A DNA stretch of 57,116 bases, the filler included, from Jimgerdemannia flammicorona (Eukaryota), in NCBI GenBank assembly GCA_003990765.1. It is 3 parts of 3 records of this genome, joined end to end, with 100 filler letters (N's around TTAATTAATTAA, not from the genome) between each part and the next. Parts side by side here need not be neighbours in the genome. Positions count along the whole stretch, not along the records: positions 19,075 to 38,048 come from RBNJ01002060.1; 2 more parts are not named here. One strand, written 5' to 3'. This document shows, piece after piece, positions 1 through 57,116 of the stretch. The notes below the pieces were generated by a model. That model was given only the letters and a program-made list of their open reading frames with translations. It made no database searches and was not told the origin of the DNA. How positions within the stretch are numbered: the first letter of the stretch is position 1; the number at the start of each line of letters is the position of its first letter. Both the position numbers and the translations under genes were made by a program.

Positions 1-231
1 TAGTATGACTAATTATATAAGTAGTAAAATATATAAATAACTAGATATGAGTAATTATACTATACTGATTATTTATGTCATCTGGCTATACTATATTATT
101 TACTTGTCACAATAAATGATAGTACTGTTATTTTATTGTAACTATATTCCAATTCTTCAGTTTTTATATTTGTTTCTATACTAATCTTAGTTAAACTACT
201 AAAGATTGAAAGATAGATATTGAGTCTTTAG

Positions 232-2217
232 TATAAGAGGGTTATTTGTTAGAGTAACTATTATATAGTTCTGGAAGGGGTTTCTGGAAGTTCTGGATAT
301 TCTGGAAGACTATTTTCTTAAGGTCAAGATCAATTTTATATAGAGTACATCCTCTTTACTTATTGATTTCAAGATCAGGTTGACATCTTAACCAAAGTCC
401 CTTTTTTGGACTAGTTCTGGATGTTCAGAATTTTTCATATTTCAGGAAGTTCAAGAAACTAAGAGCAGCTTAGTTGAATTGGCATATTGCTGCAGCCAAT
501 ACCCAATCAGGAAATTTTATGATAGGGTTAGGAGTGGGACCTAATGGAGAGTGAATTTACTTAAGAGTAGTTTGTGGGTTATTAAATAGATTTATTTGCT
601 ATTCATAATATTGCTATACTAAAAGTAGTTGTATGAAGGAATATTGTGGGGAAGCATTCAGAAGTATTCTTATTTGTTTGAGTCTGAGATTCTGAGATCT
701 GGAGAAGGGGGTATTTATACTAATAAGGGGCTATCTGGGCTATATTAAATATGGATGTAGTACTTAGTACCTTTGCTGAGTCAGAATGCAGTCACATAGT
801 ACAAGTGTGATCTGACATATCAAGAGACCATCTGACTGCTAAGTTATTTATAGATTTAGATGCCATCTGGGTAGTCCTCAATGATATCACTATCTATTAT
901 ATTATCTCTAACGAAGTAGTTATCTAGGAAGAGTTGTTTGTGGATTAACTCTCCTTGTTCACTGAGGTAATAATACATTGAGACTTCATCACCATCTCAC
1001 AGGATAGCATCATCTGTTTCATATACCAGGTAGGGTGTTGGTGGGTAAAGGAGGGATACATTATCTTTACCTTCATCAGATTTGCTATCTATATATCTCC
1101 TATAAGTTATAGCACTATGAGTTACTGAGTTATAGTGAGCTGGTGGCTGTGGTTCATATCATTTATACTCAGGTGGTGTAGTGGTTGGTTTGATCTCAAA
1201 GATTGTCTGATGGTATAGATTGTGTTCTCCAGTCTCTTCATTATGGTTGAAGTAATCAAAGATAAATGCAGATTGGTATTCATACCAATGGTCATTGTCC
1301 CAATAAGTTTCATAGGTGGTTATAAAATATTGTAAGTTCATTGGTAAGGTTGGCAGAGTCATCAGGGTTGGCAGGGATCCTTGGCTTGAGATCATGTTGA
1401 TATCTGAGAGATCATTGTCTTCTGCTTTGTCTTTATCAAATCAGATTATATTATAGATATCCTTCATAGTATATCTGACTTGGGGCATTTGTAGGATATA
1501 GTCATTGGGGTGTGGGAAGGTTCTGTCTGTGGTCTGAATGTACTTGAGATACTTGGGGTTGAGTTCTTATATTATATCATCTATTTGGCCATAGGACAGA
1601 GTAGCAACCATTTTAGTGATAGTGACTTAGAGGTGGGGGATTACTGTGCTATACTCATAGAAGGGTTCTCAATGTTTGTGGGTAATGAGTTTCTGGTGTT
1701 GAGACATCTGGATAATATCTATATCATAATAGTGTTCAACTATGTCTTCCAAGAGGCAGCCAATCTAATAGTAGCTTGAGATTTGTCTGATTTGATGGAC
1801 TTTGCTAAGCATGTTCAGAGCATTCTATTGGGCTTCTACAAAGTAGAGCAGTGCCAGACTATGGATATTCATGAGGGGCAGAGGGAGTGTGGCTTGGTTG
1901 ATAATGGCATTTCAAATATTAATATGAATATAGTTGTAGATCTCAGTGGTCATGTTTGTATATGTTTAAAAGTTGAGGTTGTTTGTTTGGTTTGTTTTGG
2001 TTCTCTGTTTTGACATGTTTCAATGCTTGGTATATATACATTTGGTCCTGATTGATAAGATTCTGTTTATGTGGATCTTGTGTCCCATAACTTTATATTG
2101 ACTCAGCTTTGTATACTGTGACTTTATATTGACTCAGCTTTATGATCTTGTATGTGATTTCTGGATTTGTTAAAAGATTGCATGTGATTTCTGTGGCTTA
2201 GAGGTTGTGTGCTTACA
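232..2217 (-). mobile_element. 3' LTR of Ty3/Gypsy element A (LTR family A, about 2.0 kb, decayed copy)
   Basis: Colinear with 38410-40451. Minus-strand termini TGTAAG...CTTATA (decayed CTTACA). Preceded on the minus strand by a polypurine tract. TATA-like GTATAAATACCCC at about 708-720. Confidence 0.9.
856..1953 (-). pseudogene. Decayed copy of the LTR-A U3 ORF
   Basis: ORF piece 1159..1395 (SSQGSLPTL...YETYWDNDHW...IKPTTTPPEYK) matches the 351-aa ORF at 39197..40252. Several stops look transition-derived. Confidence 0.85.
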
Positions 2218-2230
2218 ACTCTCCCCTTCT
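2218..2230 (-). promoter_or_regulatory. Polypurine tract of element A
   Basis: Minus strand reads AGAAGGGGAGAGT immediately before the LTR start TGTAAG. Confidence 0.8.
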
Positions 2231-2689
2231 TAGCTTTTGACATCCTCATCAGGGCCTTCTAATTTTGTTCTAGTATTATTATACTATTTAGGAGGTCAAA
2301 AGTCTAGTAAGGTCCAATTTTTCAGAAAGTGGCATGCTTGTAGTATAGTTGTCTAATATATTGGATTCATACATTAAAGAGTCATATATTCAATGCTGTG
2401 TGCTGGAAGTGATTCTGATGTCATTCACTACTGGAGAATTTCCTCTAAGGAATCTTCTTAAATGTCTGTACCTCATTTCCCACCAGTGATATGGGGTGAA
2501 TATGCTTGCTTTCAGTTTTGTTATTTTTCTAGATGATCAGTATTCTTTATCTAGACTTGCTGCATTCTTGATTTTATTCATAATAATTATAATGTTTAGG
2601 AGGATAATATATAGTGTGTTTCAATAGATATTGGATTTTCAGGTTCAGTTGTTCAAGGAATCATATTCCTGAACTAAGTCAGTAGCATT

Positions 2690-5600
2690 CTGGAGATTGG
2701 TCTTGGGTTCCCATATTGCATTATAGATTAGGTATCCTTTCCATTTGACAAGGTACTGAGGGTGGTTCTTGTGGCCATATTTATTGAAGATTTGTTCAAC
2801 ACTGTATTCTTCTTGATCATTGATAATGACAGATGCAAGTGGTTTTGTGGTTTGGTTTGGAAATAGCTTATTGTTATTTTATTATATTACTTGAGACATT
2901 GGACATTAAAGACTGGGTGAATTCTAATAGTGTCTGATAGTGCCAATTTGTAGGAAGTGGGAGAGACTTATATAATGACTTCAAATGGTCCATTAAACTT
3001 ACTGTTCAGCTTTGTAGATGGTCTGTATTTGAGGTTATCAACTTGGTATCCTTAGATGTCCAGTAGAACTTTTTCTCCAATGTCAAAAGTCTCTTCTTAG
3101 TAGTGTTGGTTGACATACTATGACTGTTGTTTCTGAGCTCATGATAAATTCTCAATTGCAATCTGACTTAGATTGCACATTTAGAGCAGAAATTCTTTAA
3201 CAGCTTCAACTGTAAAGAGTTCATCAGTAGTTCAGATAAGTGTCAGAGAGGTGTTTGGGTTTTGTCCAGTATTGGCAAGAAATGGGGTCATTCCAAGAGA
3301 GGCTTGCTTATTGTTTTTGTAAGTAAACTCAACTGTAGTGAGGTGATTATGCCAATCATCTTATCTCTAGGAAACATAGTTCCTTAGTATTTGTTCCAGA
3401 GTTCAGTTCATTCTTTTAGTTTGGCCATCTGTTTCAGGTTAAAAGGCTGTGAATAGTACAAGTTTTGTTCCAAGGTTCACATGGAGGGCTTTCTAAAAAT
3501 GGCTGGTAAATTTTGGATCTCAGTTACTAACAATGATCTTGGAAAGACCATGGTAGTAGAAGATATTGTCAAACAAGAGTGTAGCTATGTCTGGTGCTGT
3601 TGCAGTAATAGTAGTTGACACAATAGACTTGTTCACTGAGATAGTCTATGAAGACAATAATGACATCTTTCCCATTCTTGGTTTGGAGTAGTTATACAAT
3701 GAAGTCCATAGAGATTTGTTTCCAATTAGCAGATGGTACTGGAATAGAGTGGAGTAGGCCAGGTTTTACTAGTGTTGAGGACTTGTTCTATTGGTAGGCA
3801 TCACAAGAAGTAATGTAGGTTTTTAGCTGATCTGCTATGTGGGGCCAATAGAAGTTTCAGGAGATAACTTTATAGCATTTGTTAAATCCTAAATATCCAA
3901 CTGTAGGGGCATCATGATATTCAAATAGGATAGTACTTTGGAGGTCTTGGTTATTTGGAATATACAATCTGCCCTTATAGTAGATTATATTATCCTTCAG
4001 TTAGTATTGATGATATTGGGTATACTTATCAGCATAATTACTGTTTAGAATTTCTCAGAGTGCTTGAGCTTCTTTATCATCAGTGCATGCTGTGATGATT
4101 TGTTCCATGATAGAATTTGTAACCAAGGTGAGGGTTTGGATAACTTCTTTGATTAATGGTCTGGAGATTACATTAGCAACAATATTTTCCTGAATTTCAT
4201 AGTCAAAGTTAGTGAGTACTTTTATCTACCTGGCTTGCTTTCAGGAAAGAGTAGCTTGGGTCTTGATATTGACTAATGATTTGTGGTCAGTCAAAACAGT
4301 GAAGTGTGCTCCTTCAAGGTATGGCCACTATTTGATCAGAGTGTCTACAATGGCTAACATTTCCTTCTCATAGATTGCATAGTTAATTTCAGCATCATTG
4401 AACTTTCAAGAGTGATAGGCCACAGGGTGTCCTTCTTGCATGAGTACTACTCCAAGAGCTAGGTCAGAGGCATTGGTAGTAACTTTATATTTTAGGGCAG
4501 AGTTGGATGCTTGAAGTACTGGAGTAGTTATCAAGGTATCCTTTAGTGCTTAAAAGGTGGTATCTTGCTCAGGTCCACAATTTACAAGATTGTTGAAGTC
4601 TTTTTCTTATTTCATGATCCCAGGCTGTTCTTCTTTCTTGCTGTACTTGGTCATTTGAGTAAGGACAGTAGCAATCTTGGCAAAGTTAGCAACAAATCAT
4701 CTGTAATAGTTTGCTAATCCCAGGAATGACTGGAGGTCTTTCAGCTTCTTGGGTCTGGGCCAATTCTTAATTGCTGAGATTTTGCTGGGGTCCACTTTGA
4801 TTCCATTCAGTATGACAATGTGTCCAAGGAATTTGATTTCTTTCAGGAGAAATTCGCATTTGCTAAGTTTTGCAAAGAGTTGGTTTTCTCAGAGTTTCAG
4901 TAGTACTAGTTCAAGGTGTTCAAGATGTTTCTCCAGAGTTCTGCTAAAGACTAGAATGTCATTGATATAGACAATAATAAATTTGTTCAGGTATAGATGC
5001 AGGATAGTATTCATCAGAGTCTGGAAGATTGCTGGAGCATTAGTTAAGCCAAAAGGCATAACTAGGAACTCAAAGTGTCCATAGCAAGTTTGGAAGACTG
5101 TTTTGTAGATGTTTTCTTCTTTCATGTCAATTTTCCAGTAACCATTCCACAAGTCAAAAGAGCTTATGAATTGTGAGTTGGTGAGCCTATTGAATATTTC
5201 ATCAATTCTGGATAGTGGGCAACAGTTCTTGATAGTCTGTTTATTGAGATCACAGTAATCAATATATATTTACAGATCTCTTCCTTTCTTTACAACAAAG
5301 AGGACTAGTACACTGTAAGGTGATATACTGGATCTGATGAATCCTTATTCTAGGAGTTCATTAATTTCTTTCTTAAGTACATCAATTTCTCTCAGAGATA
5401 TGTGGTAGATTGACTTGAAAGCTGGCTTGGCAACTGAAATGGTCTTGATAGCATGGTCTATAGCTCATTTAGAAGGTACACCTTTTGGGAGTTTTTTCAG
5501 AAATATGTTTTGGAATTTCTAGAGTAGGGGTCTAATATGGCTGTCAACTTTGGAAAAATCTTCTTCAGAGTTATCAGTTTCCCCTTTGGATGGGCAGATG

Positions 5601-5811
5601 GAGATGGCAAAGAGAGGATATTTCTTGGCCAATTTCTTAAGCTATAGCTTGTTGATATGGGTGATCTTTGGTCCAGAGTTATTAGAGCTGAGTGGGTCCT
5701 TTTTGCCTTATAGTTTGAAGTTGTGACATCCTTTCTTAATGGTCAGAGAATGGTTTATCCAATTGATCATGGGGTTCTCTTGTTTCAACCATGGAGTTCC
5801 AAGGATGATTT
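2690..5811 (-). pseudogene. pol: Ty3/Gypsy pol relic (end of PR, RT, RNase H, integrase, chromodomain); chromovirus-like
   Basis: RT motifs FEFLVMPFGLTNAP and VYINDILVFS (4889..5152). RNase H ASDLALG (about 4470). Integrase region with GQTKRMN (about 3410). Chromodomain EEYSVEQIF...YLVKWKGY...AIWEP at about 2705-2815. Confidence 0.92.
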
Positions 5812-5857
<46 letters not shown>

Positions 5858-6145
5858 TTTTTTTTTTCCTCTATAGGCTGGAGCCCCATTTATTAACTAT
5901 CTAAAATCCTCATGCCATACCAGCAGCCACATTCTGCATCTCACCCCACCCTACTCTCACACTACAATTTCCAAACCAATAACAATCTAAGCACCTTTAG
6001 GATGTGAGTTGCAACCTCACTGCCTGAGTAACTAGATCCTCCTACCCAGCCTGCCCCACCCAAGAGTGGGTATGGGTTATGAGCCCCAACCACCTCAAGT
6101 ACTTGGCATCTAGTATACCTGGCCTACCCCTATTAGTGCCTCCCC
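5812..6145 (-). mobile_element. 5'-truncated LINE 3' end with poly(A) tail, interrupting element A
   Basis: About 55-nt poly-T on the plus strand. AATAAA about 20 nt before the tail on the minus strand. Decayed LLVWKL(W)CE motif resembles the L1-type ORF2 C-terminus. Confidence 0.6.
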
Positions 6146-7320
6146 ATCTTGCCCATCTTGCCCGTCTTGCCCGGTTGCCCGGTTGCCCATGTCATTTTTC
6201 CCATTTTGCCTGTCTTGCCCATGTCACCTGTCTTGCCATCTTGCCCATCTTGCCCATCTTGCCCATGTTACCCGCATCTTGCCCATGTCGTTTTGCCCGT
6301 TTTGCCCGTCTTGCCCATGTCGCCTGACTTGCTATCTTGCCCATCTTGCCTGTCATACCCGTGTTATCTGCCTTACCCGTCTTGCCCGTCTTGCCCATCT
6401 TACCTGTCGTTTTGCCCGTTTTGCCCATCTTGCCCATGTCGCCCATCTTGTCTTGCCCGTGTTGCCCATCTTGCCTGTTTTGCCAGTCTTACCCGTGTTG
6501 TTTTGCCCATTTTGCCTGTCTTACCCATGTCGCCCATCTTGCCGTCTTGCCCGTGTTGCCCATCTTGCCCGTTTTGCCCATTATGCCCATCTTGCCCATT
6601 ATGCCCATCTTGCTCATTTTGCCCGTCTTGCCCATCTTGCCTGTTTTGCCCGTCTTGCCCATTTTGCCCATTTTGCCCATCTTGCCCGTGTCGTTTTGCC
6701 CATTTTACCCATCTTGCCCATGTCACCCGTCTTGCCATCTTGCGCGTCTTGCCCGTCTTGCCCATGTTACCTGTCTTGCCCGTCTTGCCCGTCTTGCCCG
6801 TCTTGCCCGTCTTGCCCATCTTGCCTGTCGTTTTGCCTGTTTTGCCCATCTTGCCCATGTCGCCCATCTTGTCTTGCCCATGTTGCCCATCTTGTCTGCT
6901 TTGCCGGTCTTGCCCTGTCATTTTGCCTGTTTTGCCCGTCTTGCCCATGTCGCCTGTCTTGCCGTCTTGCCCATGTTGCCCATCTTGCCTGTTTTGCCAG
7001 TCTTGCCCATGTCATTTTGCCCGTTTTGCCCATGTTGCCCATGTCACCCATCTTGCCCATGTTGCCTGTCTTGCCGTCTTGCCTGTGTTGCCCATCTTGC
7101 CCATTTTGCCCGTTTTGCCCATCTTGCCTGTCTTGCCCATCTTGCCCGTCTTGCCCATCTTGCCCATCTTGCCTGTGTCATTTTGCCGGTTTTGCCCATC
7201 TTGCCCATATCGCCCATCTTGCTGTCTTGCCCATCTTGCCCGTCTTGCCTGTGTTGTCCGTGTTACCCATGTTGCCCATCTTGCCCATCTTGCCTGTGTC
7301 ATTTTGCCCGTCTTGCCCCG
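6142..7320. repeat. Tandem array of a 9-bp unit (C/T/G)TTGCCC(A/G)T with higher-order variants, about 1.18 kb
   Basis: Directly visible repeats cttgcccat, cttgcccgt, tttgcccgt, gttgcccat, interspersed with gtcgcccat and gtcgtt variants. Confidence 0.97.
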
Positions 7321-7529
7321 AAATTCTTGAAATCCTTGTAACTTGCTGAAACTAGAAGCTATGGCTATGCCGAAAAGACCAGGCGGGACTCCTATACCTA
7401 AGGGATGAGGTACACCTGTCAGCACTCCTTGGAGCCTATATTTGTGGCCTCCAAAACTTGAGAAGCTCACCATCCTGGTGGCTTAGATGCGGAGCCAACT
7501 GTTTGGTCCGAGTGAAAGGTCCTGCTGAT

Positions 7530-9555
7530 AGCAATCATTGATGTGCTCCATACAGTACATCTTGATCCTGTGAGGACAGACTCCTTGTAGTGCATAACCT
7601 TTTGCAATCTTCCTGCACCATTCTTCTTTGCTCATCCATCCTACTTTCTTTTTCGGAATAGTTACCATATAAGCTTCCTCTTGCTCACTCTCTTCTTCCT
7701 CCATGTCAGACAAGACTCCTTTGTTGACATTGATGGGAATTTGTATCTTCTGTCCCCAATAGGTGATTTGCATCTTCTGAGCATTAAGGTCGATTACTGC
7801 TCTAGCTTTGTGAAGCCATTGATTGCTGATGAGGATGTCATAGTTTGTGGCATTGGTTACAATTATGTCTACAGGGATAGTTACTCCTCCAATCTTGATG
7901 GGGACATCTTGGATCTTTCTTAGAGGAGTGGCTCTTGTGCTATCTACTGTAACAAACACCAACTTGGTTACTTCTTCAACCTCCCAACCTAGGTGGTCTG
8001 CTGCCTTCTTGCTGAGAAGACATCCTCCTGCTCTAGTATTGATGATGGCTTCAAAGATTCTATTCTCGATCTGGTATGTCACATAGCAGAGGTTTTGCGA
8101 TTGTCTTCACTTTCTTCTCCTGAGTCTTCTTGAACATTATTGGCCTCAGTTATCTTCCATTCTTACTCCTTGGTTGTTTTAGTGAGTTCAAACCTCATTT
8201 GCTATCTGAATGTTGGGATTTCTGCAAGCTGATCAAAAGTTGCATTGACCTTTTGTTGGCTAAGGTCCTTGAAGATATCATACTTGAAAGTCTTGATCTT
8301 GCAAAGTTTCTTTTCCTTTTCCCCTTCACTGGCTGGAGTGGTTCCTCAGATAATATCTTGAACTGCTTGCTTCAGCTCCATATCTTGGTCTATGTCCTCT
8401 ACTTGGCTTTCTGTAGTAGTTTCATCTGCTTTTCCACTGGGTTCTTCTTGGGTCTTCCCGGCAGTCTCTTGTAGAGCTCTTTGTGAACATCCTTCTTAGA
8501 AGTCTGAGCAGGATAGGCCTCTCATTCTTCTTTATCAGAATCTCCAATTTCTTCAAAGGTAATTGTGTTGGCCTGCTCCTTGTTTCTAGTAGCATTACTT
8601 AGCTGGGCCTTGTGCTTGGTTTCACTCATGCATTCGTAGGAGTAGTGGCCTTCTTCTCCACAGGTGTAGCAGGTATCTTTCTTCTTGTCTGAGGTGGCAG
8701 CAAACTTCTGGACAGAGTGGCAGTCTCTTCCTCTGATTTCTTTTACCACATCTCTCAGGTGGACAGTCATTTCTGCAAACCTCTTGATGAGTTTCTCCAA
8801 AGGGTTACTGTTCTTTTACTGCTCTGTAGCTTTGGGCTGAGGTGTATTTCAATTGATCATTGTGGTAGGGATCATGCTGGTTGCCTTAGGTGCTTCAATT
8901 CTGACTTCTGTAATTCTCTCCATTGTATTGTCTTGTGGGTATCTAGCTATCCAGTATCGCTGAGCATAAGTGACCTTTTGTGGCAGATCTAGAATCACTG
9001 GTGATGAGTGGATGGCATAGCTATCTCTGGGTGGACTCCTTTCATAAAGGTTGCTTCAGCTACTTGGTCTTGGATAACATCAGCATAATCTGCAAGGATT
9101 ATCTGATATCAGATTCTTGTGTATAATATGTTTAGATCTTTGCTCATTCCTTGGTATATTGTATTGAGCTGGTCCTTTAGAGCTTGCTTGATCTCATCTA
9201 TGTAGTAGGTAGTTCAAAGCCAGGTCTTCTGTGCTATCAGTATAGCATCGGCATCATTTTCCACATAGTTTACAGCTGTGAATACTGCTCTTGCAGGGCC
9301 TTGTAGGCTAAAGAGCATAAGGGCTACTTGCTATATTGCTGTCAGGGTCCTTACAGCGGCATACTGCTCGAAATCATCAATGAAGGTGATGATAGATTCA
9401 TCTGAGGTATATCCGTGGAATACTGGTGGTCTCATATCCATCTTATCTGGGTATTGGGGCTTAGTTTATATGGTTGTTTGGGTAGTGGCAGTTGTTCATT
9501 GTTCAGCTTGAAAGTGAGGAATTCATCTTAAATCACCAGCCAATGGGCACCAAGT
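7530..9555 (-). mobile_element. gag: Ty3/Gypsy element E, truncated (gag with CCHC knuckle plus aspartic protease)
   Basis: CYTCGEEGHYSYEC (8522..8800). Protease AII(D/N)TRAGG...DILISNQWL (7483..8082). Colinear with gag-PR of element D. Possible PBS TGGTGCCCATTGG next to the LTR at about 9540-9552. Confidence 0.9.
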
Positions 9556-10041
9556 TGTAACATAGTGGACACTTACTCTTGAAAGTATGTCAGATTTCTA
9601 TATCTTGAAAACTTGACTGTTCTGACTCTTGCAGAGTCCTTTGAGTTGCAGGGAAGGGGGGTGAGTTCAAAGTATATCTGCCCACAGGCTTACTAATTCC
9701 TTTGCTATCTCTTTGCTTTTGAAATATTTCAATCTGAGGCTTTATTCACTCTAAGATACTAGGTTATTTATACAAGTTTTGCTAGCTATAAGATGGCTAA
9801 GTTATGACTATGTTTCCTATGAGTCATTTCTTTCACAAGTGTTAAATCCTTGACATCTATTAAATCTTTGACAATCATCAAAGAGTTTAATATCTGTGAA
9901 TAGTTTAACATTTGTAAAAACTTTAACATTTGTGAAATAACTGCTATCTGGACTATACTATATTTGGGAATTGGATTCAGGTACCATGATCAAATATCTT
10001 ATTTCTCTAATTCATGTTACTAATTCAGATCAACTGTTATA
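9556..10041 (-). mobile_element. 5' LTR of element E (about 485 bp, no ORF)
   Basis: Plus strand TGTAACA...CTGTTATA. Its U5 end resembles that of LTR-B. Minus-strand TATA (about 9765-9775) and AATAAA (about 9740). Short tttaacatttgtga-type repeats in U3. Confidence 0.7.
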
Positions 10042-11736
10042 ATACTTAAGAAAGGAGATAACAGAGCTCATATTTGAAGAAACCAGACCAAGAAATTAAA
10101 GAAAAAGACTCTTATTATTTATGATCTAAGAAATTATATCCTAGCTCTCATCAGATATAAAATCTATCAAAGATGGATAGAGGGTGCTATTAATTTTATA
10201 AAAGTTCTCAATCTTATAGAAAAAAGAGAAATCAATTATCTCTGAGATCTTTCCATAGAAGTCAGATAGCTGTATCTCAACCTTAGAGTATAGAGACTTA
10301 TATCTACTAAAGTCTTAGCCTAAGGATAACTCAAACTTAGTGAAGATATTACTCAGTATGCTTTATTATATTTCAAGGTCAAATCTCTAACAAAAGCTCA
10401 CTAGAAAGATATAGAATATAACTTTCACAGCCTTAAAAATGAATCTATCAAGTTTGAAAGAACAATAGTACTTAGTATAGAACTAGCTATATAGTTATCT
10501 AAAGAAACTTATATTTAATTAACTTCAAGGTCTGGACTTACTAGATAAGAAATAATTATAGAAGAAAAAAAAATAAATATAAATATATATATAAGTAAAA
10601 TTAGAGTCATTCTGAATAATAGCAATATATATAGAATAGAATCAAATCTATAAAGGATAAAAGATTGCACAAGCAATCTTCATAAAGATCAAGACTCTCT
10701 AACTATAAGAAGTCTCCAAACTAACTTAAGATATAAGACAAACTAAAGAATTTAGAAGCTCAGATAAGAAAGAAGTACACCTCCTCTAGATTAACTATTT
10801 TAAGAAAGATACTTCTTAATAAGTATACTATCAATATTTCAAGCTATACAAGAACCTTATCCTGGAACAAGGAGAGCAGACCATCTTCAAAATATTTACA
10901 CTATCTGATCTCAGAAATCTCTTCTTTAAATCTAATAAGGACCTTAAGAACCTAGATATTAAAGGATATATATTTCTTAACAAGAGCACTCTTGAGCAAC
11001 CAATCAAGACAAAGATAGTCTTATTTTATCAAAAAGAACTATCATAGGCTATCTGGTACTCTACCTTAATTAGATATATAGAGAAGTTTATAAACTAAAT
11101 TTATCAGGAAATAGTAAAATATCTTAAAAGAAAGAAAAGGCCTTTCTGAGACTTAGGAGAAACTAAAGTCTTCTACTAATATTAGAGAAGAATTAATACT
11201 TCAGCAATAGTAGCAACTCATAGAACTTCTGTATAAATATCAGGATATCTTTACTATAAAATATAATAATCTACTATATAACTCATCATACTATTATAGC
11301 ATAAATCAGGAAATATAACACCTATTAGATAGAAGTCTTATAGAATATCCCATTATCTAAAGATATTCAAGAAGGAGCATATTTAGAAACTCTTAGACAA
11401 TAGAGTTATCTGACCCTCCACTAGCCCCTGGACTAGCTCTATACTTATTATATCTAAGAAAAGAGAAACAAGTCTCTGTATAGATTATAGAAAGCTCAAC
11501 TCAGTGACAAAAAAGATGTCTCTTTCTTATCTAGAATTGATGATCTCCTAGACCAACTATAAGATATCAGAACTTCAGCAGTATGGGTCTTTTTATAAAA
11601 TTCTATAAAATTCTCATAGATTCTAAGGATATTTAAAAAACAGTCTTTTTTATATTAGAAAAATTGTTTGAATACCTCTAAATATACTTTAGATTCTACA
11701 ATATACCCTCAATCTTCTAGAGAATAATGAACTCTA
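10042..11736 (+). pseudogene. Highly decayed Ty3/Gypsy relic including the RT N-terminal half
   Basis: 11330-11730 translates to PSTSPWTSSILIISKK...LCIDYRKLNSVTKK...RIDDLLDQL and ends in a decayed NAPSIFQRIMN, where element F inserts. Confidence 0.75.
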
Positions 11737-13254
11737 TAATAATTTCACAGTTATATCTTAGTTTTAGTACTTTTTTCTAGTCTTTTCTTATCTTTTCCTG
11801 AATATTCTACTATGTTCCAGCATCTTCTGAATGCTTAGAAATCTTCTCTTAGTACTAAGATATTACTGGAACATTCTTGTCTTTTCTTAGTACTAAGTAT
11901 CTTATCTTAGCTAGTTATAGAACCTTTTAAAACATTATAGAATTCTATTAGTCATCTTTATCAAGAACCTATTTCTTAGCTTTTCTTTTCTTTTCTAAGA
12001 TTCTTCTAGATCTTTCTTTCAGATCTTATATAACTATTATTATTCTCTACTTGAATAAAGCTCAGAATATTTTCTCTTGGAATTTCTTCAAGAATACTTA
12101 AATCTATAAGTATCTCTTTGAGCTACTTTAGACCTATCAGAATTATCAAAACTTAGCTACTTTCTCTTAAAGAACCTAGAATCATTATACTTGATAGTAG
12201 TAGTGTTGTTATATCTTACCTTATTAAGAAATTTTACACAAATTCAGAAACTAGTCACAATGAGTCATATATATTCAAATAAGTTATAGAGAGCCAATCT
12301 ACTATCTAGATCCCTCTGCTATAAAAGAAGCAGATGGTACAGAACTACAAGTCAACCTGGAGAATATGATTACCACTATAGCCCATCAGATCTGACAACT
12401 TTAAGCACAACTAGAATATCAGAAAACATAAACTACAACTATATTATATTCTGCTACTATACTAGTTAGCTTTAAGCTACTCAAGCTAGATATCTTTAAT
12501 AGTCACTGAGAAAGACTGACTACAGATGTAAGAATCTTTTAGTTGGATCAATATTTTGAACTTATATGAATGAAAGAAGACATGCAAGTTTAATTTTCCA
12601 CCACACTCCTCTCAGAGAATATAGCTATTTGATAATATAATTATATTATAACCACTACTTTCTATTTGAATACAAGAATTCAAGATTAAAAATTCTTCAA
12701 GAAGGCCCTTCACTAGCAGTTCAAATCTGCTAACACTACTAAGCTAGTCTGAGATAAACTAGCAAACATTAAGTAACTCAAGTCTGTATAAAGTTATAAT
12801 ATATAATTCCTATCAATTCTACTTAAACTACTAGTAATAGCTAAAGATGAAAAGATAGACCACTATGTCTAAGGCCTGAAAGGAAATATATAAGTTAAGG
12901 TTGATCTAGAAGAACCATAGACTCTCAATAAAGCCATGAGAATTGCTGATAGATTTTATGTTATTATCTTTAGCAATTACTTCAAACCAGAATACTGTAA
13001 GAAGAACTACTTCAAGAACTATTACAAGAATCAATCTAAGGCAGTTGACCCAGTTCCAATAAGCTCAGATACTATAAACAAGAAGAATACTAAGCTTACT
13101 CTTAAAGAGAAAGATTATCTGAAGAAATCTAGAATTTATTTTTTCTATTATCAAACAGGATACATTGCAATCAAATATCCTAAAAAGATCAGTGAACTAT
13201 CAAGACCAGTCACTGTATTATCCAAAGATACATCTGTCAACCCCACTATTAGTC

Positions 13255-13672
13255 AATCTGAACTTAAGATTAAGAAGCTTTATCTGAAGACCTAGATTCC
13301 TCAATATCAATCAGAAGTAGTCATTGATCTTAATCTATACTCTATCAAGTAAGTCACTGTTCTAGCCAAAGACCAAACTCTGATACCTATTGGAATTTCA
13401 ATTCAATATCCTAAAGAACATTATGCTAGAATTTCATCATGATCAGGACTTAGTGTCAAATATTATTTAGATATTAATACTAATGTCATTAATTTAAACT
13501 ATCAAGAATATATTCAGGTCTTACTTATTAAACAGAAGGATTAAGACTATACAGTCAAGGAAGAAGACTGAGTTGTACAAATGATTCTAGAAAAAGTCAA
13601 TCAATCTAAGGTTCTAGAAGTCTAAGAACTATCCAAAATCAAGTAAGACTAGAAAGATTTTGATAGTACTGA
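13255..13672 (+). pseudogene. dut: dUTPase domain between gag and protease of element F
   Basis: ELKIKKLY...IPIGISIQYPKEHYARISS*SGLSVK...RVVQMILEKV...KDFDSTD, a decayed set of the RSGL, RIAQ and RGxxGFGSTG motifs. Confidence 0.8.
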
Positions 13673-14937
13673 TCAAGCAGTAAGTCTTACTGAAAGCCAA
13701 GCTCAAGCTATGCTCATTTTCAAAGATCTAGTCAAAGGAAAAGAAGTTCAAGTACTTATAGACAGCAGAGCTATAGGAATTTTATCAATCAGAATCTTGT
13801 TGAAAATCTTAAGATTTTTACCAAGCCTATATTTAAAAATGATAGTGTAGTTACTGCAGATAGTATACTATATCCTATTAAGTCAATTTCAGCCAAACTA
13901 CCCATCAAGATACAGAAATATTGGAATAAGTAGACTTTGAGGTTATACTACTAAGAGATTATAATTTGATTTTAGAAAAACCCTGACTTATAAAATATAA
14001 TCTGAATATTAATTAGTATAAGAATAAAGTTACTTTACTTCAAGATAGAGTCAACATTACTATCAAAACAGACATGTCTGTAAACAAGACCTCAGTTGTA
14101 ATACTGTCAGTAATACAATATAAGAAAGTACTCAAGAAGGCAGTATATACTTTTGTTACTATTATCTATCTCAAGAAATAAGATAAGAAGTTGTTAATTA
14201 ATAAAAACATCAAATTATTGCTTAAAAAATTCAAGAATGTCTTTCCAGACAAACTATCTGGTCTACTACCTATATAAGAAGTTAATCATAAAATTGAACT
14301 AACCCCAGGAGCTATACTATCTAAGAAATATATGTATATACTATATATTACCTCTTGAAATTGAAGCAGTCAAGAAGAAACTAGAAGAGTTACTTATACA
14401 AAGAGCCATTCAACCAAGCAAGTCCCCCTATAGCTCATCAGTCTTATTTATCAAGAAAAAGAATAGTACTCTGTAAATATAGATAGACTACTGAGTACTT
14501 AATAAGCTTATAGTTAAGATCTGATATCTACTACTCTTGATTGATCAAATTTTTGATACTCTTAAGAATACTAAGTATTTCACTAAGCTAGACCTCATAT
14601 CAGATTATTATCAAATCTAAATCAAGTTAGAAGATATCTCCAAGACTATATTTATGATCTTCTTTAGACTCTATGGATTTCTAGTTCTAGTATTTGATCT
14701 TACTAATACATTTACTATATTTCAGATTCTTATAAATAAGATATTCAAGGACTAACTATTCATCTTTTTATTGGTATATCTTGACAATATCCTGATCTTT
14801 AGCATAACTAAAGAAGAGTACCTCAAGTATATCGAAAATACAAACTATATACAAAGTTCAAAAAGTATAAATTCTTCAAAAAAATAAGTCAAATATCTTG
14901 ACCACATTGTCTCTATATAAAGAATTTAAGTAGATCT

Positions 14938-15182
14938 ATCCCTTATATCATAATCAGATACAGATAAATTTGTCTGCAAAAAAAAATTAATATTTTTTAA
15001 AAAAAATTTGATATAATATTTAATTTAAATTTTTAAATTTTTTTTTTTTATAAAACTCAAAAATTATATTTTTAAATTTTTTTTTTGATATAAAATTTAA
15101 TATAAAATTTTTAATAAAAAATTTTTTTAATTTAATTTTTTTTTTGCAGACAAATTTATCTACAAATCAATATAAGAGATAT
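14938..15182. mobile_element. AT-rich MITE or foldback insertion in the RT of element F
   Basis: Inverted repeat AGATAAATTTGTCTGCAAAAAAAAA at 14962 and ending at 15161, with outer TATCCCTTATAT / ATATAAGAGATA. The RT frame resumes after it. Confidence 0.8.
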
Positions 15183-17468
15183 AAGATAGAGATAATTCAA
15201 AAATGATCTATTCTATTGAACCTTACAGAACTCTGGTCCTTTTTTAGTCTAGCTGACTATTACCATTACTTTATCAGAAACTACTCTAGCATTACTGAGT
15301 CACTGACTAACCTCATGAGAAAGGTGCTTAACTCTGATTACTATATATTCTATATCTAGAACCTCTTCTGACAATAAGCCTTTCAAGAACTCAAGAACTA
15401 TCTGACTTATACTCTAGTCTTGCATAATGCAGATCTAAGTCTAAAATTCACCATTACTACTAATATATTAAATTTTACCATTAGAGTAGTTCTATCACAA
15501 GATAATAGCAAAGAATATCATATTATTATTTTTGAGTTCTACAAGTTGGCTCTAGCTAAATAAAAGCTAGCTACTTATAAGAAGGGGCTACTGATAATAA
15601 TATTCTAGATCACTGATAATACTATCTAAAAAGTATTGAGTTTGATGTCATTACTGACTATCAATCTCTTAAATATATCAATACTCTATTTACTCTATTA
15701 TATCTATAAGCCAAGTAAAGTCTAAAGCTTCAAACCTTCAATCTGATAATTATCTATAAGTCTGACAAGATACTTATAACTAGATATCTTATCTAGATTT
15801 CTAGACCTTGTCACAATTATACAAGTTATCTTGGTATCTGAATTTCTAGACCAAACTAAGCAAGTTTATAAAGAAGATACTATTATTACTAGAGATTTCT
15901 TAAAAAAGCTCAAGGATACATATACTATCAAGAATAATCTGATCTATCATCAAGATAAAGTCTATCTATCTGATAATATAAATCTATACTATAAGATACT
16001 ATAAGAACATTATAACTCCCCTCTTATTGATTACCTTAAAATTGAGAAAATAGTTAAGAATATCTAGTATCACTACTATTGACCAAGTATGATCAAGAAA
16101 ATCAAGAACTATATTATTTGCTGTAACCTCTATCAGTACAATAAGTCTAACAATCAAGCATTAGCTGGTTTACTACAACTATTGTCTATTTCAACCAAGA
16201 AATTTAAATAAGTTACAATGGACTTTATAACTCAGCTACTACAAATTCAATCTGGTACTGATGTTATTATTGTATGTATTTGTTAACAACCTGACTAAGA
16301 CTATAGTTGCTGAATTAACTACCTATATCTGAGATTGAAATAATCTTCTTCAAGTCCATCTTTCATCACTTTGGTCTACTATGAGTAATTGTCAGTAACT
16401 ATAACTCTAAGTTTACTAGTCACTTCTGGAAAACTCTCCTCAAGACTCTAGGAACCCAACTAGCTATATCTACTACCTTCTACTTACAAACTAATAGACA
16501 AACTGAGTATATGAATAGAACTTTAAAATAAATACTCAGAAACTATATTTCTTATAAGTAAGATAATTGAGACCATTATTTGACTTATGTAAAATTTATA
16601 TACAATAATATGGTCCAATCATCTATTAATCTTTTTCTCTTTTGAATATTCCATAGTTAAGATCTCAAGACCTCTACAAGTTTAGTCTCTTTTAAGAAAA
16701 GCAGTTAAATACAAGTTCCTACTGCCAAGAACCTCATAGACAAAATGAATAAACTACTTAAGATTGCTATCATAAACCTCCTGAAGGCCCAATAGTATCA
16801 AGCCAAGTATGCTGATAAGAAATACTGTGATATCATCTACACTATTAGAGATTAAGTTCTACTGTCTACTGAAAACCTCAAGATATAATCTCAAGCCAAC
16901 TGCTCATCAAATAAATTTCAATCTAAGTATATTGAACTCTTTGAGATTACTGAACAAGTCTCTGTATTCTCCTACTATCTTAAGCTATCTGAAACCATAA
17001 GAGTATATCCAGTCTTTTATATATCATATCTTAAGATCTGGAACTAGTTACCACTCTACCTCAGTCAAATTTCCAAGCTATCTGCCTCTGTGATTATTGA
17101 AGACTATATTAAGTATAAAGTTGAGAGAATTCTTGATAAATAAATCTGCTACTGTCATTCTAAATATCTGGTCAAGTAGATGAACTATCCTAAATATGAT
17201 ACTATCTAGAAACCACTGATAAACCTCAAGAACTCCTAAGATCTGGTCCAAGACTCTAAGATAAAATATATTGTCCAATCTCTATAATAACTCCTTAGAT
17301 TTTCAATGACTTATGACAATAACCAGTACCTTATATATCAGATTTTTACTTTGAGACCCTAGAACTAGCAAAATATCTAGTAAATAAGAAGTTCACTAAA
17401 ATGAAACTACTAGCTAGGTTCAAATCACTCTCAGTTAGTTAGTTAGTAATAGGTCCTCTGCTCTATAT

Positions 17469-18795
17469 TGTAACGTGCCGGCTCAATAGAGGCAAATTAC
17501 AAGGTTGGGGGTTGATGTAGTTTAGCTTGAGCCCCCAGTTACTTTGTTAAAAACAACAAAATGTTCTTGGTGTTTAGCGGTATAATAGTCAAGATCTGGA
17601 TACTGTGTGAGTGATTTCCTTATTGGGACTGTTCTCTGGGTGTAGTGGCGATTTGTGTGAATGGGTTTCCTTCTTGGGTCAACTGGGAATGGTACAATTT
17701 CTGTGTAGCGCGATGATCTCCTTGTGCGTGACGGTCTGGCAATTTAACGGTTCTCCTTCTTGGGTAGCGGGCGATCTTCATATAGCGCGGCGATTTTTGT
17801 GTAGTGCGACAGGTTTCCAAAAGTATGCAATTTCTGGCAGGTGACTCGATTTGGCTTACTGGGAATGTAAGGCGTGGGTTCTCTTTTCTGGAATAATGCT
17901 GGCGGCAGGTTCTTCTCAGGCTCACTGGGGATGACGAATAACCTGGATGTCGCGGATTTGGCTTCAACTGGGAATACTACTCGAATGGCGTGAGTTCTTC
18001 CTGGATCGGCGGCTTCAACTGGGAATTAACTCGGGTGGCACGGATTCTTCTAAATCGGCGGCTTATTCCTTAAGCAGCAGATTACTCAAAAGGCGGCGGA
18101 TGACGCGGATTCTCCTGAATCGGCGGGCTTCTGGGAAATAACTCGGATTCTTGGCAAGTTACGTCGAGACTGGCTTCGTTTGCGCGAATGGATCACTGCG
18201 AAGTTGTGTCAGGGACTGGCTTGTGGCAAGGCTCTCTGGGAATGCAGGAACTTGGGTTTTTCAGGCTTATCTGGCAAGTGAACCAATAACAATAATTCCA
18301 AAGGCGGCGAAGTTCTTCCTCGAACTTAGGCGGCAAACTCGAATTCTTCAGGCTTTGTATTGGAAAGTGGACCAGAGTGGAAAGGGAAAATAAGCTCACA
18401 ATCTCCTAATAGTGGCTGTAGAGTTCCTCTCGAAGTGTGGTAGGCAGACTTGTCTTTTGCTTCAATTTCGGACTTTTCGGACTGAGGTTTTATTCACTCT
18501 CGCCACTGGGGTAATTTATACAAGTTGGTTGCTATCTGGTTACTATGTGGCTAACTATAGATCTGCTACTTATGGCAGGTGTACAGAGTCTGTACGGTGT
18601 ACAGGACCTGTACAGTGTACAGAGTCTGTATGGTGTACAGAGTCTGTACAGGTAAACAGACCCTTTCTGGTATATCTGGCTATTTATACAATTTCCGCAG
18701 CAAGGGTTGCTAGTTACTAGGCTGAGTGTTCACGTCATCTTGTTCACGTCATCTGGTTAAGATATGATTCGGGTGGTACGTCTTGGCTTGTCACA
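17469..18795 (-). mobile_element. Young 3' LTR of a third family (LTR-C, 1327 bp)
   Basis: Minus-strand TGTGACA...GTTACA termini. PPT-like AGTGGGGGCTGA just upstream (18796-18807). TATAAA at about 18515 and AATAAA at about 18490. CpG retained. Confidence 0.85.
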
Positions 18796-18974
18796 TCAGC
18801 CCCCACTGAAGAGTAGTCTGTCTCAGGCTATTCTTCAGTCATCATCCCAATAAGCATAGGCTGCTTCTGCATCTATACCTGTTCCATCATCTTCATTGTC
18901 TGTACTGGGGTTACTCCATTCTAGGGGCTCTTCTTCTTCTTCAGGGAATAGAATTTCGACAGAGTTGATGATGC

Positions 18975-19074
18975 NNNNNNNNNNNNNNNNNNNNNNNNNN
19001 NNNNNNNNNNNNNNNNNNTTAATTAATTAANNNNNNNNNNNNNNNNNNNNNNNNNNNNNNNNNNNNNNNNNNNN
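18975..19074. other. Scaffold gap with TTAATTAATTAA linker
   Basis: N runs flank TTAATTAATTAA. The same structure occurs at 38049-38148. Confidence 0.98.
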
Positions 19075-19110
<36 letters not shown>

Positions 19111-20889
19111 TAGAGGATAAAGTGATAGGAATCTATAGTACCCAAGTTGACACTAGAAGTCCTTTTTGAGCAGGTCCTCATGGCTCTTCTGATGTCTTAG
19201 AATATTCTTTCCTTGACTAAGATATCTTATTGGTTCCTTGACCTTGAGGTTTGGTGAGCAGCAGGCATTTTGTTTGTAGTAAGTCTTTGAGCTATTTTGG
19301 AATTAGTGGTTCTTATTGGTTACTGCTACTGTAGTTCCTTGATCCTTCTTTTATATTTTTCAGGATGCTTGTACTGTAGTCACAATGACTCACAGTTGGT
19401 CATCATTGCTCATCTCATATACCATATGATCTCCTTGTGCTTCAATCTAGTGGCTTATGAGGAAAGGCTATCTCCTGTACTGATGTTATCATTCTGAGGT
19501 CACTATTATATCTTCCTCCTGAATAAGGATCTTCTTGAGTATTCTTATTTATTGGTCCAGTCTTGAAAAATTTACTGATTCCATAACCTCTAGCAAGGAG
19601 TCGAAAAGTGGTATTTATGGGCTGGCATCTTCTCTTTATATTTTGGCATGATGGTGAAGGATTGCTCTCTTCATATAGAGCAAGGGCCTGATTCTGATCT
19701 TGACCAATCAGTTGATGGTTCGAACTCCTCTGACTTTGAAAGTCTCATGGATGAGTAGTTGCCAGTGCTGTATCTCTTAGAGAATGGTCCAGACAGATAG
19801 CCTGCTGGTCACAGGATATGCTATTATGATTCATGGACTAGAACCTTGCAGGTGGTCATCATGTTTTACTTCTCTTATATAGGTTTATGGTACTTCTTGA
19901 GTCTGTTCCTATGTACTATAGTAGGCAGTATGGTTCTTGAGATTTTTCTAAGCCAGAAGGTAGTTCTCTTGATATCTTGCATGTAGAAGGGTCCTTCTCA
20001 TTTGGGCTCCAGTTTTCATGACCATGAGACTTCTACTATATTTCGATACAGTAGAACCTTTTCTCTGATTCAGATGGGTTCTAAGGCCTTGTAATTCTTT
20101 TCTGCATTCTTCCTTATTAGCACTTGTGACTTGATGATGTAATCTTCAGCCTTCTTCCTGATTTGGTGTAGTCTCCAGATTTCTGCATCAACCTATCTCC
20201 AAGTTAGATCTAGATTTGTGGCTGAGGTTCCATCAGAATCTTCTTCTCTGAAGAGCAGCTCCCTTGGGATAAAGTGTGTACTCTGTGATCATATGTCTCA
20301 TAGGACAGAGAGAGCAGTTGGGAGATAGTTATCCCAATTCTCATATGTCTCTGAGATCTTCGCTAGGATGTTCTTGAGGGTCTTATTGGTTCTTTCTATC
20401 TGTCCATTTCCTTGAGGGTGGTACACAGTGGTCTTGATGTACTAGATCTTGTATTTCTAATATATTATCTTGTAGAATCTATTAACAAATTCTGTGCTGT
20501 AGTCTGTTGTGATTTGCTTTGGTGTCTTGTAGCGGCAGATGATTTCTTGATGCAGAAAGTCAGCTATAGAGAGGGCATTGGCTTCTTGTAATACTCCTAC
20601 CTCTATCTATTTGATGAAGAGGTCTACAATAATTTTCTGATAGTATTACTGGTAGTGGTCCAATGATATCTATTACAATATGGTGGAAGGGGATAGGCTC
20701 AATTTTTGATGACCTAGGTACCTGGTCTTGCTGATCTTATTTCTGTTTTTAGCACTTGTCATACCCTTTGACAAATTAGTGCAGGTCTTCTTCCATCTTG
20801 GACCACCATATGGTTCTTCTTGCTTTGTCATATATATTAGTTCCTCCTAAGTGTCCTTGCTCATACATATACTTCCTTCATTACTTAAT

Positions 20890-20890
<1 letters not shown>

Positions 20891-20964
<74 letters not shown>

Positions 20965-20968
20965 GGAG
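20891..20968 (-). mobile_element. Minimal retroposed insertion (CTCCC plus poly-A) with target-site duplication
   Basis: TTACTTAATG (20881-20890) and TTACTTGATG (20969-20978) flank a T tract plus GGGAG inside the integrase region. Confidence 0.85.
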
Positions 20969-22659
20969 TTACTTGATGTTTCTTATATTTAGGTATTACT
21001 AGCTTTCCTCCTTTTCTGAGTGTAGTGTTGTCTAATTCAAACTGTTTCCAAGTCTGGTTGATGATGGTGATTGTCCAGGGTTTGAGGTGGTAGAGCATCT
21101 TCTGCTGCTTAAGATAGCTGATTAATCCATAGTATAGCTCCTTATTCATATTGAATAGTCTTGATGGGAGTGTTTTGGGGTATCCTTGAGAGTACATCAG
21201 CATTGGTGTTGGTCTTTCTTGAGCAGTGCTTGAGAGTACAGTCATACTCTTGTAGCCTGTAGATCCATCTGGTATATATTCCTTTGGGGTTCAGAGTGTG
21301 GAATAGCCAGGTAAGAGCAGAGTGGTCTGTTTGAATGGTGAAGTGTTTCCCAGCTAGGTAGTAGTGGAACTTGTCTACTGCCCAGACTACTGCTAAGCAT
21401 TCAAGCTTGCATGACTCATAGTTCTGTTCTGCTCCATGGGTATCTCAGCTTATATAGGAGATGATATATTCATGTCCATCTTTCTTCTGAGCTAGGACTG
21501 CTCCAAGTTCTATAGCACTCGCATCTGTCTGCAGGATGAATTCTAGATTCCAGTCTGATCTTCTGAGGATAGGTGCTTGGGTCAATCTGATCTTGAGTTC
21601 ATTGAAGGTTTCTTGATACTTCTTGGTCTATTCAAATTTGGTTTCCTTCTTCAGTAGCTCATAGATGGATACTGCAATATTAGAGTATCCTTTGATAAAC
21701 CTTCTGTAGTAGCTGGCCAGTCCAAGGAAGGCATGGACTTCTGTAGTTGTTCTGGGTCTTAGGTAGGCTGCAACAGTCTCAATCTTCATAAGATCTGTGT
21801 GGATTCTGATCTGATTGATGAGGTGTCCTAGGTAGGCAATTTCCTGGGCTGCAAACTTACATTTCTTAGGCTTGATGTAGAGGCCATGCTCTTTGAGCTT
21901 CTTGAGGGCTAGCTGTATGTGATTGACATGTTCCTGTGTAGTATTGCTGAAGATAATCACATCATCAACATAGACAAAGAGCTATTTTCCAATCTCATTG
22001 TTAAAGACTCTGTTCATCATTTGCTGAAAACTTGCTGGGGTATTGTATATTCCAAATGGCATTCGCAGATAGATATAGGTGGTATCAGGTGTAATGAAGG
22101 CTGATTTCTCACTGGCATCTTAAGTGAGACCAATCTGATGAAAGCCTGAGAACAGATCCAAGGTGGTATAGTATTTGGCTTCACTTCCAAGGGTGGTAAG
22201 GATTTCTTGAATATTTGGCAAGAGCTGCCTATCCTTCTTGGTGATGGCATTGAGCTTTCTGTAGTCAATACAGAGTCTTGATGCAAACTCTCCAGGTTTG
22301 CTTTCTTTCTTCAGAGCAAGAACAATGAGTGAGGTCCAGGGGCTGATAGCTTACTTGATGATTCTGGCTTCTTCTATTTCCTTGAGTTCTGCTTGCAGCC
22401 ATTCTCTATAGGTAGGTAGTATGGGTCTGGCTTTCTGGTAGATGGGCTTGGTATCACCAGTGTCAACTTCATAATAGTACTTGGGTTCTTGATTGTGAAT
22501 ATCTCTAAAGTCTGTAGCAAGTACTCCTTCATTCTGATACAGGATCTTGAAAAGTTATTCCTCCAGGGGAAAGTTTTCTCCAATGGTATATGTATGCTTG
22601 TTCTGGTCCTTGTCTTTCTTGTGCTCAAGTTTAGTAATCTTGATAGTAGTATAGGCTCC

Positions 22660-23076
22660 TCTTCCAGTAGATCCAAAGCCTTGTTCTCCTCTCTTGGTCT
22701 TAATGAGTTTGATGGCTTCTATGATCTTGGGCTTCTTGATTTTGTGGATCAGCATCTGGCCAATCCTGTCATACTTCTTGACTTCGAAGGGGGTGGTGTG
22801 GTTGTGATTTCTGACTATGAGGAAGATCTTATCAGTATAATCAGGGTCAATTACTCCTCCTTCAACTGAGATTTCGCTTCTGGCCAGACTGCTCCTGGTC
22901 TTGATAATTCCAGCATGGTTTTCTGGCAGCTTGACTCCAATTCCAGTGCCAAGTAGGGTAGTGGTCTGTGGTTCAAGGATAACATCTTGAATGCTGGCAA
23001 GGTCCATTTCTATAGCTCCTTCAGTCTTATATTCTGGGATCTTGGCTTCAGGATAAAACTTCTTGACCTTAAGGGT
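22660..23076 (-). CDS. dut: dUTPase domain between protease and RT of element D (part of a degenerate polyprotein)
   Basis: In ORF 22555..23367: GAIEMDL, RSSLA, GGVIDPDY, DRIGQM, RGEQGFGSTG, i.e. the five trimeric dUTPase motifs. Confidence 0.95.
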
Positions 23077-25281
23077 GATGTCTGATTCTTGTTCCTCCTC
23101 ATCATCACTGTCAACCTGAAGCTCTGGGGGCTGGTCATCTTCTTTGGCTTTTTTTTTTGCTTTGGCAGCTTCTTGCTTGTATTTCTGTTGGCAGATTTTT
23201 CTGACTTCACTGATATAGGACCAGCAGTCATTCAGGTGTTCTGAGCAGTATATCCTAGTACCATAGGGGCATCTTCCTTGAGGGGCATATCCATTGATGA
23301 TCTTATTGTACCACTGCTCATCTATGAGCTTGGGTGTCTTGTTCTTGTTCTTATTCACTGAGTACATGAAGACCTCTGTGTCCTCTTCATCTCCTTCCTC
23401 TATGTCTGGTAGGACTCCCTTGTGAATATTAATAGAGACTCATACCTTTCTTCCTCTATAGTTGATTTGCATCTTCTGAGCATTGAGGTCAATGATGGCC
23501 TTGGCCTTGTGAAGCCATTGGTTACCAATGAGGATGTCATAGTTGGTGGTACTTGTGATAATCACATCTACTGGGATAGTAGCTCCTCCTATCTTAATGG
23601 AGACTTCTCAGATTTTGCCAAGGAGGGTAGCTTATATACCATCTGCTATAATATAGACCATCTTGGTGGACTCTTCAATGTCCCAGCCTAGGCGGTCAAT
23701 TGCCTTCTTGCTCATGAGGTATCCTCCAGTATCAGTATCAATAATGGCATCAAAGATATAGTCTTCAATCTGATATAGAGTATAGGCTGATGTCTTGTGC
23801 TGGTCTTCAGATTCTTCACCTGAGTTCTCAGATTCTTTCTGTGTATTGTGAGCTTCTACAATCTTATACTCTTGATTCTTGGTAGTAGTTACAAGTCCTA
23901 CTCTCAACTGCTGTCTAAAGGTAGGGACTTCAGCTAGTTGTCCAAAAGTGGCATTGATCTTCTATTCCTTAAGGTCCTTGTAGATATCATACTAGTGGAT
24001 CTTGGTCTTGTGTAGCTTCTGTTCCTTCTTGCTTTCACTTTCTCCTGAGACTGGAGTAGTACTTTCAATAATTTGGCAGGTAGCTTCATCTAACTATATA
24101 TCTTGATCAATCTCCTCAGATTGGGTCTTGCTTTGAATAGTGATAGCTGGGGTCTTCTTTGGTCTTCCAACTGGCTTGCTGTTGCTCATCATAGGGCTTG
24201 GACCAGATTCTGATACCTTCAGCAACAGGGTAGAATTCAAGCTCCTCATAGTATTCTTCATCATCAGTATCACCAATCTCCTCAATGACTACTGTATTGG
24301 TTTGTTCTCTGGTTCTACTAGTATTGCTTGGTTGGGCTTTGCATCTTGTTTTGGTCATACAATTCTTTATATGTGGCCTTCTTCTCCACATCTGAAGCAT
24401 ATGATATTGTATTCTTCTATAGCAGCTGCAAATCTCTGTACTGGTCTCCTGTTGGTACTTTAGACTTCTCTAACAATATCACTAAGATGTGCAGTCATCT
24501 CAGTGAACTGCTTGGCAAGTTCTTCCACTGGGTCAGCTTTGGCTGTCTTGGGGGTAGGTAGGGTTGGTTGTCTGTTTACAACTGTGGCAGATATGATACT
24601 AGTTAGCTTTGATGACTCTATCTTGATACCAGTTATTTTCTCCATTGAGTGTTCAGCAGGGTATCTGGCAGTCTAATATCTCTGTACAAAGACCACTTTC
24701 TGATCAAGAGTCAGTGTAGCTGGGGTAGACTGGATTGCTAGGGCAATTCCAGAGTGAACTCTTTTGAGGAAGGTTGAATCTGCTATTTGTTCCTTAAGGC
24801 AGTCATTATAGCCAGCCAAGACAATCTGGTGACAGATTCAGATATAGAATGAGTTGGGATCTTCACTAAGTCCCTGGCAGATAGTATTGAGTTGATCCTT
24901 GAGAGCTTGCTTGATCTCTTCAGTATAATATATTGTTCTGAGGAAGGCCTTCATATTGACAAGTTTGGCTGTACCAGTATCAGCAATGGTGGCTACATTG
25001 AACTTATCTCTGGCAGGTCCTCTGAGGCTGACTGGTAGAAGGGCCAATTGAGCATCTATACTAAGGGCTCGTATGGTGGCGAATTGTTCAAAGTCTTCAA
25101 TGAAGGTCAGAATTGACTCTTCAGTAGTATATCTATAGAATGTAGGGAAATACATTTCCATCTTATCTTGAATTCTTGCAGGGGTGACTCTTGTAGTCAG
25201 GGTAGTTGTTATAGGGATTGTTCGTTTTTCAGATTAAAAGTGAGGTATTCATCTTGAATCACCAGCCAATAGGTACTAAGT

Positions 25282-26792
25282 TGTCATGTGGTGGTCACTG
25301 AGTCCTTCAAATATACCAGATTCTCTTCAAGGTATATCTTTTAGACTAACTCAAGTTTGTTATAAGCAAGTTCTTATTGGAGTGCCTTCCTAAGGTCTTA
25401 TAGTCCTCAAACTTCTTATCTTTAACTATCTTGTTATCTCTTAGATTGCTTGCAAGGAAGTGTGTATAAGTGAAACTAGAACTGACTTTATTTCAGAAGA
25501 AATAAGAGGGGTATTTATACAAAATATAATTCAATAGTTGCTAAGATATAAAGCTAAATATAAATTCCAATAACTAAAACTACTAAGTTCCAGAGTCAGC
25601 ACTGATGGTTGTACAGGTTCAGAATACTGGTATAATTCAGTATCATATCAGAATACCAGTGCTGAAATAATTTTGCATCACCTCAGAATGTCAGTACTAG
25701 TATTATCCAGTGTTACATCAAAATACTGGTACTGGCATTATTCAGTATAACAAAGAACTTAGAGCAGAAAGTTCAGGACCATGGGGGCTTTATCATCATC
25801 ATTATCACTAAAGAAGATGAGATCCGCAAATTCGTCATTTTCACATACTTCGATGTCATATAAGATGATATCATCACCAATGATGTCATCATGTTTGGTA
25901 GGGAAATTGGAGGCTCTCCAATCTAAGAGGTTCTCTTCTACAAAATAAGAAACAAATGTGGGGTCTTGGGGAGGTCTAACCTAGATGCTTGGGCCTTGGA
26001 ATACTGAGATCAATCCTTGCAGGAATTGGTCTGAGTTGTCCTGAAGGATGGGATGCCAGAAGTCTTCTACTTCATCACTATTGAGAGTAATAGTGGACTG
26101 GGCTTCTGTAGCCACCCTGGCTTCTAGTGCATTGATATGGTGGGATGATAGATCTCTGAAGTCTGAGACTCTAATATACTCTAAGTTAAAGATTGACCAT
26201 GGTGTATGCCTGAAGATCTGATAGATCTTCTTAACCATTCTTGTCTCATATATATCCATGGGAGTGGCATCTTGTAGCTCTTGAGGACTGGCCTGTAGGA
26301 ACTCCTGGCAGAGGAGGTTTTTTATTTCATACTTCTGCTATATTTGGAGACATTCAGTAGCAATGGTGATCCTTGTTTCCATTTCACAGTAGTAGAGAAT
26401 AAAGTGATAGGGATCTGCAGTACTCAGGTTGATACTAGGAGTTCTTCTTGAGTAAGTCCTCATGGCTCTTCTGATGTCTTGGAATATCCTTTCCTCAACT
26501 GAGATACCTTGGTAGTTTATTGACCTTGAGGTTTGGTGAGTGGCAGACATTTTATTTGTGGTAAGTCTTTGAGCTATTTTGGGATTGGTGGTTCTTGTTA
26601 ATTGCTACTACTGTAGTTCTTTGATTCTTCTTTTATATTCTTCAAGATACTTGTACTATAGTCACAATGACTCACAGTTGGTCATCATTGCTCATCTTAT
26701 ATGCCATATGATCTCCTTGTGCTCCGATCTGGTAGCTTGTGAGGAAAGGCTGTCTTCTGTACTAATGTCATCATTCTGAGGTCACTGTTATA
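25282..26792 (-). mobile_element. 5' LTR of element D (LTR-B) with decayed U3 ORF
   Basis: Reverse-complement match to 53413-54962. ORF pieces 26338..26550 and 25981..26259 match 53655-54496. Confidence 0.92.
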
Positions 26793-26819
26793 ATATATAT
26801 ATATATATATATATATAAA

Positions 26820-27506
26820 GAGCTTACTAATTTAATCTTATATTCAATAAATAGAATTTAGTAGACAGAGTTTTATTTATAATTAATATATAGATATCTT
26901 CTATTTCTGAATATTACTAATTATTGAATTAATCTCAATTAGTAACTTAAATCTCTTATTCTTGACTTCATCAAACTTGCTAGTCCTCATTCTGAGAAAA
27001 CATTATGGATGCTTTTATTAGTTATATCTAGTGCTTCCAATGAATCAAATCAAATTGAATTTGGCCCAAACTTGATTCAATTTGATTGAATCAAGGGTCC
27101 AATTCAATTCAATTTGAATTGAATCAAAGGTCCAATTTGATTTGAAGTTTGATTCGAACCTTAATTTTCAAAATATAATAACTCAACAAAAACTCATCTA
27201 AATTTAACATATTTTAGCTTGATAGATTTACTGTATTAATATGATTCTAACAAGCTAAAGTATGTTAGATTTGGATGAGTTTACGCTGAGTTATTGCATT
27301 TTGAAAATTAGGGTTCAAATTAGACTCTCAATTCAATTCAACTTTTAATTCGATTCAAATTGATTCAAATTGAAAAATCCCCAATTTGATTCGACTCATT
27401 TAACCCTCAATTCAATTCAATTCAAATTGATTTGACTCATTTGGAAGCACTAGTTATATCTGAGAGCTTGGAATCATAACTAAAATAAAAAAAAGAGACT
27501 TGTCAT
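26820..27506 (+). mobile_element. Left part of an older hAT copy (host of nested insertions)
   Basis: 26960-27028 and 27461-27506 match the transposase sequence at 28745-28865. Continues at 33908. Confidence 0.85.
27029..27452. mobile_element. hAT-type MITE, 424 bp
   Basis: TIR TAGTGCTTCCAA / TTGGAAGCACTA. 8-bp TSD GTTATATC (27021-27028, 27453-27460). Internal GATTC/GAATC repeats. Confidence 0.95.
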
Positions 27507-27914
27507 TAGTGCTCCAAATGAGTCAATTTGAATCAAATCCAGATTCGATTCATTACATGACAGTTTGATCTGAATCTCAAATCTGAAGCCATCCAAATCA
27601 ACTTGGATTAATCCAAATTGCTCTATCCAAATTGCCCCATCCAAATCACCCATCTGAACCACCCCAATCCAAATCACTCAATCCAAATCACTCAATCTGA
27701 ATCACTCAATCTGAATCCTCTAATTTGAATCCTCTAATTCGAATTCTCCAATTTGAATTCTTTAATCTGAATTCTCATCTGAATCCTTCAACTGAATCCT
27801 CCAATCCAAATTCTCCACATGACTCATATGTCAGATGTATCTATAACACAATATATATATACATATACACACATGTACATATAAACACATGTACATATAA
27901 ACACATAAACATAC

Positions 27915-30518
27915 ATGTCAATAGATCAGTCTTCAACAGTTCACAGTACTGATAATGCTTCAAGTCAAATATCCCTGATAGCTCCACATCTTCCATACAA
28001 TCCTTGCTCTAAAATCTGTCAACATTGTGCTAAGATAGGAGATAATATTGTTTGTAATTATTATAGGTAAAAAATTAAGATGCACCTATTGACACTTTTT
28101 GTTTGTTTTAACATACACATGATATTATTTCATCCACCCCCATGAACTGCACCAGCCAGAAGTTCAAAATGCTTGAGAGTATAACTTTAAATATGAATCA
28201 ATACATAAAAGACAAGTAGTCTGACAAAATCAAAAAGAACATGAAGACAAATAAAATCAATATCCAAGCTGTGATGGGTATATTTATCTGATTGCCCAAC
28301 CATTTCTGTACTAACAATACCATTTAATCAAAAATATTTAGCCATACTTTTTGGCAGAATTTTGAAATTGGCTCATTTACTGGATTGTATACACAGACCA
28401 GCTATTCACAACCATCGAGAGTGATCAATTGTATAGCATCTTTGGTCTCCTCAAGCATGATTTATATTTGCCAAGTGCCAATACTATTTGCAAAGATATC
28501 CTAGAGACCTATAGGAAGGAGCATGACAATCTCTGCCAGACACTTCAGGTAAAATAAGGGCAGCACCATGACCTTTGCAAGCTGAATTATATAAAAGAGC
28601 TCACCAATTTAATCTCACATTCCATAAGCAGAATTCAGCAGACAAAATTTCATTTATGATTGACACATAGATATCCCCCAATGCAATTTCATTTCTAGGC
28701 ATTACCGGTCATTAGATTGACCTTGATTAGCAGCTTAAATCTCTCACTCTTGACTTCATCAAACTTGCTGGCCCTCATTCTGGAGACAATATCGCAGATG
28801 CTTTTATTAGTTATATCTGGGAGCTTGGGATCACTACTAAAGTAAAAAAGGGGGGCTTGCCATCAGGTCAGCATTTTGAGAGAGGTTCTAAACTAAACCA
28901 GATTTTATTGATTATTTATTTTCATATAAATTCACCAACTAAATATTTCAAGTACAGATTTTGACCATTATGATAGACAATGCTACAAATAACTCAACAT
29001 TTTTCAAAGTTTTAGTGGCCAGCCTCAAACAGAAAAATGTGGCCTTTGGTGCAGAAAGCTGTCATATGTAATGCCAGACCCACATACTAAACCTTGCTAT
29101 TCAGGACTATCTTACATACATAGACAAAACATCCAAGAGAGGAGGGGCTCTGAGTATAATTTCTGAGCTATGCAATCTGGTTGTGTCAGTCTGATCATCT
29201 CCACAACAATGAGACAAATTCGCTATGTAGTATAGGGCAATCAGTTTAGCTCTGAAAGAGCTTATATTGGACATCTGTATGCATTGGAACTCAACATTTG
29301 CAATGATTCAGCATGTACTGGAGTTTGCTGTGGTATGCATTCTTTTTTTCTTCAGTCAGCTGAAGCAACTTGTTTCAGATAATTGAAGATTTATTTAAAA
29401 AAAAAAAAAACAAAAAAAGTCAATAGATTCAACAGTGGCTGCTAACAAGGAAATATGGGCTGAGGCTCTAGGTGAAAGTGAGTGGGACATACTTAGGAAT
29501 GTTGTCAGAGTTTTGGAAGTAAGTGGTGATTGCTTCAGCTCCACACTCATTTTGTCAGCCTCCACACTCGTTTTGTCTACCTACACACAATGCAACACCT
29601 CACTACATACATATAACTGCCAGTGTTTTGATAATTGTATAAAGGATATAGTCAAACAAACAGCCCTGACAATAAGCTCAGCAATACTAGTATACAACCT
29701 TCTGATTGACTGGCTAGAGGACAAGCTCAAGGATAGGCTAGAGGGTTGCAGTGATTTATGGTTGAGCCTGGATCAGAGAGATACTTTGGAGGTTGCTCTT
29801 AGTAAGCTCAGAAAGTACTACTCCCAAACAGATACTACTGTATACTCAATTAGTATAGGTATGTCAATGTCAATGTTGGTGTATGGCTGTTGCCCCTTCC
29901 AAAACAGAGAAACCCCCACAAAAACTCACTCTCTCCTCTCTTTTGAACAGTACTAGACCCACACTTAAAGCTACAATACCATAAAGATCAGGGCTGGGAG
30001 CAGTACTTCATTGAGAGAACCAAGCAAACTATAATCAAAGTATACTGAAAAAACTACATGCCACCACAAGGTTCTGGCCAAAGTCTGGATGAATATGCCA
30101 AGAGATTCCTCCTGTCCCACATTTACTTCAGCAGAAAGAGGAAGAGGGAGCTGTCAGTGGAAGAGCTGCTATCAATAGACAAACTTACTATTTACCTCAC
30201 CAGTGACCATGTGATCCTGCTGGAGGGCATGGAGGTGCTCAACTAGTGGAAAGTGGGTTGTCAGATAGGCATTGGACCAATTTAACCCACCAATCTAACC
30301 ACTGCTCTACCTATCAGGGCATGCAGCTATGTTAAATGAACTTTCCCAGCCTGTGTGGCATGGCTTGGGACTATCTAGCAATTCCTGCCTCCAGTGCTCC
30401 TGTCAAGTAGGTGTTCTCAGATGGGGTGGACCTTATTGCCCCAAAGAGATATATGCTGAATGCTGAGACAATCTGGGCATGTATGTGTCTGAAGTCTTGA
30501 TGGAGCTTGGGCTGCTAA
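27915..30518 (+). pseudogene. Intron-containing hAT transposase (BED finger, DDE core, hATC dimerization domain), inactivated
   Basis: SKI(C)QH...CNY BED-like start. FLGITGH and HSGDNIA (about 28690-28790). DNATNN (about 28975). HWNSTFAM (about 29282). FPSLCGMAWDYLAIPASSAPV (30340-30405). Several premature stops. Confidence 0.9.
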
Positions 30519-30649
30519 AATTCGGTGGGTCCTGGAGATTTGTAGATAAGTTGGTTGGCCTTGTGGAATATTTAATACCTTTCAAAATAATAAAAAGGTA
30601 AAAAACCCTAAGGACTCAGCCTGAAGTTTGCGGTCCAAGTAGGCAGTGG

Positions 30650-31295
30650 TCAGTGGGGTTGGCAGTGACAGTGGAGGGAGTGCACAATGTTTGTAGCCCT
30701 CCATCAGTAGCAAAAAGCAGCCCCAAGCTGCCAGTGCCCAGGTTGGTGAGTGGGTTGGCAGAGGGAGTATGCAAAATTTGTGGTCCTCTGCTGGCAGCAA
30801 GGGGCAGCCCCAAGCCACAAGTGTCCCAGTCAGAGGGGTTGGCAGAGGGAGTGTGCAAAACTTGTAGCCCTCTGCCAGCAGCAAGAGGTAGCCCCAAGCT
30901 GTCAGCACCTGGGTCAGTGGGCAGGGTTGGTCAGCAGGGTTGGTGGGTGTGAGATCAGTAGAGGGAGCACACAAAATTTGTAGCTCTCTGCCAGCAGCAA
31001 GGGACAGCCCTGAGCCACAAGTATCCAGGATGGATGGAGCAGGTAGAGGGAGCATACAAAATTTGCAGCCCTCTACCAGTAGTGAGGAGCAGCCCCAAGC
31101 TGTCAGCACCCAGGTCAGTGGGTAGGGTTGGTGGGTACAGGGTTGGTGAGGGAGTACATAAAATTTGTGGCCCTCCACCGGCAGCAAGGAGCAGCCCCAA
31201 GCCATAAGTGTCTGGGACAGGTGGGGCAGGCAGAGGGAGTATATAAAATTTGTGGCCCTCTGCTAGTAGCATAGGGGCAGCTCTAAGCTGCCAAG
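30650..31295. repeat. Seven copies of a roughly 55-bp GC-rich core with variable spacers, between the two converging hAT genes
   Basis: Core GAGGGAGYRYRCAAAATTTGTRGCCCTCTGCCAGCAGCAAGGRGCAGCCCCAAGC at about 30674, 30761, 30845, 30961, 31046, 31148 and 31233. Confidence 0.9.
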
Positions 31296-31635
31296 GAGTC
31301 TGGGGTAGAGGGTGCTTCTGGTGATCAGAGGGTGCTTCTGGCAGTTGGAGGACATTTCTAGTAGTCGAAGTCCACTGCAGATTCAGGCCCTGTCACCAGT
31401 TCAGGTCCTATGAGCACCCTGGCCCTACACTGTAGTGCCACACTAATGGCACTGCAGAGCAGGGCCAAGAGACTGGTAGGGCTCTACATAATGGCTAAGC
31501 TAGTGCTACAGAAGATGTGCCCAGCCCAACCCCCCACATAAGACTGCCCAACTCATACAAAATAACTGCCTAACTCTCATGAAAGACTGCTTATCTCTTA
31601 TGAAAATTGCCTAATCCTTACAAAAACTGCTCCAC

Positions 31636-33320
31636 CTACTGGTCCCAGGCCTTGATGAGCCTATCATCTATTGTGAGTGCAACGACTATTGTTTCTGAGC
31701 TCTCCTCAAAGGCAATAGTGCCATAGTAGTTATGTGGTTGGAAGAGGATAGCTATATTGACCACAAACAGGACTTCAAAACCATAGGTGAGATCATACCA
31801 GACTCCACCGCTATCCTCCCAGGTTGGGCCCTTCCTTTCCAGAATGTAAAACATTATTAGGGTGATATTGTTGTCTATGTGTATGGGCAGAGAAAGGTTG
31901 CACCCAACATATTTTGATGTGATGTGAGCATATAGTTGGGTGAACCCTTGGTCCAGGACCTCATACTGCCAGGCTGTACTGGTGGATACCTGCCCCTGGT
32001 CCAGCCCCAAGAGCCCCGGCTTGGAAACCTGCCAAAATGGATAGCAACTAGTCAGTCCTTTTTATATATAGGGGGGCAGAAGCCTCCTGGGCCGCAGAAA
32101 TCCCCCAGGCTGCAGCACCCCAAAAATGTGAAGCTCCTCACCTCATACGGCATACCAAGAATATATATATAGCCATGCTGAGATCACCACCAAGCTGGCC
32201 TGCCATATACTCTACCAATCTACTCAAAGAACCCCAGATTATAGCCACCATTGCCACACAGGCTGTGTCATACTCATGTGCAGTTTGCTCTTCAATAGCA
32301 CTTCTAAAGTTCTGATAGGGGTACAGAATCTTATATATCTCTGGATTTGTATAAAAAAGAGTATATCAGTGAAGAGTGTGATTTATCTGGAGAGGAGTAA
32401 AAAAAAAGGGAGATGAGTGTGAGAGATTTCAGAACTCTGGAACCCACTCTTTGTCAGTATTGCAGTATACTCAATTCCCATCCAAACTCCCCCTCCTTGC
32501 TTTTTTCACCCCCTCTTTTCTGTCATCTAGTATTTGATACAATCCTCGCAAATCTCATTAATGTGGTGGCAAAGCTTATCACCATAGAGGTTTCTTACCA
32601 CCATCATAACTACCTCTCCATGTTCATTAATAAAGATATGGTTCTCTTTGTCATTAGTTACTTCTGCTGACCAATAGACCCCTTGGTTGAGAACAATTGG
32701 CTCTGATTCAAATGTAGACCCCCAAGCCTTGATGATAATACTAGTACTGCTTATGCTGAACATCTTGCCCTTGAACTTCTCTATTTTATCAGACACCAGA
32801 CATGGTTAAACTCGGGTAACTTTGAACTCTCCTTTTTAATGAAACTGAGCCCTGATCTGAGAGACTGAGATAAGTATATGGACAGGTTGTATGCAGATAG
32901 ATTGCATGCAGACAGATTGTATATAGGTGGATTGCATATGGGTGTGGGTGTTTTTTAGGGGGAGACCATATAAAAAATAAAATTAAATAAAACATGGAGA
33001 TGGGTATTTCAGAAAAAGAGCATGAGTGAGTGAGTAAGTGAGCTGTATGCCAACAAGTTACATGCCAATGAGTTGCACAAGATTGCTCATGAAGGCTTGC
33101 TTCTGTTCCTTTTGAGACCTCCACCATGCAATACATTGACTCAACAGCTCAGCCACCAAAGGCATGCCCTGCAACGTCCTCCAACCTTTCTTCATCTTGA
33201 CCAGATGTTGTGAATAAAGTTGACAGATCTCACCATAGAGCTGTGGACCCTAAGAAGAGCATGAGGTGAATCAGATTGTGCTGGAGGAATTTAAACAAGT
33301 AGTAACAGAAAAGAGCAATC
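31636..33320 (-). pseudogene. Putative 2OG-Fe(II) dioxygenase (TET/JBP-like) cargo gene, multi-exon
   Basis: Last exon (31636..32010): LSLPIHIDNN (HxD), SGGVWYDLTYGFEV, AILFQPHNYYGT. Upstream exon IFINEHGEVVMMVVRNL (32527..32796). GT-AG intron at about 32029-32141. The 5' boundary is uncertain. Confidence 0.6.
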
Positions 33321-33907
33321 TACATCTACTACTGGCTACTCCAAAAAGGCTACCACATATATAGCTGTGAGGTCTGTGAATTCTGAGGTCCAAAGGGCTG
33401 CTATGAGTTGTTACCAGAGTTCACCCTTATCCCTGCCATCACTATCACCATTGCTATCACCATTGCCACCACTGTCATCTCTTTGGCTCTTGATGAGCAG
33501 CTTGTGTACTGTCTATATGAGAAAAAATCTAACATTATCAGTAGAGAGTGCATTTCCACCTTGAATACTCCCTCTTTTGATGATTATTGCAGAGTGAAAA
33601 ATAAGTAGACTGGACCAACATATGAATTAAGAGCTACTGTTTTGTTTGCTCATGATGTGGTAAGAAAGAACAAAGAACAAAGAAAAGAGAGGGAATAAAG
33701 GAAAGAGTGATATCACTAAAGTATGGTAGGAAAAAAAAAACAAGAGCAAAATGAACAAAAGAAAGGGTGATGTCACCAAAGATTTCAATCCAGATGGATC
33801 AATCCAGATAGATCAGATCACAAGACCATCCAAGTTGATTCAAATCCATTATATGACAAACCTGAATCAAATCTCATCTGAATCAACTTCATTTGTTCAG
33901 AGCACTA

Positions 33908-35594
33908 CTTGTCATTAGGTTAGTATATATTTTGAGAGAAGTCTTAAAACAAAATAAATTTTAATAGTTATTTATTTTATATAAATTTACTAACTAAAAA
34001 TTTCAAGTACAGATTTTGACTATTATAATAGATAATACTACAAATAATATAGTATTTTTCAGAATTTTAGTGGTTAATATTTAATAGGAAAATATAGTCT
34101 TTAGTATAGAAAACTACTATATATATTGTCAGATCTATATACTGAATCTTGCTATTCAAGATTATCTTATATATATAGATAAAACATCTGAAAGTAAAGA
34201 AATCCTGAGTATTGTTTTCAAGTTATACAAACTGATTATATTGATCTAATCATCTCTACAATAATAAGACAAATTTACTATATAGTATAAGATAATCAGA
34301 TTAGTCCTAAAGAGCTAATATTAAATGTCTATATATATTGAAACTTGATATTTACAATGATCCAGCATATACTGGAGTTTGCTATAGTATATATTCTTTT
34401 TTTAATTAATTGAAGTAAATTGTTTCAGATGACTAAGAATTATTAATAAATTTCAAAACAGAAATTTTTTTTTTTTAAAAAAAAAAAAAAAAGCTAATAG
34501 ATTTCATAGTTACTGTTGATAAGAAAATATAGAGTGATGAAAGTAAGTAAGATATACTAAAAAATGTTATCAGAGTTTTAAAAATAAGTAATAATTACTA
34601 TTTATTTTGTCCGCCTCTATATAGTAATATAACAATTTACTATTTTTAACTATCAGTGTTTTGATAATTATATGAAGAATATAGTTAAACAAATTACTTC
34701 AACAATAAGTTCTATAATACTGGTATATAATCTTTTAATTAATTAATTAGAAGATAAGCTCAAAAACAGACTAAAGAGTAGTAATGATTTCTGGTTCAGC
34801 TCAGATCAGAGAGATACTGTGGAGATTGCTCTAAGCAAGCTTAGAAAATACTACTTCAAAATAGATACTACTATATATTCAATCAGTACAGATATATCAG
34901 TATAGTAGTTATCTCTTTCAAAAAAGAGAAACCTCTGCAAAACTCACTCTCTTTTTCAAAACAGTATTGAATCTATACTTAAAGCTATAATACCATAAAG
35001 ATCAGGACTAGAAGTAGTACTATATTGAGAAAGTCAAGTAATTTATAATTGAAATATACTGGAAAAACTATATACCACTATAAGGTTCTGGCTAAAGTCT
35101 AGACAAATATACTAAATAATCTCTTCTATCATATATTTACTTCAGCAGAAAGAGGAAGAGAGAGCCATCAGTGAAAGAACTGTTGTCAATAGATAAACTC
35201 ACCATTTATCTTACTAGTAACTATGTGATTCTGCTAGAGAGTATAGAGGTACTCAACTAGTAGAAGATGAGTTATCTTCTTATAAGTACATAGTTAGTAG
35301 AGTTAGGTCAATTTTAACTACCATTCTAACTACCATTTTACCTCCTGGGGTATGTAGCCACAGATGTATCAAACAGACTTCCTCAGCCTGTATAGTATAG
35401 CTTAGAACTATCTGGCCATTTCTGCTACTAGTACTCTAGTCAAATAAGTATTCTCTAATAAAGTGGATCTTATTTCTCCTAAAAGATATATACTGAATAC
35501 TGAGGTAATCCAGACTTATATACATATATCTAAAGTCTTGATAGAGCATAGACTGCAAGTTCTGCAGTATTAAATAAAAGTTATAAATAAATTA

Positions 35595-35642
<48 letters not shown>

Positions 35643-36450
35643 AGTTCAGCTTAGGGCATAAGATAGTAGACAGAGGAAGTGTACCAGAGTTTGTAGTCTC
35701 TCACCAGCTACAAGAAGCTACTCTTGAGTAGCTCAAGTAGGATAGAGATCAACAGGGTAGAGATCAGTAAGATTAGTAGAGAGAGTATGCAAAATTTGTA
35801 GTGCTCTGCTAGCAATAAGGGACAATTCCAAGCTATTAGTTAGTGCAGAAGTCCAGGTTAGAGAGAGTATACAGAATTTGCAGCCCAATGACTTACTGCA
35901 AGAAGTAGCTTTAAGTAGTCAGATTTTGATACAGATTTAGGCTCTATGAGCATCCTGGCCCTATACTGTAGTACTATACTAGTAGTATTACAAAGTAAGG
36001 TTAAGAGACCAGTAAAGCCCAGTAAAAAGCTAAACTAGTACTATAAAAAGAGACACCTGACTGCCTAACCTTTACAAAAGATTATCTAATCTTTATAAAA
36101 CTGCTCCATCCACTAGTCATAGACCTTGATGAGCCTATCATTTATTATAAGTATGATGACTCTAGTATCTGAGCTCTCCTCAAAGGCAATGATACCATAG
36201 AGGTCATGTAGTTAGAATAGAATAGCTGTATTTGCTATAAACAGAACTCTGAAACCATAGGTAAGATCATACTAGATACTACTACTGTTCTCCTAAGTTG
36301 GGCCCTTTCTTTCTGGAATATAAAATATTATTAGAGTGATATTGTTATCTGTATATATGGGTAGAGAAATATTGTACCCAATATACCCTAATATAATATG
36401 AGTATATGGTTGGATGAATCCTTGACCCAGGATCTTATATTATCAGACAA
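33908..36450 (+). mobile_element. Right part of the older hAT copy (transposase 3' half, three repeat cores, end of the cargo gene)
   Basis: Colinear with about 28860-31975 but far more C>T/G>A mutated. 36110-36450 matches the dioxygenase-like exon. Confidence 0.92.
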
Positions 36451-36845
36451 TAGTACTCTAAATGGATGAAATTGATCCAGATGAGATTTGATTCAAATTC
36501 ATCATATGATGGATTCAAATTAACTCAGATTGGTCTCATGATCTGATCTAGATTGATCCATCTAGATTGATCTATCTCACAAAATCTTTGGTGACATTAT
36601 CCTTTCTTTTATTCATTTTTTACTCTGTTTTTTTTTTTTTCCTTCTATACTTTGGTGACATCACTCTTTCTTTTATTCCCTCTCTTCTTTTATTCTTTCT
36701 TTTGTTCTTTTTCTTTCCTGCTGCATCATGAGCAAACAAAACAGCAGTCCTTAATCATATGTTGGTCCAGTTTACTCATTTTTTTATCCTGCAATAATCA
36801 TCAAAAGAGGGAGTATTTGAGGTAGAAATGTACTCTCTGCTGACA
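36451..36845 (-). mobile_element. Third hAT copy, right terminus only, inverted
   Basis: TAGTACTCTAAATGGATGAAATTGATCCAGATGAGATTTG... is the reverse complement of 33535-33907. Confidence 0.88.
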
Positions 36846-37750
36846 TCCTTTCTCCACTATCTTACCAGTCATAATGGTTTGGTAGACAACCTTCCGAGTC
36901 TACTTTCCACAATTATTACCCCCTCTATCTTGGATTGGTTTGCTGTACCTATTGCAGGGTAGTGGGAGGGAGACAATGGTGATGAGTTGCTCCTTTATTG
37001 GTGTCAGATCAGTGTTTTCTCTACTTTTTCACAGTTTCTGGTGCCTTCGGCTATGTCTGGGGTACATCTGTTTTGGTACAGTGCCTTCTTTCTTTTGCCA
37101 TCACCAACAAGGTGTTGTCTTGGTACATATATCTCAGGCTATGTAGGGAGTTAGCTGATCTTGGGCATCAAGTACTCAGTATAGGTTACCTGCAGGTCCT
37201 TAGTGCCTGTGGTGGGGCCCTCTGGCTTTGGCGAGCTTTCTGACAAGCACAGTTCTGGCATAGGTGACTACTTTTTGGGTGTTGTCAGAATGGGAGAGGA
37301 GAAGGCAATTACAGATAGGAGGAAGGGCGATAACAGTGGACCAGTAGGGTGCCAGGCTGGGGGCAGTTGTCGGGGCTGGGGTGGGTGCTACTTCAGTAGG
37401 GCCTTTTGATTGGTATGGTATAGTTAGGTGGTAGGTGTCACTCTCGGCTTCTTTTGGTAATTCAGTGGGTTGGGCCCTGGTCATCTGAGGGGGTCAGGGG
37501 GCCTGAGGCTATCCATTTTAGGTATCTTGGTTATACTCAACTGGAACTGGGAGCTGATATGGAAATGTGATCGAGGCCTGCAGGCTTAAGTAGTGGGGTA
37601 TTGGGGGTCTCCTCCCACCTCACGTGTAAGTTCTTTACTTACCTCGACTGGGAGAACTAGGCCCTACCCACCGTATTGTACTTTGATGAGGGTTTTTCTT
37701 TACCTGTCATTCTCTTTGGAGTGGTAGGGGCTATTCTATTTGGCTCAGGC
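36846..37750 (-). mobile_element. Probable 5' end and ORF1 start of a LINE
   Basis: Minus-strand MDSLRPPDP at about 37516 (PPDP is common at LINE ORF1 N-termini), followed by Pro/Thr-rich coding-like sequence. Confidence 0.4.
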
Positions 37751-38013
37751 ATGACCTTGTACATATGTTGGGTTCTCGGGCATGCGCTTTTGGTTGTTGG
37801 CATATGGTTGGGTTTCCCCTAGTAGTAGAGAGAGCATGGTATACAGAATGAGGTATGGGTCATTATAGGCCCTGCTATGCCTAGCATGATTGAGCTGCTG
37901 GACAATAGCTAGCCTAGGTTAATGGGGGGGCAGTGCTTAATGGGTGGTGGGAGAGGTTTTTGGCCTATATAGTCTAGATTCCCTTTCAATAAAAATCCAT
38001 GGGACATTGAGTC

Positions 38014-38048
<35 letters not shown>
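37751..38048 (+). mobile_element. LINE-like 3' end with poly(A)
   Basis: G-rich sequence, AATAAA at about 37988, and a poly-A run into the gap. Confidence 0.5.
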
Positions 38049-38148
38049 NNNNNNNNNNNNNNNNNNNNNNNNNNNNNNNNNNNNNNNNNNNNTTAATTAA
38101 TTAANNNNNNNNNNNNNNNNNNNNNNNNNNNNNNNNNNNNNNNNNNNN
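38049..38148. other. Scaffold gap with TTAATTAATTAA linker
   Basis: N runs flank the linker. Confidence 0.98.
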
Positions 38149-38394
38149 GTGAATAGGGTTTCACCTATTTGCTGGTTTAACTTGAGTACTTCTTTCTTTG
38201 AATGAAGTTTATCCCACTTGTTGCAGGTGTGGAGGTCAAATTGTCCTTGTACATCAGGTTCAATTCTCTCCAGATTGTCAGATTGTTCAGATAAATTCCA
38301 GTTCAGAGGTTGGGCTTTATACTAACTTGTAGAAATTCGCAGAAGGGTTTGTAGCAGGGTGAGGAAGCATCTTGAAGTGGAATTGGATTGTAAA

Positions 38395-38406
38395 CTGCTG
38401 CTACCA
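38395..38406 (-). promoter_or_regulatory. Primer binding site, probably initiator tRNA-Met
   Basis: TGGTAGCAGCAG lies 3 nt after the LTR end. TGGTAGC is the usual complement of the tRNA-iMet 3' end. Confidence 0.7.
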
Positions 38407-38409
38407 AGT

Positions 38410-40451
38410 TGTAAGAGGGTTACTTTTTAGGGTAACCGTTACATAGTTCTAGAAGGGTTTTCTGGATATTCTGGATGTTCTGGAAGACCATTTTCTTATG
38501 GTCAAGATCAATTTCATATGGAGTACATCCTCTATGCTTATTGATTTCAAGATTCAGGTTGACGTCTCAACCAAAGTCCTTTTTCGGACTAGTTCTGGAT
38601 GTTCAGGATTTTCTGTATTTCAGGAAGTTCAAGAAACTAAGACCAGCTTAGTTGAATTGGCGTATCGCTACAGACAATAACCAATTAGGAAATTTCGTGA
38701 CAGGGTTAGGAGTAGGACCTAACAGGGAGCAGATTTACTTAAGAGTGGTTTTGTGAGTTATGGAATAGGTTTATTTGCTATTCATGATATTGCTATACTA
38801 GGAGTATTTGTGTGAAGGGATATTGTGGGGAAGTATTCAGAAATATTCTTGTGTGTTCAAGTCTGTTCAAGTCTGAGATTCTGAGGTCTGGGAGAGGGGG
38901 TATTTATACTAGTGAGGGGCTATCTGGACTATGCTGAATATGGATGTATCACTAAGTGCTTTGCTGAGTCAGAATGCAGTCATGTAGTACAAGTATAATC
39001 TGACATATCAAGAGATCATCTGACTGCCGAGTCAGTTTACAGTCATGTCGTACAAGGCTAATCTAACTATATTATGACTGCTAGGTTATTTATGGGTTTA
39101 GGTGCTGTCTGGATAATCTTCGATGACATCACCATCGATTGCATTATCTCTGATGAAGTAGTCATCTAGGAATAATGGTTTGTGAATTACTTCTCCTTAT
39201 TCGCTGAGGTAATAATACATTGGGACTTCGTCTCCGTCCCACAGGATAGCATTGTCTGTCTTGTAGACTGGATAGGGTGTTGGTGGGCGAAGGATGGGTA
39301 TATTGTCTTCTCTTTTGTCAGATTCACTGTCTGCGTACCTTCTATAGATTACAGTACTATGAGTTGCAGGATTGTAGTAAGCTGGCGGCTGTGGTTCATG
39401 TCGCTTGTACTCAGGTGGTGGAGTGGTTGGTTCAATCTTGAGAGTTGTCTGGAGGTACAGGTTGTGTTCTCCAGTCTCTTCATTGTAGTTGAAGTAATCG
39501 GGGGTGAATGCAGGTTGGTATTTGTGCCAGTGGTCATTGTCCCAATAAGTCTCATATGCAGTTATGAACTGTTGCAAGTTTATCAGCAAGTTTGGCGATG
39601 TGATCAGGGTTGGTAGAGATCCTTGGCTAGAGGTCATGTTGGCATCAGAGGGATCATTGTCTTCTGCTTTATCTTCGTCGAAGTGGATTATATCGTAGAC
39701 GTCCTTCATAGTATATCCAACTTGAGACATTTGCAGGATATGGTCATCAGGGTGCGGGAAGGTTCTGTCTGTGGTCTGGACGTATTCGAGGTACTTGTGG
39801 TTGAGTTCTTGTATCATGTCATCGATTTGGCTGTAGGACAGGGTAGCAACCATTTCACTAGTAGTGACTCGGAGGCGGAGAATAAAGGTTTTGTACTCAT
39901 AGAAGAGTTCTCGATGTTTGCGGGTGATGAGCTTCTGGTGTTGAGACATCTGGGTAATGTCTGTATCATGGTGGTGTTCGACCATATCTTCCAGGAGGCG
40001 GCCAATCTGGTAGTAGCTTGAGATTTGTCTGATTCGGTGGGCCTCGCTAAGCATGTTCAGGGCATTCCATCGGGCTTCCATGAAGTAAAGGGGTGCCAGG
40101 CTATGGATATTCATGAGGGGCAGAGGGGGTGTGGCTCGGTTGACAATGGCATTCCAAATGTCAGTGCGGATACAGTTATAGATCTCAGTGGTTATGGTTG
40201 TGTGTTTGGATGTTGTGGTTGTTGTTTGTTTTGGTTCTCTGATTTGACGCATCTCGGTGTTTGGTATATATGCATTTGGTCCTGATTGGTAAGATTCTGT
40301 TTGTGTAAATCTTGTATTCTGTGACTTCGTATTGACTCAGCTTTGTGCACTGTGACTTTGGTTTGACTCAGCTTCATGATCAAGCAGGTGATTTCCAGAT
40401 TTGTTCAGAGGTCACGTGTAATTTCAATGGCTTGGAGGTTGTGCACTTACA
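38410..40451 (-). mobile_element. 5' LTR of a younger family-A element (2042 bp)
   Basis: TGTAAG...CTTACA termini, followed by the PBS. Homologous to 232-2217. Inserted in a LINE. Confidence 0.93.
39197..40252 (-). CDS. LTR-A U3-encoded protein of unknown function (351 aa; ancestrally about 384 aa)
   Basis: Uninterrupted ORF lying wholly inside the LTR, upstream of the TATA box at about 38900. The stop at 39197 is CAA in the other copy, and the frame then stays open to 39098. Confidence 0.8.
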   Translation of the reverse strand: MRQIREPKQTTTTTSKHTTITTEIYNCIRTDIWNAIVNRATPPLPLMNIHSLAPLYFMEARWNALNMLSEAHRIRQISSYYQIGRLLEDMVEHHHDTDITQMSQHQKLITRKHRELFYEYKTFILRLRVTTSEMVATLSYSQIDDMIQELNHKYLEYVQTTDRTFPHPDDHILQMSQVGYTMKDVYDIIHFDEDKAEDNDPSDANMTSSQGSLPTLITSPNLLINLQQFITAYETYWDNDHWHKYQPAFTPDYFNYNEETGEHNLYLQTTLKIEPTTPPPEYKRHEPQPPAYYNPATHSTVIYRRYADSESDKREDNIPILRPPTPYPVYKTDNAILWDGDEVPMYYYLSE

Positions 40452-43400
40452 CAAAGAGAGTAGGTCACCCAAGGACCCTCAAGAGGAGGTTCGCATCTCC
40501 TACACCTTCTGCAACAGAGGCACCCATCTCCCTCCTTATAGTTCAGCTGCTCTCTTCAACCACCAGACTCACAAGCAGTATAACCTCTTAGGGAAATCTA
40601 CAAGGCCAAGACCTCTCCTAATCACTGGTGTCACAAGAGTATCCCAACTGATCTGGGACCTCTGCCCTGCCCAAATCCAATCCCTAGCCACCTTTATCAG
40701 CCTCTTCACCACCCAAGCTAGGAAGTCAAGGTAGTAGGCCACATACTACAGCTTGGGGAACCAGTATACATTCAGAATTGCTACCTGCCCTGCTAGAGAG
40801 ATATGGCAGCCTCCTCAACCTCGAAGGGCCTCTCCCTAAGCAGCCACCCTGTTCTCCCACCATACTTGCGGCAGGACAGAGCCATATACAGAGAGGAAGA
40901 TGCCCAGATACTATACCACCTCACTAATAGGGACAATTGTTCCAATGATATCCCCACCCATCAGCCCATTCCCCAGCACCATAGTCTCGCACTTATGCCA
41001 GTTGAGCTTCACCCCAGAGTGATCCTCATCCATTCCACTGCCTCCTTAATTGCCTTGACATCTGCCACAGACCCAAGGCCAACTGCCATATCATCCGCAA
41101 ATGCTCCCACCTTCCACACTATGCCATAGATAGAGAGCCCTACCACCTTCCAGCGAATTCTATCTATCAAAGGTTCCAAAGAGAGAGCATAAAGGATAGG
41201 GGACAGGGGGTCTCCCTAAGGAACCTCTCTTTCCAAGGTAAACACCAGACTATAGTGACCATTATACATCAGTGCCACCCGACTGCCTTCTAGCAGACTC
41301 AATATAGAAGCCTGAAATTCTGGGGGAATACCAATATGATCCAACACCTTGCCCAGCCAAACCTACCAGACCCAGTTATAGACCTTCTCCTGGTCCAAGA
41401 AAACCAATCTTCCATCCAGACCACAAGCCCAGGCCCCTTTAATAGCATCATGTCTTCTAACCATACTCATCAAACCCTATCATAGGCCTTCCTCTAGTTC
41501 AAAAAAATCAGTTATTTATTTACTCTAGTAGTGTAAGCTCCTCTAATAATACTATACACCTAGGCTGTCTTATCTCTGATCAGACATCTCTCTACAAATT
41601 CTCTCTGCTCAGCCCCCAATACTTGCTGAGTCACTCCTTACAGCCTAGTTACTAGTATCTTTATAACCAGCTTATGATCTATATCCAGAAGTATAATTAG
41701 TCTCTAGTTTTTCCACTCCTCTCTCCTCCTCTTATTCTTAAACAATAGAGTCACAAGACTCAAGTACTGCTCCCCAATCTACTCTCCTGAGCTAATGATC
41801 TCATTTTACATCTCTGTCATCTTCTTCAGAATTAACTTGACTTCTGTCATCTTCTTCTAAAAATCCTATGGTAAGCTATCTTTCTCTGATGTTATCCTCA
41901 AGCTTATTATTATCAGTACTTACTAAATCTCATCTCCTCAGACAGAAGTGTCAAGATCACCTAAGCTCTCTGCTGGATCAGAATACTAGTTCTCCAGGTA
42001 CTTTTCAATATCCAGCACTCCTATTCCTCTTTTCTCCTTACTCCACAATTACCTCTACTATTTGCTCAACTGGTCCAAAATCTTTAGTGTCCCAACAACC
42101 AACTCCTCTGTCTCATCTAACACTCTCTTATCTCTATCATACTCTTCTCATCTGTAGAAGTCAAGATAAAAACTTTGTTAGCCTATCCCCCTCCTTTAAT
42201 CTCTGCCACCTCAGCTAGGCTATTATGCTCTTTATCTATAGGTCTTCCTTCTGCCTCAGCAACTCCTTCAACTTCTCCACCTCCAGCCCAATCTGCTGGA
42301 TCCTCTAATCTCTCTCCTCACTATTATTCAATAGATCTGTCTATAATACCAACAATCTTACCAACCTCTGAGAGGCCCACTTCACTTGCTTTCTCCTCTG
42401 AGCACCACACATTCTTCCTGCCTCTCCTTAGTACTATTGTGTATCTGATTTTAATCTCCTCTAGTGATCCCCAATTGCTAGCTCTTTTACTCTCTAGCCA
42501 AGTATTCTAGAGCTAATATCTATTATTTATATATCCTATAAGGAGACCTCTCTTAGTAATAAGGTATTTAGATATCAAAGTTCTTTAGATATCAACTCTC
42601 TAGTATTCTGCAGTCAACATCTAGTCAATCCTTAAGTTCAACTCTACCACCCAATGAGTATATACTCTATGATCTCCCATCTAAGTCTCCCAGTATCCAC
42701 TAATGAACTCAGACATTTAACTTTTTCCCAGGCTTTCATACTACTACTTCTATCAGCCATCTCTCTTTCCCCATCCCTTCTCATCATATATCATATTAAA
42801 GTCTCTACCTAAATAGTCAATCTCTTCTTCCACCAATACTCTAGACTCTTGTAGCCCTTGAATTCATTCCACTCTCTCCTCTCTTTCTACTGGACAATAA
42901 TATGACTCAACAGTCAAGGGTCTCTAGTCTGGTCTCTTCCAAACTTCTCATACTATCCTGCTCTCTCAATGTTTAATATCCTTAATATCTCTCTTATCCT
43001 TTCTAACCATAATGCCCACACACTTATACTAAATAGCCACACTACTCTATTTCTTTATTTAGTTCACTTTTTATCACATCTAACATCTTATAATAGAAAT
43101 AAATCCACATTCAGCCCCTTTAGCTAGTAGAAGATATTTCTATATCTCACTACTTCTCATAGCCCATTGATATTTAAAGAGAAGATTCTAGTTATACTAT
43201 ATATTGAATAATATTTCTTGAAGAACAACTGCCTACTCTATAGTTCCATACTCACTACATTGCCAGCAATATCTAGGTTCTTCTCTATCTTAAGCTCATC
43301 TGCCTCTCTCTGCTAAGTCTCTAATACCTCTAAGATCTCTTGACAATCTATACCATCCACAGCTTCCATATCTATCTGGTACTTCTCATATACTATCTGT

Positions 43401-44470
43401 CACTTTGCCAGCCCCTTCCTTAGGCCCTACAGATATATAGCTGATTATTTACAATTGCCAGAAGTACTGCCTCTCTTTCATCATCTACTTAATATACTTC
43501 AGCTTCTAGCAAAGCCACTATTATCTTATTCTGAAGTTTCTACAGCACTTTCTCATCTTGCAGAATTTCTCTCCAGTATCTCTTACTAAGTATCTAAAAG
43601 TCCTCCCCCCTAGCTCCTCAGCTACTATATTTGTTAGCATTTTCCACAACTATTTCTTCTTATCAACAGCCTTCTCTACTCTCTGGACCACCCTCTTCCC
43701 CCCTTCTACCTATCCTCTCTCCACATTCATTCTTGCCAACTCATTATATTTTTTCTCCAGCACATCCTGCAGTTTGTCATCCTCTTCAGCCCCTGCTAGT
43801 ATCCTATACTGAGAGTACTCCTCCTTAACTATCTCCTCATCTTCTACTACTACACCCTATCTTGAGTCTCTGCTCTCCCCCAGGGTCTTCTTTGGTACTG
43901 CTCTCTTCTCTTCTACCCAGACACTTACTTTCAACCCAATATCTGTAGTAATGATCTCTCTCTCTGCCTTCTCTTCTATTTTTGCCAACAGATCCTTCTA
44001 AATTTGCCTCTCCTGTATCCTCTTCCAGGCTATTCAATTTAGCCACACCTTCTTACTATTTATAATCTCTACTATCATCTTGACCTTAAACTCTTTTCAG
44101 ATCAATCTCCTCCTCTCAATAGCTCCAGTCAGATCCTTCAATACCTCTAACAAGTCCTCTTCTTCCTCTGGTATCCCTTTCACTCTCAAGACCTTATACT
44201 CTATAGGTCTCTATTTGAGGACTACTGGCCAGTCTCTTGCTTTCTCTATATTCTCCTTGCCTATCAGTTATACTCTAATATCCACATTCTCTATCTTGAA
44301 CTCCATGCCTTCCTAGATCTAAAATCTAATATCTATGATATCTTCATACTCCTTAACAATCTTTACAATCAACCTCTTAGTGATCAATATCTTTCTCTGA
44401 TATAATTCACATTATACAAACTTTAAGCAATACTTTTTAACATAACTCAGAGGAAAGATACTAGTAACAT
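40452..44470 (-). mobile_element. L1/Tx1-like LINE relic (part of ORF1, endonuclease, RT; internal deletion near 41450)
   Basis: RIFSLNINGL (about 43190), FLDQEKVYN, GVP*GDPLSPILY (about 41220), AFADDM (about 41100). Homologous to the plus-strand LINE. Confidence 0.85.
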
Positions 44471-44475
44471 ATCAT

Positions 44476-47400
44476 TGAGTAAGAGTTCTGATAGGCATAC
44501 TGGGTCAGGTGGATCTGGGGCATTCAGCTAGCAGTATGTGGGAAGGAGTTATGGCCTGGAGATGAGTGTTTTTGGAGATACAAATAATGGTAAAGAGTCT
44601 GGAGGAGAGCTGGTATCTGGTGGAAATAGGGGTAGGTCTGGGCCTTTAAGTTTTGCTGATAAGGTGAAGGGGAGTAGATGGCCAGCAAGTGCTCAGGCTG
44701 GTATAGGTAAGGAGAAAGACAAGACCAATCTGGAGAGAGTAGAAGGTCCTTTGCCTTGGGGAGTAAGTATAGAGACAGGAGGAGCTGTAGCTGGGAAAAG
44801 TGGTATGACTACTGATGAGAGTGTAACAGGAGAAATCTGGAAAAAAAAAGAGATGTGACAGCTGATAGTAGTGCTATACAAGAGGACCATCAGGGGTAGA
44901 GGATCTGGCTAGCAGTAGTCCTATTACTCAAAAAATCAATCTTGGAGTTTGTAGTCACATTGTATTTCTGGGACTTAGTAGTAATGGCAAAGATGGTTCT
45001 GGGGCTAATCTTGAAGCAGATGGCTGGAGCTACCTCAGTGAAGTTTCTAAAAAGGCTTGAGGAAGTAGAGGTGGGCTTTGATGAGACTGTCTCCTTGAAG
45101 AAGATATTGAAGACAGAGTTGACTATAGATAAGATAGTGATTTCAATGACTTACTATCTGAGGTGGGACCTCAGAGTGGTCTAGCTACTAGTGAAGAGAG
45201 TGCCCACAGTAATGATAGTTGAGATAAGAAAGAGAGTGGAGGAGATTATAGTTGAGTATAGTGAAGTAGTCAATATTGATTTCTAGGTCTAAGAGGTAAC
45301 TTCATTTAAGATAAGAGATATGGATATCAGACTCCAGCTGTCTGGAAAGAAGACTATAGAGAAGCTGAGAGACTGGCCCTCAGTGTTGATGTGGAGGGCA
45401 TTTATCTATAAGATGATGAGAGTGAAGAAGAGTATAGAAGAGAAGAAGGATCTGGTAAAGGCACTAGAGGAACTTAGTAGAGCAGTGGAGTGGTAGGCCA
45501 AGGCATAGCAGGCATATATAAACTTAACACACTTAGAGGTAGTGGATGGAAAGTGCATTCAGATAGATAAGAGGCAGTAGGAGAGGGCTCAGGAGTATAA
45601 AAGGCAGAAGAGATTGCTAGCTAGTTTGAAGGAGAAGGAGAAAGTATCACCCAGTTTAGATAAGACTGTTAGGGATACTTAAGAGAGTATCTAGACTGAT
45701 AAGGAGATGGGAAGAAGTATAAAGACTGAGGTTTAGAGCCAGGAGGCAAGAGATCAGACTCTCTATAATAATGATATACTGGAGATGTGAGAGGAGAATG
45801 AGAATACAGAAAGATAGACTGGTGGTATACAGCCAAAGACTGGAGAGAATGTGGAGATATTGGAGACTCACTGTATTTGATTTGGAGTACCTAAGATAGT
45901 GAGTAGGAGACAGATAGTTGAGGTTAAGGAGGATGAGCTGGTGAATATTCCTGAGACAGAGTGAGATAAGTTTACAAGTACTGAAGCAGACACTATAATA
46001 CTCAAGATCAGCTAACCAGCAACTCCTAGGGGTAAGGAGATTGGGGACCTGTAGTAGATATGCCAGATGATAAATAACTTGGTAGCTGAGGAGTTAGGGA
46101 ATGTAAACTTATGAGTTATTAGTAAGGAGTACTGGACAAGAGTACTGCAGAGAGAGAGTGTTGTAGAGGCTCTAGTAATAGAGGTACTGATAGTATATCT
46201 GGATGAGAAGAGTTATATAGTATATGAGACAAGAGAGGTAGAGATAACAGTAGTTGCTAGGGAGAGAGCCATCTTCTGGTGAGAGCAGAGACATAGACTG
46301 AAAATCTGACAAAGAGCTTTTTTAGAGTACCAGGAGGAGATAGAGTTGAATAATGATATAGTAATAGATGAGCTTTTGGTTGAACTGGAAGTGAAGCAGA
46401 TCAAGGGAGAGAAGGCTGCTGCTGAGTATAGATTAAACTTAACTAGAGAGAAGGTAAATATAGAGCTATGAAGAGGATATATCTATTTTAATATTATTCC
46501 TCATGAATAGTATAACTAATATTTTTTCATTGAATATAAATGACCTGAGGAGTTCTGGGAGGTGATATAACATTTTTACTTGGTTAAAGAAATTGGAGGC
46601 TGATCTCTTTCTTCTGCAGAATGTGATATAAGGAGAACCTTAATAAATAGGAGTGGATAAAGGAATGGAGTAGAGCTGTAGTCTGGAATAGTAAGGTTGG
46701 GCTACTGGTACAGAAAGGGTGAGATGAAATATATGGAAGTAGGAACTGGGGAGATTGAATGATTTGAAAAAAGTGGCATCAGTTTGAATAGGAGTCAATT
46801 ATAATTGGATCTTATTACTACTCTGCAGTTAGGAGCATGTAGATGGAGTAGATTGATGGTCTTTTGGATAGTAGAATACTTGTAAAGGTAGGAGTGGAGG
46901 TACTTGGGGGGGACTTCAACATGGTTTGTCTGATACAGTTGGACAGGATAGATGGGAGGAGGAATGCAGAGGGCAGAAGTAGTGGCCTAGAGGGTTGGGA
47001 GGAGATAGAGTAACTTAGTTCCTTGGTGGATACTGGTTGAGTAATGTGGGAAGATAAGAGGATCTACACCTATTGGGTGGGTGACCTGGAGACTAGAATT
47101 GACTGGGTGCTGATAGCCAATTACTGGGGTCTGGATATCTGAAAGTCTCTGAAGATTGAGTGATATCTATGGTCAGATCATTGAGGCTTATTAGGACAGA
47201 GTCAGTTTGGGGGAAGTGGAGATGGGCCTAGATATTGATATCTCAATTTCTCTTTAAAGGAGCTGTAGGATACTTGAGCAGAGAGTATTAGATAGAAGGT
47301 CAATTATTGGGTCTGAGAGGGTACTCCAGTGGATGTTTGATGGGTGAGGTTGAAGGAGACTGCTAGGATTTATAAGAGTGAGACTGGTAGGGTAGCAAGC

Positions 47401-50270
47401 AGACAGCAAAGAAGAAGAGTGGCCTGGGCCTCTACTAGGCTGGCCTAGCTTCAGGAGAAATGGGCTATACTTTTGACCTTGGATAGAGTAGAGGATTGGA
47501 GGTTAATGTGAGCAAAGCTAGAGATAGTTGAGTTATAATAGATATTGAGAGAGAAGGAGGAGACTCTGATGAGAGAAATGGCTGTATAGCTATACTAATA
47601 GGGGCTAGAGAAGAGAGAGAGGCTCTCTAAGTATCTCTCACAGCATCTTTAGGTGAGGAGAGTGAGGTAGTGGTAGGAGGAAGTTCTGAATTCTGAGGGT
47701 CTACTGGTGCAGGACTCACAAAGCAGGACTCACAAAATATTTTAGACTCTCTGAAGAAGAGGTAGAATGGTCTATAGAGTGAGGAGAAGGGTGGGGCTGA
47801 TGCTACTGAGATTGAATACAGTTTGGAGGATTGGCTCTCTCTACAGATAGAAGGGCTTGATGATTTGATACTACTAGTCCAGAAGGAGGAGATTTACCAA
47901 GTTCTTGTTACAACTAAGCTGAGCATGGCACTAGGTGAGGATGGTCTGCCCTGGAACTTCTGGAAGAAGATAGTGGGTATTCCTGAAATACTGAGAGAGA
48001 TGATAGTACTTTGTGACTTAGTATTATAGTCAGAGAAGTGAGTGGGAGAGCAGAATCTGGGGCTAGTAATATTGTTATATAAGGACAAGAGTAGAAGAGA
48101 GGATTGAAAGAACTAGTAGCCAATAATGCTCCTGAATATAACTAGGAAGATGGTCACTAAGGTGATTATTGTGAGACTATAGAAGATGGCCCAGTAAGTA
48201 TTAGGTGAGAAGCAATGGGGCTTTGTTGGGGGCCAGCTTATTTGGAATAGTATAGTTTGGATTTATGGTATCATTAAAGGAGCTCAAGCCTGTAGACTGA
48301 ATAGAAGATTAGTCTTTCTGGATCAGGAGAAGGCCTATGATTGTATCTGACAGGTCTGACTAATAAAGATACTAGATAGAATTAGAGTCTCTTAGTAGTT
48401 CTAAGTATTAATGATCAGCCTACTGAAAGGGAGTAGGGTAGTACTCATGTACAATAGCTATCAGAGGGTAGCATTCTCTCTAGATAGAGGTATTTACTAG
48501 AGTGATCTACTATCTCCTATTTTGTATACTCTATCTTTGAAGCTACTGATAGATAGAATTCATTATAAGATAGTGGGACTCTCTGTATTTGGAATTGTCT
48601 GGAAGATTGGGGCCTTTGTAGAGATATAGTAATTGACCTCAGATCAATTACAGATATAGAGACTTTTAAGAAAACAGTAGAGTGGTATGAGGTACACTCT
48701 GGGGTAAAACTTAACTAGTATAAGTGTGAGACAATGATGTTGGGCAATGGTCTGGTGAGAGGAGATGATATTGGAACAATTATCTCTACTAGAGATGCTA
48801 TATGATATCTGGATATCTTTCTTTCAGTCAATGGGTCAGTCCTCTCTAGAACTTGGTGAGAGCAGTGAGTAGTTATTTAGGAAAAGGCCCTGTAGAGCTA
48901 GAGTGGCCATCACATCTCTTTGGCAGATTATATTTCAATCTTAAATATCTACTGACTTTCAAAGCTGTGATATTGAGTATATCATTTGGACTTTCCAATC
49001 TAGGTAGTGAAGAGACTACTGAAGCTAGCCAAGGACTAGATCTAGACTGAGAGATAGAGTTAGATTAGCTGAGAAATATAATCACTGCTAGTAGATAGAG
49101 GAGGTCTTGGGCTAGTTGACTTTCTGAAGAAGCTGTATTATCTGAGAGTATGGTGACTAAAGAGAGCTATAGAACTGAGAGGAGATGGCTGGATCTCTCT
49201 GATACAAAAGATCTGAGAGATGTAATTTTCACCAAGAGAATTCTCAGAGAACTTACTGTCTTTGGTTGAAATTAGAGGCAGTGGGTGCATGTGATATAGG
49301 AACTTCTGGTAGAGAGTAGTAGATAGAGTATACTATATTGGACTTTATTGGTAGGGAGCTGATAGGGAGATGCTATGGAGCCCAGTGATATAGAGATGAG
49401 ATCAAGTATTGTTAGGAAGTACTTCACTACTAGACTTTGACATTAGTGATAGAGTGGAGTGCCAGAGAGAGTTAGGACAGTATATATAATCTAGTAGCTA
49501 ATAGATAGTAGGTATTAGTGAAGAGTAGAACTGAGATAAGTCTGGTTCTAGAGTGCTGAGATATAGTACTAGCTGTTATCTAAGTTCTAAGTAGTGTAGT
49601 GGTACTTACTGAGGAGAAATATTATACTCAACTTTTATTTGAGTCATCTTATAGAGAGTAGTCAATTTGACTATAAGAAGTGCTCTAATGTAGAGTAGAA
49701 TGGAGAGTTTATATAGATACTGTAATATTGACTAGAAGAGTACAAAGTATTTAAAGATTTTTGGTTAGTAATTGGAGATAGATTTGGTATTGTGAGAAGA
49801 AGGAATGATGAGAGAGATTACTGAGAGAATTTGAGAGATAGATTGGTAGGTGGGGTTGGGAATAAGTAGTTTACTATTAGGTGGATTTTGATTATATAGA
49901 TAGGATTAGCTAGATACTGATTGTTTGTTTTTGAGGAGAGGTAGTAGTTGAGTTTGAGTGAGTAGTTAATAAGATAAAAAGAGTTAATGAGAGATATCTT
50001 GATAGATTGGTGGATGGAATAGGATATGTAAAGAGATTGTTATCACTATCTAATAAAGAAGATATGTGGACAGAGTGGAGAGAGAGTTATAGTAAGAGAT
50101 GGTAAAGTAGCATTTAATCATAAAAATATAAGAGAGAGTCTTTCTTAAGAGATTGAGTAGTGGGTTGAGATATTATAATAGATAATACTATGAATTATAT
50201 ATTGTTTTATAGAATCTATTGATAATAAAGGAGTCTAAGTAACTATAAAAAAAAAAAAAAAAAAAAAAAA
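44476..50270 (+). mobile_element. Near full-length L1/Tx1-like LINE (ORF1; ORF2 with APE endonuclease and RT; poly-A), decayed
   Basis: IFSLNIN (about 46520), GGDFN (about 46905), RIDW, SDH (about 47172), GEDGLPWNFWKK (about 47935), FLDQEKAYD (about 48315). Poly-A at 50246-50270. Confidence 0.9.
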
Positions 50271-51000
50271 CAACCTTCTGGCCACCTCCTTTGATACTAT
50301 ATATATATCTACTATTATCAACTACACTATTTGGGGGTCTCAGTACAAGCACTAAGCCATGAAGATCACTACTCTCACTACTACTTTCTTTTCCATTACT
50401 CTCAGTAGTATATCCTCTGTCTTGAAGTCTACCTCTATCTCTTTCAAACTCTTTAAAAATTTTACCAAGGCTATTTCTTTCACCTTCTAGGCCAGAAGCC
50501 TCAGAATTATCTTCACTATTACTATCAAGTCTTAGAAACACAATATGATGATAAATTCTGATCTTAATTTCTTAAGTAATAATACTATCACCAGGCCTAT
50601 TATACTATCTGCTAGATCTCTAAATCTTATACCTATCTCTTATCTAGATCTATTATCAATCATTACATCTAAATTTTTTTTTCAGATTAGCAGTCTTCTT
50701 ACTATTAGCAGTCTCACTCTCTCCAGCTACTACTCTCTCAGCCCCACTGTCCTTACCACTATAAGCTGCTCTATTAGCTTTGCAACCTTTGCTATCTCTT
50801 TGCCCTTTATTAGTCAACTCTCTAATTCAGTCAATAGATATCTCACTTTTACCTTATCAGTAAAGCTCATTCTTTCAGACTCCTACCTATCAGCTCTAGT
50901 TTCATTTTTGCTACCTTCTCTTCTATCTATAAGAGAGTCCAGCAGACTTCCCCCCAAGTTATAACTCCTTCTTATATACTATTAGTCAAATGTACTAGAG
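50271..51000 (-). mobile_element. LINE ORF1 5' fragment(s)
   Basis: SFTDKVK at about 50850 matches SFADKVKG at about 44650. Strongly purine-rich minus strand. Confidence 0.55.
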
Positions 51001-51720
51001 CTATCCTATTTAGCATATATCCTAGAATGCTTATCAATTACTATATTACTAATATCTATTCTCTAAAAACAATATTGTAAGTATTGCCAGAAGTTTGTAT
51101 AACCTAAATATTATCAGAGAAAGATTGACAGTTCTTGTTTCTAAATAAGTACTGATAAGATTGAGAATTTTTCAATAAACTAGACTATAGAATAAAATAG
51201 AAAACTGTGATTAATTTCATCTAACCATCATATGATAGAAGTATTGTAAAAGGTAGTGAATAATAAATAATAATAAACAACTCACTTGAAATACATTTGT
51301 AATTTGGGAATATTATAATAATAAGTAGCTAATACCTGACCTATATTAGTCTCACTTAACAAAATCCAGCATTTGGTTCAATCCAAATTCTCTAGTTCAT
51401 TTTTTTCAACAAACTCAGTATTATTATCCAGTTCAGAGGTATGATCTGATACTTTATTTTTTTTTATTTTATTTTTTTTCCTTTTTTATAGTCACTTGAA
51501 CTTTACTATTTATTACCAATCTATTGATATAATTACAGTACCCCCTCACCCTACCCAATCTCCATAGAGACACTCCCCCCAATACTATTATACTTGAAAA
51601 CTACCTTACCACCCACTACCCCAACCCTCCCCCCACTCTGCCTACAGATTTTCTCCACCAATTGACACTGCTGACCACCCTGCAGACCCCAACCTAACCA
51701 CCCCTGGTGCTTCATTACTC

Positions 51721-52200
51721 AGTGTAGCCATGATAAAGTCTTCATTGTCTTCGAATTCCTCCTCTTTACCTTTGGAATCTTCACCCTGAAGCTCCGAGAG
51801 ATGAAGGGAACTTAGATATTCTTTCTCTTTTCGTATATGCCCGTCTAGCATTTGTCTGTAGGATTTCTCGTTCTTACTATTCCAAAATTTTGTCACTTCG
51901 GAAGATTTCATAATGGACTGCAAATGAGTAGAATACTTAATATGCAAACGAGTTCTCGACTTCTCATTCGCTTCAAACCATTCGTATACATACTGTAAAA
52001 TTACGCAGCTCTTGTTTCGCAGTTGTTGATTGACCGACGGCTCTTCAGAAAGCCGAGTTATATGATCGAGGTAGATTGCATGTACCTGTTTTTTCTCCTC
52101 CGGCCTCAGATTTAACTTAGTGTCCGCCAGATGAAGAAAATGATACAGGCCGGGACTGACTTCCGGTTCTAATAAGATATCACCGAAGATTTAATGATAT
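51721..52200 (-). pseudogene. Truncated hypothetical gene in the CpG-intact island
   Basis: Open frame IFGDILLEPEVSPGLYHFLHLADTKLNL...SCVILQ, a plausible GT...AG intron (about 51918-51994), then SIMKSSEVTKFWNSKNEK... Cut at 51720 by a LINE-like G-rich fragment. No clear start codon. Confidence 0.4.
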
Positions 52201-53654
52201 CCCGACGGTATTCTGATATGTGTATCCAAAAAAATTTTACCAAGCCACGCAAAAATTTATTTAGGTCAAACGTGTCATCAGGGAATAGTCAACGATCCTA
52301 TCATGAGTACTAAATAGTGTCACTGTCAGCCTTGTCTCGATTACGGAGGTTTGCTGTGTGCACTTTTCCGCCCTTGCAGTCTCATCCTTGCTTTGGATGA
52401 AGCCGGAGCGACACTAGTGACCAATTGGCCTAATAGTGTTTCATAGGCCCTGGGTATTCACGAAACGTGAGTCCTCCATCTTGTTTGTTCACCTATTTCA
52501 TCACAGTCAGCATCGTACTAACTTTGGAACACCACATTAGTGACCAAACTTTGACTCGTAGCTGTGTGATTGTCTCATCTGAACATAACATATAGTCTAT
52601 TGTTGAATAGCTATCTTATGGGAGGATGTTTAGCATTGGAATTTGTGGGATTGCTTTGGATACCCAATTGCCCCCAACATTTCCAAATGGCGATGCCTCG
52701 CTAACGACAACCGGAACGCATTTGCAAGACTAGTTTTCGCCCCTGCGGAACATCTCTTGCCGATGTGCTTTGGCAAGGTTGGCTTGACATAGTTTGGCAT
52801 ATTTGCCTGCTCTCTTGTCTTCTTATGCATCGACATTTGTGGCTTTTTGCTGCTATGGAGATGCCGCCAATTCCGAGAGCTACATATCCATGACTTCCTT
52901 CCACAAACACATTTTCAAAGTTAAGTCATTTCATTTTACCTTTGTGAAATTAATTATTACTCTTAGCCTAACTAATTATTAAAATTCTGTAATGGCGTCA
53001 GTTGCTTCCTGTACCGAGTGGCATCAAAAAAGTCTGCCGCGAGTATTGCCCGATTTCGGTTATTGATGTACAATTTCTTTTTATACTATACATTACTTCA
53101 AAGATTGTCTGTGTACTTGTGATAAGTTAACATATAGCCAACGAGCATGTATTGTAGCAAATGATTATGATGTAATTATCTGATATATATATATTTCACA
53201 ATTGCATGGTAATCAACTATCTTTATTATGATTAAAGTTAAGGTTATTTTCTTTAAAGGCAATATGTCAATGGAAGTAGTGATTGGTTTTGAGAAGTCTT
53301 TCTTTGTATTTCCTTTAAAGGATCTCTTACAGATATTTTGGAAGTAGCAAATCATGAGTAGGAATTAGCAAAGCAGTGCTTCAATTCAGATAATATATAT
53401 CTCTATATATGTTGTAACGGTGACCCCAGAATGATGTCATCAGCACAGGAGACAGCCTTTCTTTACAAGCCACCAGATCAGAGTACAAGAAGATCATACG
53501 GCATATGAGATGAGCAATGATAACCAACTGTGAGTCATTGTGACCACAGCACAAGCATTCTAAAGAATATAAAAGAAGGATCAAGGAACCGCAGTAGCAG
53601 CAACCAACAAGAACCATCAATCCCAAAATAGCTCAAAGACTTATCACAAACAAA

Positions 53655-54496
53655 ATGCCTGCTGCCTGCCAAACCTCAAGGTCAAGGAATCATCAAGGTA
53701 TCTCGGTCGAGGAAAGGATGTTCCAAGACATCAGAAGAGCCATGAGGACCCACTCAAGAAGGACTCCTAGTGTCAACCTGAGTACTGCAGACCCCTACCA
53801 CTTCATTCTCTACCGTTGCAAAATGGAAACAAGGATCACTATTGCCACCGAATACCTTCAAATGTGGCAGGAGTACAAAATAGGAAACCTCCTCTGCCGG
53901 GAGTTCCCACAGGCCAGCCCTCAAGAGCTACAAGATGCCACTCCCATAGACCTACATGAGGCAAGGACAGCAAAGAAGATCCATCAGATCTTCAGGCATA
54001 TACTATGGTTGATCTCCAACTTGGAGTATGTTAGAGTCTCAGACTTCAGAGACCTGTCATCCCCCATATCAATGCACTAGAAGCCAGGGTAGCTACAGAA
54101 GCCCAGTCCACCATCACCCTCAACAGTGAAGAAGTAGAAGACTTCTGGCACCCTATCCTTCAAGACAACCCAGACCAATTCCTGCAAGGATTGATCTCAG
54201 TATTCCAAGGCCCAAGCATCCAGGTTAGATCTCCCCAAGACCCCACATTTGTCTCCTATTTTGTGGAAGAGAATCTCATAGACTGGAGAGCTCCAGACCT
54301 TGTTCCCGATTTTCCCACCACACTCAAACGTGATGACGTCATTGATGATGTCATCCTGCGTGACATCAAAGTATGCAAAAATGACAAAGTACGCGAGATG
54401 CGCAATCTACATGACAAATTCGTGGACCTCATCTCCTTCAGTGATGATGATGATGATGATGATGAAGCTCCCATAATCCTGAACTTTCTGCTCTAA
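53655..54496 (+). pseudogene. LTR-B U3-encoded protein (about 280 aa after repairing a 1-nt deletion near 54063)
   Basis: ORFs 53655..54080 and 54191..54496 join if TCATCCCCCAT is restored to TCATCCCACCAT, as in the copy at about 26140. Confidence 0.85.
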
Positions 54497-54504
54497 AAGT
54501 TCTT

Positions 54505-54640
54505 TGTTACACTGGATAATGCCAGCACCGGTATTCTTATGTAACACTGGATAATGCCAGCACCGGTATTCTGAGGTGACGCGAAATTGTTCCAGCACCG
54601 GCATTTTGATGTAATACTAAATAATGCCAGCCCTGGAACT
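54505..54640. repeat. Roughly 35-bp tandem repeats in LTR-B U3 between ORF and TATA (enhancer-like)
   Basis: ACACTGGATAATGCCAGCACCGGTATTCT twice, plus two degenerate copies. Confidence 0.75.
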
Positions 54641-54966
54641 TAGTAGTTTTAGTTATTGGAATTTATATTTAGCCTTATATCTTAGCAACCATTGAATTAT
54701 ATTTTGTATAAATATCTCTCTTATTTCCTCTGAAATAAAGTCAGTCAATTCAGTATATTCAGTCAACTCAGTACAATACACACACTTCCTTGCAAGCAAT
54801 CTAAGAGATAACAAGACAGTTAAAGATAAGAAGTTTGAGGACTATAAGATCTTGGGAAGGCACTCCAATAAGAACTTGCTTATAACAACTTGAGTTAGTC
54901 TAAGAGATACACCTTGAAGAGAATCTGGCATATTTGAAGGACTTAGCGACCACTATGTGACAATGT

Positions 54967-56790
54967 AAATATAAATTATGAAACTAATTTACATTAAGTC
55001 TACTATGGAACCAAAAAACTACAGCACCATCAGAAGTATTTTGAAATAAGAACAAGATAAGAAAATTGCTTCTTACATTTTTAAATTATCTGATATTTAA
55101 GTTATTTAAGAATATTTGGATAAAGAGATAATTATCTATAAAATTTATCAATAATTATATGTCAATTCTAATAATTCTAATAGAAGTGTGAATACTACTT
55201 ATATTTCTAGACAAAGTCAGCAGAAATTAAATTTTAAAAAGTGAGAATTACCAGAAACTTCTAAAGAATTAAGAAAAAAAAAATAAAAATATAAAGAGTA
55301 AAGATATATAGAAATAGTCCTATATATTCTTCAATATACTATATAGAAAATTTAATAAAAAACTAACAAACTGAATATAAAAATATATATATAGTAAATG
55401 ATAAAAATCTAACTAAATATAAGAAGGTACTTTATTTTTTTGAACTTGACTATAGTTGTAGTTACTCATTCAAGATTTCTAAGAAAGTGTTTGCCAAATT
55501 GCATAAAGCTTTTTAAGCTCTTACTAAGTCTAAATAAGATATCTTCTTAATAGTCTAACTTAAGATTATAGATAGAGAAGTGACTAATACTAGTTGATAT
55601 CTCAAGAATTTAATAGAAGAATCATCTATTGCTAGAATTATAATATATCTCTTTATCAAAAAAAACTTACCTCAATATATCAACATTAGTTATAATTATT
55701 TTGAAAATATCTGAAATTACTTACTTAAGAATAGTCTTCTATCATAAATCTATAGTAATGTAAAGAGAATACTATAGTAAAAAACTAAGATATTCATTAA
55801 TATTGACATTATTACTACTATCAAATTTTTTTTACTAAATTATACTAAGATTCATAACTTATAACTTATTTAGTCCAGTTAGAAATATTAATTATATAAT
55901 CCAATCAATTATTTTTCTACTAGTAGAAATGAGCTATAAGTCTGTTCATTATGATTTTTTAACTAACTTAGAAAAAGATAATACTTTACATATACTTAAA
56001 TATGATACTTTCTATAAATTATAGTATTAGCTAATCCTGTATATTAAAATTATGAGTTCTTAAACTGATTTATATAATACTTATTAATACTTATAAAATG
56101 ACTTATAATTTAAAGCTTATAAAGAGGAAGAAATCCAGAACTTATTAAATAAGTATAAAGAATATTTAGCTAAAGCCAAGTTAGAGTAAAACTATTATAA
56201 TAAAAATTCTAAGTTAATAGAAGAATAAAGAAAACTTATTAACAGAAATTATTCTATACTAAATAATGAGATACTATATTGTAACATTGATATAATTATC
56301 TATTATAGTTATAATTAAGCTCAAAATGTTCATATTTTTCATTTAGATTAACAGATCAATAAAGTGTATTATCTAAGTACTCACAAGGTATATTTGTTTA
56401 GCATCTAAGATGAAGTAGTATAGAAGCAAATCAATTATATACTAGATAAAAATAAACTACTTGAAAAGAGTTTAAATGATATACTTAGTCTAGTTTTTAA
56501 TGAACTTAAATAATGAAATAAAGATAAAAAACATTTAAAAACCATTTGTGACAATATGAGCAAATAAAATAAAAATAATACTACTCTTTGATTTTACCTA
56601 TATCTAATGATTGCTAGTTATTATAAAAGTATTAAATTGAACTTTATTGTTCTGGATCATATAAAATTCAAATATAATAATAGCTTTAGATTAATTAAAA
56701 GACTTTATTATAAAACAATAGTAGATTATATAGATTATATTATTGATATAGTAAAAAGATCTAGTATCATCAGACTAAACAAAGCTTAAT
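54967..56790 (+). pseudogene. Extremely decayed Sola-like DNA transposase
   Basis: Decayed motifs YSY(D)(W)AQNV (about 56305), KQINYILD (about 56425), CDNMSK*NKNN (= DNCxGQNKN, about 56547) and LNFIVLDHIKFKYNNSFRLIK (= FMVPGHTKFxCDGxFGLIK, 56607..56789). The 5' boundary is uncertain. Confidence 0.65.
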
Positions 56791-57116
56791 ATTATAATAG
56801 TAATGAAGGTTTTCAAGGGTGTTAGTAGTTTGGGTGGGATTGGCAGGACATTAGCTATTTGTATTTGAGGAGGGGTAGCAGTTGAGACTGCAGGAGAAGG
56901 TTTTAAGGTAGGAGGAGCTGTTGAGAGATCTGATGACTGGATGGTGGCTAGGTTGGAGTCCTTTAGGGGGGCAATGGCGAGGTTTGGTAAAGAGGATATA
57001 TAAACAGAGTGGTGGAAGAGTGAGAATTGTATTTGATAGAGTGGTATTTCATCAAGAAGAGGTAGGGGAGAGAGGCCCCTCTAGGGGGATTGGATAGGGG
57101 GTGGATTCACTGTACT

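Follow-up and report, generated by a model that had tools for sequence, protein, structure and literature searches.

A dead hAT transposon copy of Jimgerdemannia flammicorona with a putative TET/JBP-like dioxygenase passenger gene

Does a hAT transposon of Jimgerdemannia flammicorona carry, beside its transposase, a gene for an enzyme that could protect the element's DNA from silencing? The question was raised by a first-pass annotation of the window, the whole 57,116-nucleotide stretch analysed here (three joined parts of assembly GCA_003990765.1), in which bases 27507-33907 were read as a hAT element with a TET/JBP-like 2OG-Fe(II) dioxygenase cargo gene. Transposons with a DNA-demethylating enzyme of their own represent a counter-defence against genome silencing. 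Our best explanation, which we consider probable as a whole, is that these bases are one dead copy of a hAT-superfamily DNA transposon with a canonical 8-bp duplication and a TET/JBP-like passenger.

The element and the copies nested around it

The 8-bp target duplication CTTGTCAT was found to be exact on both flanks of 27507-33907, and the element starts with TAGTGCTC and finishes with GAGCACTA, with all 8 terminal bases matching (8/8). Over the first 40 nt the two ends are 28/39 identical when the left end is compared with the reverse complement of the right, a score that was reached by 0/200 shuffles. Moreover, a Pfam search of the read-through frame detected the hAT dimerisation domain PF05699 at 30336-30497 (E 1e-7; 32.1 bits, the cut-off being 21.4). 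The hAT membership features seen here are the 8-bp duplication, the short terminal inverted repeats and PF05699 in the transposase, which bears out the first-pass description of a hAT element with matching ends. The copy is laid out as follows:

27499-27506, unstranded: left target-site duplication CTTGTCAT, identical to 33908-33915
27507-27546, plus strand: left terminal inverted repeat; first 8 nt TAGTGCTC, a perfect match to the right end
27610-27806, unstranded: subterminal 14-bp repeats of the AATCCAAATCACTC / AATCACTCAATCTG type (Tandem Repeats Finder)
28366-30500, plus strand: multi-exon hAT transposase pseudogene whose conserved blocks are interrupted by in-frame stops, with a PF05699 match
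30640-31293, unstranded: about seven tandem repeats of 84-116 bp that separate the convergent genes; the older copy keeps a remnant of them (35767-35886)
about 31610-33165, minus strand: passenger gene, convergent with the transposase and a pseudogene in the young copy, for a putative TET/JBP-like (PE-like) Fe(II) dioxygenase
33868-33907, minus strand: right terminal inverted repeat, ending GAGCACTA
33908-33915, unstranded: right target-site duplication CTTGTCAT, identical to 27499-27506

An older copy of the same family, decayed by C>T changes, surrounds this young copy. The older copy provides an equivalent of the empty site: its left half (27451-27506) matches young-copy 28808-28863 and its right half (33908-35556) matches young-copy 28856-30515, the two alignments overlap there by exactly the 8 duplicated bp, and the single-copy counterpart of the target duplication within the young copy is CTTGCCAT (28856-28863). 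The neighbouring family members are these:

26810-27028 plus 27453-27506: older copy, left part
27029-27452, unstranded: MITE (non-autonomous foldback element), a member of the same hAT family, flanked by the 8-bp duplication GTTATATC
33908-36439, plus strand: older copy, right part, 5'-truncated, same family; 70-77% identical to and colinear with young-copy 28588-31965
36098-36439, minus strand: last dioxygenase exon of the older copy, with four stops and Tyr at both His positions; 65% identity to the protein P0001, E 1.3e-49
36451-36850, minus strand: terminus of a third copy, inserted in inverted orientation into the dioxygenase exon of the older copy; aligned with the reverse complement of 33538-33907, it shows 79% identity

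The older and young copies differ at 516 of 2192 aligned bases, and at 364/516 of these differences the older copy shows C>T or G>A. The MITE is a second family member with an 8-bp duplication, GTTATATC standing on both sides; comparing its two ends with each other gives 33/36 identities, comparing them with the left end of the young copy gives 28-30/34, and a self-inverted match was seen. The third copy diverges from the young copy 370 bp in from the terminus. A Pfam search of 36844-38017 and of the older copy gave no match. Nesting is frequent here: the older copy has three hAT-family insertions in it or next to it.

The young copy, for its part, is a dead pseudogene element and not an intact one: its CpG observed/expected ratio is 0.07, stops interrupt both genes, and the distal metal-binding His has been replaced by Tyr. 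The transposase stops are located in ...SCHM*CQTHILNLAIQD... and ...SSAPVK*VFSDG..., which we take to be typical hAT blocks. The DDE / RNase-H-like catalytic core gave no Pfam match in the read-through frames, its blocks being recognised by eye only, and the other Pfam matches on window ORFs and read-through frames were just weak, sub-threshold zinc-finger and YgjK_N rows.

The passenger gene and its relatives

The convergent minus-strand gene had been described as multi-exon, and we found that four coding blocks of the window match the 374-aa full-length relative P0004 in order. In a tblastn search with this protein, 32667-32449 corresponded to aa 93-166 (with two stops), 32365-32213 to aa 160-209 and 32013-31732 to aa 238-335, and the N-terminal block 33165-33090 gave a score of 46, reached by 0/1000 shuffles. 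The whole passenger gene is present, from start codon to C-terminus, rather than a fragment. The protein strings quoted at first pass could be located: the ORF 31636-32061 (141 aa) carries ...SLPIHIDNN..., ...SGGVWYDLTYGFEV... and ...AILFQPHNYYGT..., and the older copy reads ...LHDLYGI... within 36098-36439.

A phmmer search of the exon against 1.84 billion representative proteins returned 6 matches at E<=0.001, the best being P0001 (E 2e-57, 72% identity), which rules out a chance ORF; one of the six, P0005 (1768 aa, with ten short repeated stretches), was set aside as a repeat match. A word-index search of the exon among longer proteins gave 464 candidates, none of them at E<=0.01, and a search with P0004 as the query found only P0004 itself and P0007. 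The profile search with alignment A4 yielded 8 proteins at E<=1 out of 574 candidates, none with a Pfam domain. From 138 pattern matches, the metagenome locus search retained 2 loci. Two metagenome contigs (L001/L002) hold an intact four-exon homologue with normal CpG content, and on a metagenome contig a homologue with 31-36% identity is found 1.7 kb away from an end similar to the left terminus of the window family (29/38 identical; 0/200 shuffles reach the score). The relatives came from metagenome sources only. Among sequencing runs, one soil-metagenome run contained 0.06 of the words, and no RNA run was among those listed.

Judged by these sequence comparisons, the passenger gene represents a real, conserved protein family. 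It also belongs to the element family, as had been proposed, because the same last exon recurs in the older copy, where its order relative to the 3' end of the transposase and to the tandem repeats is unchanged.

Iron-binding residues and the class of the enzyme

Two sites in the last exon bear on its likely metal centre:

31873-31881, minus strand: HxD motif, CAC ATA GAC (His-Ile-Asp); His in 8/8 relatives, Asp in 6/8 and Asn in two
31723-31725, minus strand: TAT (Tyr) at the distal metal-binding His position, TAT in both window copies

At the distal position, His was found in 8/8 relatives covering the column, in contrast to Tyr (TAT) in the young and older copies, and in the older copy TAT (Tyr) also occupies the first His of HxD. 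The HxD...H triad is complete in the relatives (His 8/8, Asp 6/8, distal His 8/8) and incomplete in both window copies. These comparisons support the earlier reconstruction, in which the distal Tyr is a decayed His. Nevertheless, the source element may already have lacked an active enzyme: the Tyr is common to both copies, and the claim that the enzyme is needed in cis is therefore weakened. In canonical TETs, an Arg after the distal His binds 2-oxoglutarate. This Arg, already noted at first pass as not evident, is not conserved at the expected column, where the relatives read N, H, T or V; by eye, an Arg stands 20-21 residues past the distal His in 4/5 lineages, off the canonical place.

By the best available evidence the passenger protein appears to belong with the TET/JBP-like Fe(II) dioxygenases, an assignment that is softer than the reality of the gene. 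The claimed TET/JBP likeness stood in so far as look-alikes and a by-eye match to the PE type agree with it, and it drew no sequence match in Pfam or the PDB. Language-model look-alikes of the window exon were mostly 2OG-Fe(II) oxygenases (21/30 in the PF13640 set, score 0.91) and those of the relative P0003 included the Tet-like PF20515 (0.90; 175/256 shared features) and Tet_JBP PF12851 clusters, with scores in a range that is also reached by 4-10% of shuffled proteins. Compared by eye with Table S1 of PMC12730594, the passenger family is colinear with PE-type TET/JBP proteins; against the Morchella PE-type entry, the stretch from GG to HGTT has 13/33 identical ungapped positions and the QN.I.VD block 7/17 (by eye, not computed). 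No Pfam match, Tet_JBP PF12851 and Tet-like PF20515 included, was obtained on the window gene's ORFs or read-through frames (E<=1 and E<=0.1), on 5 relatives at E<=1 or on L001 in six frames, and an 8-sequence profile matched no PDB chain at E<=10. AlphaFold2 gave a mean pLDDT of 37.6 for P0004 (8 rows) and 38.9 for P0007 (14 rows), both unusable for the fold; Foldseek on the P0004 model returned nothing at E<=0.001, the herpesvirus glycoprotein rows at E>0.1 being meaningless. The PE hallmark HxE is absent, with HxD or HxN in all 10 aligned rows.

Could the passenger belong to a different class of Fe(II)/2OG-type oxygenases (prolyl-hydroxylase-like or AlkB-like repair enzymes) and not act on methylated DNA bases? 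Such a protein would agree with the look-alikes of the window exon, which are PF13640 (2OG-FeII_Oxy_3) clusters and not Tet, with the lack of a Tet_JBP or PF20515 match in Pfam, and with the missing canonical Arg. However, the undecayed relative P0003 points to the Tet-like PF20515 and Tet_JBP clusters, and the by-eye colinearity with PE-type TET/JBP runs over the whole protein, including N-terminal blocks outside the common core. Moreover, the transposon-borne dioxygenases described in the portions of PMC12730594 used here are all TET/JBP, in a literature search not aimed at other dioxygenase classes. We regard this alternative as unlikely.

The other two alternatives concern how the gene came to lie in the element. 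A host gene or gene piece captured by one hAT lineage (transduplication), with no role in the element's life and now a decaying passenger, would fit the Tyr at the distal His in both window copies and the coverage of the gene by two copies only, the third copy's sequence being different beyond 370 bp from its terminus. The completeness of the gene and the metagenome homologue beside a similar terminus argue against this, as does the finding that no homologue bears a name from an annotated genome, as expected of a transposon gene; we consider it quite improbable. It is hardly credible that the gene region is a separate transposon nested in the hAT copy: the frequent nesting would lend itself to this, yet the older copy has the same last exon, which there keeps its position with respect to the transposase end and tandem repeats, and the inverted matches around or across the gene are only 12-20 nt long, 76-93% identical and at chance level, none of them with a duplication.

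Known transposon-borne enzymes and a possible role

The 2025 survey by Kojima (Biology 14:1741, PMC12730594) reports that many fungal transposon lineages have captured TET/JBP genes, and proposes (sections 3.1.2 and 4.2) that this cargo lets transposons escape methylation-based silencing. It also describes TET-carrying hAT families (hAT7) in six Puccinia species, which overturns the first-pass statement that no hAT carrier was known. Like the window family, TET+ hAT7 is a hAT-superfamily transposon encoding a TET/JBP-type dioxygenase besides its transposase. In contrast, the hAT7 duplications are 7 bp, compared with 8 bp at two independent insertions in the window family; hAT7 carries the PU type, whereas the window protein is PE-like by eye; and in the three hAT7 families for which an order is given, the TET gene lies upstream of the transposase in the same orientation (PMC12730594), whereas the window gene is downstream and convergent.

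PE-type TET/JBP genes are carried by Helitron, IS3EU, Zisupton, EnSpm and Plavaka elements of Pezizomycetes and Agaricales, and the abstract of that paper does not name hAT as a PE carrier (PMC12730594). The PE type resembles the window family in the colinear blocks QN.I.VD, TG....GY, LPR(M/L), H.(E/D) and GG.F...DYG......N..V..P...HGT(T/S) (by eye), in an amide residue at the position of the canonical TETs' 2OG-binding Arg, and in its great distance from canonical TETs, an HHpred E of 1.4 to CMD1 being reported for it (PMC12730594). It is unlike the window family in its hallmark HxE, which is HxD in the latter. Iyer et al. (2014; reference 21 of PMC12730594) are reported to have described the KDZ (Kyakuja/Dileera/Zisupton)-associated TET/JBP genes of Basidiomycota, with CcTET of Coprinopsis. 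The KDZ-associated proteins are recognised by Pfam, unlike the window family (no match for 5 relatives at E<=1). There, too, transposase and TET/JBP gene travel together, but the transposase superfamily is another and the enzyme is of the AG type. CcTET was shown to oxidise 5mC (PMC12730594, section 3.4). The best HHpred match reported for PE-type proteins, CMD1 of Chlamydomonas reinhardtii, is a TET homologue with an altered co-substrate, vitamin C, giving 5-glyceryl-methylcytosine (PMC12730594); unlike the window gene, it is a host gene and not transposon-borne.

We propose that the family carries two genes, a plus-strand DDE-type hAT transposase and a convergent, putative TET/JBP-like Fe(II) dioxygenase of about 370 aa, whose sequence pattern would be nearest to that of the PE-type TET/JBP proteins already published from transposons. 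In relatives that are intact, the His and Asp of HxD plus the distal His in HG(T/S) would hold iron, and the enzyme would act on the 5-methylcytosine of element DNA, by oxidising it or modifying it in some other way, a modification that would counter methylation-based silencing and the ensuing C>T decay. We infer the fold, the substrate and the anti-silencing role, and the role would apply to intact relatives only. For the window itself, the self-encoded anti-silencing system suggested at first pass was overstated: both genes are dead, a metal ligand is lost in both copies, and nothing here acts. A bolder and rather doubtful proposal is that the enzyme represents a fourth type of TET-like protein borne by transposons, one not yet described: PE-like, with HxD and without the canonical 2-oxoglutarate Arg, on canonical 8-bp hAT elements of soil fungi in which intact intron-bearing copies remain (L001/L002); like CMD1, it may use another co-substrate and, rather than erasing 5mC, place a different mark on it.

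Both the principle and the anti-silencing hypothesis are already in print, and the element is a new example that opens no new question. What differs from the published cases is an 8-bp-duplication hAT carrying a PE-like enzyme with HxD, which would add another capture, that of a very divergent PE-like enzyme by a canonical hAT. Such passengers are probably under-counted, because standard domain libraries miss the PE-like enzyme. The window also illustrates the fate of such an element after it has ceased to function: the enzyme's own iron ligands have been lost to the same C>T decay that the enzyme is proposed to counter.

Nested copies of one hAT family

The three pieces of the window are joined by linkers (N44-TTAATTAATTAA-N44) at 18975-19074 and 38049-38148, and the hAT finding lies within the middle piece, 19075-38048. 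Here, we focused on the element at 27507-33907 (the young copy), which starts with TAGTGCTC, ends with GAGCACTA and is flanked on the left and right by CTTGTCAT, an 8-bp duplication. When the first 40 nt of its two ends were aligned, 28 of 39 positions were identical, a score reached by none of 200 shuffles. We found that the young copy was inserted within an older, decayed copy of its own family (26810-36439), of which 27451-27506 aligned to young-copy 28808-28863 and 33908-35556 to 28856-30515, indicating that the 8 bp shared by the two halves are precisely those of the duplication. Within the young copy, CTTGCCAT represents the empty site. The left part of the older copy is missing up to the equivalent of young-copy 28588, and two more members of the family are inserted in it.

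Insertions and repeats of the hAT copies
27029-27452: 424-bp MITE-like foldback element derived from this hAT family, with termini TAGTGCTTCC and its own 8-bp duplication GTTATATC
from 36451 (36451-38048), inverted: terminus of a third copy, interrupting the older copy's dioxygenase exon
30640-31293, and 35767-35886 in the older copy: about seven tandem repeats of 84-116 bp, filling the gap between the convergent genes

The foldback element lies within the older copy, with 54 bp between it and the left end of the young copy. About 400 bp into the third-copy terminus, the sequence changes to a 1.2-kb stretch of higher GC content that closes with poly(A) where the piece ends. This stretch yielded no Pfam match and possibly represents a retroposed insertion. 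The piece end also cuts the third hAT copy. The tandem repeats are kept in the older copy and yield a spurious ORF of 226 aa.

The hAT dimerisation domain PF05699 was matched at 30336-30497 on the plus strand (E 1e-7, 32.1 bits versus a cut-off of 21.4) when one plus-strand frame was read through its stops, and no Pfam match to the transposase catalytic core was found in the read-through frames. Three of four features of the hAT superfamily were present, including the 8-bp duplications at two insertions. The young-copy transposase carries at least two in-frame stops inside conserved blocks, indicating that this gene is broken.

A conserved gene convergent with the transposase

The peptide strings quoted in the first-pass annotation are contained in a minus-strand ORF of 141 aa at 31636-32061 (the window exon). 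Its length alone is compatible with chance, it had no Pfam match, and a word-index search for it among longer proteins found nothing. An exhaustive phmmer search among 1.84 billion representatives returned six proteins at E<=0.001, one of which, P0005 (E 8.2e-6, 47%, 1768 aa), was set aside since it matched via ten short repeated stretches.

Relatives of the window exon by phmmer
P0001: E 2e-57, 72% identity
P0002: E 2.7e-21, 43% identity
P0003: E 3.4e-8, 31% identity
P0004: E 2.9e-6, 27% identity, 374 aa
P0006: E 9.8e-5, 32% identity

A tblastn search with P0004 gave minus-strand matches that follow one another in order.

Blocks of the passenger gene matched by P0004
32667-32449, minus strand: P0004 aa 93-166, with two stops
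32365-32213, minus strand: P0004 aa 160-209
32013-31732, minus strand: P0004 aa 238-335

Moreover, an alignment of the ORF at 33058-33249 to the P0004 N-terminus scored 46, a value that none of 1000 shuffles reached. The ordered blocks and this N-terminal alignment place the start of the passenger gene at an ATG at 33165 and its end near 31610, in convergent orientation to the transposase gene. Judged by its sequence relatives, the passenger is a real, conserved gene. The 8-bp duplication, the PF05699 match and the phmmer and tblastn relatives together bear out the earlier observation of a hAT element with a convergent passenger gene.

All relatives of the passenger protein come from metagenome or Logan assemblies, and none is annotated beyond 'hypothetical protein'. 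An intact four-exon homologue was identified on two metagenome contigs (L001 and L002), which are 99% identical to each other, and its CpG content is normal (o/e 1.2). The end of one contig resembles the left terminus of the window hAT family (29 of 38 positions identical, a score reached by none of 200 shuffles), a likeness that hints at a conserved association of the dioxygenase with hAT elements. That contig, 3.7 kb long, showed no transposase and no Pfam family match. Further intron-split ORFs lie downstream of the homologue on the same strand (L001 2320-3256, and in L002); they have no Pfam match and no counterpart in the window, and possibly represent a third gene carried by the element on these contigs.

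Likeness to TET/JBP dioxygenases and the metal triad

Pfam gave no family for the window ORFs (E<=1), for the frames read through their stops (E<=0.1, the PF05699 match apart), or for five relatives of the passenger protein (E<=1), and a profile of 8 sequences found no PDB chain at E<=10. Two AlphaFold2 runs on shallow alignments reached mean pLDDT of 37.6 and 38.9, too low to be of use, and the Foldseek output for the first model (37.6) was meaningless. Three indirect lines agree in direction, suggesting as a lead that the passenger family is TET/JBP-like. A conserved HxD and a conserved HG(T/S) lie about 50 residues apart in the strand-rich C-terminal part. The language-model look-alikes of the window exon belong to the 2OG-FeII_Oxy_3 set in 21 of 30 cases (score 0.91), and those of the better preserved P0003 include a Tet-like PF20515 cluster (0.90, 175 of 256 features) and another cluster, 31% of whose members carry Tet_JBP (0.90); scores of about 0.90 are also reached by 4-10% of shuffled proteins, and this evidence is therefore only a lead. 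In canonical TETs, an Arg binds 2-oxoglutarate. At this position, the passenger family and the PE type, one of the types of transposon-borne TET/JBP proteins in Kojima 2025 (PMC12730594), both have an amide residue by eye. The passenger family is also colinear by eye, across five blocks, with the PE-type TET/JBP proteins printed in Table S1 of that source; in a comparison by eye with the Morchella PE entry, the stretch from GG to HGTT shares 13 of 33 ungapped positions and the QN.I.VD block shares 7 of 17. However, HxE is the hallmark of the PE type and the passenger family carries HxD; because of this difference, and since the likeness was seen by eye, we describe the passenger protein as PE-like by sequence, not as a PE-type member.

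In the alignment, the first His of HxD is present in 8/8 relatives, the Asp in 6/8 (Asn in two evidently decayed ORFs), and the distal His, in HG(T/S), in 8/8. The young copy retains HxD as CAC-ATA-GAC (His-Ile-Asp, 31881-31873) and reads TAT (Tyr) at the distal position, 31725-31723; the older copy has TAT at both His positions. The first-pass annotation had regarded the distal TAT as one C>T step from CAT, and the His found there in all 8 relatives that cover the position agrees with this. The Tyr common to both copies can be read in two ways. It may have arisen before the copies separated, in which case the enzyme of the source element was already dead, or the His may have been lost twice, in a genome in which 60% of CpA cytosines changed between the copies.

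Decay of the copies and comparison with known elements

The whole window is strongly CpG-depleted (o/e 0.15), and the young copy shows a CpG o/e of 0.07 with TpG and CpA in excess. Its dioxygenase gene has two stops in the block 32449-32667, a further stop near the C-terminus where relatives read Trp, and a lost distal His. The young copy is a dead copy of its transposon type. Between the older and young copies, 516 of 2192 aligned bases differ, the older copy showing C>T or G>A at 364 of them, and the C>T decay is biased by context, with 60% of CpA, 56% of CpC and 17% of CpT sites changed. This CpA/CpC bias (older versus young copy, 26810-36439) adds to the near-total CpG loss, and differs from plain CpG deamination and from the TCG pattern of rust fungi in the available part of PMC12730594.

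TET/JBP genes on seven transposon lineages of rust fungi are described in the available part of Kojima 2025 (PMC12730594), among them twenty hAT families (hAT7) from six Puccinia species that make 7-bp duplications and carry PU-type enzymes only, and the enzymes are proposed there to remove silencing marks or to counter C>T hypermutation. The first-pass annotation had offered a hAT carrier and an anti-silencing mechanism as new; since both appear in this source, its central novelty is already in print. Overall, the first-pass interpretation is supported in part. In contrast to hAT7 as described there, the window element has an 8-bp duplication and an enzyme that is PE-like and not PU-type, with HxD where the PE type has HxE; unlike in the three hAT7 families with a gene order described there, its dioxygenase gene lies downstream and convergent. 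Among the papers listed by full-text searches for fungal hAT elements with TET, none besides Kojima's dealt with this combination. The principle of this transposon type is thus known, and its carrier and enzyme subtype are a new variation.

Transposable elements abound in the surroundings, and retroelement ORFs with dUTPase and retropepsin are among them.

Retroelement domains in the window
22555-23439, minus strand: dUTPase domain PF00692 (E 3.7e-26) in an ORF of 294 aa
7483-8106, minus strand: retroviral-type aspartyl protease PF08284 (E 2.8e-8)

The stretch 6114-7349 is GC-rich, of low complexity and open in several frames, with Leu/Pro/Ala/His-rich repeats and ORFs of 337-411 aa, and probably represents a satellite or microsatellite array rather than a gene.

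Follow-up and report, generated by a model that had tools for sequence, protein, structure and literature searches.

A putative accessory gene within the U3 region of a chromovirus LTR from Jimgerdemannia flammicorona

Accessory genes in and beside LTRs

The closest described counterpart of the gene proposed here is the sag gene of MMTV. Also termed the 'LTR ORF', sag is a sense ORF contained entirely in a long U3, ahead of the promoter of the LTR. The DNA form carries it in each LTR and the genomic RNA at its 3′ end, and its translation depends on an mRNA that is either subgenomic or initiated separately. The Sag product is a membrane glycoprotein. HIV/SIV nef and foamy-virus bel2/bet are 3′-terminal accessory genes with coding sequence that reaches into U3.

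Extra genes are common in LTR retrotransposons, and nearly all are unexplained. Two papers place them between the LTRs (PMC11728184, PMC7264820). They describe the aORFs of plant elements as family-specific, conserved across copies, devoid of recognised domains, and often disordered or proline-rich (PMC11728184, PMC7264820). Examples include the aORFs of Tekay chromoviruses (5′) and of Athila/Tat (3′), as well as those of Grande (gene23), RIRE2 and Retand; their position is internal, either upstream of gag, after the 5′ LTR, or downstream of pol, before the 3′ LTR, and a retroviral-type accessory role has been proposed for them (PMC11728184, PMC7264820).

Here we describe a sense ORF in a 2-kb repeat from a 57,116-nt stretch of J. 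flammicorona DNA (the window). Our preferred reading, to which we give a probability of roughly 65%, is that this repeat serves a high-copy Ty3/gypsy chromovirus (family A) as its LTR and carries a selected U3 accessory gene of ∼365 codons. This gene would fill ∼1.1 kb of a ∼1.55-kb predicted U3, on the sense strand. Like sag, the family A ORF is in the sense orientation and lies within the predicted U3, upstream of the presumed LTR promoter, and the two ORFs measure some 320–365 codons. Unlike sag, to which it has no sequence similarity, it has no Pfam match at E ≤0.01, and its carrier is a Ty3/gypsy chromovirus without env rather than a betaretrovirus. Sag also has a type II membrane anchor, whereas the ORF protein is without a hydrophobic segment. 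Whereas nef and bel2/bet start internally and merely overlap U3, the start and stop of the family A ORF both fall in the predicted U3. The likeness to plant aORFs includes coding constraint across copies (Ka/Ks 0.35; two further open fragments; four sequences compared), but in family A both the start and the stop codon fall past the polypurine tract, within the LTR itself, and the protein searches, as far as they reach plant aORFs, returned no sequence relative among them.

Searches of open-access text by exact phrase returned no description of an ORF inside a Ty3/gypsy LTR, a result that does not imply unpublished status. Among the papers listed for 'LTR ORF' and related phrases, most concern MMTV. 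A selected gene wholly in U3 would be doubled at each replication cycle, would survive in solo LTRs and would not be translatable from genomic RNA. Because a U3 location alters both expression and inheritance, family A would be well suited to testing how retroelements other than retroviruses come by accessory genes of retroviral type and by subgenomic expression. The family is high-copy with near-identical copies in public runs, so the question is open to experiment.

The family A LTR and its element

Two blocks of N in the window (18975–19074 and 38049–38148), each of the form N44-TTAATTAATTAA-N44, look like artificial contig joiners, and the window is probably three contigs. The two family A LTR copies that it contains therefore probably belong to different insertions. 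Copy 2 occupies 38410..40451 on the minus strand, and its match to 232–2217 stops exactly at TGTAAG...CTTACA. Copy 1 (232..2217, minus strand) belongs to a decayed family A element, as its 3′ LTR. The alignment itself runs from 38412 to 40451 against 234 to 2217, with 79.6% identity over 2050 columns; adding the TG and TA dinucleotides yields units that end in TGTAAG...CTTACA and TATAAG...CTTACA, respectively. The inverted termini are 6 nt long and of the TG...CA type. Between the copies there are 295 transitions vs 50 transversions, and the C-to-T rate depends on context (CpG 56%, CpA 31%, CpT 9%). The CpG observed/expected ratio, recorded for copy 1, is 0.02.

The unit at 38410–40451 is a true minus-strand LTR of a Ty3/gypsy chromovirus. 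Copy 1 follows, after one base, a polypurine tract, AAGAAGGGGAGAG (2219..2231, minus strand), and the chromodomain end of pol adjoins it. Copy 2 behaves as a 5′ LTR: next on the minus strand, 3 nt past its CA end, comes a TGG-type PBS-like site, TGGTAGCAGCAG (38395..38406). Exact TGGTAGCAG occurs once in the window, and allowing one mismatch gives 17 matches vs 12.3 expected. Beyond this site begins the leader of element 2, which the contig end cuts off after ∼250 nt (38149..38394, minus strand); contigs from three runs cover this stretch. In runs X2 and X5, contigs with loose ends at 40451 continue into the same polypurine flank as is seen beside copy 1, and summed contig depth drops at both ends of 38410–40451 in the runs compared. 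LTR boundaries that left the ORF outside would have spoken against the first-pass annotation; as placed by these neighbours, they enclose it.

It could still be argued that the 2-kb unit is no LTR, but an independent repeat, or else a nested element, with a merely accidental position beside a chromovirus. The window holds no element with two LTRs, each contig carries a single family A copy with flanks that do not match (TTTAG/ACTCT and CAAGT/CAAAG), no target-site duplication was found at the flanks of either copy, and a search of 9000–18974 (word size 7) found no 5′ LTR ahead of gag in element 1. Against such an accident stand the polypurine tract and chromodomain end of pol on one side, the PBS-like site in matching orientation on the other, the TG...CA termini with their inverted hexamers, and the recurrence of the LTR–polypurine junction in other copies. 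We consider a coincidence of this kind highly improbable. Thousands of short contigs match the family A LTR, for example 3689 in run X1, of which 519 do so at ≥99% identity. A scan of the whole window against Rfam gave no match.

The internal region of element 1, which adjoins copy 1, was delineated by Pfam searches of read-through translations with X at stops (2660..9420, minus strand). On this strand, gag extends from ∼9420 and includes a CCHC motif (8627–8674), followed by protease (7756–8109), a 9-bp tandem array (6114–7349), RT (4814–5248), RNase H (4205–4492), an integrase zinc finger (3776–3952), SH3_Tf2-1 (2884–3078) and a chromodomain (2660–2806). The order gag(CCHC)-PR-RT-RNase H-INT with a C-terminal chromodomain, over 2660–8674, is that of a chromovirus, and the Chromo domain match (E 3.8e-9) bears out the earlier description of the family as chromovirus-like. 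The named best matches to pol come from Solanum verrucosum, Closterium, Tanacetum and Chara at 35–52% identity, while most of the at least 120 matches listed are metagenome proteins.

A second chromovirus, family B, is present at 19106–26812, with a third LTR at ∼53403–53815. It resembles family A in gene order, in an LTR that starts with TGTAA... and in the succession of TATA and then AATAAA, and the two are ∼65% identical in nucleotide sequence over gag-protease. Their LTRs show no similarity to each other (best E 0.34). The family B LTR measures ∼0.4 kb and has no ORF; that of family A is five times as long because of the ORF inside it. The families also differ between protease and RT, where family B has a dUTPase and family A the 9-bp tandem array. 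A second Atlas search returned generic dUTPase clusters only.

Reading frame, coding constraint and relatives

The first-pass annotation had described an ORF of 351 codons at 39197..40252, and we recovered it on the minus strand of copy 2, from the ATG at 40252 to the TAA at 39199–39197, within a stop-to-stop frame of 379 codons (39197..40336). Its further proposals, that the stop arose by a CAA>TAA change, that the ORF formerly ran to 39098 and that the start is ambiguous, agree with the two copies. The TAA at 39199–39197 in copy 2 is CAA in copy 1; the next stop, TAA at 39100–39098, is common to both and gives 384 codons from the copy 2 ATG; and the codon at the MTTEIY position (40195–40193) is ATG in copy 1 and ATA in copy 2. 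Two independent protein fragments, P0001 and P0002, back the MTTEIY start together with the 39098 stop. The span common to the relatives is 39098..40195 (∼365 codons, minus strand), and it aligns without indels. The corresponding ORF of copy 1 (856–1953, minus strand) contains nine premature stops, all at sites that differ by transitions, and is dead. The copy 2 ORF is slightly damaged by two lesions, the ATA at the shared start and the early TAA. As it lacks the shared ATG and stops early, copy 2 may itself be non-functional.

A search of 1.84 billion representative proteins yielded three matches, namely two family members and one repeat artefact. P0001, from a 998-bp contig, comprises 247 aa with 66% identity and 80% positives; P0002, from a 1180-bp contig, comprises 128 aa with 90% identity. 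P0002 begins MTTEIY, and P0001 extends 33 residues beyond the copy 2 stop to end in ...YPDSI, compared with ...YPDST* in copy 2. These unrelated contigs preserve the reading frame, the MTTEIY methionine and the 33-codon C-terminal tail. P0001 lacks the PPxY motifs present in copy 2. By length class, the searches gave one match among 800 candidates ('near') and one among 50 ('shorter'). The third match, P0003, was rejected as repeat-inflated: this protein of 436 aa (E 3.7e-7, six stretches) consists of tandem repeats and also matches 24 unrelated Pfam families, none of them through a single passing stretch. Pattern searches returned no relative among 21 matches in metagenome contigs with the alignment as query, 60 in metagenome contigs with a single protein as query, or five in viral contigs. 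The ORF has no similarity to the gag of its own element.

Several measurements point to coding constraint. Differences between copies 1 and 2 are distributed as 65/40/109 over codon positions 1/2/3 (chi-square p 4e-8), and transversions as 4/5/18 (p 4e-4). A dN/dS near 1 together with frameshifts placed at random across copies had been named in advance as a sign against a gene, and neither was found. The LPB93 Ka/Ks ratio is 0.35 (bootstrap 0.25–0.47), against 1.15 and 1.67 in the shifted sense frames; by NG86 it is 0.19 in frame vs 0.75 and 0.86 in shifted frames. The 1098-nt ORF contains no indels, whereas the remaining ∼950 nt of the LTR hold eight indel events. A survey of family A contigs in four runs took in the best 12 of 26 indels by support and the best 40 of 567 variant sites, and none of those 12 indels falls inside the ORF. 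The selection test is a single DNA pair, copy 1 vs copy 2, and the other two of the four sequences in the family-wide comparison are protein fragments. These patterns indicate that the ORF evolved under purifying selection while family A diversified.

Could the frame be a chance opening in non-coding LTR sequence, with its codon-like pattern imposed by context-biased C-to-T mutation? The mutation bias documented above is strong enough to distort a simple dN/dS. The same bias, though, acts on the shifted sense frames, both of which have Ka/Ks of at least 1.1, and the third-position excess persists in transversions alone (18 of 27). Moreover, when the LTR was shuffled 1000 times with its dinucleotides preserved, no open frame of at least 379 aa arose (median 96, maximum 206), and the frame is kept in the independent fragments P0001 and P0002. 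A chance frame is already close to refuted.

Another objection is that the ORF is a captured gene, or a fragment of one, which was selected formerly or only briefly; it would by now be carried along neutrally and be open in the young copy 2 by chance. The lesions in copy 2 and the nine premature stops of copy 1 would fit such a relic, as would the absence of any function, domain or fold match in our searches, and capture of host sequence by LTR retrotransposons is documented (PMC7264820). However, no homologue outside the family appears among the 1.84 billion representative proteins, and P0001, at 66% identity, is still open over 247 codons including the tail. The divergence in which the constraint shows is that between two LTR copies, inside the lineage of the element. 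Captured genes are also found in one or a few copies according to the review PMC7264820, compared with the thousands of contigs that match the family A LTR. We therefore regard a neutral relic as improbable, and retain a selected accessory gene as the preferred reading.

The predicted protein is acidic (pI 5.08). With a Kyte-Doolittle maximum of 0.8 in a 19-residue window, it has no membrane segment, and neither a transmembrane segment nor a signal peptide marks it as env-like. Predicted helices are confined to residues 17–236; the N-terminal half thus looks helical and the C-terminal half, rich in Pro, Tyr and acidic residues, looks disordered. Pfam gave no match to the ORF at E ≤0.01 (GrpE, at E 0.11, falls below threshold) and no family for P0001 or P0002. 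The best ESM Atlas score was 0.79, under lead level, and the best E in a PDB profile search was 0.27. Across the protein, Pfam, PDB and ESM Atlas searches, no relative outside the element family was detected. An AlphaFold2 model from a three-sequence alignment is useless (mean pLDDT 32, no residue ≥50), and so no particular function is supported.

Predicted placement in U3 and possible routes of expression

The first-pass annotation put the ORF within the TG...CA termini and upstream of a TATA box at about 38900, an arrangement that we also observe: TATA and AATAAA both lie downstream of the ORF. The sole canonical TATA box of the LTR, TATAAATA (38901..38908, minus strand), is the presumed promoter of the genomic RNA and would mark the end of U3. 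The pattern TATA[AT]A[AT] has a single match in copy 2 (38908–38902), with its copy 1 counterpart at 719–713, and at least 190 nt separate it from the ORF. The sole AATAAA (38770..38775, minus strand), a presumed polyadenylation signal, follows 127 nt downstream and is conserved in copy 1 at 596–591. The division of the LTR into U3, R and U5, with the ORF in U3, is a prediction from these motifs alone.

Other motifs precede the ORF. A CCAAT (40289–40285) and a TATATA (40270–40265), together spanning 40265..40289 on the minus strand, form a candidate ORF promoter, judged from motif positions alone, 70–95 nt upstream of the conserved start codon. Copy 1 keeps the TATATA, and its CCAAT position reads TCAAT. 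Near the 5′ end of the predicted U3, at approximately 40319..40374 on the minus strand, both LTR copies have an imperfect direct repeat of ∼31 nt in which AAGCTGAGTCAA...AAGTCACAG occurs twice.

These upstream motifs permit a different layout, in which the CCAAT/TATATA pair is the genomic promoter and the ORF, situated in R/U5 or leader, is the cistron that comes first in the full-length RNA. Such an ORF would parallel the 5′ aORFs known in Tekay chromoviruses (PMC11728184), but pushed into the LTR. The CCAAT and TATA-like hexamer do stand 70–95 nt before the conserved ATG and just after a direct repeat of a kind typical of enhancers, and transcription starting ∼30 nt after the TATATA would make the MTTEIY Met the first AUG. 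Yet if the sole AATAAA (38775) is the poly(A) signal, an R of ∼1.5 kb would be needed. The upstream hexamer also fails the TATA[AT]A[AT] pattern, whereas the sole canonical TATA, 127 nt upstream of AATAAA, gives the usual U3–R layout, and family B has the same order. On balance, we view a first-cistron ORF as unlikely, although deserving of consideration, and continue with the U3 placement.

If the ORF lies in U3, it would be duplicated each cycle, because U3 is copied from the RNA 3′ end to both DNA ends. In genomic RNA the gene would be located downstream of pol and the polypurine tract, and hence out of reach of scanning ribosomes. The expression route that we favour is a short monocistronic mRNA, which would run from the CCAAT/TATATA pair to the AATAAA of the LTR itself. 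Through such an mRNA either LTR, and solo LTRs as well, could express the gene. A second possibility is a spliced subgenomic RNA in the style of MMTV sag. By analogy with retroviral accessory proteins, the product would act in trans for the element.

A more speculative extension, which we think doubtful, is that the LTR is a self-contained cassette, complete with enhancer-like repeat, CCAAT/TATA, 365-codon ORF and its own poly(A) signal, such that every LTR, including solo LTRs left by element deletion, stays an expression unit. Were this true, a trans-acting protein could benefit the family at large, for instance by opposing host silencing, or could hold its copy number in check. Its dose would then follow how many LTRs there are, not how many intact elements.

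A separate observation comes from run X9, taken by guess to be RNA. In this run contig depth peaks at 38579–38836 and stays low across the ORF, although contigs reveal neither starts and ends nor levels.

The LTR and its element

Two copies of the family A LTR lie on the minus strand of the window. Copy 2, the LTR under study, spans 38410-40451 and has the termini TGTAAG...CTTACA; its sister, copy 1, spans 232-2217 and reads TATAAG...CTTACA, terminal dinucleotides included in both. Self-BLAST of the window paired 38412-40451 with 234-2217, which has the same orientation; the alignment covers 2050 columns at 79.6% and stops sharply at both ends. No further copy of this 2-kb unit lies in the window. 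The filler blocks 18975-19074 and 38049-38148 each read N44-TTAATTAATTAA-N44, and TTAATTAATTAA has stops in all six frames. Because this joiner looks artificial, the window was treated as three pieces (1-18974, 19075-38048 and 38149-57116). The two LTR copies sit on different pieces and probably derive from different insertions. No element with paired LTRs and no target-site duplication was visible within the window.

Copy 1 is preceded, at a distance of one base, by the polypurine tract AAGAAGGGGAGAG (2231-2219, minus strand). Upstream lie the domains of a decayed element (element 1), all on the minus strand and found by running Pfam on read-through translations with X in place of stops: a chromodomain (2660-2806, E 3.8e-9), SH3_Tf2-1 (2884-3078), an integrase zinc finger (3776-3952), RNase H (4205-4492), RT (4814-5248, E 4.9e-26), protease (7756-8109) and CCHC (8627-8674). 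The tract and the pol domains make copy 1 the 3′ LTR of a chromovirus, and the chromodomain bears out the 'chromovirus-like' label of the first-pass annotation. A search of 9000-18974 for the 5′ LTR of element 1 found none. All three aromatic cage positions of the chromodomain are kept (Y in EEYSVE; W and Y in VKWKGY), which may mark it as 'group I', the class borne by elements of fungi and non-seed plants. The pol region gave 5233 protein matches at E ≤1e-20 among 8000 candidates; the majority of the best 120 were metagenome proteins, and the named ones among them were from streptophytes (Solanum verrucosum, Closterium, Tanacetum and Chara), at 35-52% identity.

Copy 2 is followed, three bases past its CA end, by a PBS-like site, TGGTAGCAGCAG (38406-38395, minus strand); TGGTAGCAG has a single exact occurrence in the window, at this site. 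A PBS starts with TGG, which pairs with a tRNA's terminal CCA. The leader of copy 2 is truncated by the piece boundary, 260 nt past the LTR.

For four public sequencing runs, Logan contigs were mapped to 38149-40700; thousands of short ones matched. In run X1, 3689 contigs were placed: 519 were at least 99% alike, 1043 at 95-99%, 1515 at 90-95%, and 612 fell under 90%. Summed contig depth drops at 40451 and 38410. Loose contig ends at 40451 in runs X2 and X5 read ACTCTCCCCTTCT..., the polypurine flank seen beside copy 1, so the ORF-enclosing LTR end belongs to the family and is not peculiar to the copy 2 locus. Runs containing the LTR were mostly soil metagenomes, with ≤0.30 of sampled words.

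Extent of the ORF and coding constraint

The first-pass annotation had placed a 351-codon ORF at 39197..40252, sense to the element, inside the TG...CA termini and upstream of the TATA box. The ORF listing returned exactly these coordinates, on the minus strand, and the TATA box lies downstream of the ORF at 38908-38902. Stop to stop, the frame runs for 379 codons (39197..40336); when the LTR was shuffled 1000 times with its dinucleotides preserved, the longest open frame was at most 206 aa (median 96 aa), so no shuffle reached 379. The copies differ by indels of 2 and 6 nt in the segment from the copy 2 ATG (40252) to MTTEIY, so the 19-codon N-terminal extension of copy 2 is not shared.

Searches of 5.8 billion clustered proteins and of 1.84 billion representatives turned up just two true, independent relatives. 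P0001 (247 aa, from a 998-bp contig) shows 66% identity and 80% positives to ORF residues 134-351, and extends 33 residues beyond the copy 2 stop to end ...EPLFIDNYFIRDDVIDDDLIAEYPDSI, where copy 2 read-through ends ...KPLFLDDYFIRDNAIDGDVIEDYPDST*. P0002 (128 aa, from a 1180-bp contig) begins MTTEIY and shows 90% identity. Because of the P0001 tail and the P0002 start, the shared gene is read as running from MTTEIY to the stop at 39100-39098 on the minus strand, which the aligned copies share, or ∼365 codons; both the MTTEIY start and the original end at 39098 had been anticipated. Copy 2 is lightly damaged, with ATA at the conserved start position (40195-40193, minus strand) and an in-frame TAA that cuts off the conserved tail. 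Copy 1 is dead, with nine premature stops, every one at a transition difference from copy 2.

The whole LTRs were aligned with MAFFT. Not one indel separates the copies over the 1098 nt of 40195-39098, whereas the remaining ∼950 nt of the LTR hold eight indel events, two upstream of the ORF (6 and 2 nt) and six downstream (54, 1, 10, 1, 1 and 1 nt). Contigs of the four runs agree: of 26 indels, none of the 12 best supported falls inside 39098-40195, which makes up 43% of the covered stretch. Differences at codon positions 1/2/3 number 65/40/109 (chi-square p 4e-8) and transversions 4/5/18, the third position taking 18 of 27 (binomial p 4e-4).

Mutation between the copies is very biased, with 295 transitions against 50 transversions and C-to-T rates of 56% at CpG (50-80%), 31% at CpA (27-37%), 22% at CpC and 9% at CpT (6-12%). 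CTG is as low as other CpT, and the spectrum resembles repeat-directed point mutation more closely than symmetric CHG methylation decay. Given the mutational bias, a Ka/Ks that separates transitions from transversions was used with shifted-frame controls, on the one DNA pair and leaving out codons with stops. LPB93 gave 0.35 in the ORF frame (bootstrap 0.25-0.47; NG86 0.19), which is not near 1, and 1.15 and 1.67 in the sense frames shifted by +1 and +2 (NG86 0.75 and 0.86). The reverse frames gave 1.23, 0.46 and 2.78 (NG86 0.69, 0.33 and 1.48). Constraint extends to both ORF halves (0.38 and 0.32). Part of the divergence is post-insertion decay, since the stops of copy 1 all lie at transition differences, and true constraint is therefore stronger than measured. 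On this evidence the ORF was a protein-coding gene. The dN/dS, frameshift-placement and LTR-boundary checks proposed at the outset thus all came out on the side of the gene.

Protein character and known systems

The ORF protein matches no family in Pfam, no Atlas cluster above 0.79 and, in a PDB profile search, nothing better than E 0.27; it shows no similarity to element 1's own gag. AlphaFold2 on a three-sequence alignment gave a mean pLDDT of 32, too low for a fold search, and in this low-confidence model helices are confined to the first 236 residues. The 332 residues between the conserved start and the copy 2 stop make an acidic (pI 5.08), hydrophilic (GRAVY -0.72) protein with no membrane-like segment (maximum Kyte-Doolittle 0.8) and a second half rich in Pro (11.7%), Tyr (9.9%) and Asp+Glu (16.7%). 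Two PPxY motifs in copy 2 were given no weight because P0001 lacks them. A third match, P0003 (436 aa, seven ∼62-aa repeats), has a 38-residue motif (...SLSFDKIADFIEKLNNGY...) in common with ORF residues 130-167; it was rejected as probably due to chance, its E-value being repeat-inflated and 24 unrelated Pfam families also being drawn.

In its predicted geometry the ORF matches the MMTV 'LTR ORF' (sag), and most papers found under 'LTR ORF' and similar phrases concern MMTV. Env-like and Sag-like identities were both rejected for the protein. Extra ORFs of plant LTR retrotransposons are well documented and lie in the internal region, as with the 5′ aORFs of Tekay, the 3′ aORFs of Athila/Tat and the antisense ORFs of Grande, RIRE2 and Retand (PMC7264820, PMC11728184), whereas the family A ORF is inside the LTR. 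Neither 'in the LTR' nor 'inside the LTR' appears anywhere in PMC7264820. Exact-phrase matching of open-access text, by which absence is not provable, turned up no gene lying entirely within the LTR of a Ty3/gypsy element. The ORF is classed as a new positional variant of LTR-retroelement accessory ORFs, outside Sag, the env-like genes and the described aORF groups.

Proposed promoter layout, replication and neighbouring repeats

Features of copy 2 are all on the minus strand. Near its 5′ end is an imperfect direct repeat of ∼31 nt (∼40374-40319), followed by CCAAT (40289-40285; TCAAT in decayed copy 1) and TATATA (40270-40265; present in both copies). The TATA box at 38908-38902 is the only TATA[AT]A[AT] match in the LTR, and the AATAAA at 38775-38770, 127 nt downstream, is the only one (conserved copy 1 equivalents 719-713 and 596-591). 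A TATA followed by AATAAA at such spacing is the usual U3-R layout, and the 0.4-kb LTR of family B, a related chromovirus, has the same order. On this reading, with U3 assigned from motifs, U3 would be ∼1.55 kb, of which ∼1.1 kb is the ORF. Were CCAAT/TATATA instead the genomic promoter, the ORF would lie inside a 1.5-kb R or leader, which we regard as improbable. Run X9, whose RNA nature is only a guess, has a summed contig depth of 790-907 over 38579-38836 (260 nt of R/U5), 0-63 over U3 and 0 over the leader; contigs cannot show RNA ends or levels.

In LTR elements, U3 is copied from the RNA 3′ end to both DNA ends, so a gene in U3 is doubled each cycle. In genomic RNA the ORF would sit beyond pol and the polypurine tract, out of reach of scanning ribosomes, and would thus need a separate mRNA. 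One route is its own promoter, the CCAAT/TATATA pair 70-95 nt upstream of the conserved ATG: were the RNA to start ∼30 nt past TATATA, its first AUG would be the conserved one, with the upstream ATGs at 40377, 40275 and 40252 bypassed, and the mRNA would end at the LTR's AATAAA. The other is a spliced subgenomic RNA, MMTV fashion. We tentatively favour the own promoter because its motifs are in place and conserved and no polypyrimidine-AG acceptor was seen ahead of the ATG on reading the copy 2 sequence.

Family B occupies 19106-26812 and, on the plus strand, 53393-54963, with LTRs of ∼0.4 kb (TGTAAC...CTACCA); over gag-protease its nucleotide sequence is ∼65% identical to that of family A. 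It carries a dUTPase domain (E 3.7e-26) in an intact 294-aa frame (22558-23439); element 1 has at this position, between protease and RT, a ∼1.2-kb array of 9-bp tandem repeats (6114-7349). Three plus-strand frames of the array are open (337-411 aa), and the minus strand reads Gly-X-Y (Pfam Collagen, E 5.5e-16). The family A element of copy 2 adjoins, 42 nt away, a decayed LINE-like RT fragment (40494-41443, minus strand; RVT_1 at 41036-41410), 65% identical to another in the opposite orientation (48273-49222, plus strand). CpG is strongly depleted, with observed/expected at 0.15 for the whole window and 0.02 for copy 1, and blocks poor in GC (26-30%) alternate with others at 40-50%. The middle piece (19075-38048) has long plus-strand A runs just inside either end. 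It also holds direct repeats ∼5 kb apart at 70-77% identity (28856-30515 with 33908-35556; 31585-31965 with 36059-36439), which represent either a repeat family of their own or a tandem duplication on a large scale.

Follow-up and report, generated by a model that had tools for sequence, protein, structure and literature searches.

The window, by which we mean the whole 57,116-nt stretch of Jimgerdemannia flammicorona DNA that was analysed, carries a solo LTR of a Ty3-type retrotransposon family (family B) with a protein-coding frame inside it. Its parts are as follows.

53409..53412, left copy of the TSD, ATGT, 4 bp
53413..54962, plus strand, family B solo LTR of 1550 bp with TG..CA ends
53568..53575, plus strand, upstream TATA box TATAAAAG, 87 nt 5' of the ATG of the ORF
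53655..54496, plus strand, family B U3 ORF, 280 codons if one frameshift is read through
54061..54065, plus strand, C-run with a 1-nt deletion, the sole ORF defect of the solo copy
54505..54631, plus strand, 35-bp unit in 3.6 tandem copies, between the ORF stop and the downstream TATA box
54707..54714, plus strand, downstream TATA box TATAAATA, from which the genomic RNA is presumed to be transcribed
54734..54739, plus strand, AATAAA, a putative polyadenylation signal
54963..54966, right copy of the TSD, ATGT, 4 bp

The LTR starts with TGTAAC and ends with GTGACA, which together with the flanking ATGT gives the TG..CA termini and short TSD of a Ty3/Metaviridae solo LTR, and matching direct repeats enclose the PBS, gag-PR-RT-RNase H and PPT of a second family member in the window, element D. 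The boundaries at 53413 and 54962 with ATGT on either flank had been proposed in a first-pass annotation of this DNA, as had an ORF of about 280 aa with one 1-nt deletion located 5' of a TATA box, and both descriptions held (ATG at 53655, stop at 54496, TATAAATA at 54707). A second TATA box, at 53568, precedes the ORF. The spacer between the ORF stop and the downstream TATA box measures 210 nt and contains the 35-bp repeats, which appear enhancer-like, and the U3/R border is presumed to lie ~25-35 nt past TATAAATA.

Further copies of this LTR are carried by element D.

19106-26792, element D (family B), with PR, dUTPase, RT, RNase H, PBS and PPT
25282..26792, minus strand, 5' LTR of element D, with an ORF copy at 26550..25759 that holds 2 in-frame stops
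19511-19520, PPT AGGAGGAAGA of element D, just upstream of the 3' LTR
19106..19510, minus strand, start of the 3' LTR of element D, interrupted after ~400 bp by an assembly gap of poly-T/N

The solo LTR was 81.6% identical to the 5' LTR of element D (26790..25282; 1584 columns) and 85.4% identical to the start of its 3' LTR (19503..19106; 398 columns). The first-pass annotation placed the ORF in each of the two LTRs of element D; the 5' LTR does hold it whole, with its two stops, whereas the 3' LTR retains only the first ~57 codons before the gap, with stops that include one at codon 14. The dUTPase lies at 22558-23439.

The family B ORF was then assessed as a coding sequence. It consists of two overlapping stop-free frames (53598-54080 and 54035-54496), which join into 135 + 1 + 144 codons from the ATG at 53655, and the break between them is a 1-nt deletion in the C-run relative to the element D copy. 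Part of the stretch was found in 20 of the 22 public runs listed, and half of the sampled words in none of them. The base absent from the solo copy was present in most contigs of runs X8 and X10 (835/838 and 5.57/5.57 by depth) and was also seen in X6 (7.0/14.8) and X1 (38.8/193.5). Between the solo copy and the 5' LTR copy of element D, the four length differences (12, 3, 30 and 6 nt) were all multiples of 3, and substitutions at codon positions 3/1/2 numbered 60/35/21 (chi-square P=4e-5). Synonymous changes made up 54 of 112, compared with the one third expected with transitions alone (P=0.001), and, whichever base class was considered, position 2 did not change faster than position 3. The dN/dS ratio against the decayed element D copy was 0.23 (NG86). 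Variant sites in public contigs were distributed 18/8/3 over positions 3/1/2 (29 ORF rows among the best 40 of 252 rows). Five skips of 65-84 nt in public contigs were considered as splicing and set aside as copy variation, each occurring in a single contig of 80% likeness.

Intact relatives of the family B protein were recovered from metagenome protein sets at 28-79% identity to P0006 (271 aa). They include P0005, a 247-aa protein 79% identical to P0006 and 88% identical to the N-terminal half of the window ORF, as well as P0007, P0009 (342 aa) and P0010, and open frames were kept in relatives as low as 28-47% identity. A scan of metagenome contigs yielded 218 pattern matches that reduced to one locus, L001, whose open frame of 291 codons encodes a 43%-identical relative. 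Scans of viral contigs with both families gave 3 and 127 pattern matches and no confirmed relative, and tblastn of nine family proteins against the window returned nothing significant beyond the known LTR copies. As judged from this pattern of substitution and conservation, the family B U3 ORF is a real protein gene on which purifying selection acted during the active life of the family; the first-pass reading had been made to depend on such selection among LTR-B copies, and the dN/dS ratio and the third-position excess bear that selection out. In L001, the stop codon is followed at once by a purine run and TGTAA, resembling a PPT-LTR junction, and the gene in that lineage may be internal instead of LTR-borne. 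By eye, the initial 100 nt of L001 had resembled the pol end of element D, but neither blastn nor tblastx gave a match and the resemblance was dropped.

The motif pattern had been said to resemble that of an expanded family of uncharacterised Glomeromycota proteins. This attribution found no support: in 8 clusters, all 10 members inspected belonged to metagenome assemblies of ENA or JGI/IMG, where they lie on contigs of 0.9-4.8 kb with no genome accession and with either no name or the label 'hypothetical protein'. Relatives in TE-masked genomes may be hidden from protein sets. In the ESM Atlas, P0006 and P0009 had the same top match, a 244-aa cluster with 61 members (scores 0.83 and 0.88), which is probably the family itself, and neither query returned a named relative. 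The family B protein is helical in its N-terminal half, carries the conserved motif W-x-P-[IL]-L-x-D-N-P-D-Q, and closes with an acidic tail, probably disordered, whose last residues are LNFLL. Pfam searches at E up to 1 gave no match for either half of the family B ORF or for eight of nine family members, the remaining one having a weak, unrelated match (PF20637, E=0.13). PDB sequence profiles returned nothing for family B, and Foldseek with its AlphaFold2 model (mean pLDDT 47.1) returned nothing at E up to 0.001, a result of little weight given the poor quality of that model.

The other Ty3 lineage of the window, the chromovirus-type family A, also carries an ORF in its 2-kb LTR.

38412..40451, minus strand, family A 5' LTR, followed by a TGGTAGCAG-type PBS
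40270-40265, minus strand, TATATA, 75 nt before the probable ATG
40195 to ~39098, minus strand, family A ORF from likely start to stop, with an in-frame TAA at 39199-39197
near 38905, minus strand, downstream TATAAATA of family A
234..2217, minus strand, family A 3' LTR, 79.6% identical to the other copy, its ORF with many stops

The likely start codon at 40195 is ATA here and ATG in copy A2 and in P0012, which together with P0004 represents the intact family A fragments. Differences in the family A ORF fell at codon positions 3/1/2 in the proportion 109/65/40, 99 of 201 changes were synonymous, and dN/dS was 0.19; by these measures the family A U3 ORF is also coding, with a selection signal like that of family B. 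Both LTRs show one layout, in which a TATA box is followed after 75-87 nt by the ATG, then by the ORF, a ~200-nt spacer, TATAAATA and AATAAA. The family A 3' LTR is preceded by the PPT AGAAGGGGAGAG and adjoined by a chromodomain at 2648-2878. The lineage contrast drawn earlier stands, namely a chromodomain and a TGGTAGCAG-type PBS in family A versus a dUTPase, a different PBS and no chromodomain match in element D. The stretch 234-9800, taken as 'element A', is a composite whose gag-PR-PBS part and 5' LTR end are D-like and not A-like. That D-like LTR end, at 9556, has only its last 41 nt in common with LTR-B; a search upstream of it detected no relative of the ORF.

We next consider whether the two proteins are related, as a manual alignment in the first-pass annotation had suggested. 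Every motif string of that alignment was present where it had been placed, and the remark that the ORF DNA is not obviously alignable was matched by a window self-BLAST without any A-B match. BLASTP of the A against the B protein gave E=6.2. With hhalign, the two aligned over 120 columns in the same register as the manual alignment, at P=0.017, which narrowly avoids a non-significant result, and with an hhalign probability of just 2.7%; thinner profiles gave E=0.12-0.15. Column shuffles reached the observed hhalign score in 2 of 247 global and 0 of 145 local trials, under a null that is optimistic; past this alignment lies a second colinear match, which is weak. The acidic tails have the exact 7-mer RDDVIDD in common (P=0.0025-0.0055), in low-complexity sequence where convergence is easy. 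A Fisher combination, in support of A-B homology, gave about 8e-4. Reciprocal HMM searches were not significant: the B profile found the A ORF at E=1.7, though as the top non-family match among 947 ORFs, and the A profile found a B piece at E=3.9. Against 1.84 billion proteins, the B profile had 6 matches, with no A-type protein among them. The best Pfam match of the A protein was GrpE at E=0.11, below its cut-off, and its best PDB profile match had E=0.31. AlphaFold2 models had mean pLDDT values of 47.1 (B) and 31.0 (A), and the order of their helices is compatible with the register, in models of too low confidence for a comparison of folds.

Of the proposed shared domain, the common layout, the hhalign P value and the 7-mer thus speak in favour, and the hhalign probability and the reciprocal searches speak against. 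Homology is suggestive and not proven; from the sequences we regard the family A protein as probably a very distant homologue. The gene would then have been inherited from a common ancestor, or would have moved with an LTR module by template switching. There is a real possibility that the two ORFs are unrelated, each lineage having acquired or evolved its own, with the matches due to chance and convergent acidic motifs. The poor BLASTP, hhalign and hmmsearch scores, the absence of A-type proteins from the B-profile matches, the unequal lengths (280 vs ~365 aa) and the position of RDDVIDD in an acidic low-complexity tail are all consistent with independent origins, but the rarity of shuffles that reach the score, the 7-mer (P ~0.004), the second colinear match, and the shared cassette layout and TATA-ATG spacing argue for common descent.

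The upstream TATA box bears on how the gene is expressed. The TATAAAAG box is kept in all three window copies of LTR-B and in L001, where it lies at 296-303, 80 nt before the L001 ATG. The leader of family B matches that of L001 (blastn E=4e-5), with the 20-30 nt before the ATG conserved, and the remaining non-coding DNA of the two cannot be aligned. Because TATAAAAG and the leader are conserved in a relative only 43% identical, the family B gene probably has its own promoter at the upstream TATA box. With such a promoter, a solo LTR would keep a complete cassette, and the conserved box makes it more plausible, as conjectured in the first-pass annotation, that solo LTRs would seed the gene across the genome. 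None of the sequencing runs listed is recorded as RNA; two marked 'RNA?' are guesses, and their contigs come without starts, ends or strand.

In the mechanism that we propose, the cassette would run from the TATA box at 53568 through the 87-nt leader, the 280-codon ORF and the 210-nt spacer to the TATA box of the element and the poly(A) signal. Transcription of the gene would start at its own upstream promoter and its RNA would end at the poly(A) signal of the LTR, so that each LTR, solo copies included, would be a self-contained expression unit; the genomic RNA would also carry, at its 3' end, the gene copy of the 3' LTR. Taken as a whole, the account that we favour on balance is of a solo LTR from a dUTPase-bearing Ty3 element with a complete small gene in its U3 under its own promoter, and with a probably homologous cassette in family A. 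Beyond the first-pass annotation, it adds the second conserved TATA box and leader, hence the probable own promoter, and the same layout and selection signal in LTR-A.

An unlikely alternative is that the gene has no promoter of its own and is expressed, like sag, from spliced or read-through RNA of the 5' LTR, so that the solo copy is silent unless a neighbour transcribes it. Such RNA is the known expression route of the U3-resident MMTV ORF, the U3 of the 3' LTR always lies within the genomic RNA, and AG dinucleotides occur 5' of the ATG; yet the leader and a TATAAAAG box 80-87 nt 5' of the ATG have been kept at 43% protein identity when the adjacent non-coding DNA has not, and in family A a TATA box is found about as far from the start. 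It is decidedly improbable that the upstream TATA box, despite its conservation, is the only genomic promoter, with a U3 of ~190 bp and the ORF in a long R/U5 as the first cistron ahead of gag. Towards the 3' end of the LTR, both families have a second canonical TATAAATA and then AATAAA; gag, with an ORF of 280 codons ahead of it, would be expected to be translated poorly; and an R region longer than 1 kb is not known. Finally, that the frame is open by chance in LTR DNA that does not code, as the lack of a known domain, the low AlphaFold confidence and the frameshift of the window copy might suggest, is hardly credible, being already contradicted by frames that stay open at 28-47% identity, the third-position excess, the dN/dS of 0.23 and the in-frame indels.

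The favoured reading, of a U3-resident gene with its own promoter, has a parallel in MMTV sag, an ORF of ~300 codons wholly inside the U3 of an LTR >1.2 kb; being wholly in U3, sag occurs twice in each provirus and persists in LTR remnants. MMTV is a mammalian betaretrovirus, whereas the solo LTR here is that of a Ty3-type retrotransposon, and no sequence relation was found between the family B ORF and the Sag family (Pfam, E up to 1). Sag is a membrane protein; the family B ORF differs from sag in being preceded by a conserved TATA box and in encoding an acidic, helical protein with no sign of a membrane protein. Foamy virus tas/bet and HIV nef encode regulatory or adaptor proteins at the 3' end, partly in U3, and foamy viruses express tas/bet from a second promoter. 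These genes start internally and merely overlap U3, whereas the family B cassette lies entirely within the LTR, and no sequence similarity of the family B protein to the foamy virus or HIV accessory genes was found. Our working model gives the family B protein a role like that of Tas, a transactivator that has an acidic tail and acts on its own LTR. Purely from composition and layout, we tentatively suggest that the LTR protein could act in the nucleus as a regulator or adaptor and promote the expression of its own LTR, either as a transactivator or as an anti-silencing factor. The acidic, hydrophobic-studded tail would be the effector part and the helical domain the targeting part.

Most of the papers listed on LTR-located ORFs concern MMTV. 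Lineage-specific extra ORFs (aORF/ORF3), mostly of unknown function, are described in LTR retrotransposons of plants and bdelloid rotifers (PMC7264820, PMC5408684); in rotifers, one ORF type is common to unrelated retroelement lineages, some with a dUTPase (PMC5408684). These extra ORFs lie between the LTRs, either ahead of gag or in the interval separating pol from the 3' LTR, whereas the family B ORF lies within the LTR, and the accessible text of the plant aORF review has no wording that places an ORF in, within or inside an LTR (PMC7264820). In Tf1/Tf2 and Tosmo of fission yeasts, according to the sections available, U3 and leader/gag diverge or swap as modules and pol stays similar, mosaics that the authors explain by strand transfer during reverse transcription (PMC10085805). 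Through such module swapping, an LTR-borne gene could pass from one lineage to another; no ORF in the U3 regions of these elements is reported in those sections.

The usual view is that LTRs are control regions without coding content and that a solo LTR is an inert scar or a stray promoter. It is possible, if rather speculative on sequence evidence, that an autonomous gene, with a promoter of its own and a shared poly(A) signal, lies wholly in the Ty3-type LTRs of this soil organism as one ancient, fast-evolving family that moves between pol lineages with LTR/leader modules, its solo copies spreading a trans-acting regulator (a transactivator or anti-silencing factor) of all like LTRs. Since recombination to a solo LTR spares the cassette, expressible copies of the regulator would then litter the genome. 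More generally, if a selected protein gene is housed wholly in the LTR, LTR-LTR recombination would lose the element yet leave its accessory gene, and the copy number of the gene would rise and fall with that of solo LTRs. Repeat masking would systematically conceal the protein family from annotation, which would account for all the relatives found being on unannotated metagenome contigs. Should the A and B proteins be homologous, the gene would be older than the split between the chromodomain and dUTPase lineages, or mobile between them, and would provide a handle on modular retroelement evolution. The family B gene is also a candidate for a retrotransposon-encoded regulator outside retroviruses.

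A BLAST search of the window with the solo LTR identified two further copies of this LTR (LTR-B), both on the minus strand, and 137 stop-to-stop ORFs of at least 70 aa were scanned with Pfam. The following family-B features were obtained:

53413-54962: solo LTR of family B, starting with TGTAAC, ending with GTGACA, with ATGT at both flanks
26790..25282, minus strand: LTR-B copy, 81.6% identity over 1584 aligned columns (BLAST)
19503..19106, minus strand: LTR-B copy, 85.4% identity over 398 columns (BLAST)
22558-23439: dUTPase (Pfam E=3.7e-26), ORF fragment between the element-D LTR copies
21631-21981 and 22123-22350: RVT_1 (Pfam), ORF fragments between the same copies
21145-21444: RT_RNaseH (Pfam), ORF fragment between the same copies

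The purine tract AGGAGGAAGA adjoins the lower LTR-B copy (19503..19106), and the primer-binding-type sequence ACTTAGTACCTATTGGCTGG adjoins the upper one (26790..25282). Together with the LTR copies and Pfam domains, these therefore identify 19106-26792 as a decayed full-length Ty3-type element (element D) and 53413-54962 as a solo LTR from the same family. Element D's 3' LTR breaks off ~400 bp in, at a poly-T run and the N gaps at 18975-19074. Two pairs of 44-N gaps (18975-19074 and 38049-38148) each adjoin an LTR, the poly-T run preceding the first pair. Both the 3' LTR of D and the family-A internal region are truncated by these gaps, so some 'missing' parts are assembly artefacts.

The solo LTR contains two overlapping stop-free frames (53598-54080 and 54035-54496), the first giving 135 residues from ATG 53655 and the second 144 residues from 54062, with a stop at 54494-54496. 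The flanking features were:

53568-53575: TATAAAAG, solo LTR, 87 nt upstream of the ATG
54505-54631: tandem repeat, 35-bp unit, 3.6 copies, downstream of the LTR-B ORF
54707-54714: TATAAATA, solo LTR, 3' of the 35-bp tandem repeat
54734-54739: AATAAA, solo LTR, after TATAAATA

Alignment with the element-D 5' LTR showed that one base is absent from the C-run 54061-54065 of the solo copy. When contigs from four public runs were aligned on the solo LTR, the extra base was found in 835/838 depth units in run X8, 5.57/5.57 in X10, 7.0/14.8 in X6 and 38.8/193.5 in X1, which marks the frameshift as a defect in certain copies rather than a family-wide property. The ORF copy in the element-D 5' LTR (D5 copy, 26550..25759) is free of the frameshift, has two in-frame stops and shows four length differences from the solo ORF (12, 3, 30 and 6 nt). 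The first-pass annotation described the solo LTR, its ORF and the TATA position correctly, and erred in the state of the element-D copies: it placed the ORF in both D LTRs, but the D5 copy is interrupted and only the first ~57 codons are visible in the 3' LTR, with a stop at codon 14.

The solo and D5 ORFs showed 116 differences, distributed 60/35/21 over codon positions 3/1/2 (chi-square P=4e-5). Because C>T and G>A changes predominate in this genome, rates were also compared per base class, and for A, C and T the rate was lowest at position 2 and highest at position 3. Nei-Gojobori counting gave 54 synonymous and 58 non-synonymous differences (dN/dS 0.23, one of the two copies, D5, being decayed), and the synonymous share (54/112) exceeded the approximately one third expected under transitions only (binomial P=0.001). 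Among the best 40 of 252 variant sites in the public contigs, 29 lay inside the ORF, at 18/8/3 for positions 3/1/2 (P=0.002). The substitution pattern (codon positions, dN/dS and synonymous excess) therefore shows that the LTR-B ORF has evolved as coding sequence, which puts its coding status on a firmer footing than in the first-pass annotation.

A word-indexed protein search yielded two open relatives of the N-terminal half among 74 candidates; the database proteins P0005 (247 aa) and P0006 (271 aa) are 88% and 74% identical, respectively, to this half of the window B ORF. The family-B profile, searched against 1.84 billion representative proteins, gave six matches at E<=0.001, five of them relatives: P0005, P0007 (214 aa), P0008 (138 aa), P0009 (342 aa) and P0010 (200 aa, E=4e-10). 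The sixth, P0011, was discarded as a chance match of repetitive sequence. Identities of the relatives to P0006 ranged from 79% down to 28%, and an uninterrupted 291-codon frame, 43% identical, is present on the 1535-bp metagenome contig L001. Soil metagenome runs contain the LTR-B family in abundance: in run X1, 1971 contigs align at a likeness of at least 80%. The suggestion of an expanded family of Glomeromycota proteins was unsupported: all 10 members of the 8 protein clusters examined, nameless or 'hypothetical protein', came from ENA or JGI/IMG assemblies (contigs of 0.9-4.8 kb, accession absent).

Pfam returned nothing at E=1 for either ORF half or the family members, except a weak ATG5_HBR match (E=0.13) in 1/9 members, and the family-B profile had no match among PDB sequences. 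The AlphaFold2 model from the 9-row alignment (mean pLDDT 47) predicted helices at 18-31, 52-83, 89-94, 100-113, 117-122, 128-132 and 136-149, with low confidence in the C-terminal half, and a Foldseek search of this model against PDB gave none at E<=0.001. Conserved in the B alignment were the N-terminal helical region, the block W-x-P-[IL]-L-x-D-N-P-D-Q-[FW]-L-Q, an acidic tail dotted with hydrophobic residues, and the C-terminal end ...LNF[LT].

The octamer TATAAAAG was present in 3/3 LTR-B copies of the window and recurred in L001 at 296-303, 80 nt upstream of the ATG. The only non-coding DNA aligned between L001 and the window by blastn was the leader, consisting of ~20 nt before the ATG plus the first few codons (L001 355-395, 85-93% identity, E=4e-5). 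We read this conservation as functional, because neutral DNA should be unalignable at 43% protein identity, and the gene probably has its own promoter. Transcripts from this upstream promoter would cross the spacer and then use the LTR poly(A) signal. The ORF's own conserved promoter-like site is a new element beyond the first-pass annotation. The L001 stop codon is directly followed by AAGGAGGGAGGAT and TGTAATAAG (a purine run plus TGTAA; 1249-1275), which resemble the boundary between PPT and LTR start in elements A and D. If this is a PPT-LTR junction, the gene would be internal in that lineage, just before the PPT, and a PPT shift would be the step moving the cassette into U3; this placement rests on one 1.5-kb contig. 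Counting against the internal-gene reading, the 284 nt 3' of the stop contain short near-tandem repeats, as in the solo-LTR spacer. A 33-nt motif occurs twice in L001: one copy (170-202) precedes the TATA box of the ORF by 95 nt, and the other is at 1481-1513.

Family A and the adjoining region comprised the following features:

40451..38412, minus strand: LTR-A copy, 5' LTR, then PBS-like TGGTAGCAGCAG
2217..234, minus strand: LTR-A copy, 3' LTR, preceded by AGAAGGGGAGAG
2648-2878: chromodomain (Pfam E=1.7e-11), inward of the 3' LTR-A
4892-5269: RT fragment (Pfam), inward of the 3' LTR-A
6114-7349: 9-bp tandem repeat array, ~1.2 kb, at the junction of D-like gag-PR and A-type RT-chromodomain fragments

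The two LTR-A copies are 79.6% identical over 2050 columns. TGGTAGCAGCAG matches 9 nt of what we take to be the PBS expected for initiator tRNA-Met; 40451..38412 is therefore the 5' LTR, the internal part of its element being lost at the N gap 38049-38148, and 2217..234 is the 3' LTR. The LTR-A ORF (P0001) runs past an in-frame TAA (39199-39197), at which codon the other copy reads CAA, to a stop near 39098. It likely starts at 40195, since the 19 codons from the first ATG (40252) are out of frame between the copies (6- and 2-nt indels) and the database fragment P0012 (90% identical) begins at the next Met position; at 40195 this copy has ATA where the other has ATG. From there the ORF extends ~365 codons, with TATATA (40270-40265) 75 nt upstream, TATAAATA ~190 nt 3' of the stop codon, and AATAAA beyond it; by this order, the layout is the same as that of LTR-B. 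ORF differences between the LTR-A copies were 109/65/40 at codon positions 3/1/2, with 99 synonymous and 102 non-synonymous (dN/dS 0.19), and the selection signals are similar to those of the LTR-B ORF. Two intact fragments, P0004 (66%) and P0012, cover the C-terminal 247 aa and N-terminal 128 aa of the A protein, respectively.

The A and B proteins had been proposed as homologous from a manual alignment. BLASTP of P0001 gave E=6.2 against the B N-terminal half, in that same register, and E of at least 6 against the C-terminal half. The A ORF was the top non-family match of the family-B HMM among 947 window ORFs (E=1.7), the family-A HMM reached a B piece at E=3.9 only, and A-like proteins made up 0/6 of the family-B profile matches in the 1.84-billion-protein search. 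With hhalign, E was 0.15 for 3 vs 4 sequences and 0.12 for 3 vs 8; the 4-row A alignment against the 9-row B alignment scored 24.8 (P=E=0.017, but a probability of 2.7%), in the proposed register (A 54-176 paired to B 23-147). This score was reached by 2/247 global column shuffles of the A alignment (mean 14.5, sd 2.8) and 0/145 shuffles within 12-column windows (maximum 21.1), and the reversed A alignment scored 19.3. hhalign also returned a weak second alignment (E=0.33), colinear with the first. The acidic tails have the exact 7-mer RDDVIDD in common (P0004 vs the solo copy and P0005); when columns were shuffled at each of three block sizes, a longest common word of at least 7 arose in 5, 8 and 11 of 2000 shuffles. 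The combined P for the two main tests was ~8e-4, assuming independence, with both nulls generous and the 7-mer in low-complexity sequence. At mean pLDDT of 47 (B) and 31 (A, AlphaFold), only the helix order of the two models is comparable; it is consistent with the register, which is no proof. We consider it somewhat probable that A and B are distant homologues, with the result below the usual standard for declaring a family.

The contrast drawn between the lineages was upheld for the chromodomain and Met-type PBS of A and the dUTPase of D, but not throughout 234-9800. Its gag-PR part (9555-7527) has 64.6% DNA and 50-58% protein identity to element D, whereas its RT-to-integrase part has only 32-44% protein identity; the PBS ACTTGGTGCCCATTGGCTGG at 9555 and the adjoining LTR end ...CCACTATGTTACA resemble family B/D, not A. 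By these comparisons 234-9800 is not a single element: at the 6114-7349 array either two truncated elements abut or the element is a recombinant, and family A proper in the window is thus limited to the two LTRs, the PBS and the RT-chromodomain part. The 6114-7349 array is open in several frames, and its minus strand reads as collagen-like Gly-X-Y (Pfam Collagen E=1.9e-14). The D-like gag-PR fragment (7486-9800) carries a separate PBS at 9555, plus the end of an LTR of a third type ('LTR-C'), with TATAAATA near 9770; LTR-C and LTR-B have only the last 41 nt in common. Upstream of the LTR-C end (10-16 kb) the G+C content is 26-30%, and ORF relatives were not detected in that DNA.

Compared with the younger LTR copies (53413-54962, 38412-40451), the older ones (25282-26792, 234-2217) show mainly C>T and G>A changes, affecting 58% of CpG, 28-32% of CpA, 19-25% of CpC and 5-12% of CpT sites, consistent with deamination of the methylation type, possibly together with a RIP-like component. 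Elsewhere, a repeated element occurs as copy pairs 28856-30515/33908-35556, 31585-31965/36059-36439 and 33538-33913/36843-36446 (inverted), 70-79% identical to each other; its ORFs had no Pfam match, and 30638-31293 within it is G+C-rich and internally repetitive. A 950-bp inverted repeat (40494-41443 vs 49222-48273, 65% identity) encloses a region whose GC skew is very strong and switches sign, from -0.54 at 42-44 kb to +0.46 at 46-48 kb.

In fission-yeast Tf and Tosmo elements, the U3 and leader/gag modules can differ while pol is the same, for which the authors invoke strand transfer (PMC10085805). By analogy, a gene borne on an LTR could pass from one lineage to another by such a route; the window alone is compatible with either inheritance or exchange. 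Bdelloid rotifer elements have ORF3 types common to unrelated retroelement lineages (PMC5408684), a precedent for sharing between lineages, not for LTR residence. A plant-focused review of additional ORFs in LTR retrotransposons never uses the phrasing 'in/within/inside the LTR' (PMC7264820). Among the matches listed, literature on LTR-resident ORFs mostly concerned sag, the mouse mammary tumour virus ORF, and the full-text searches, which covered non-subscription literature, found no Ty3-type retrotransposon described as carrying a gene within the LTR. The feature is an LTR-resident accessory gene in a Ty3-type retrotransposon, a kind of gene that, to our knowledge, has so far been known only from retroviruses.
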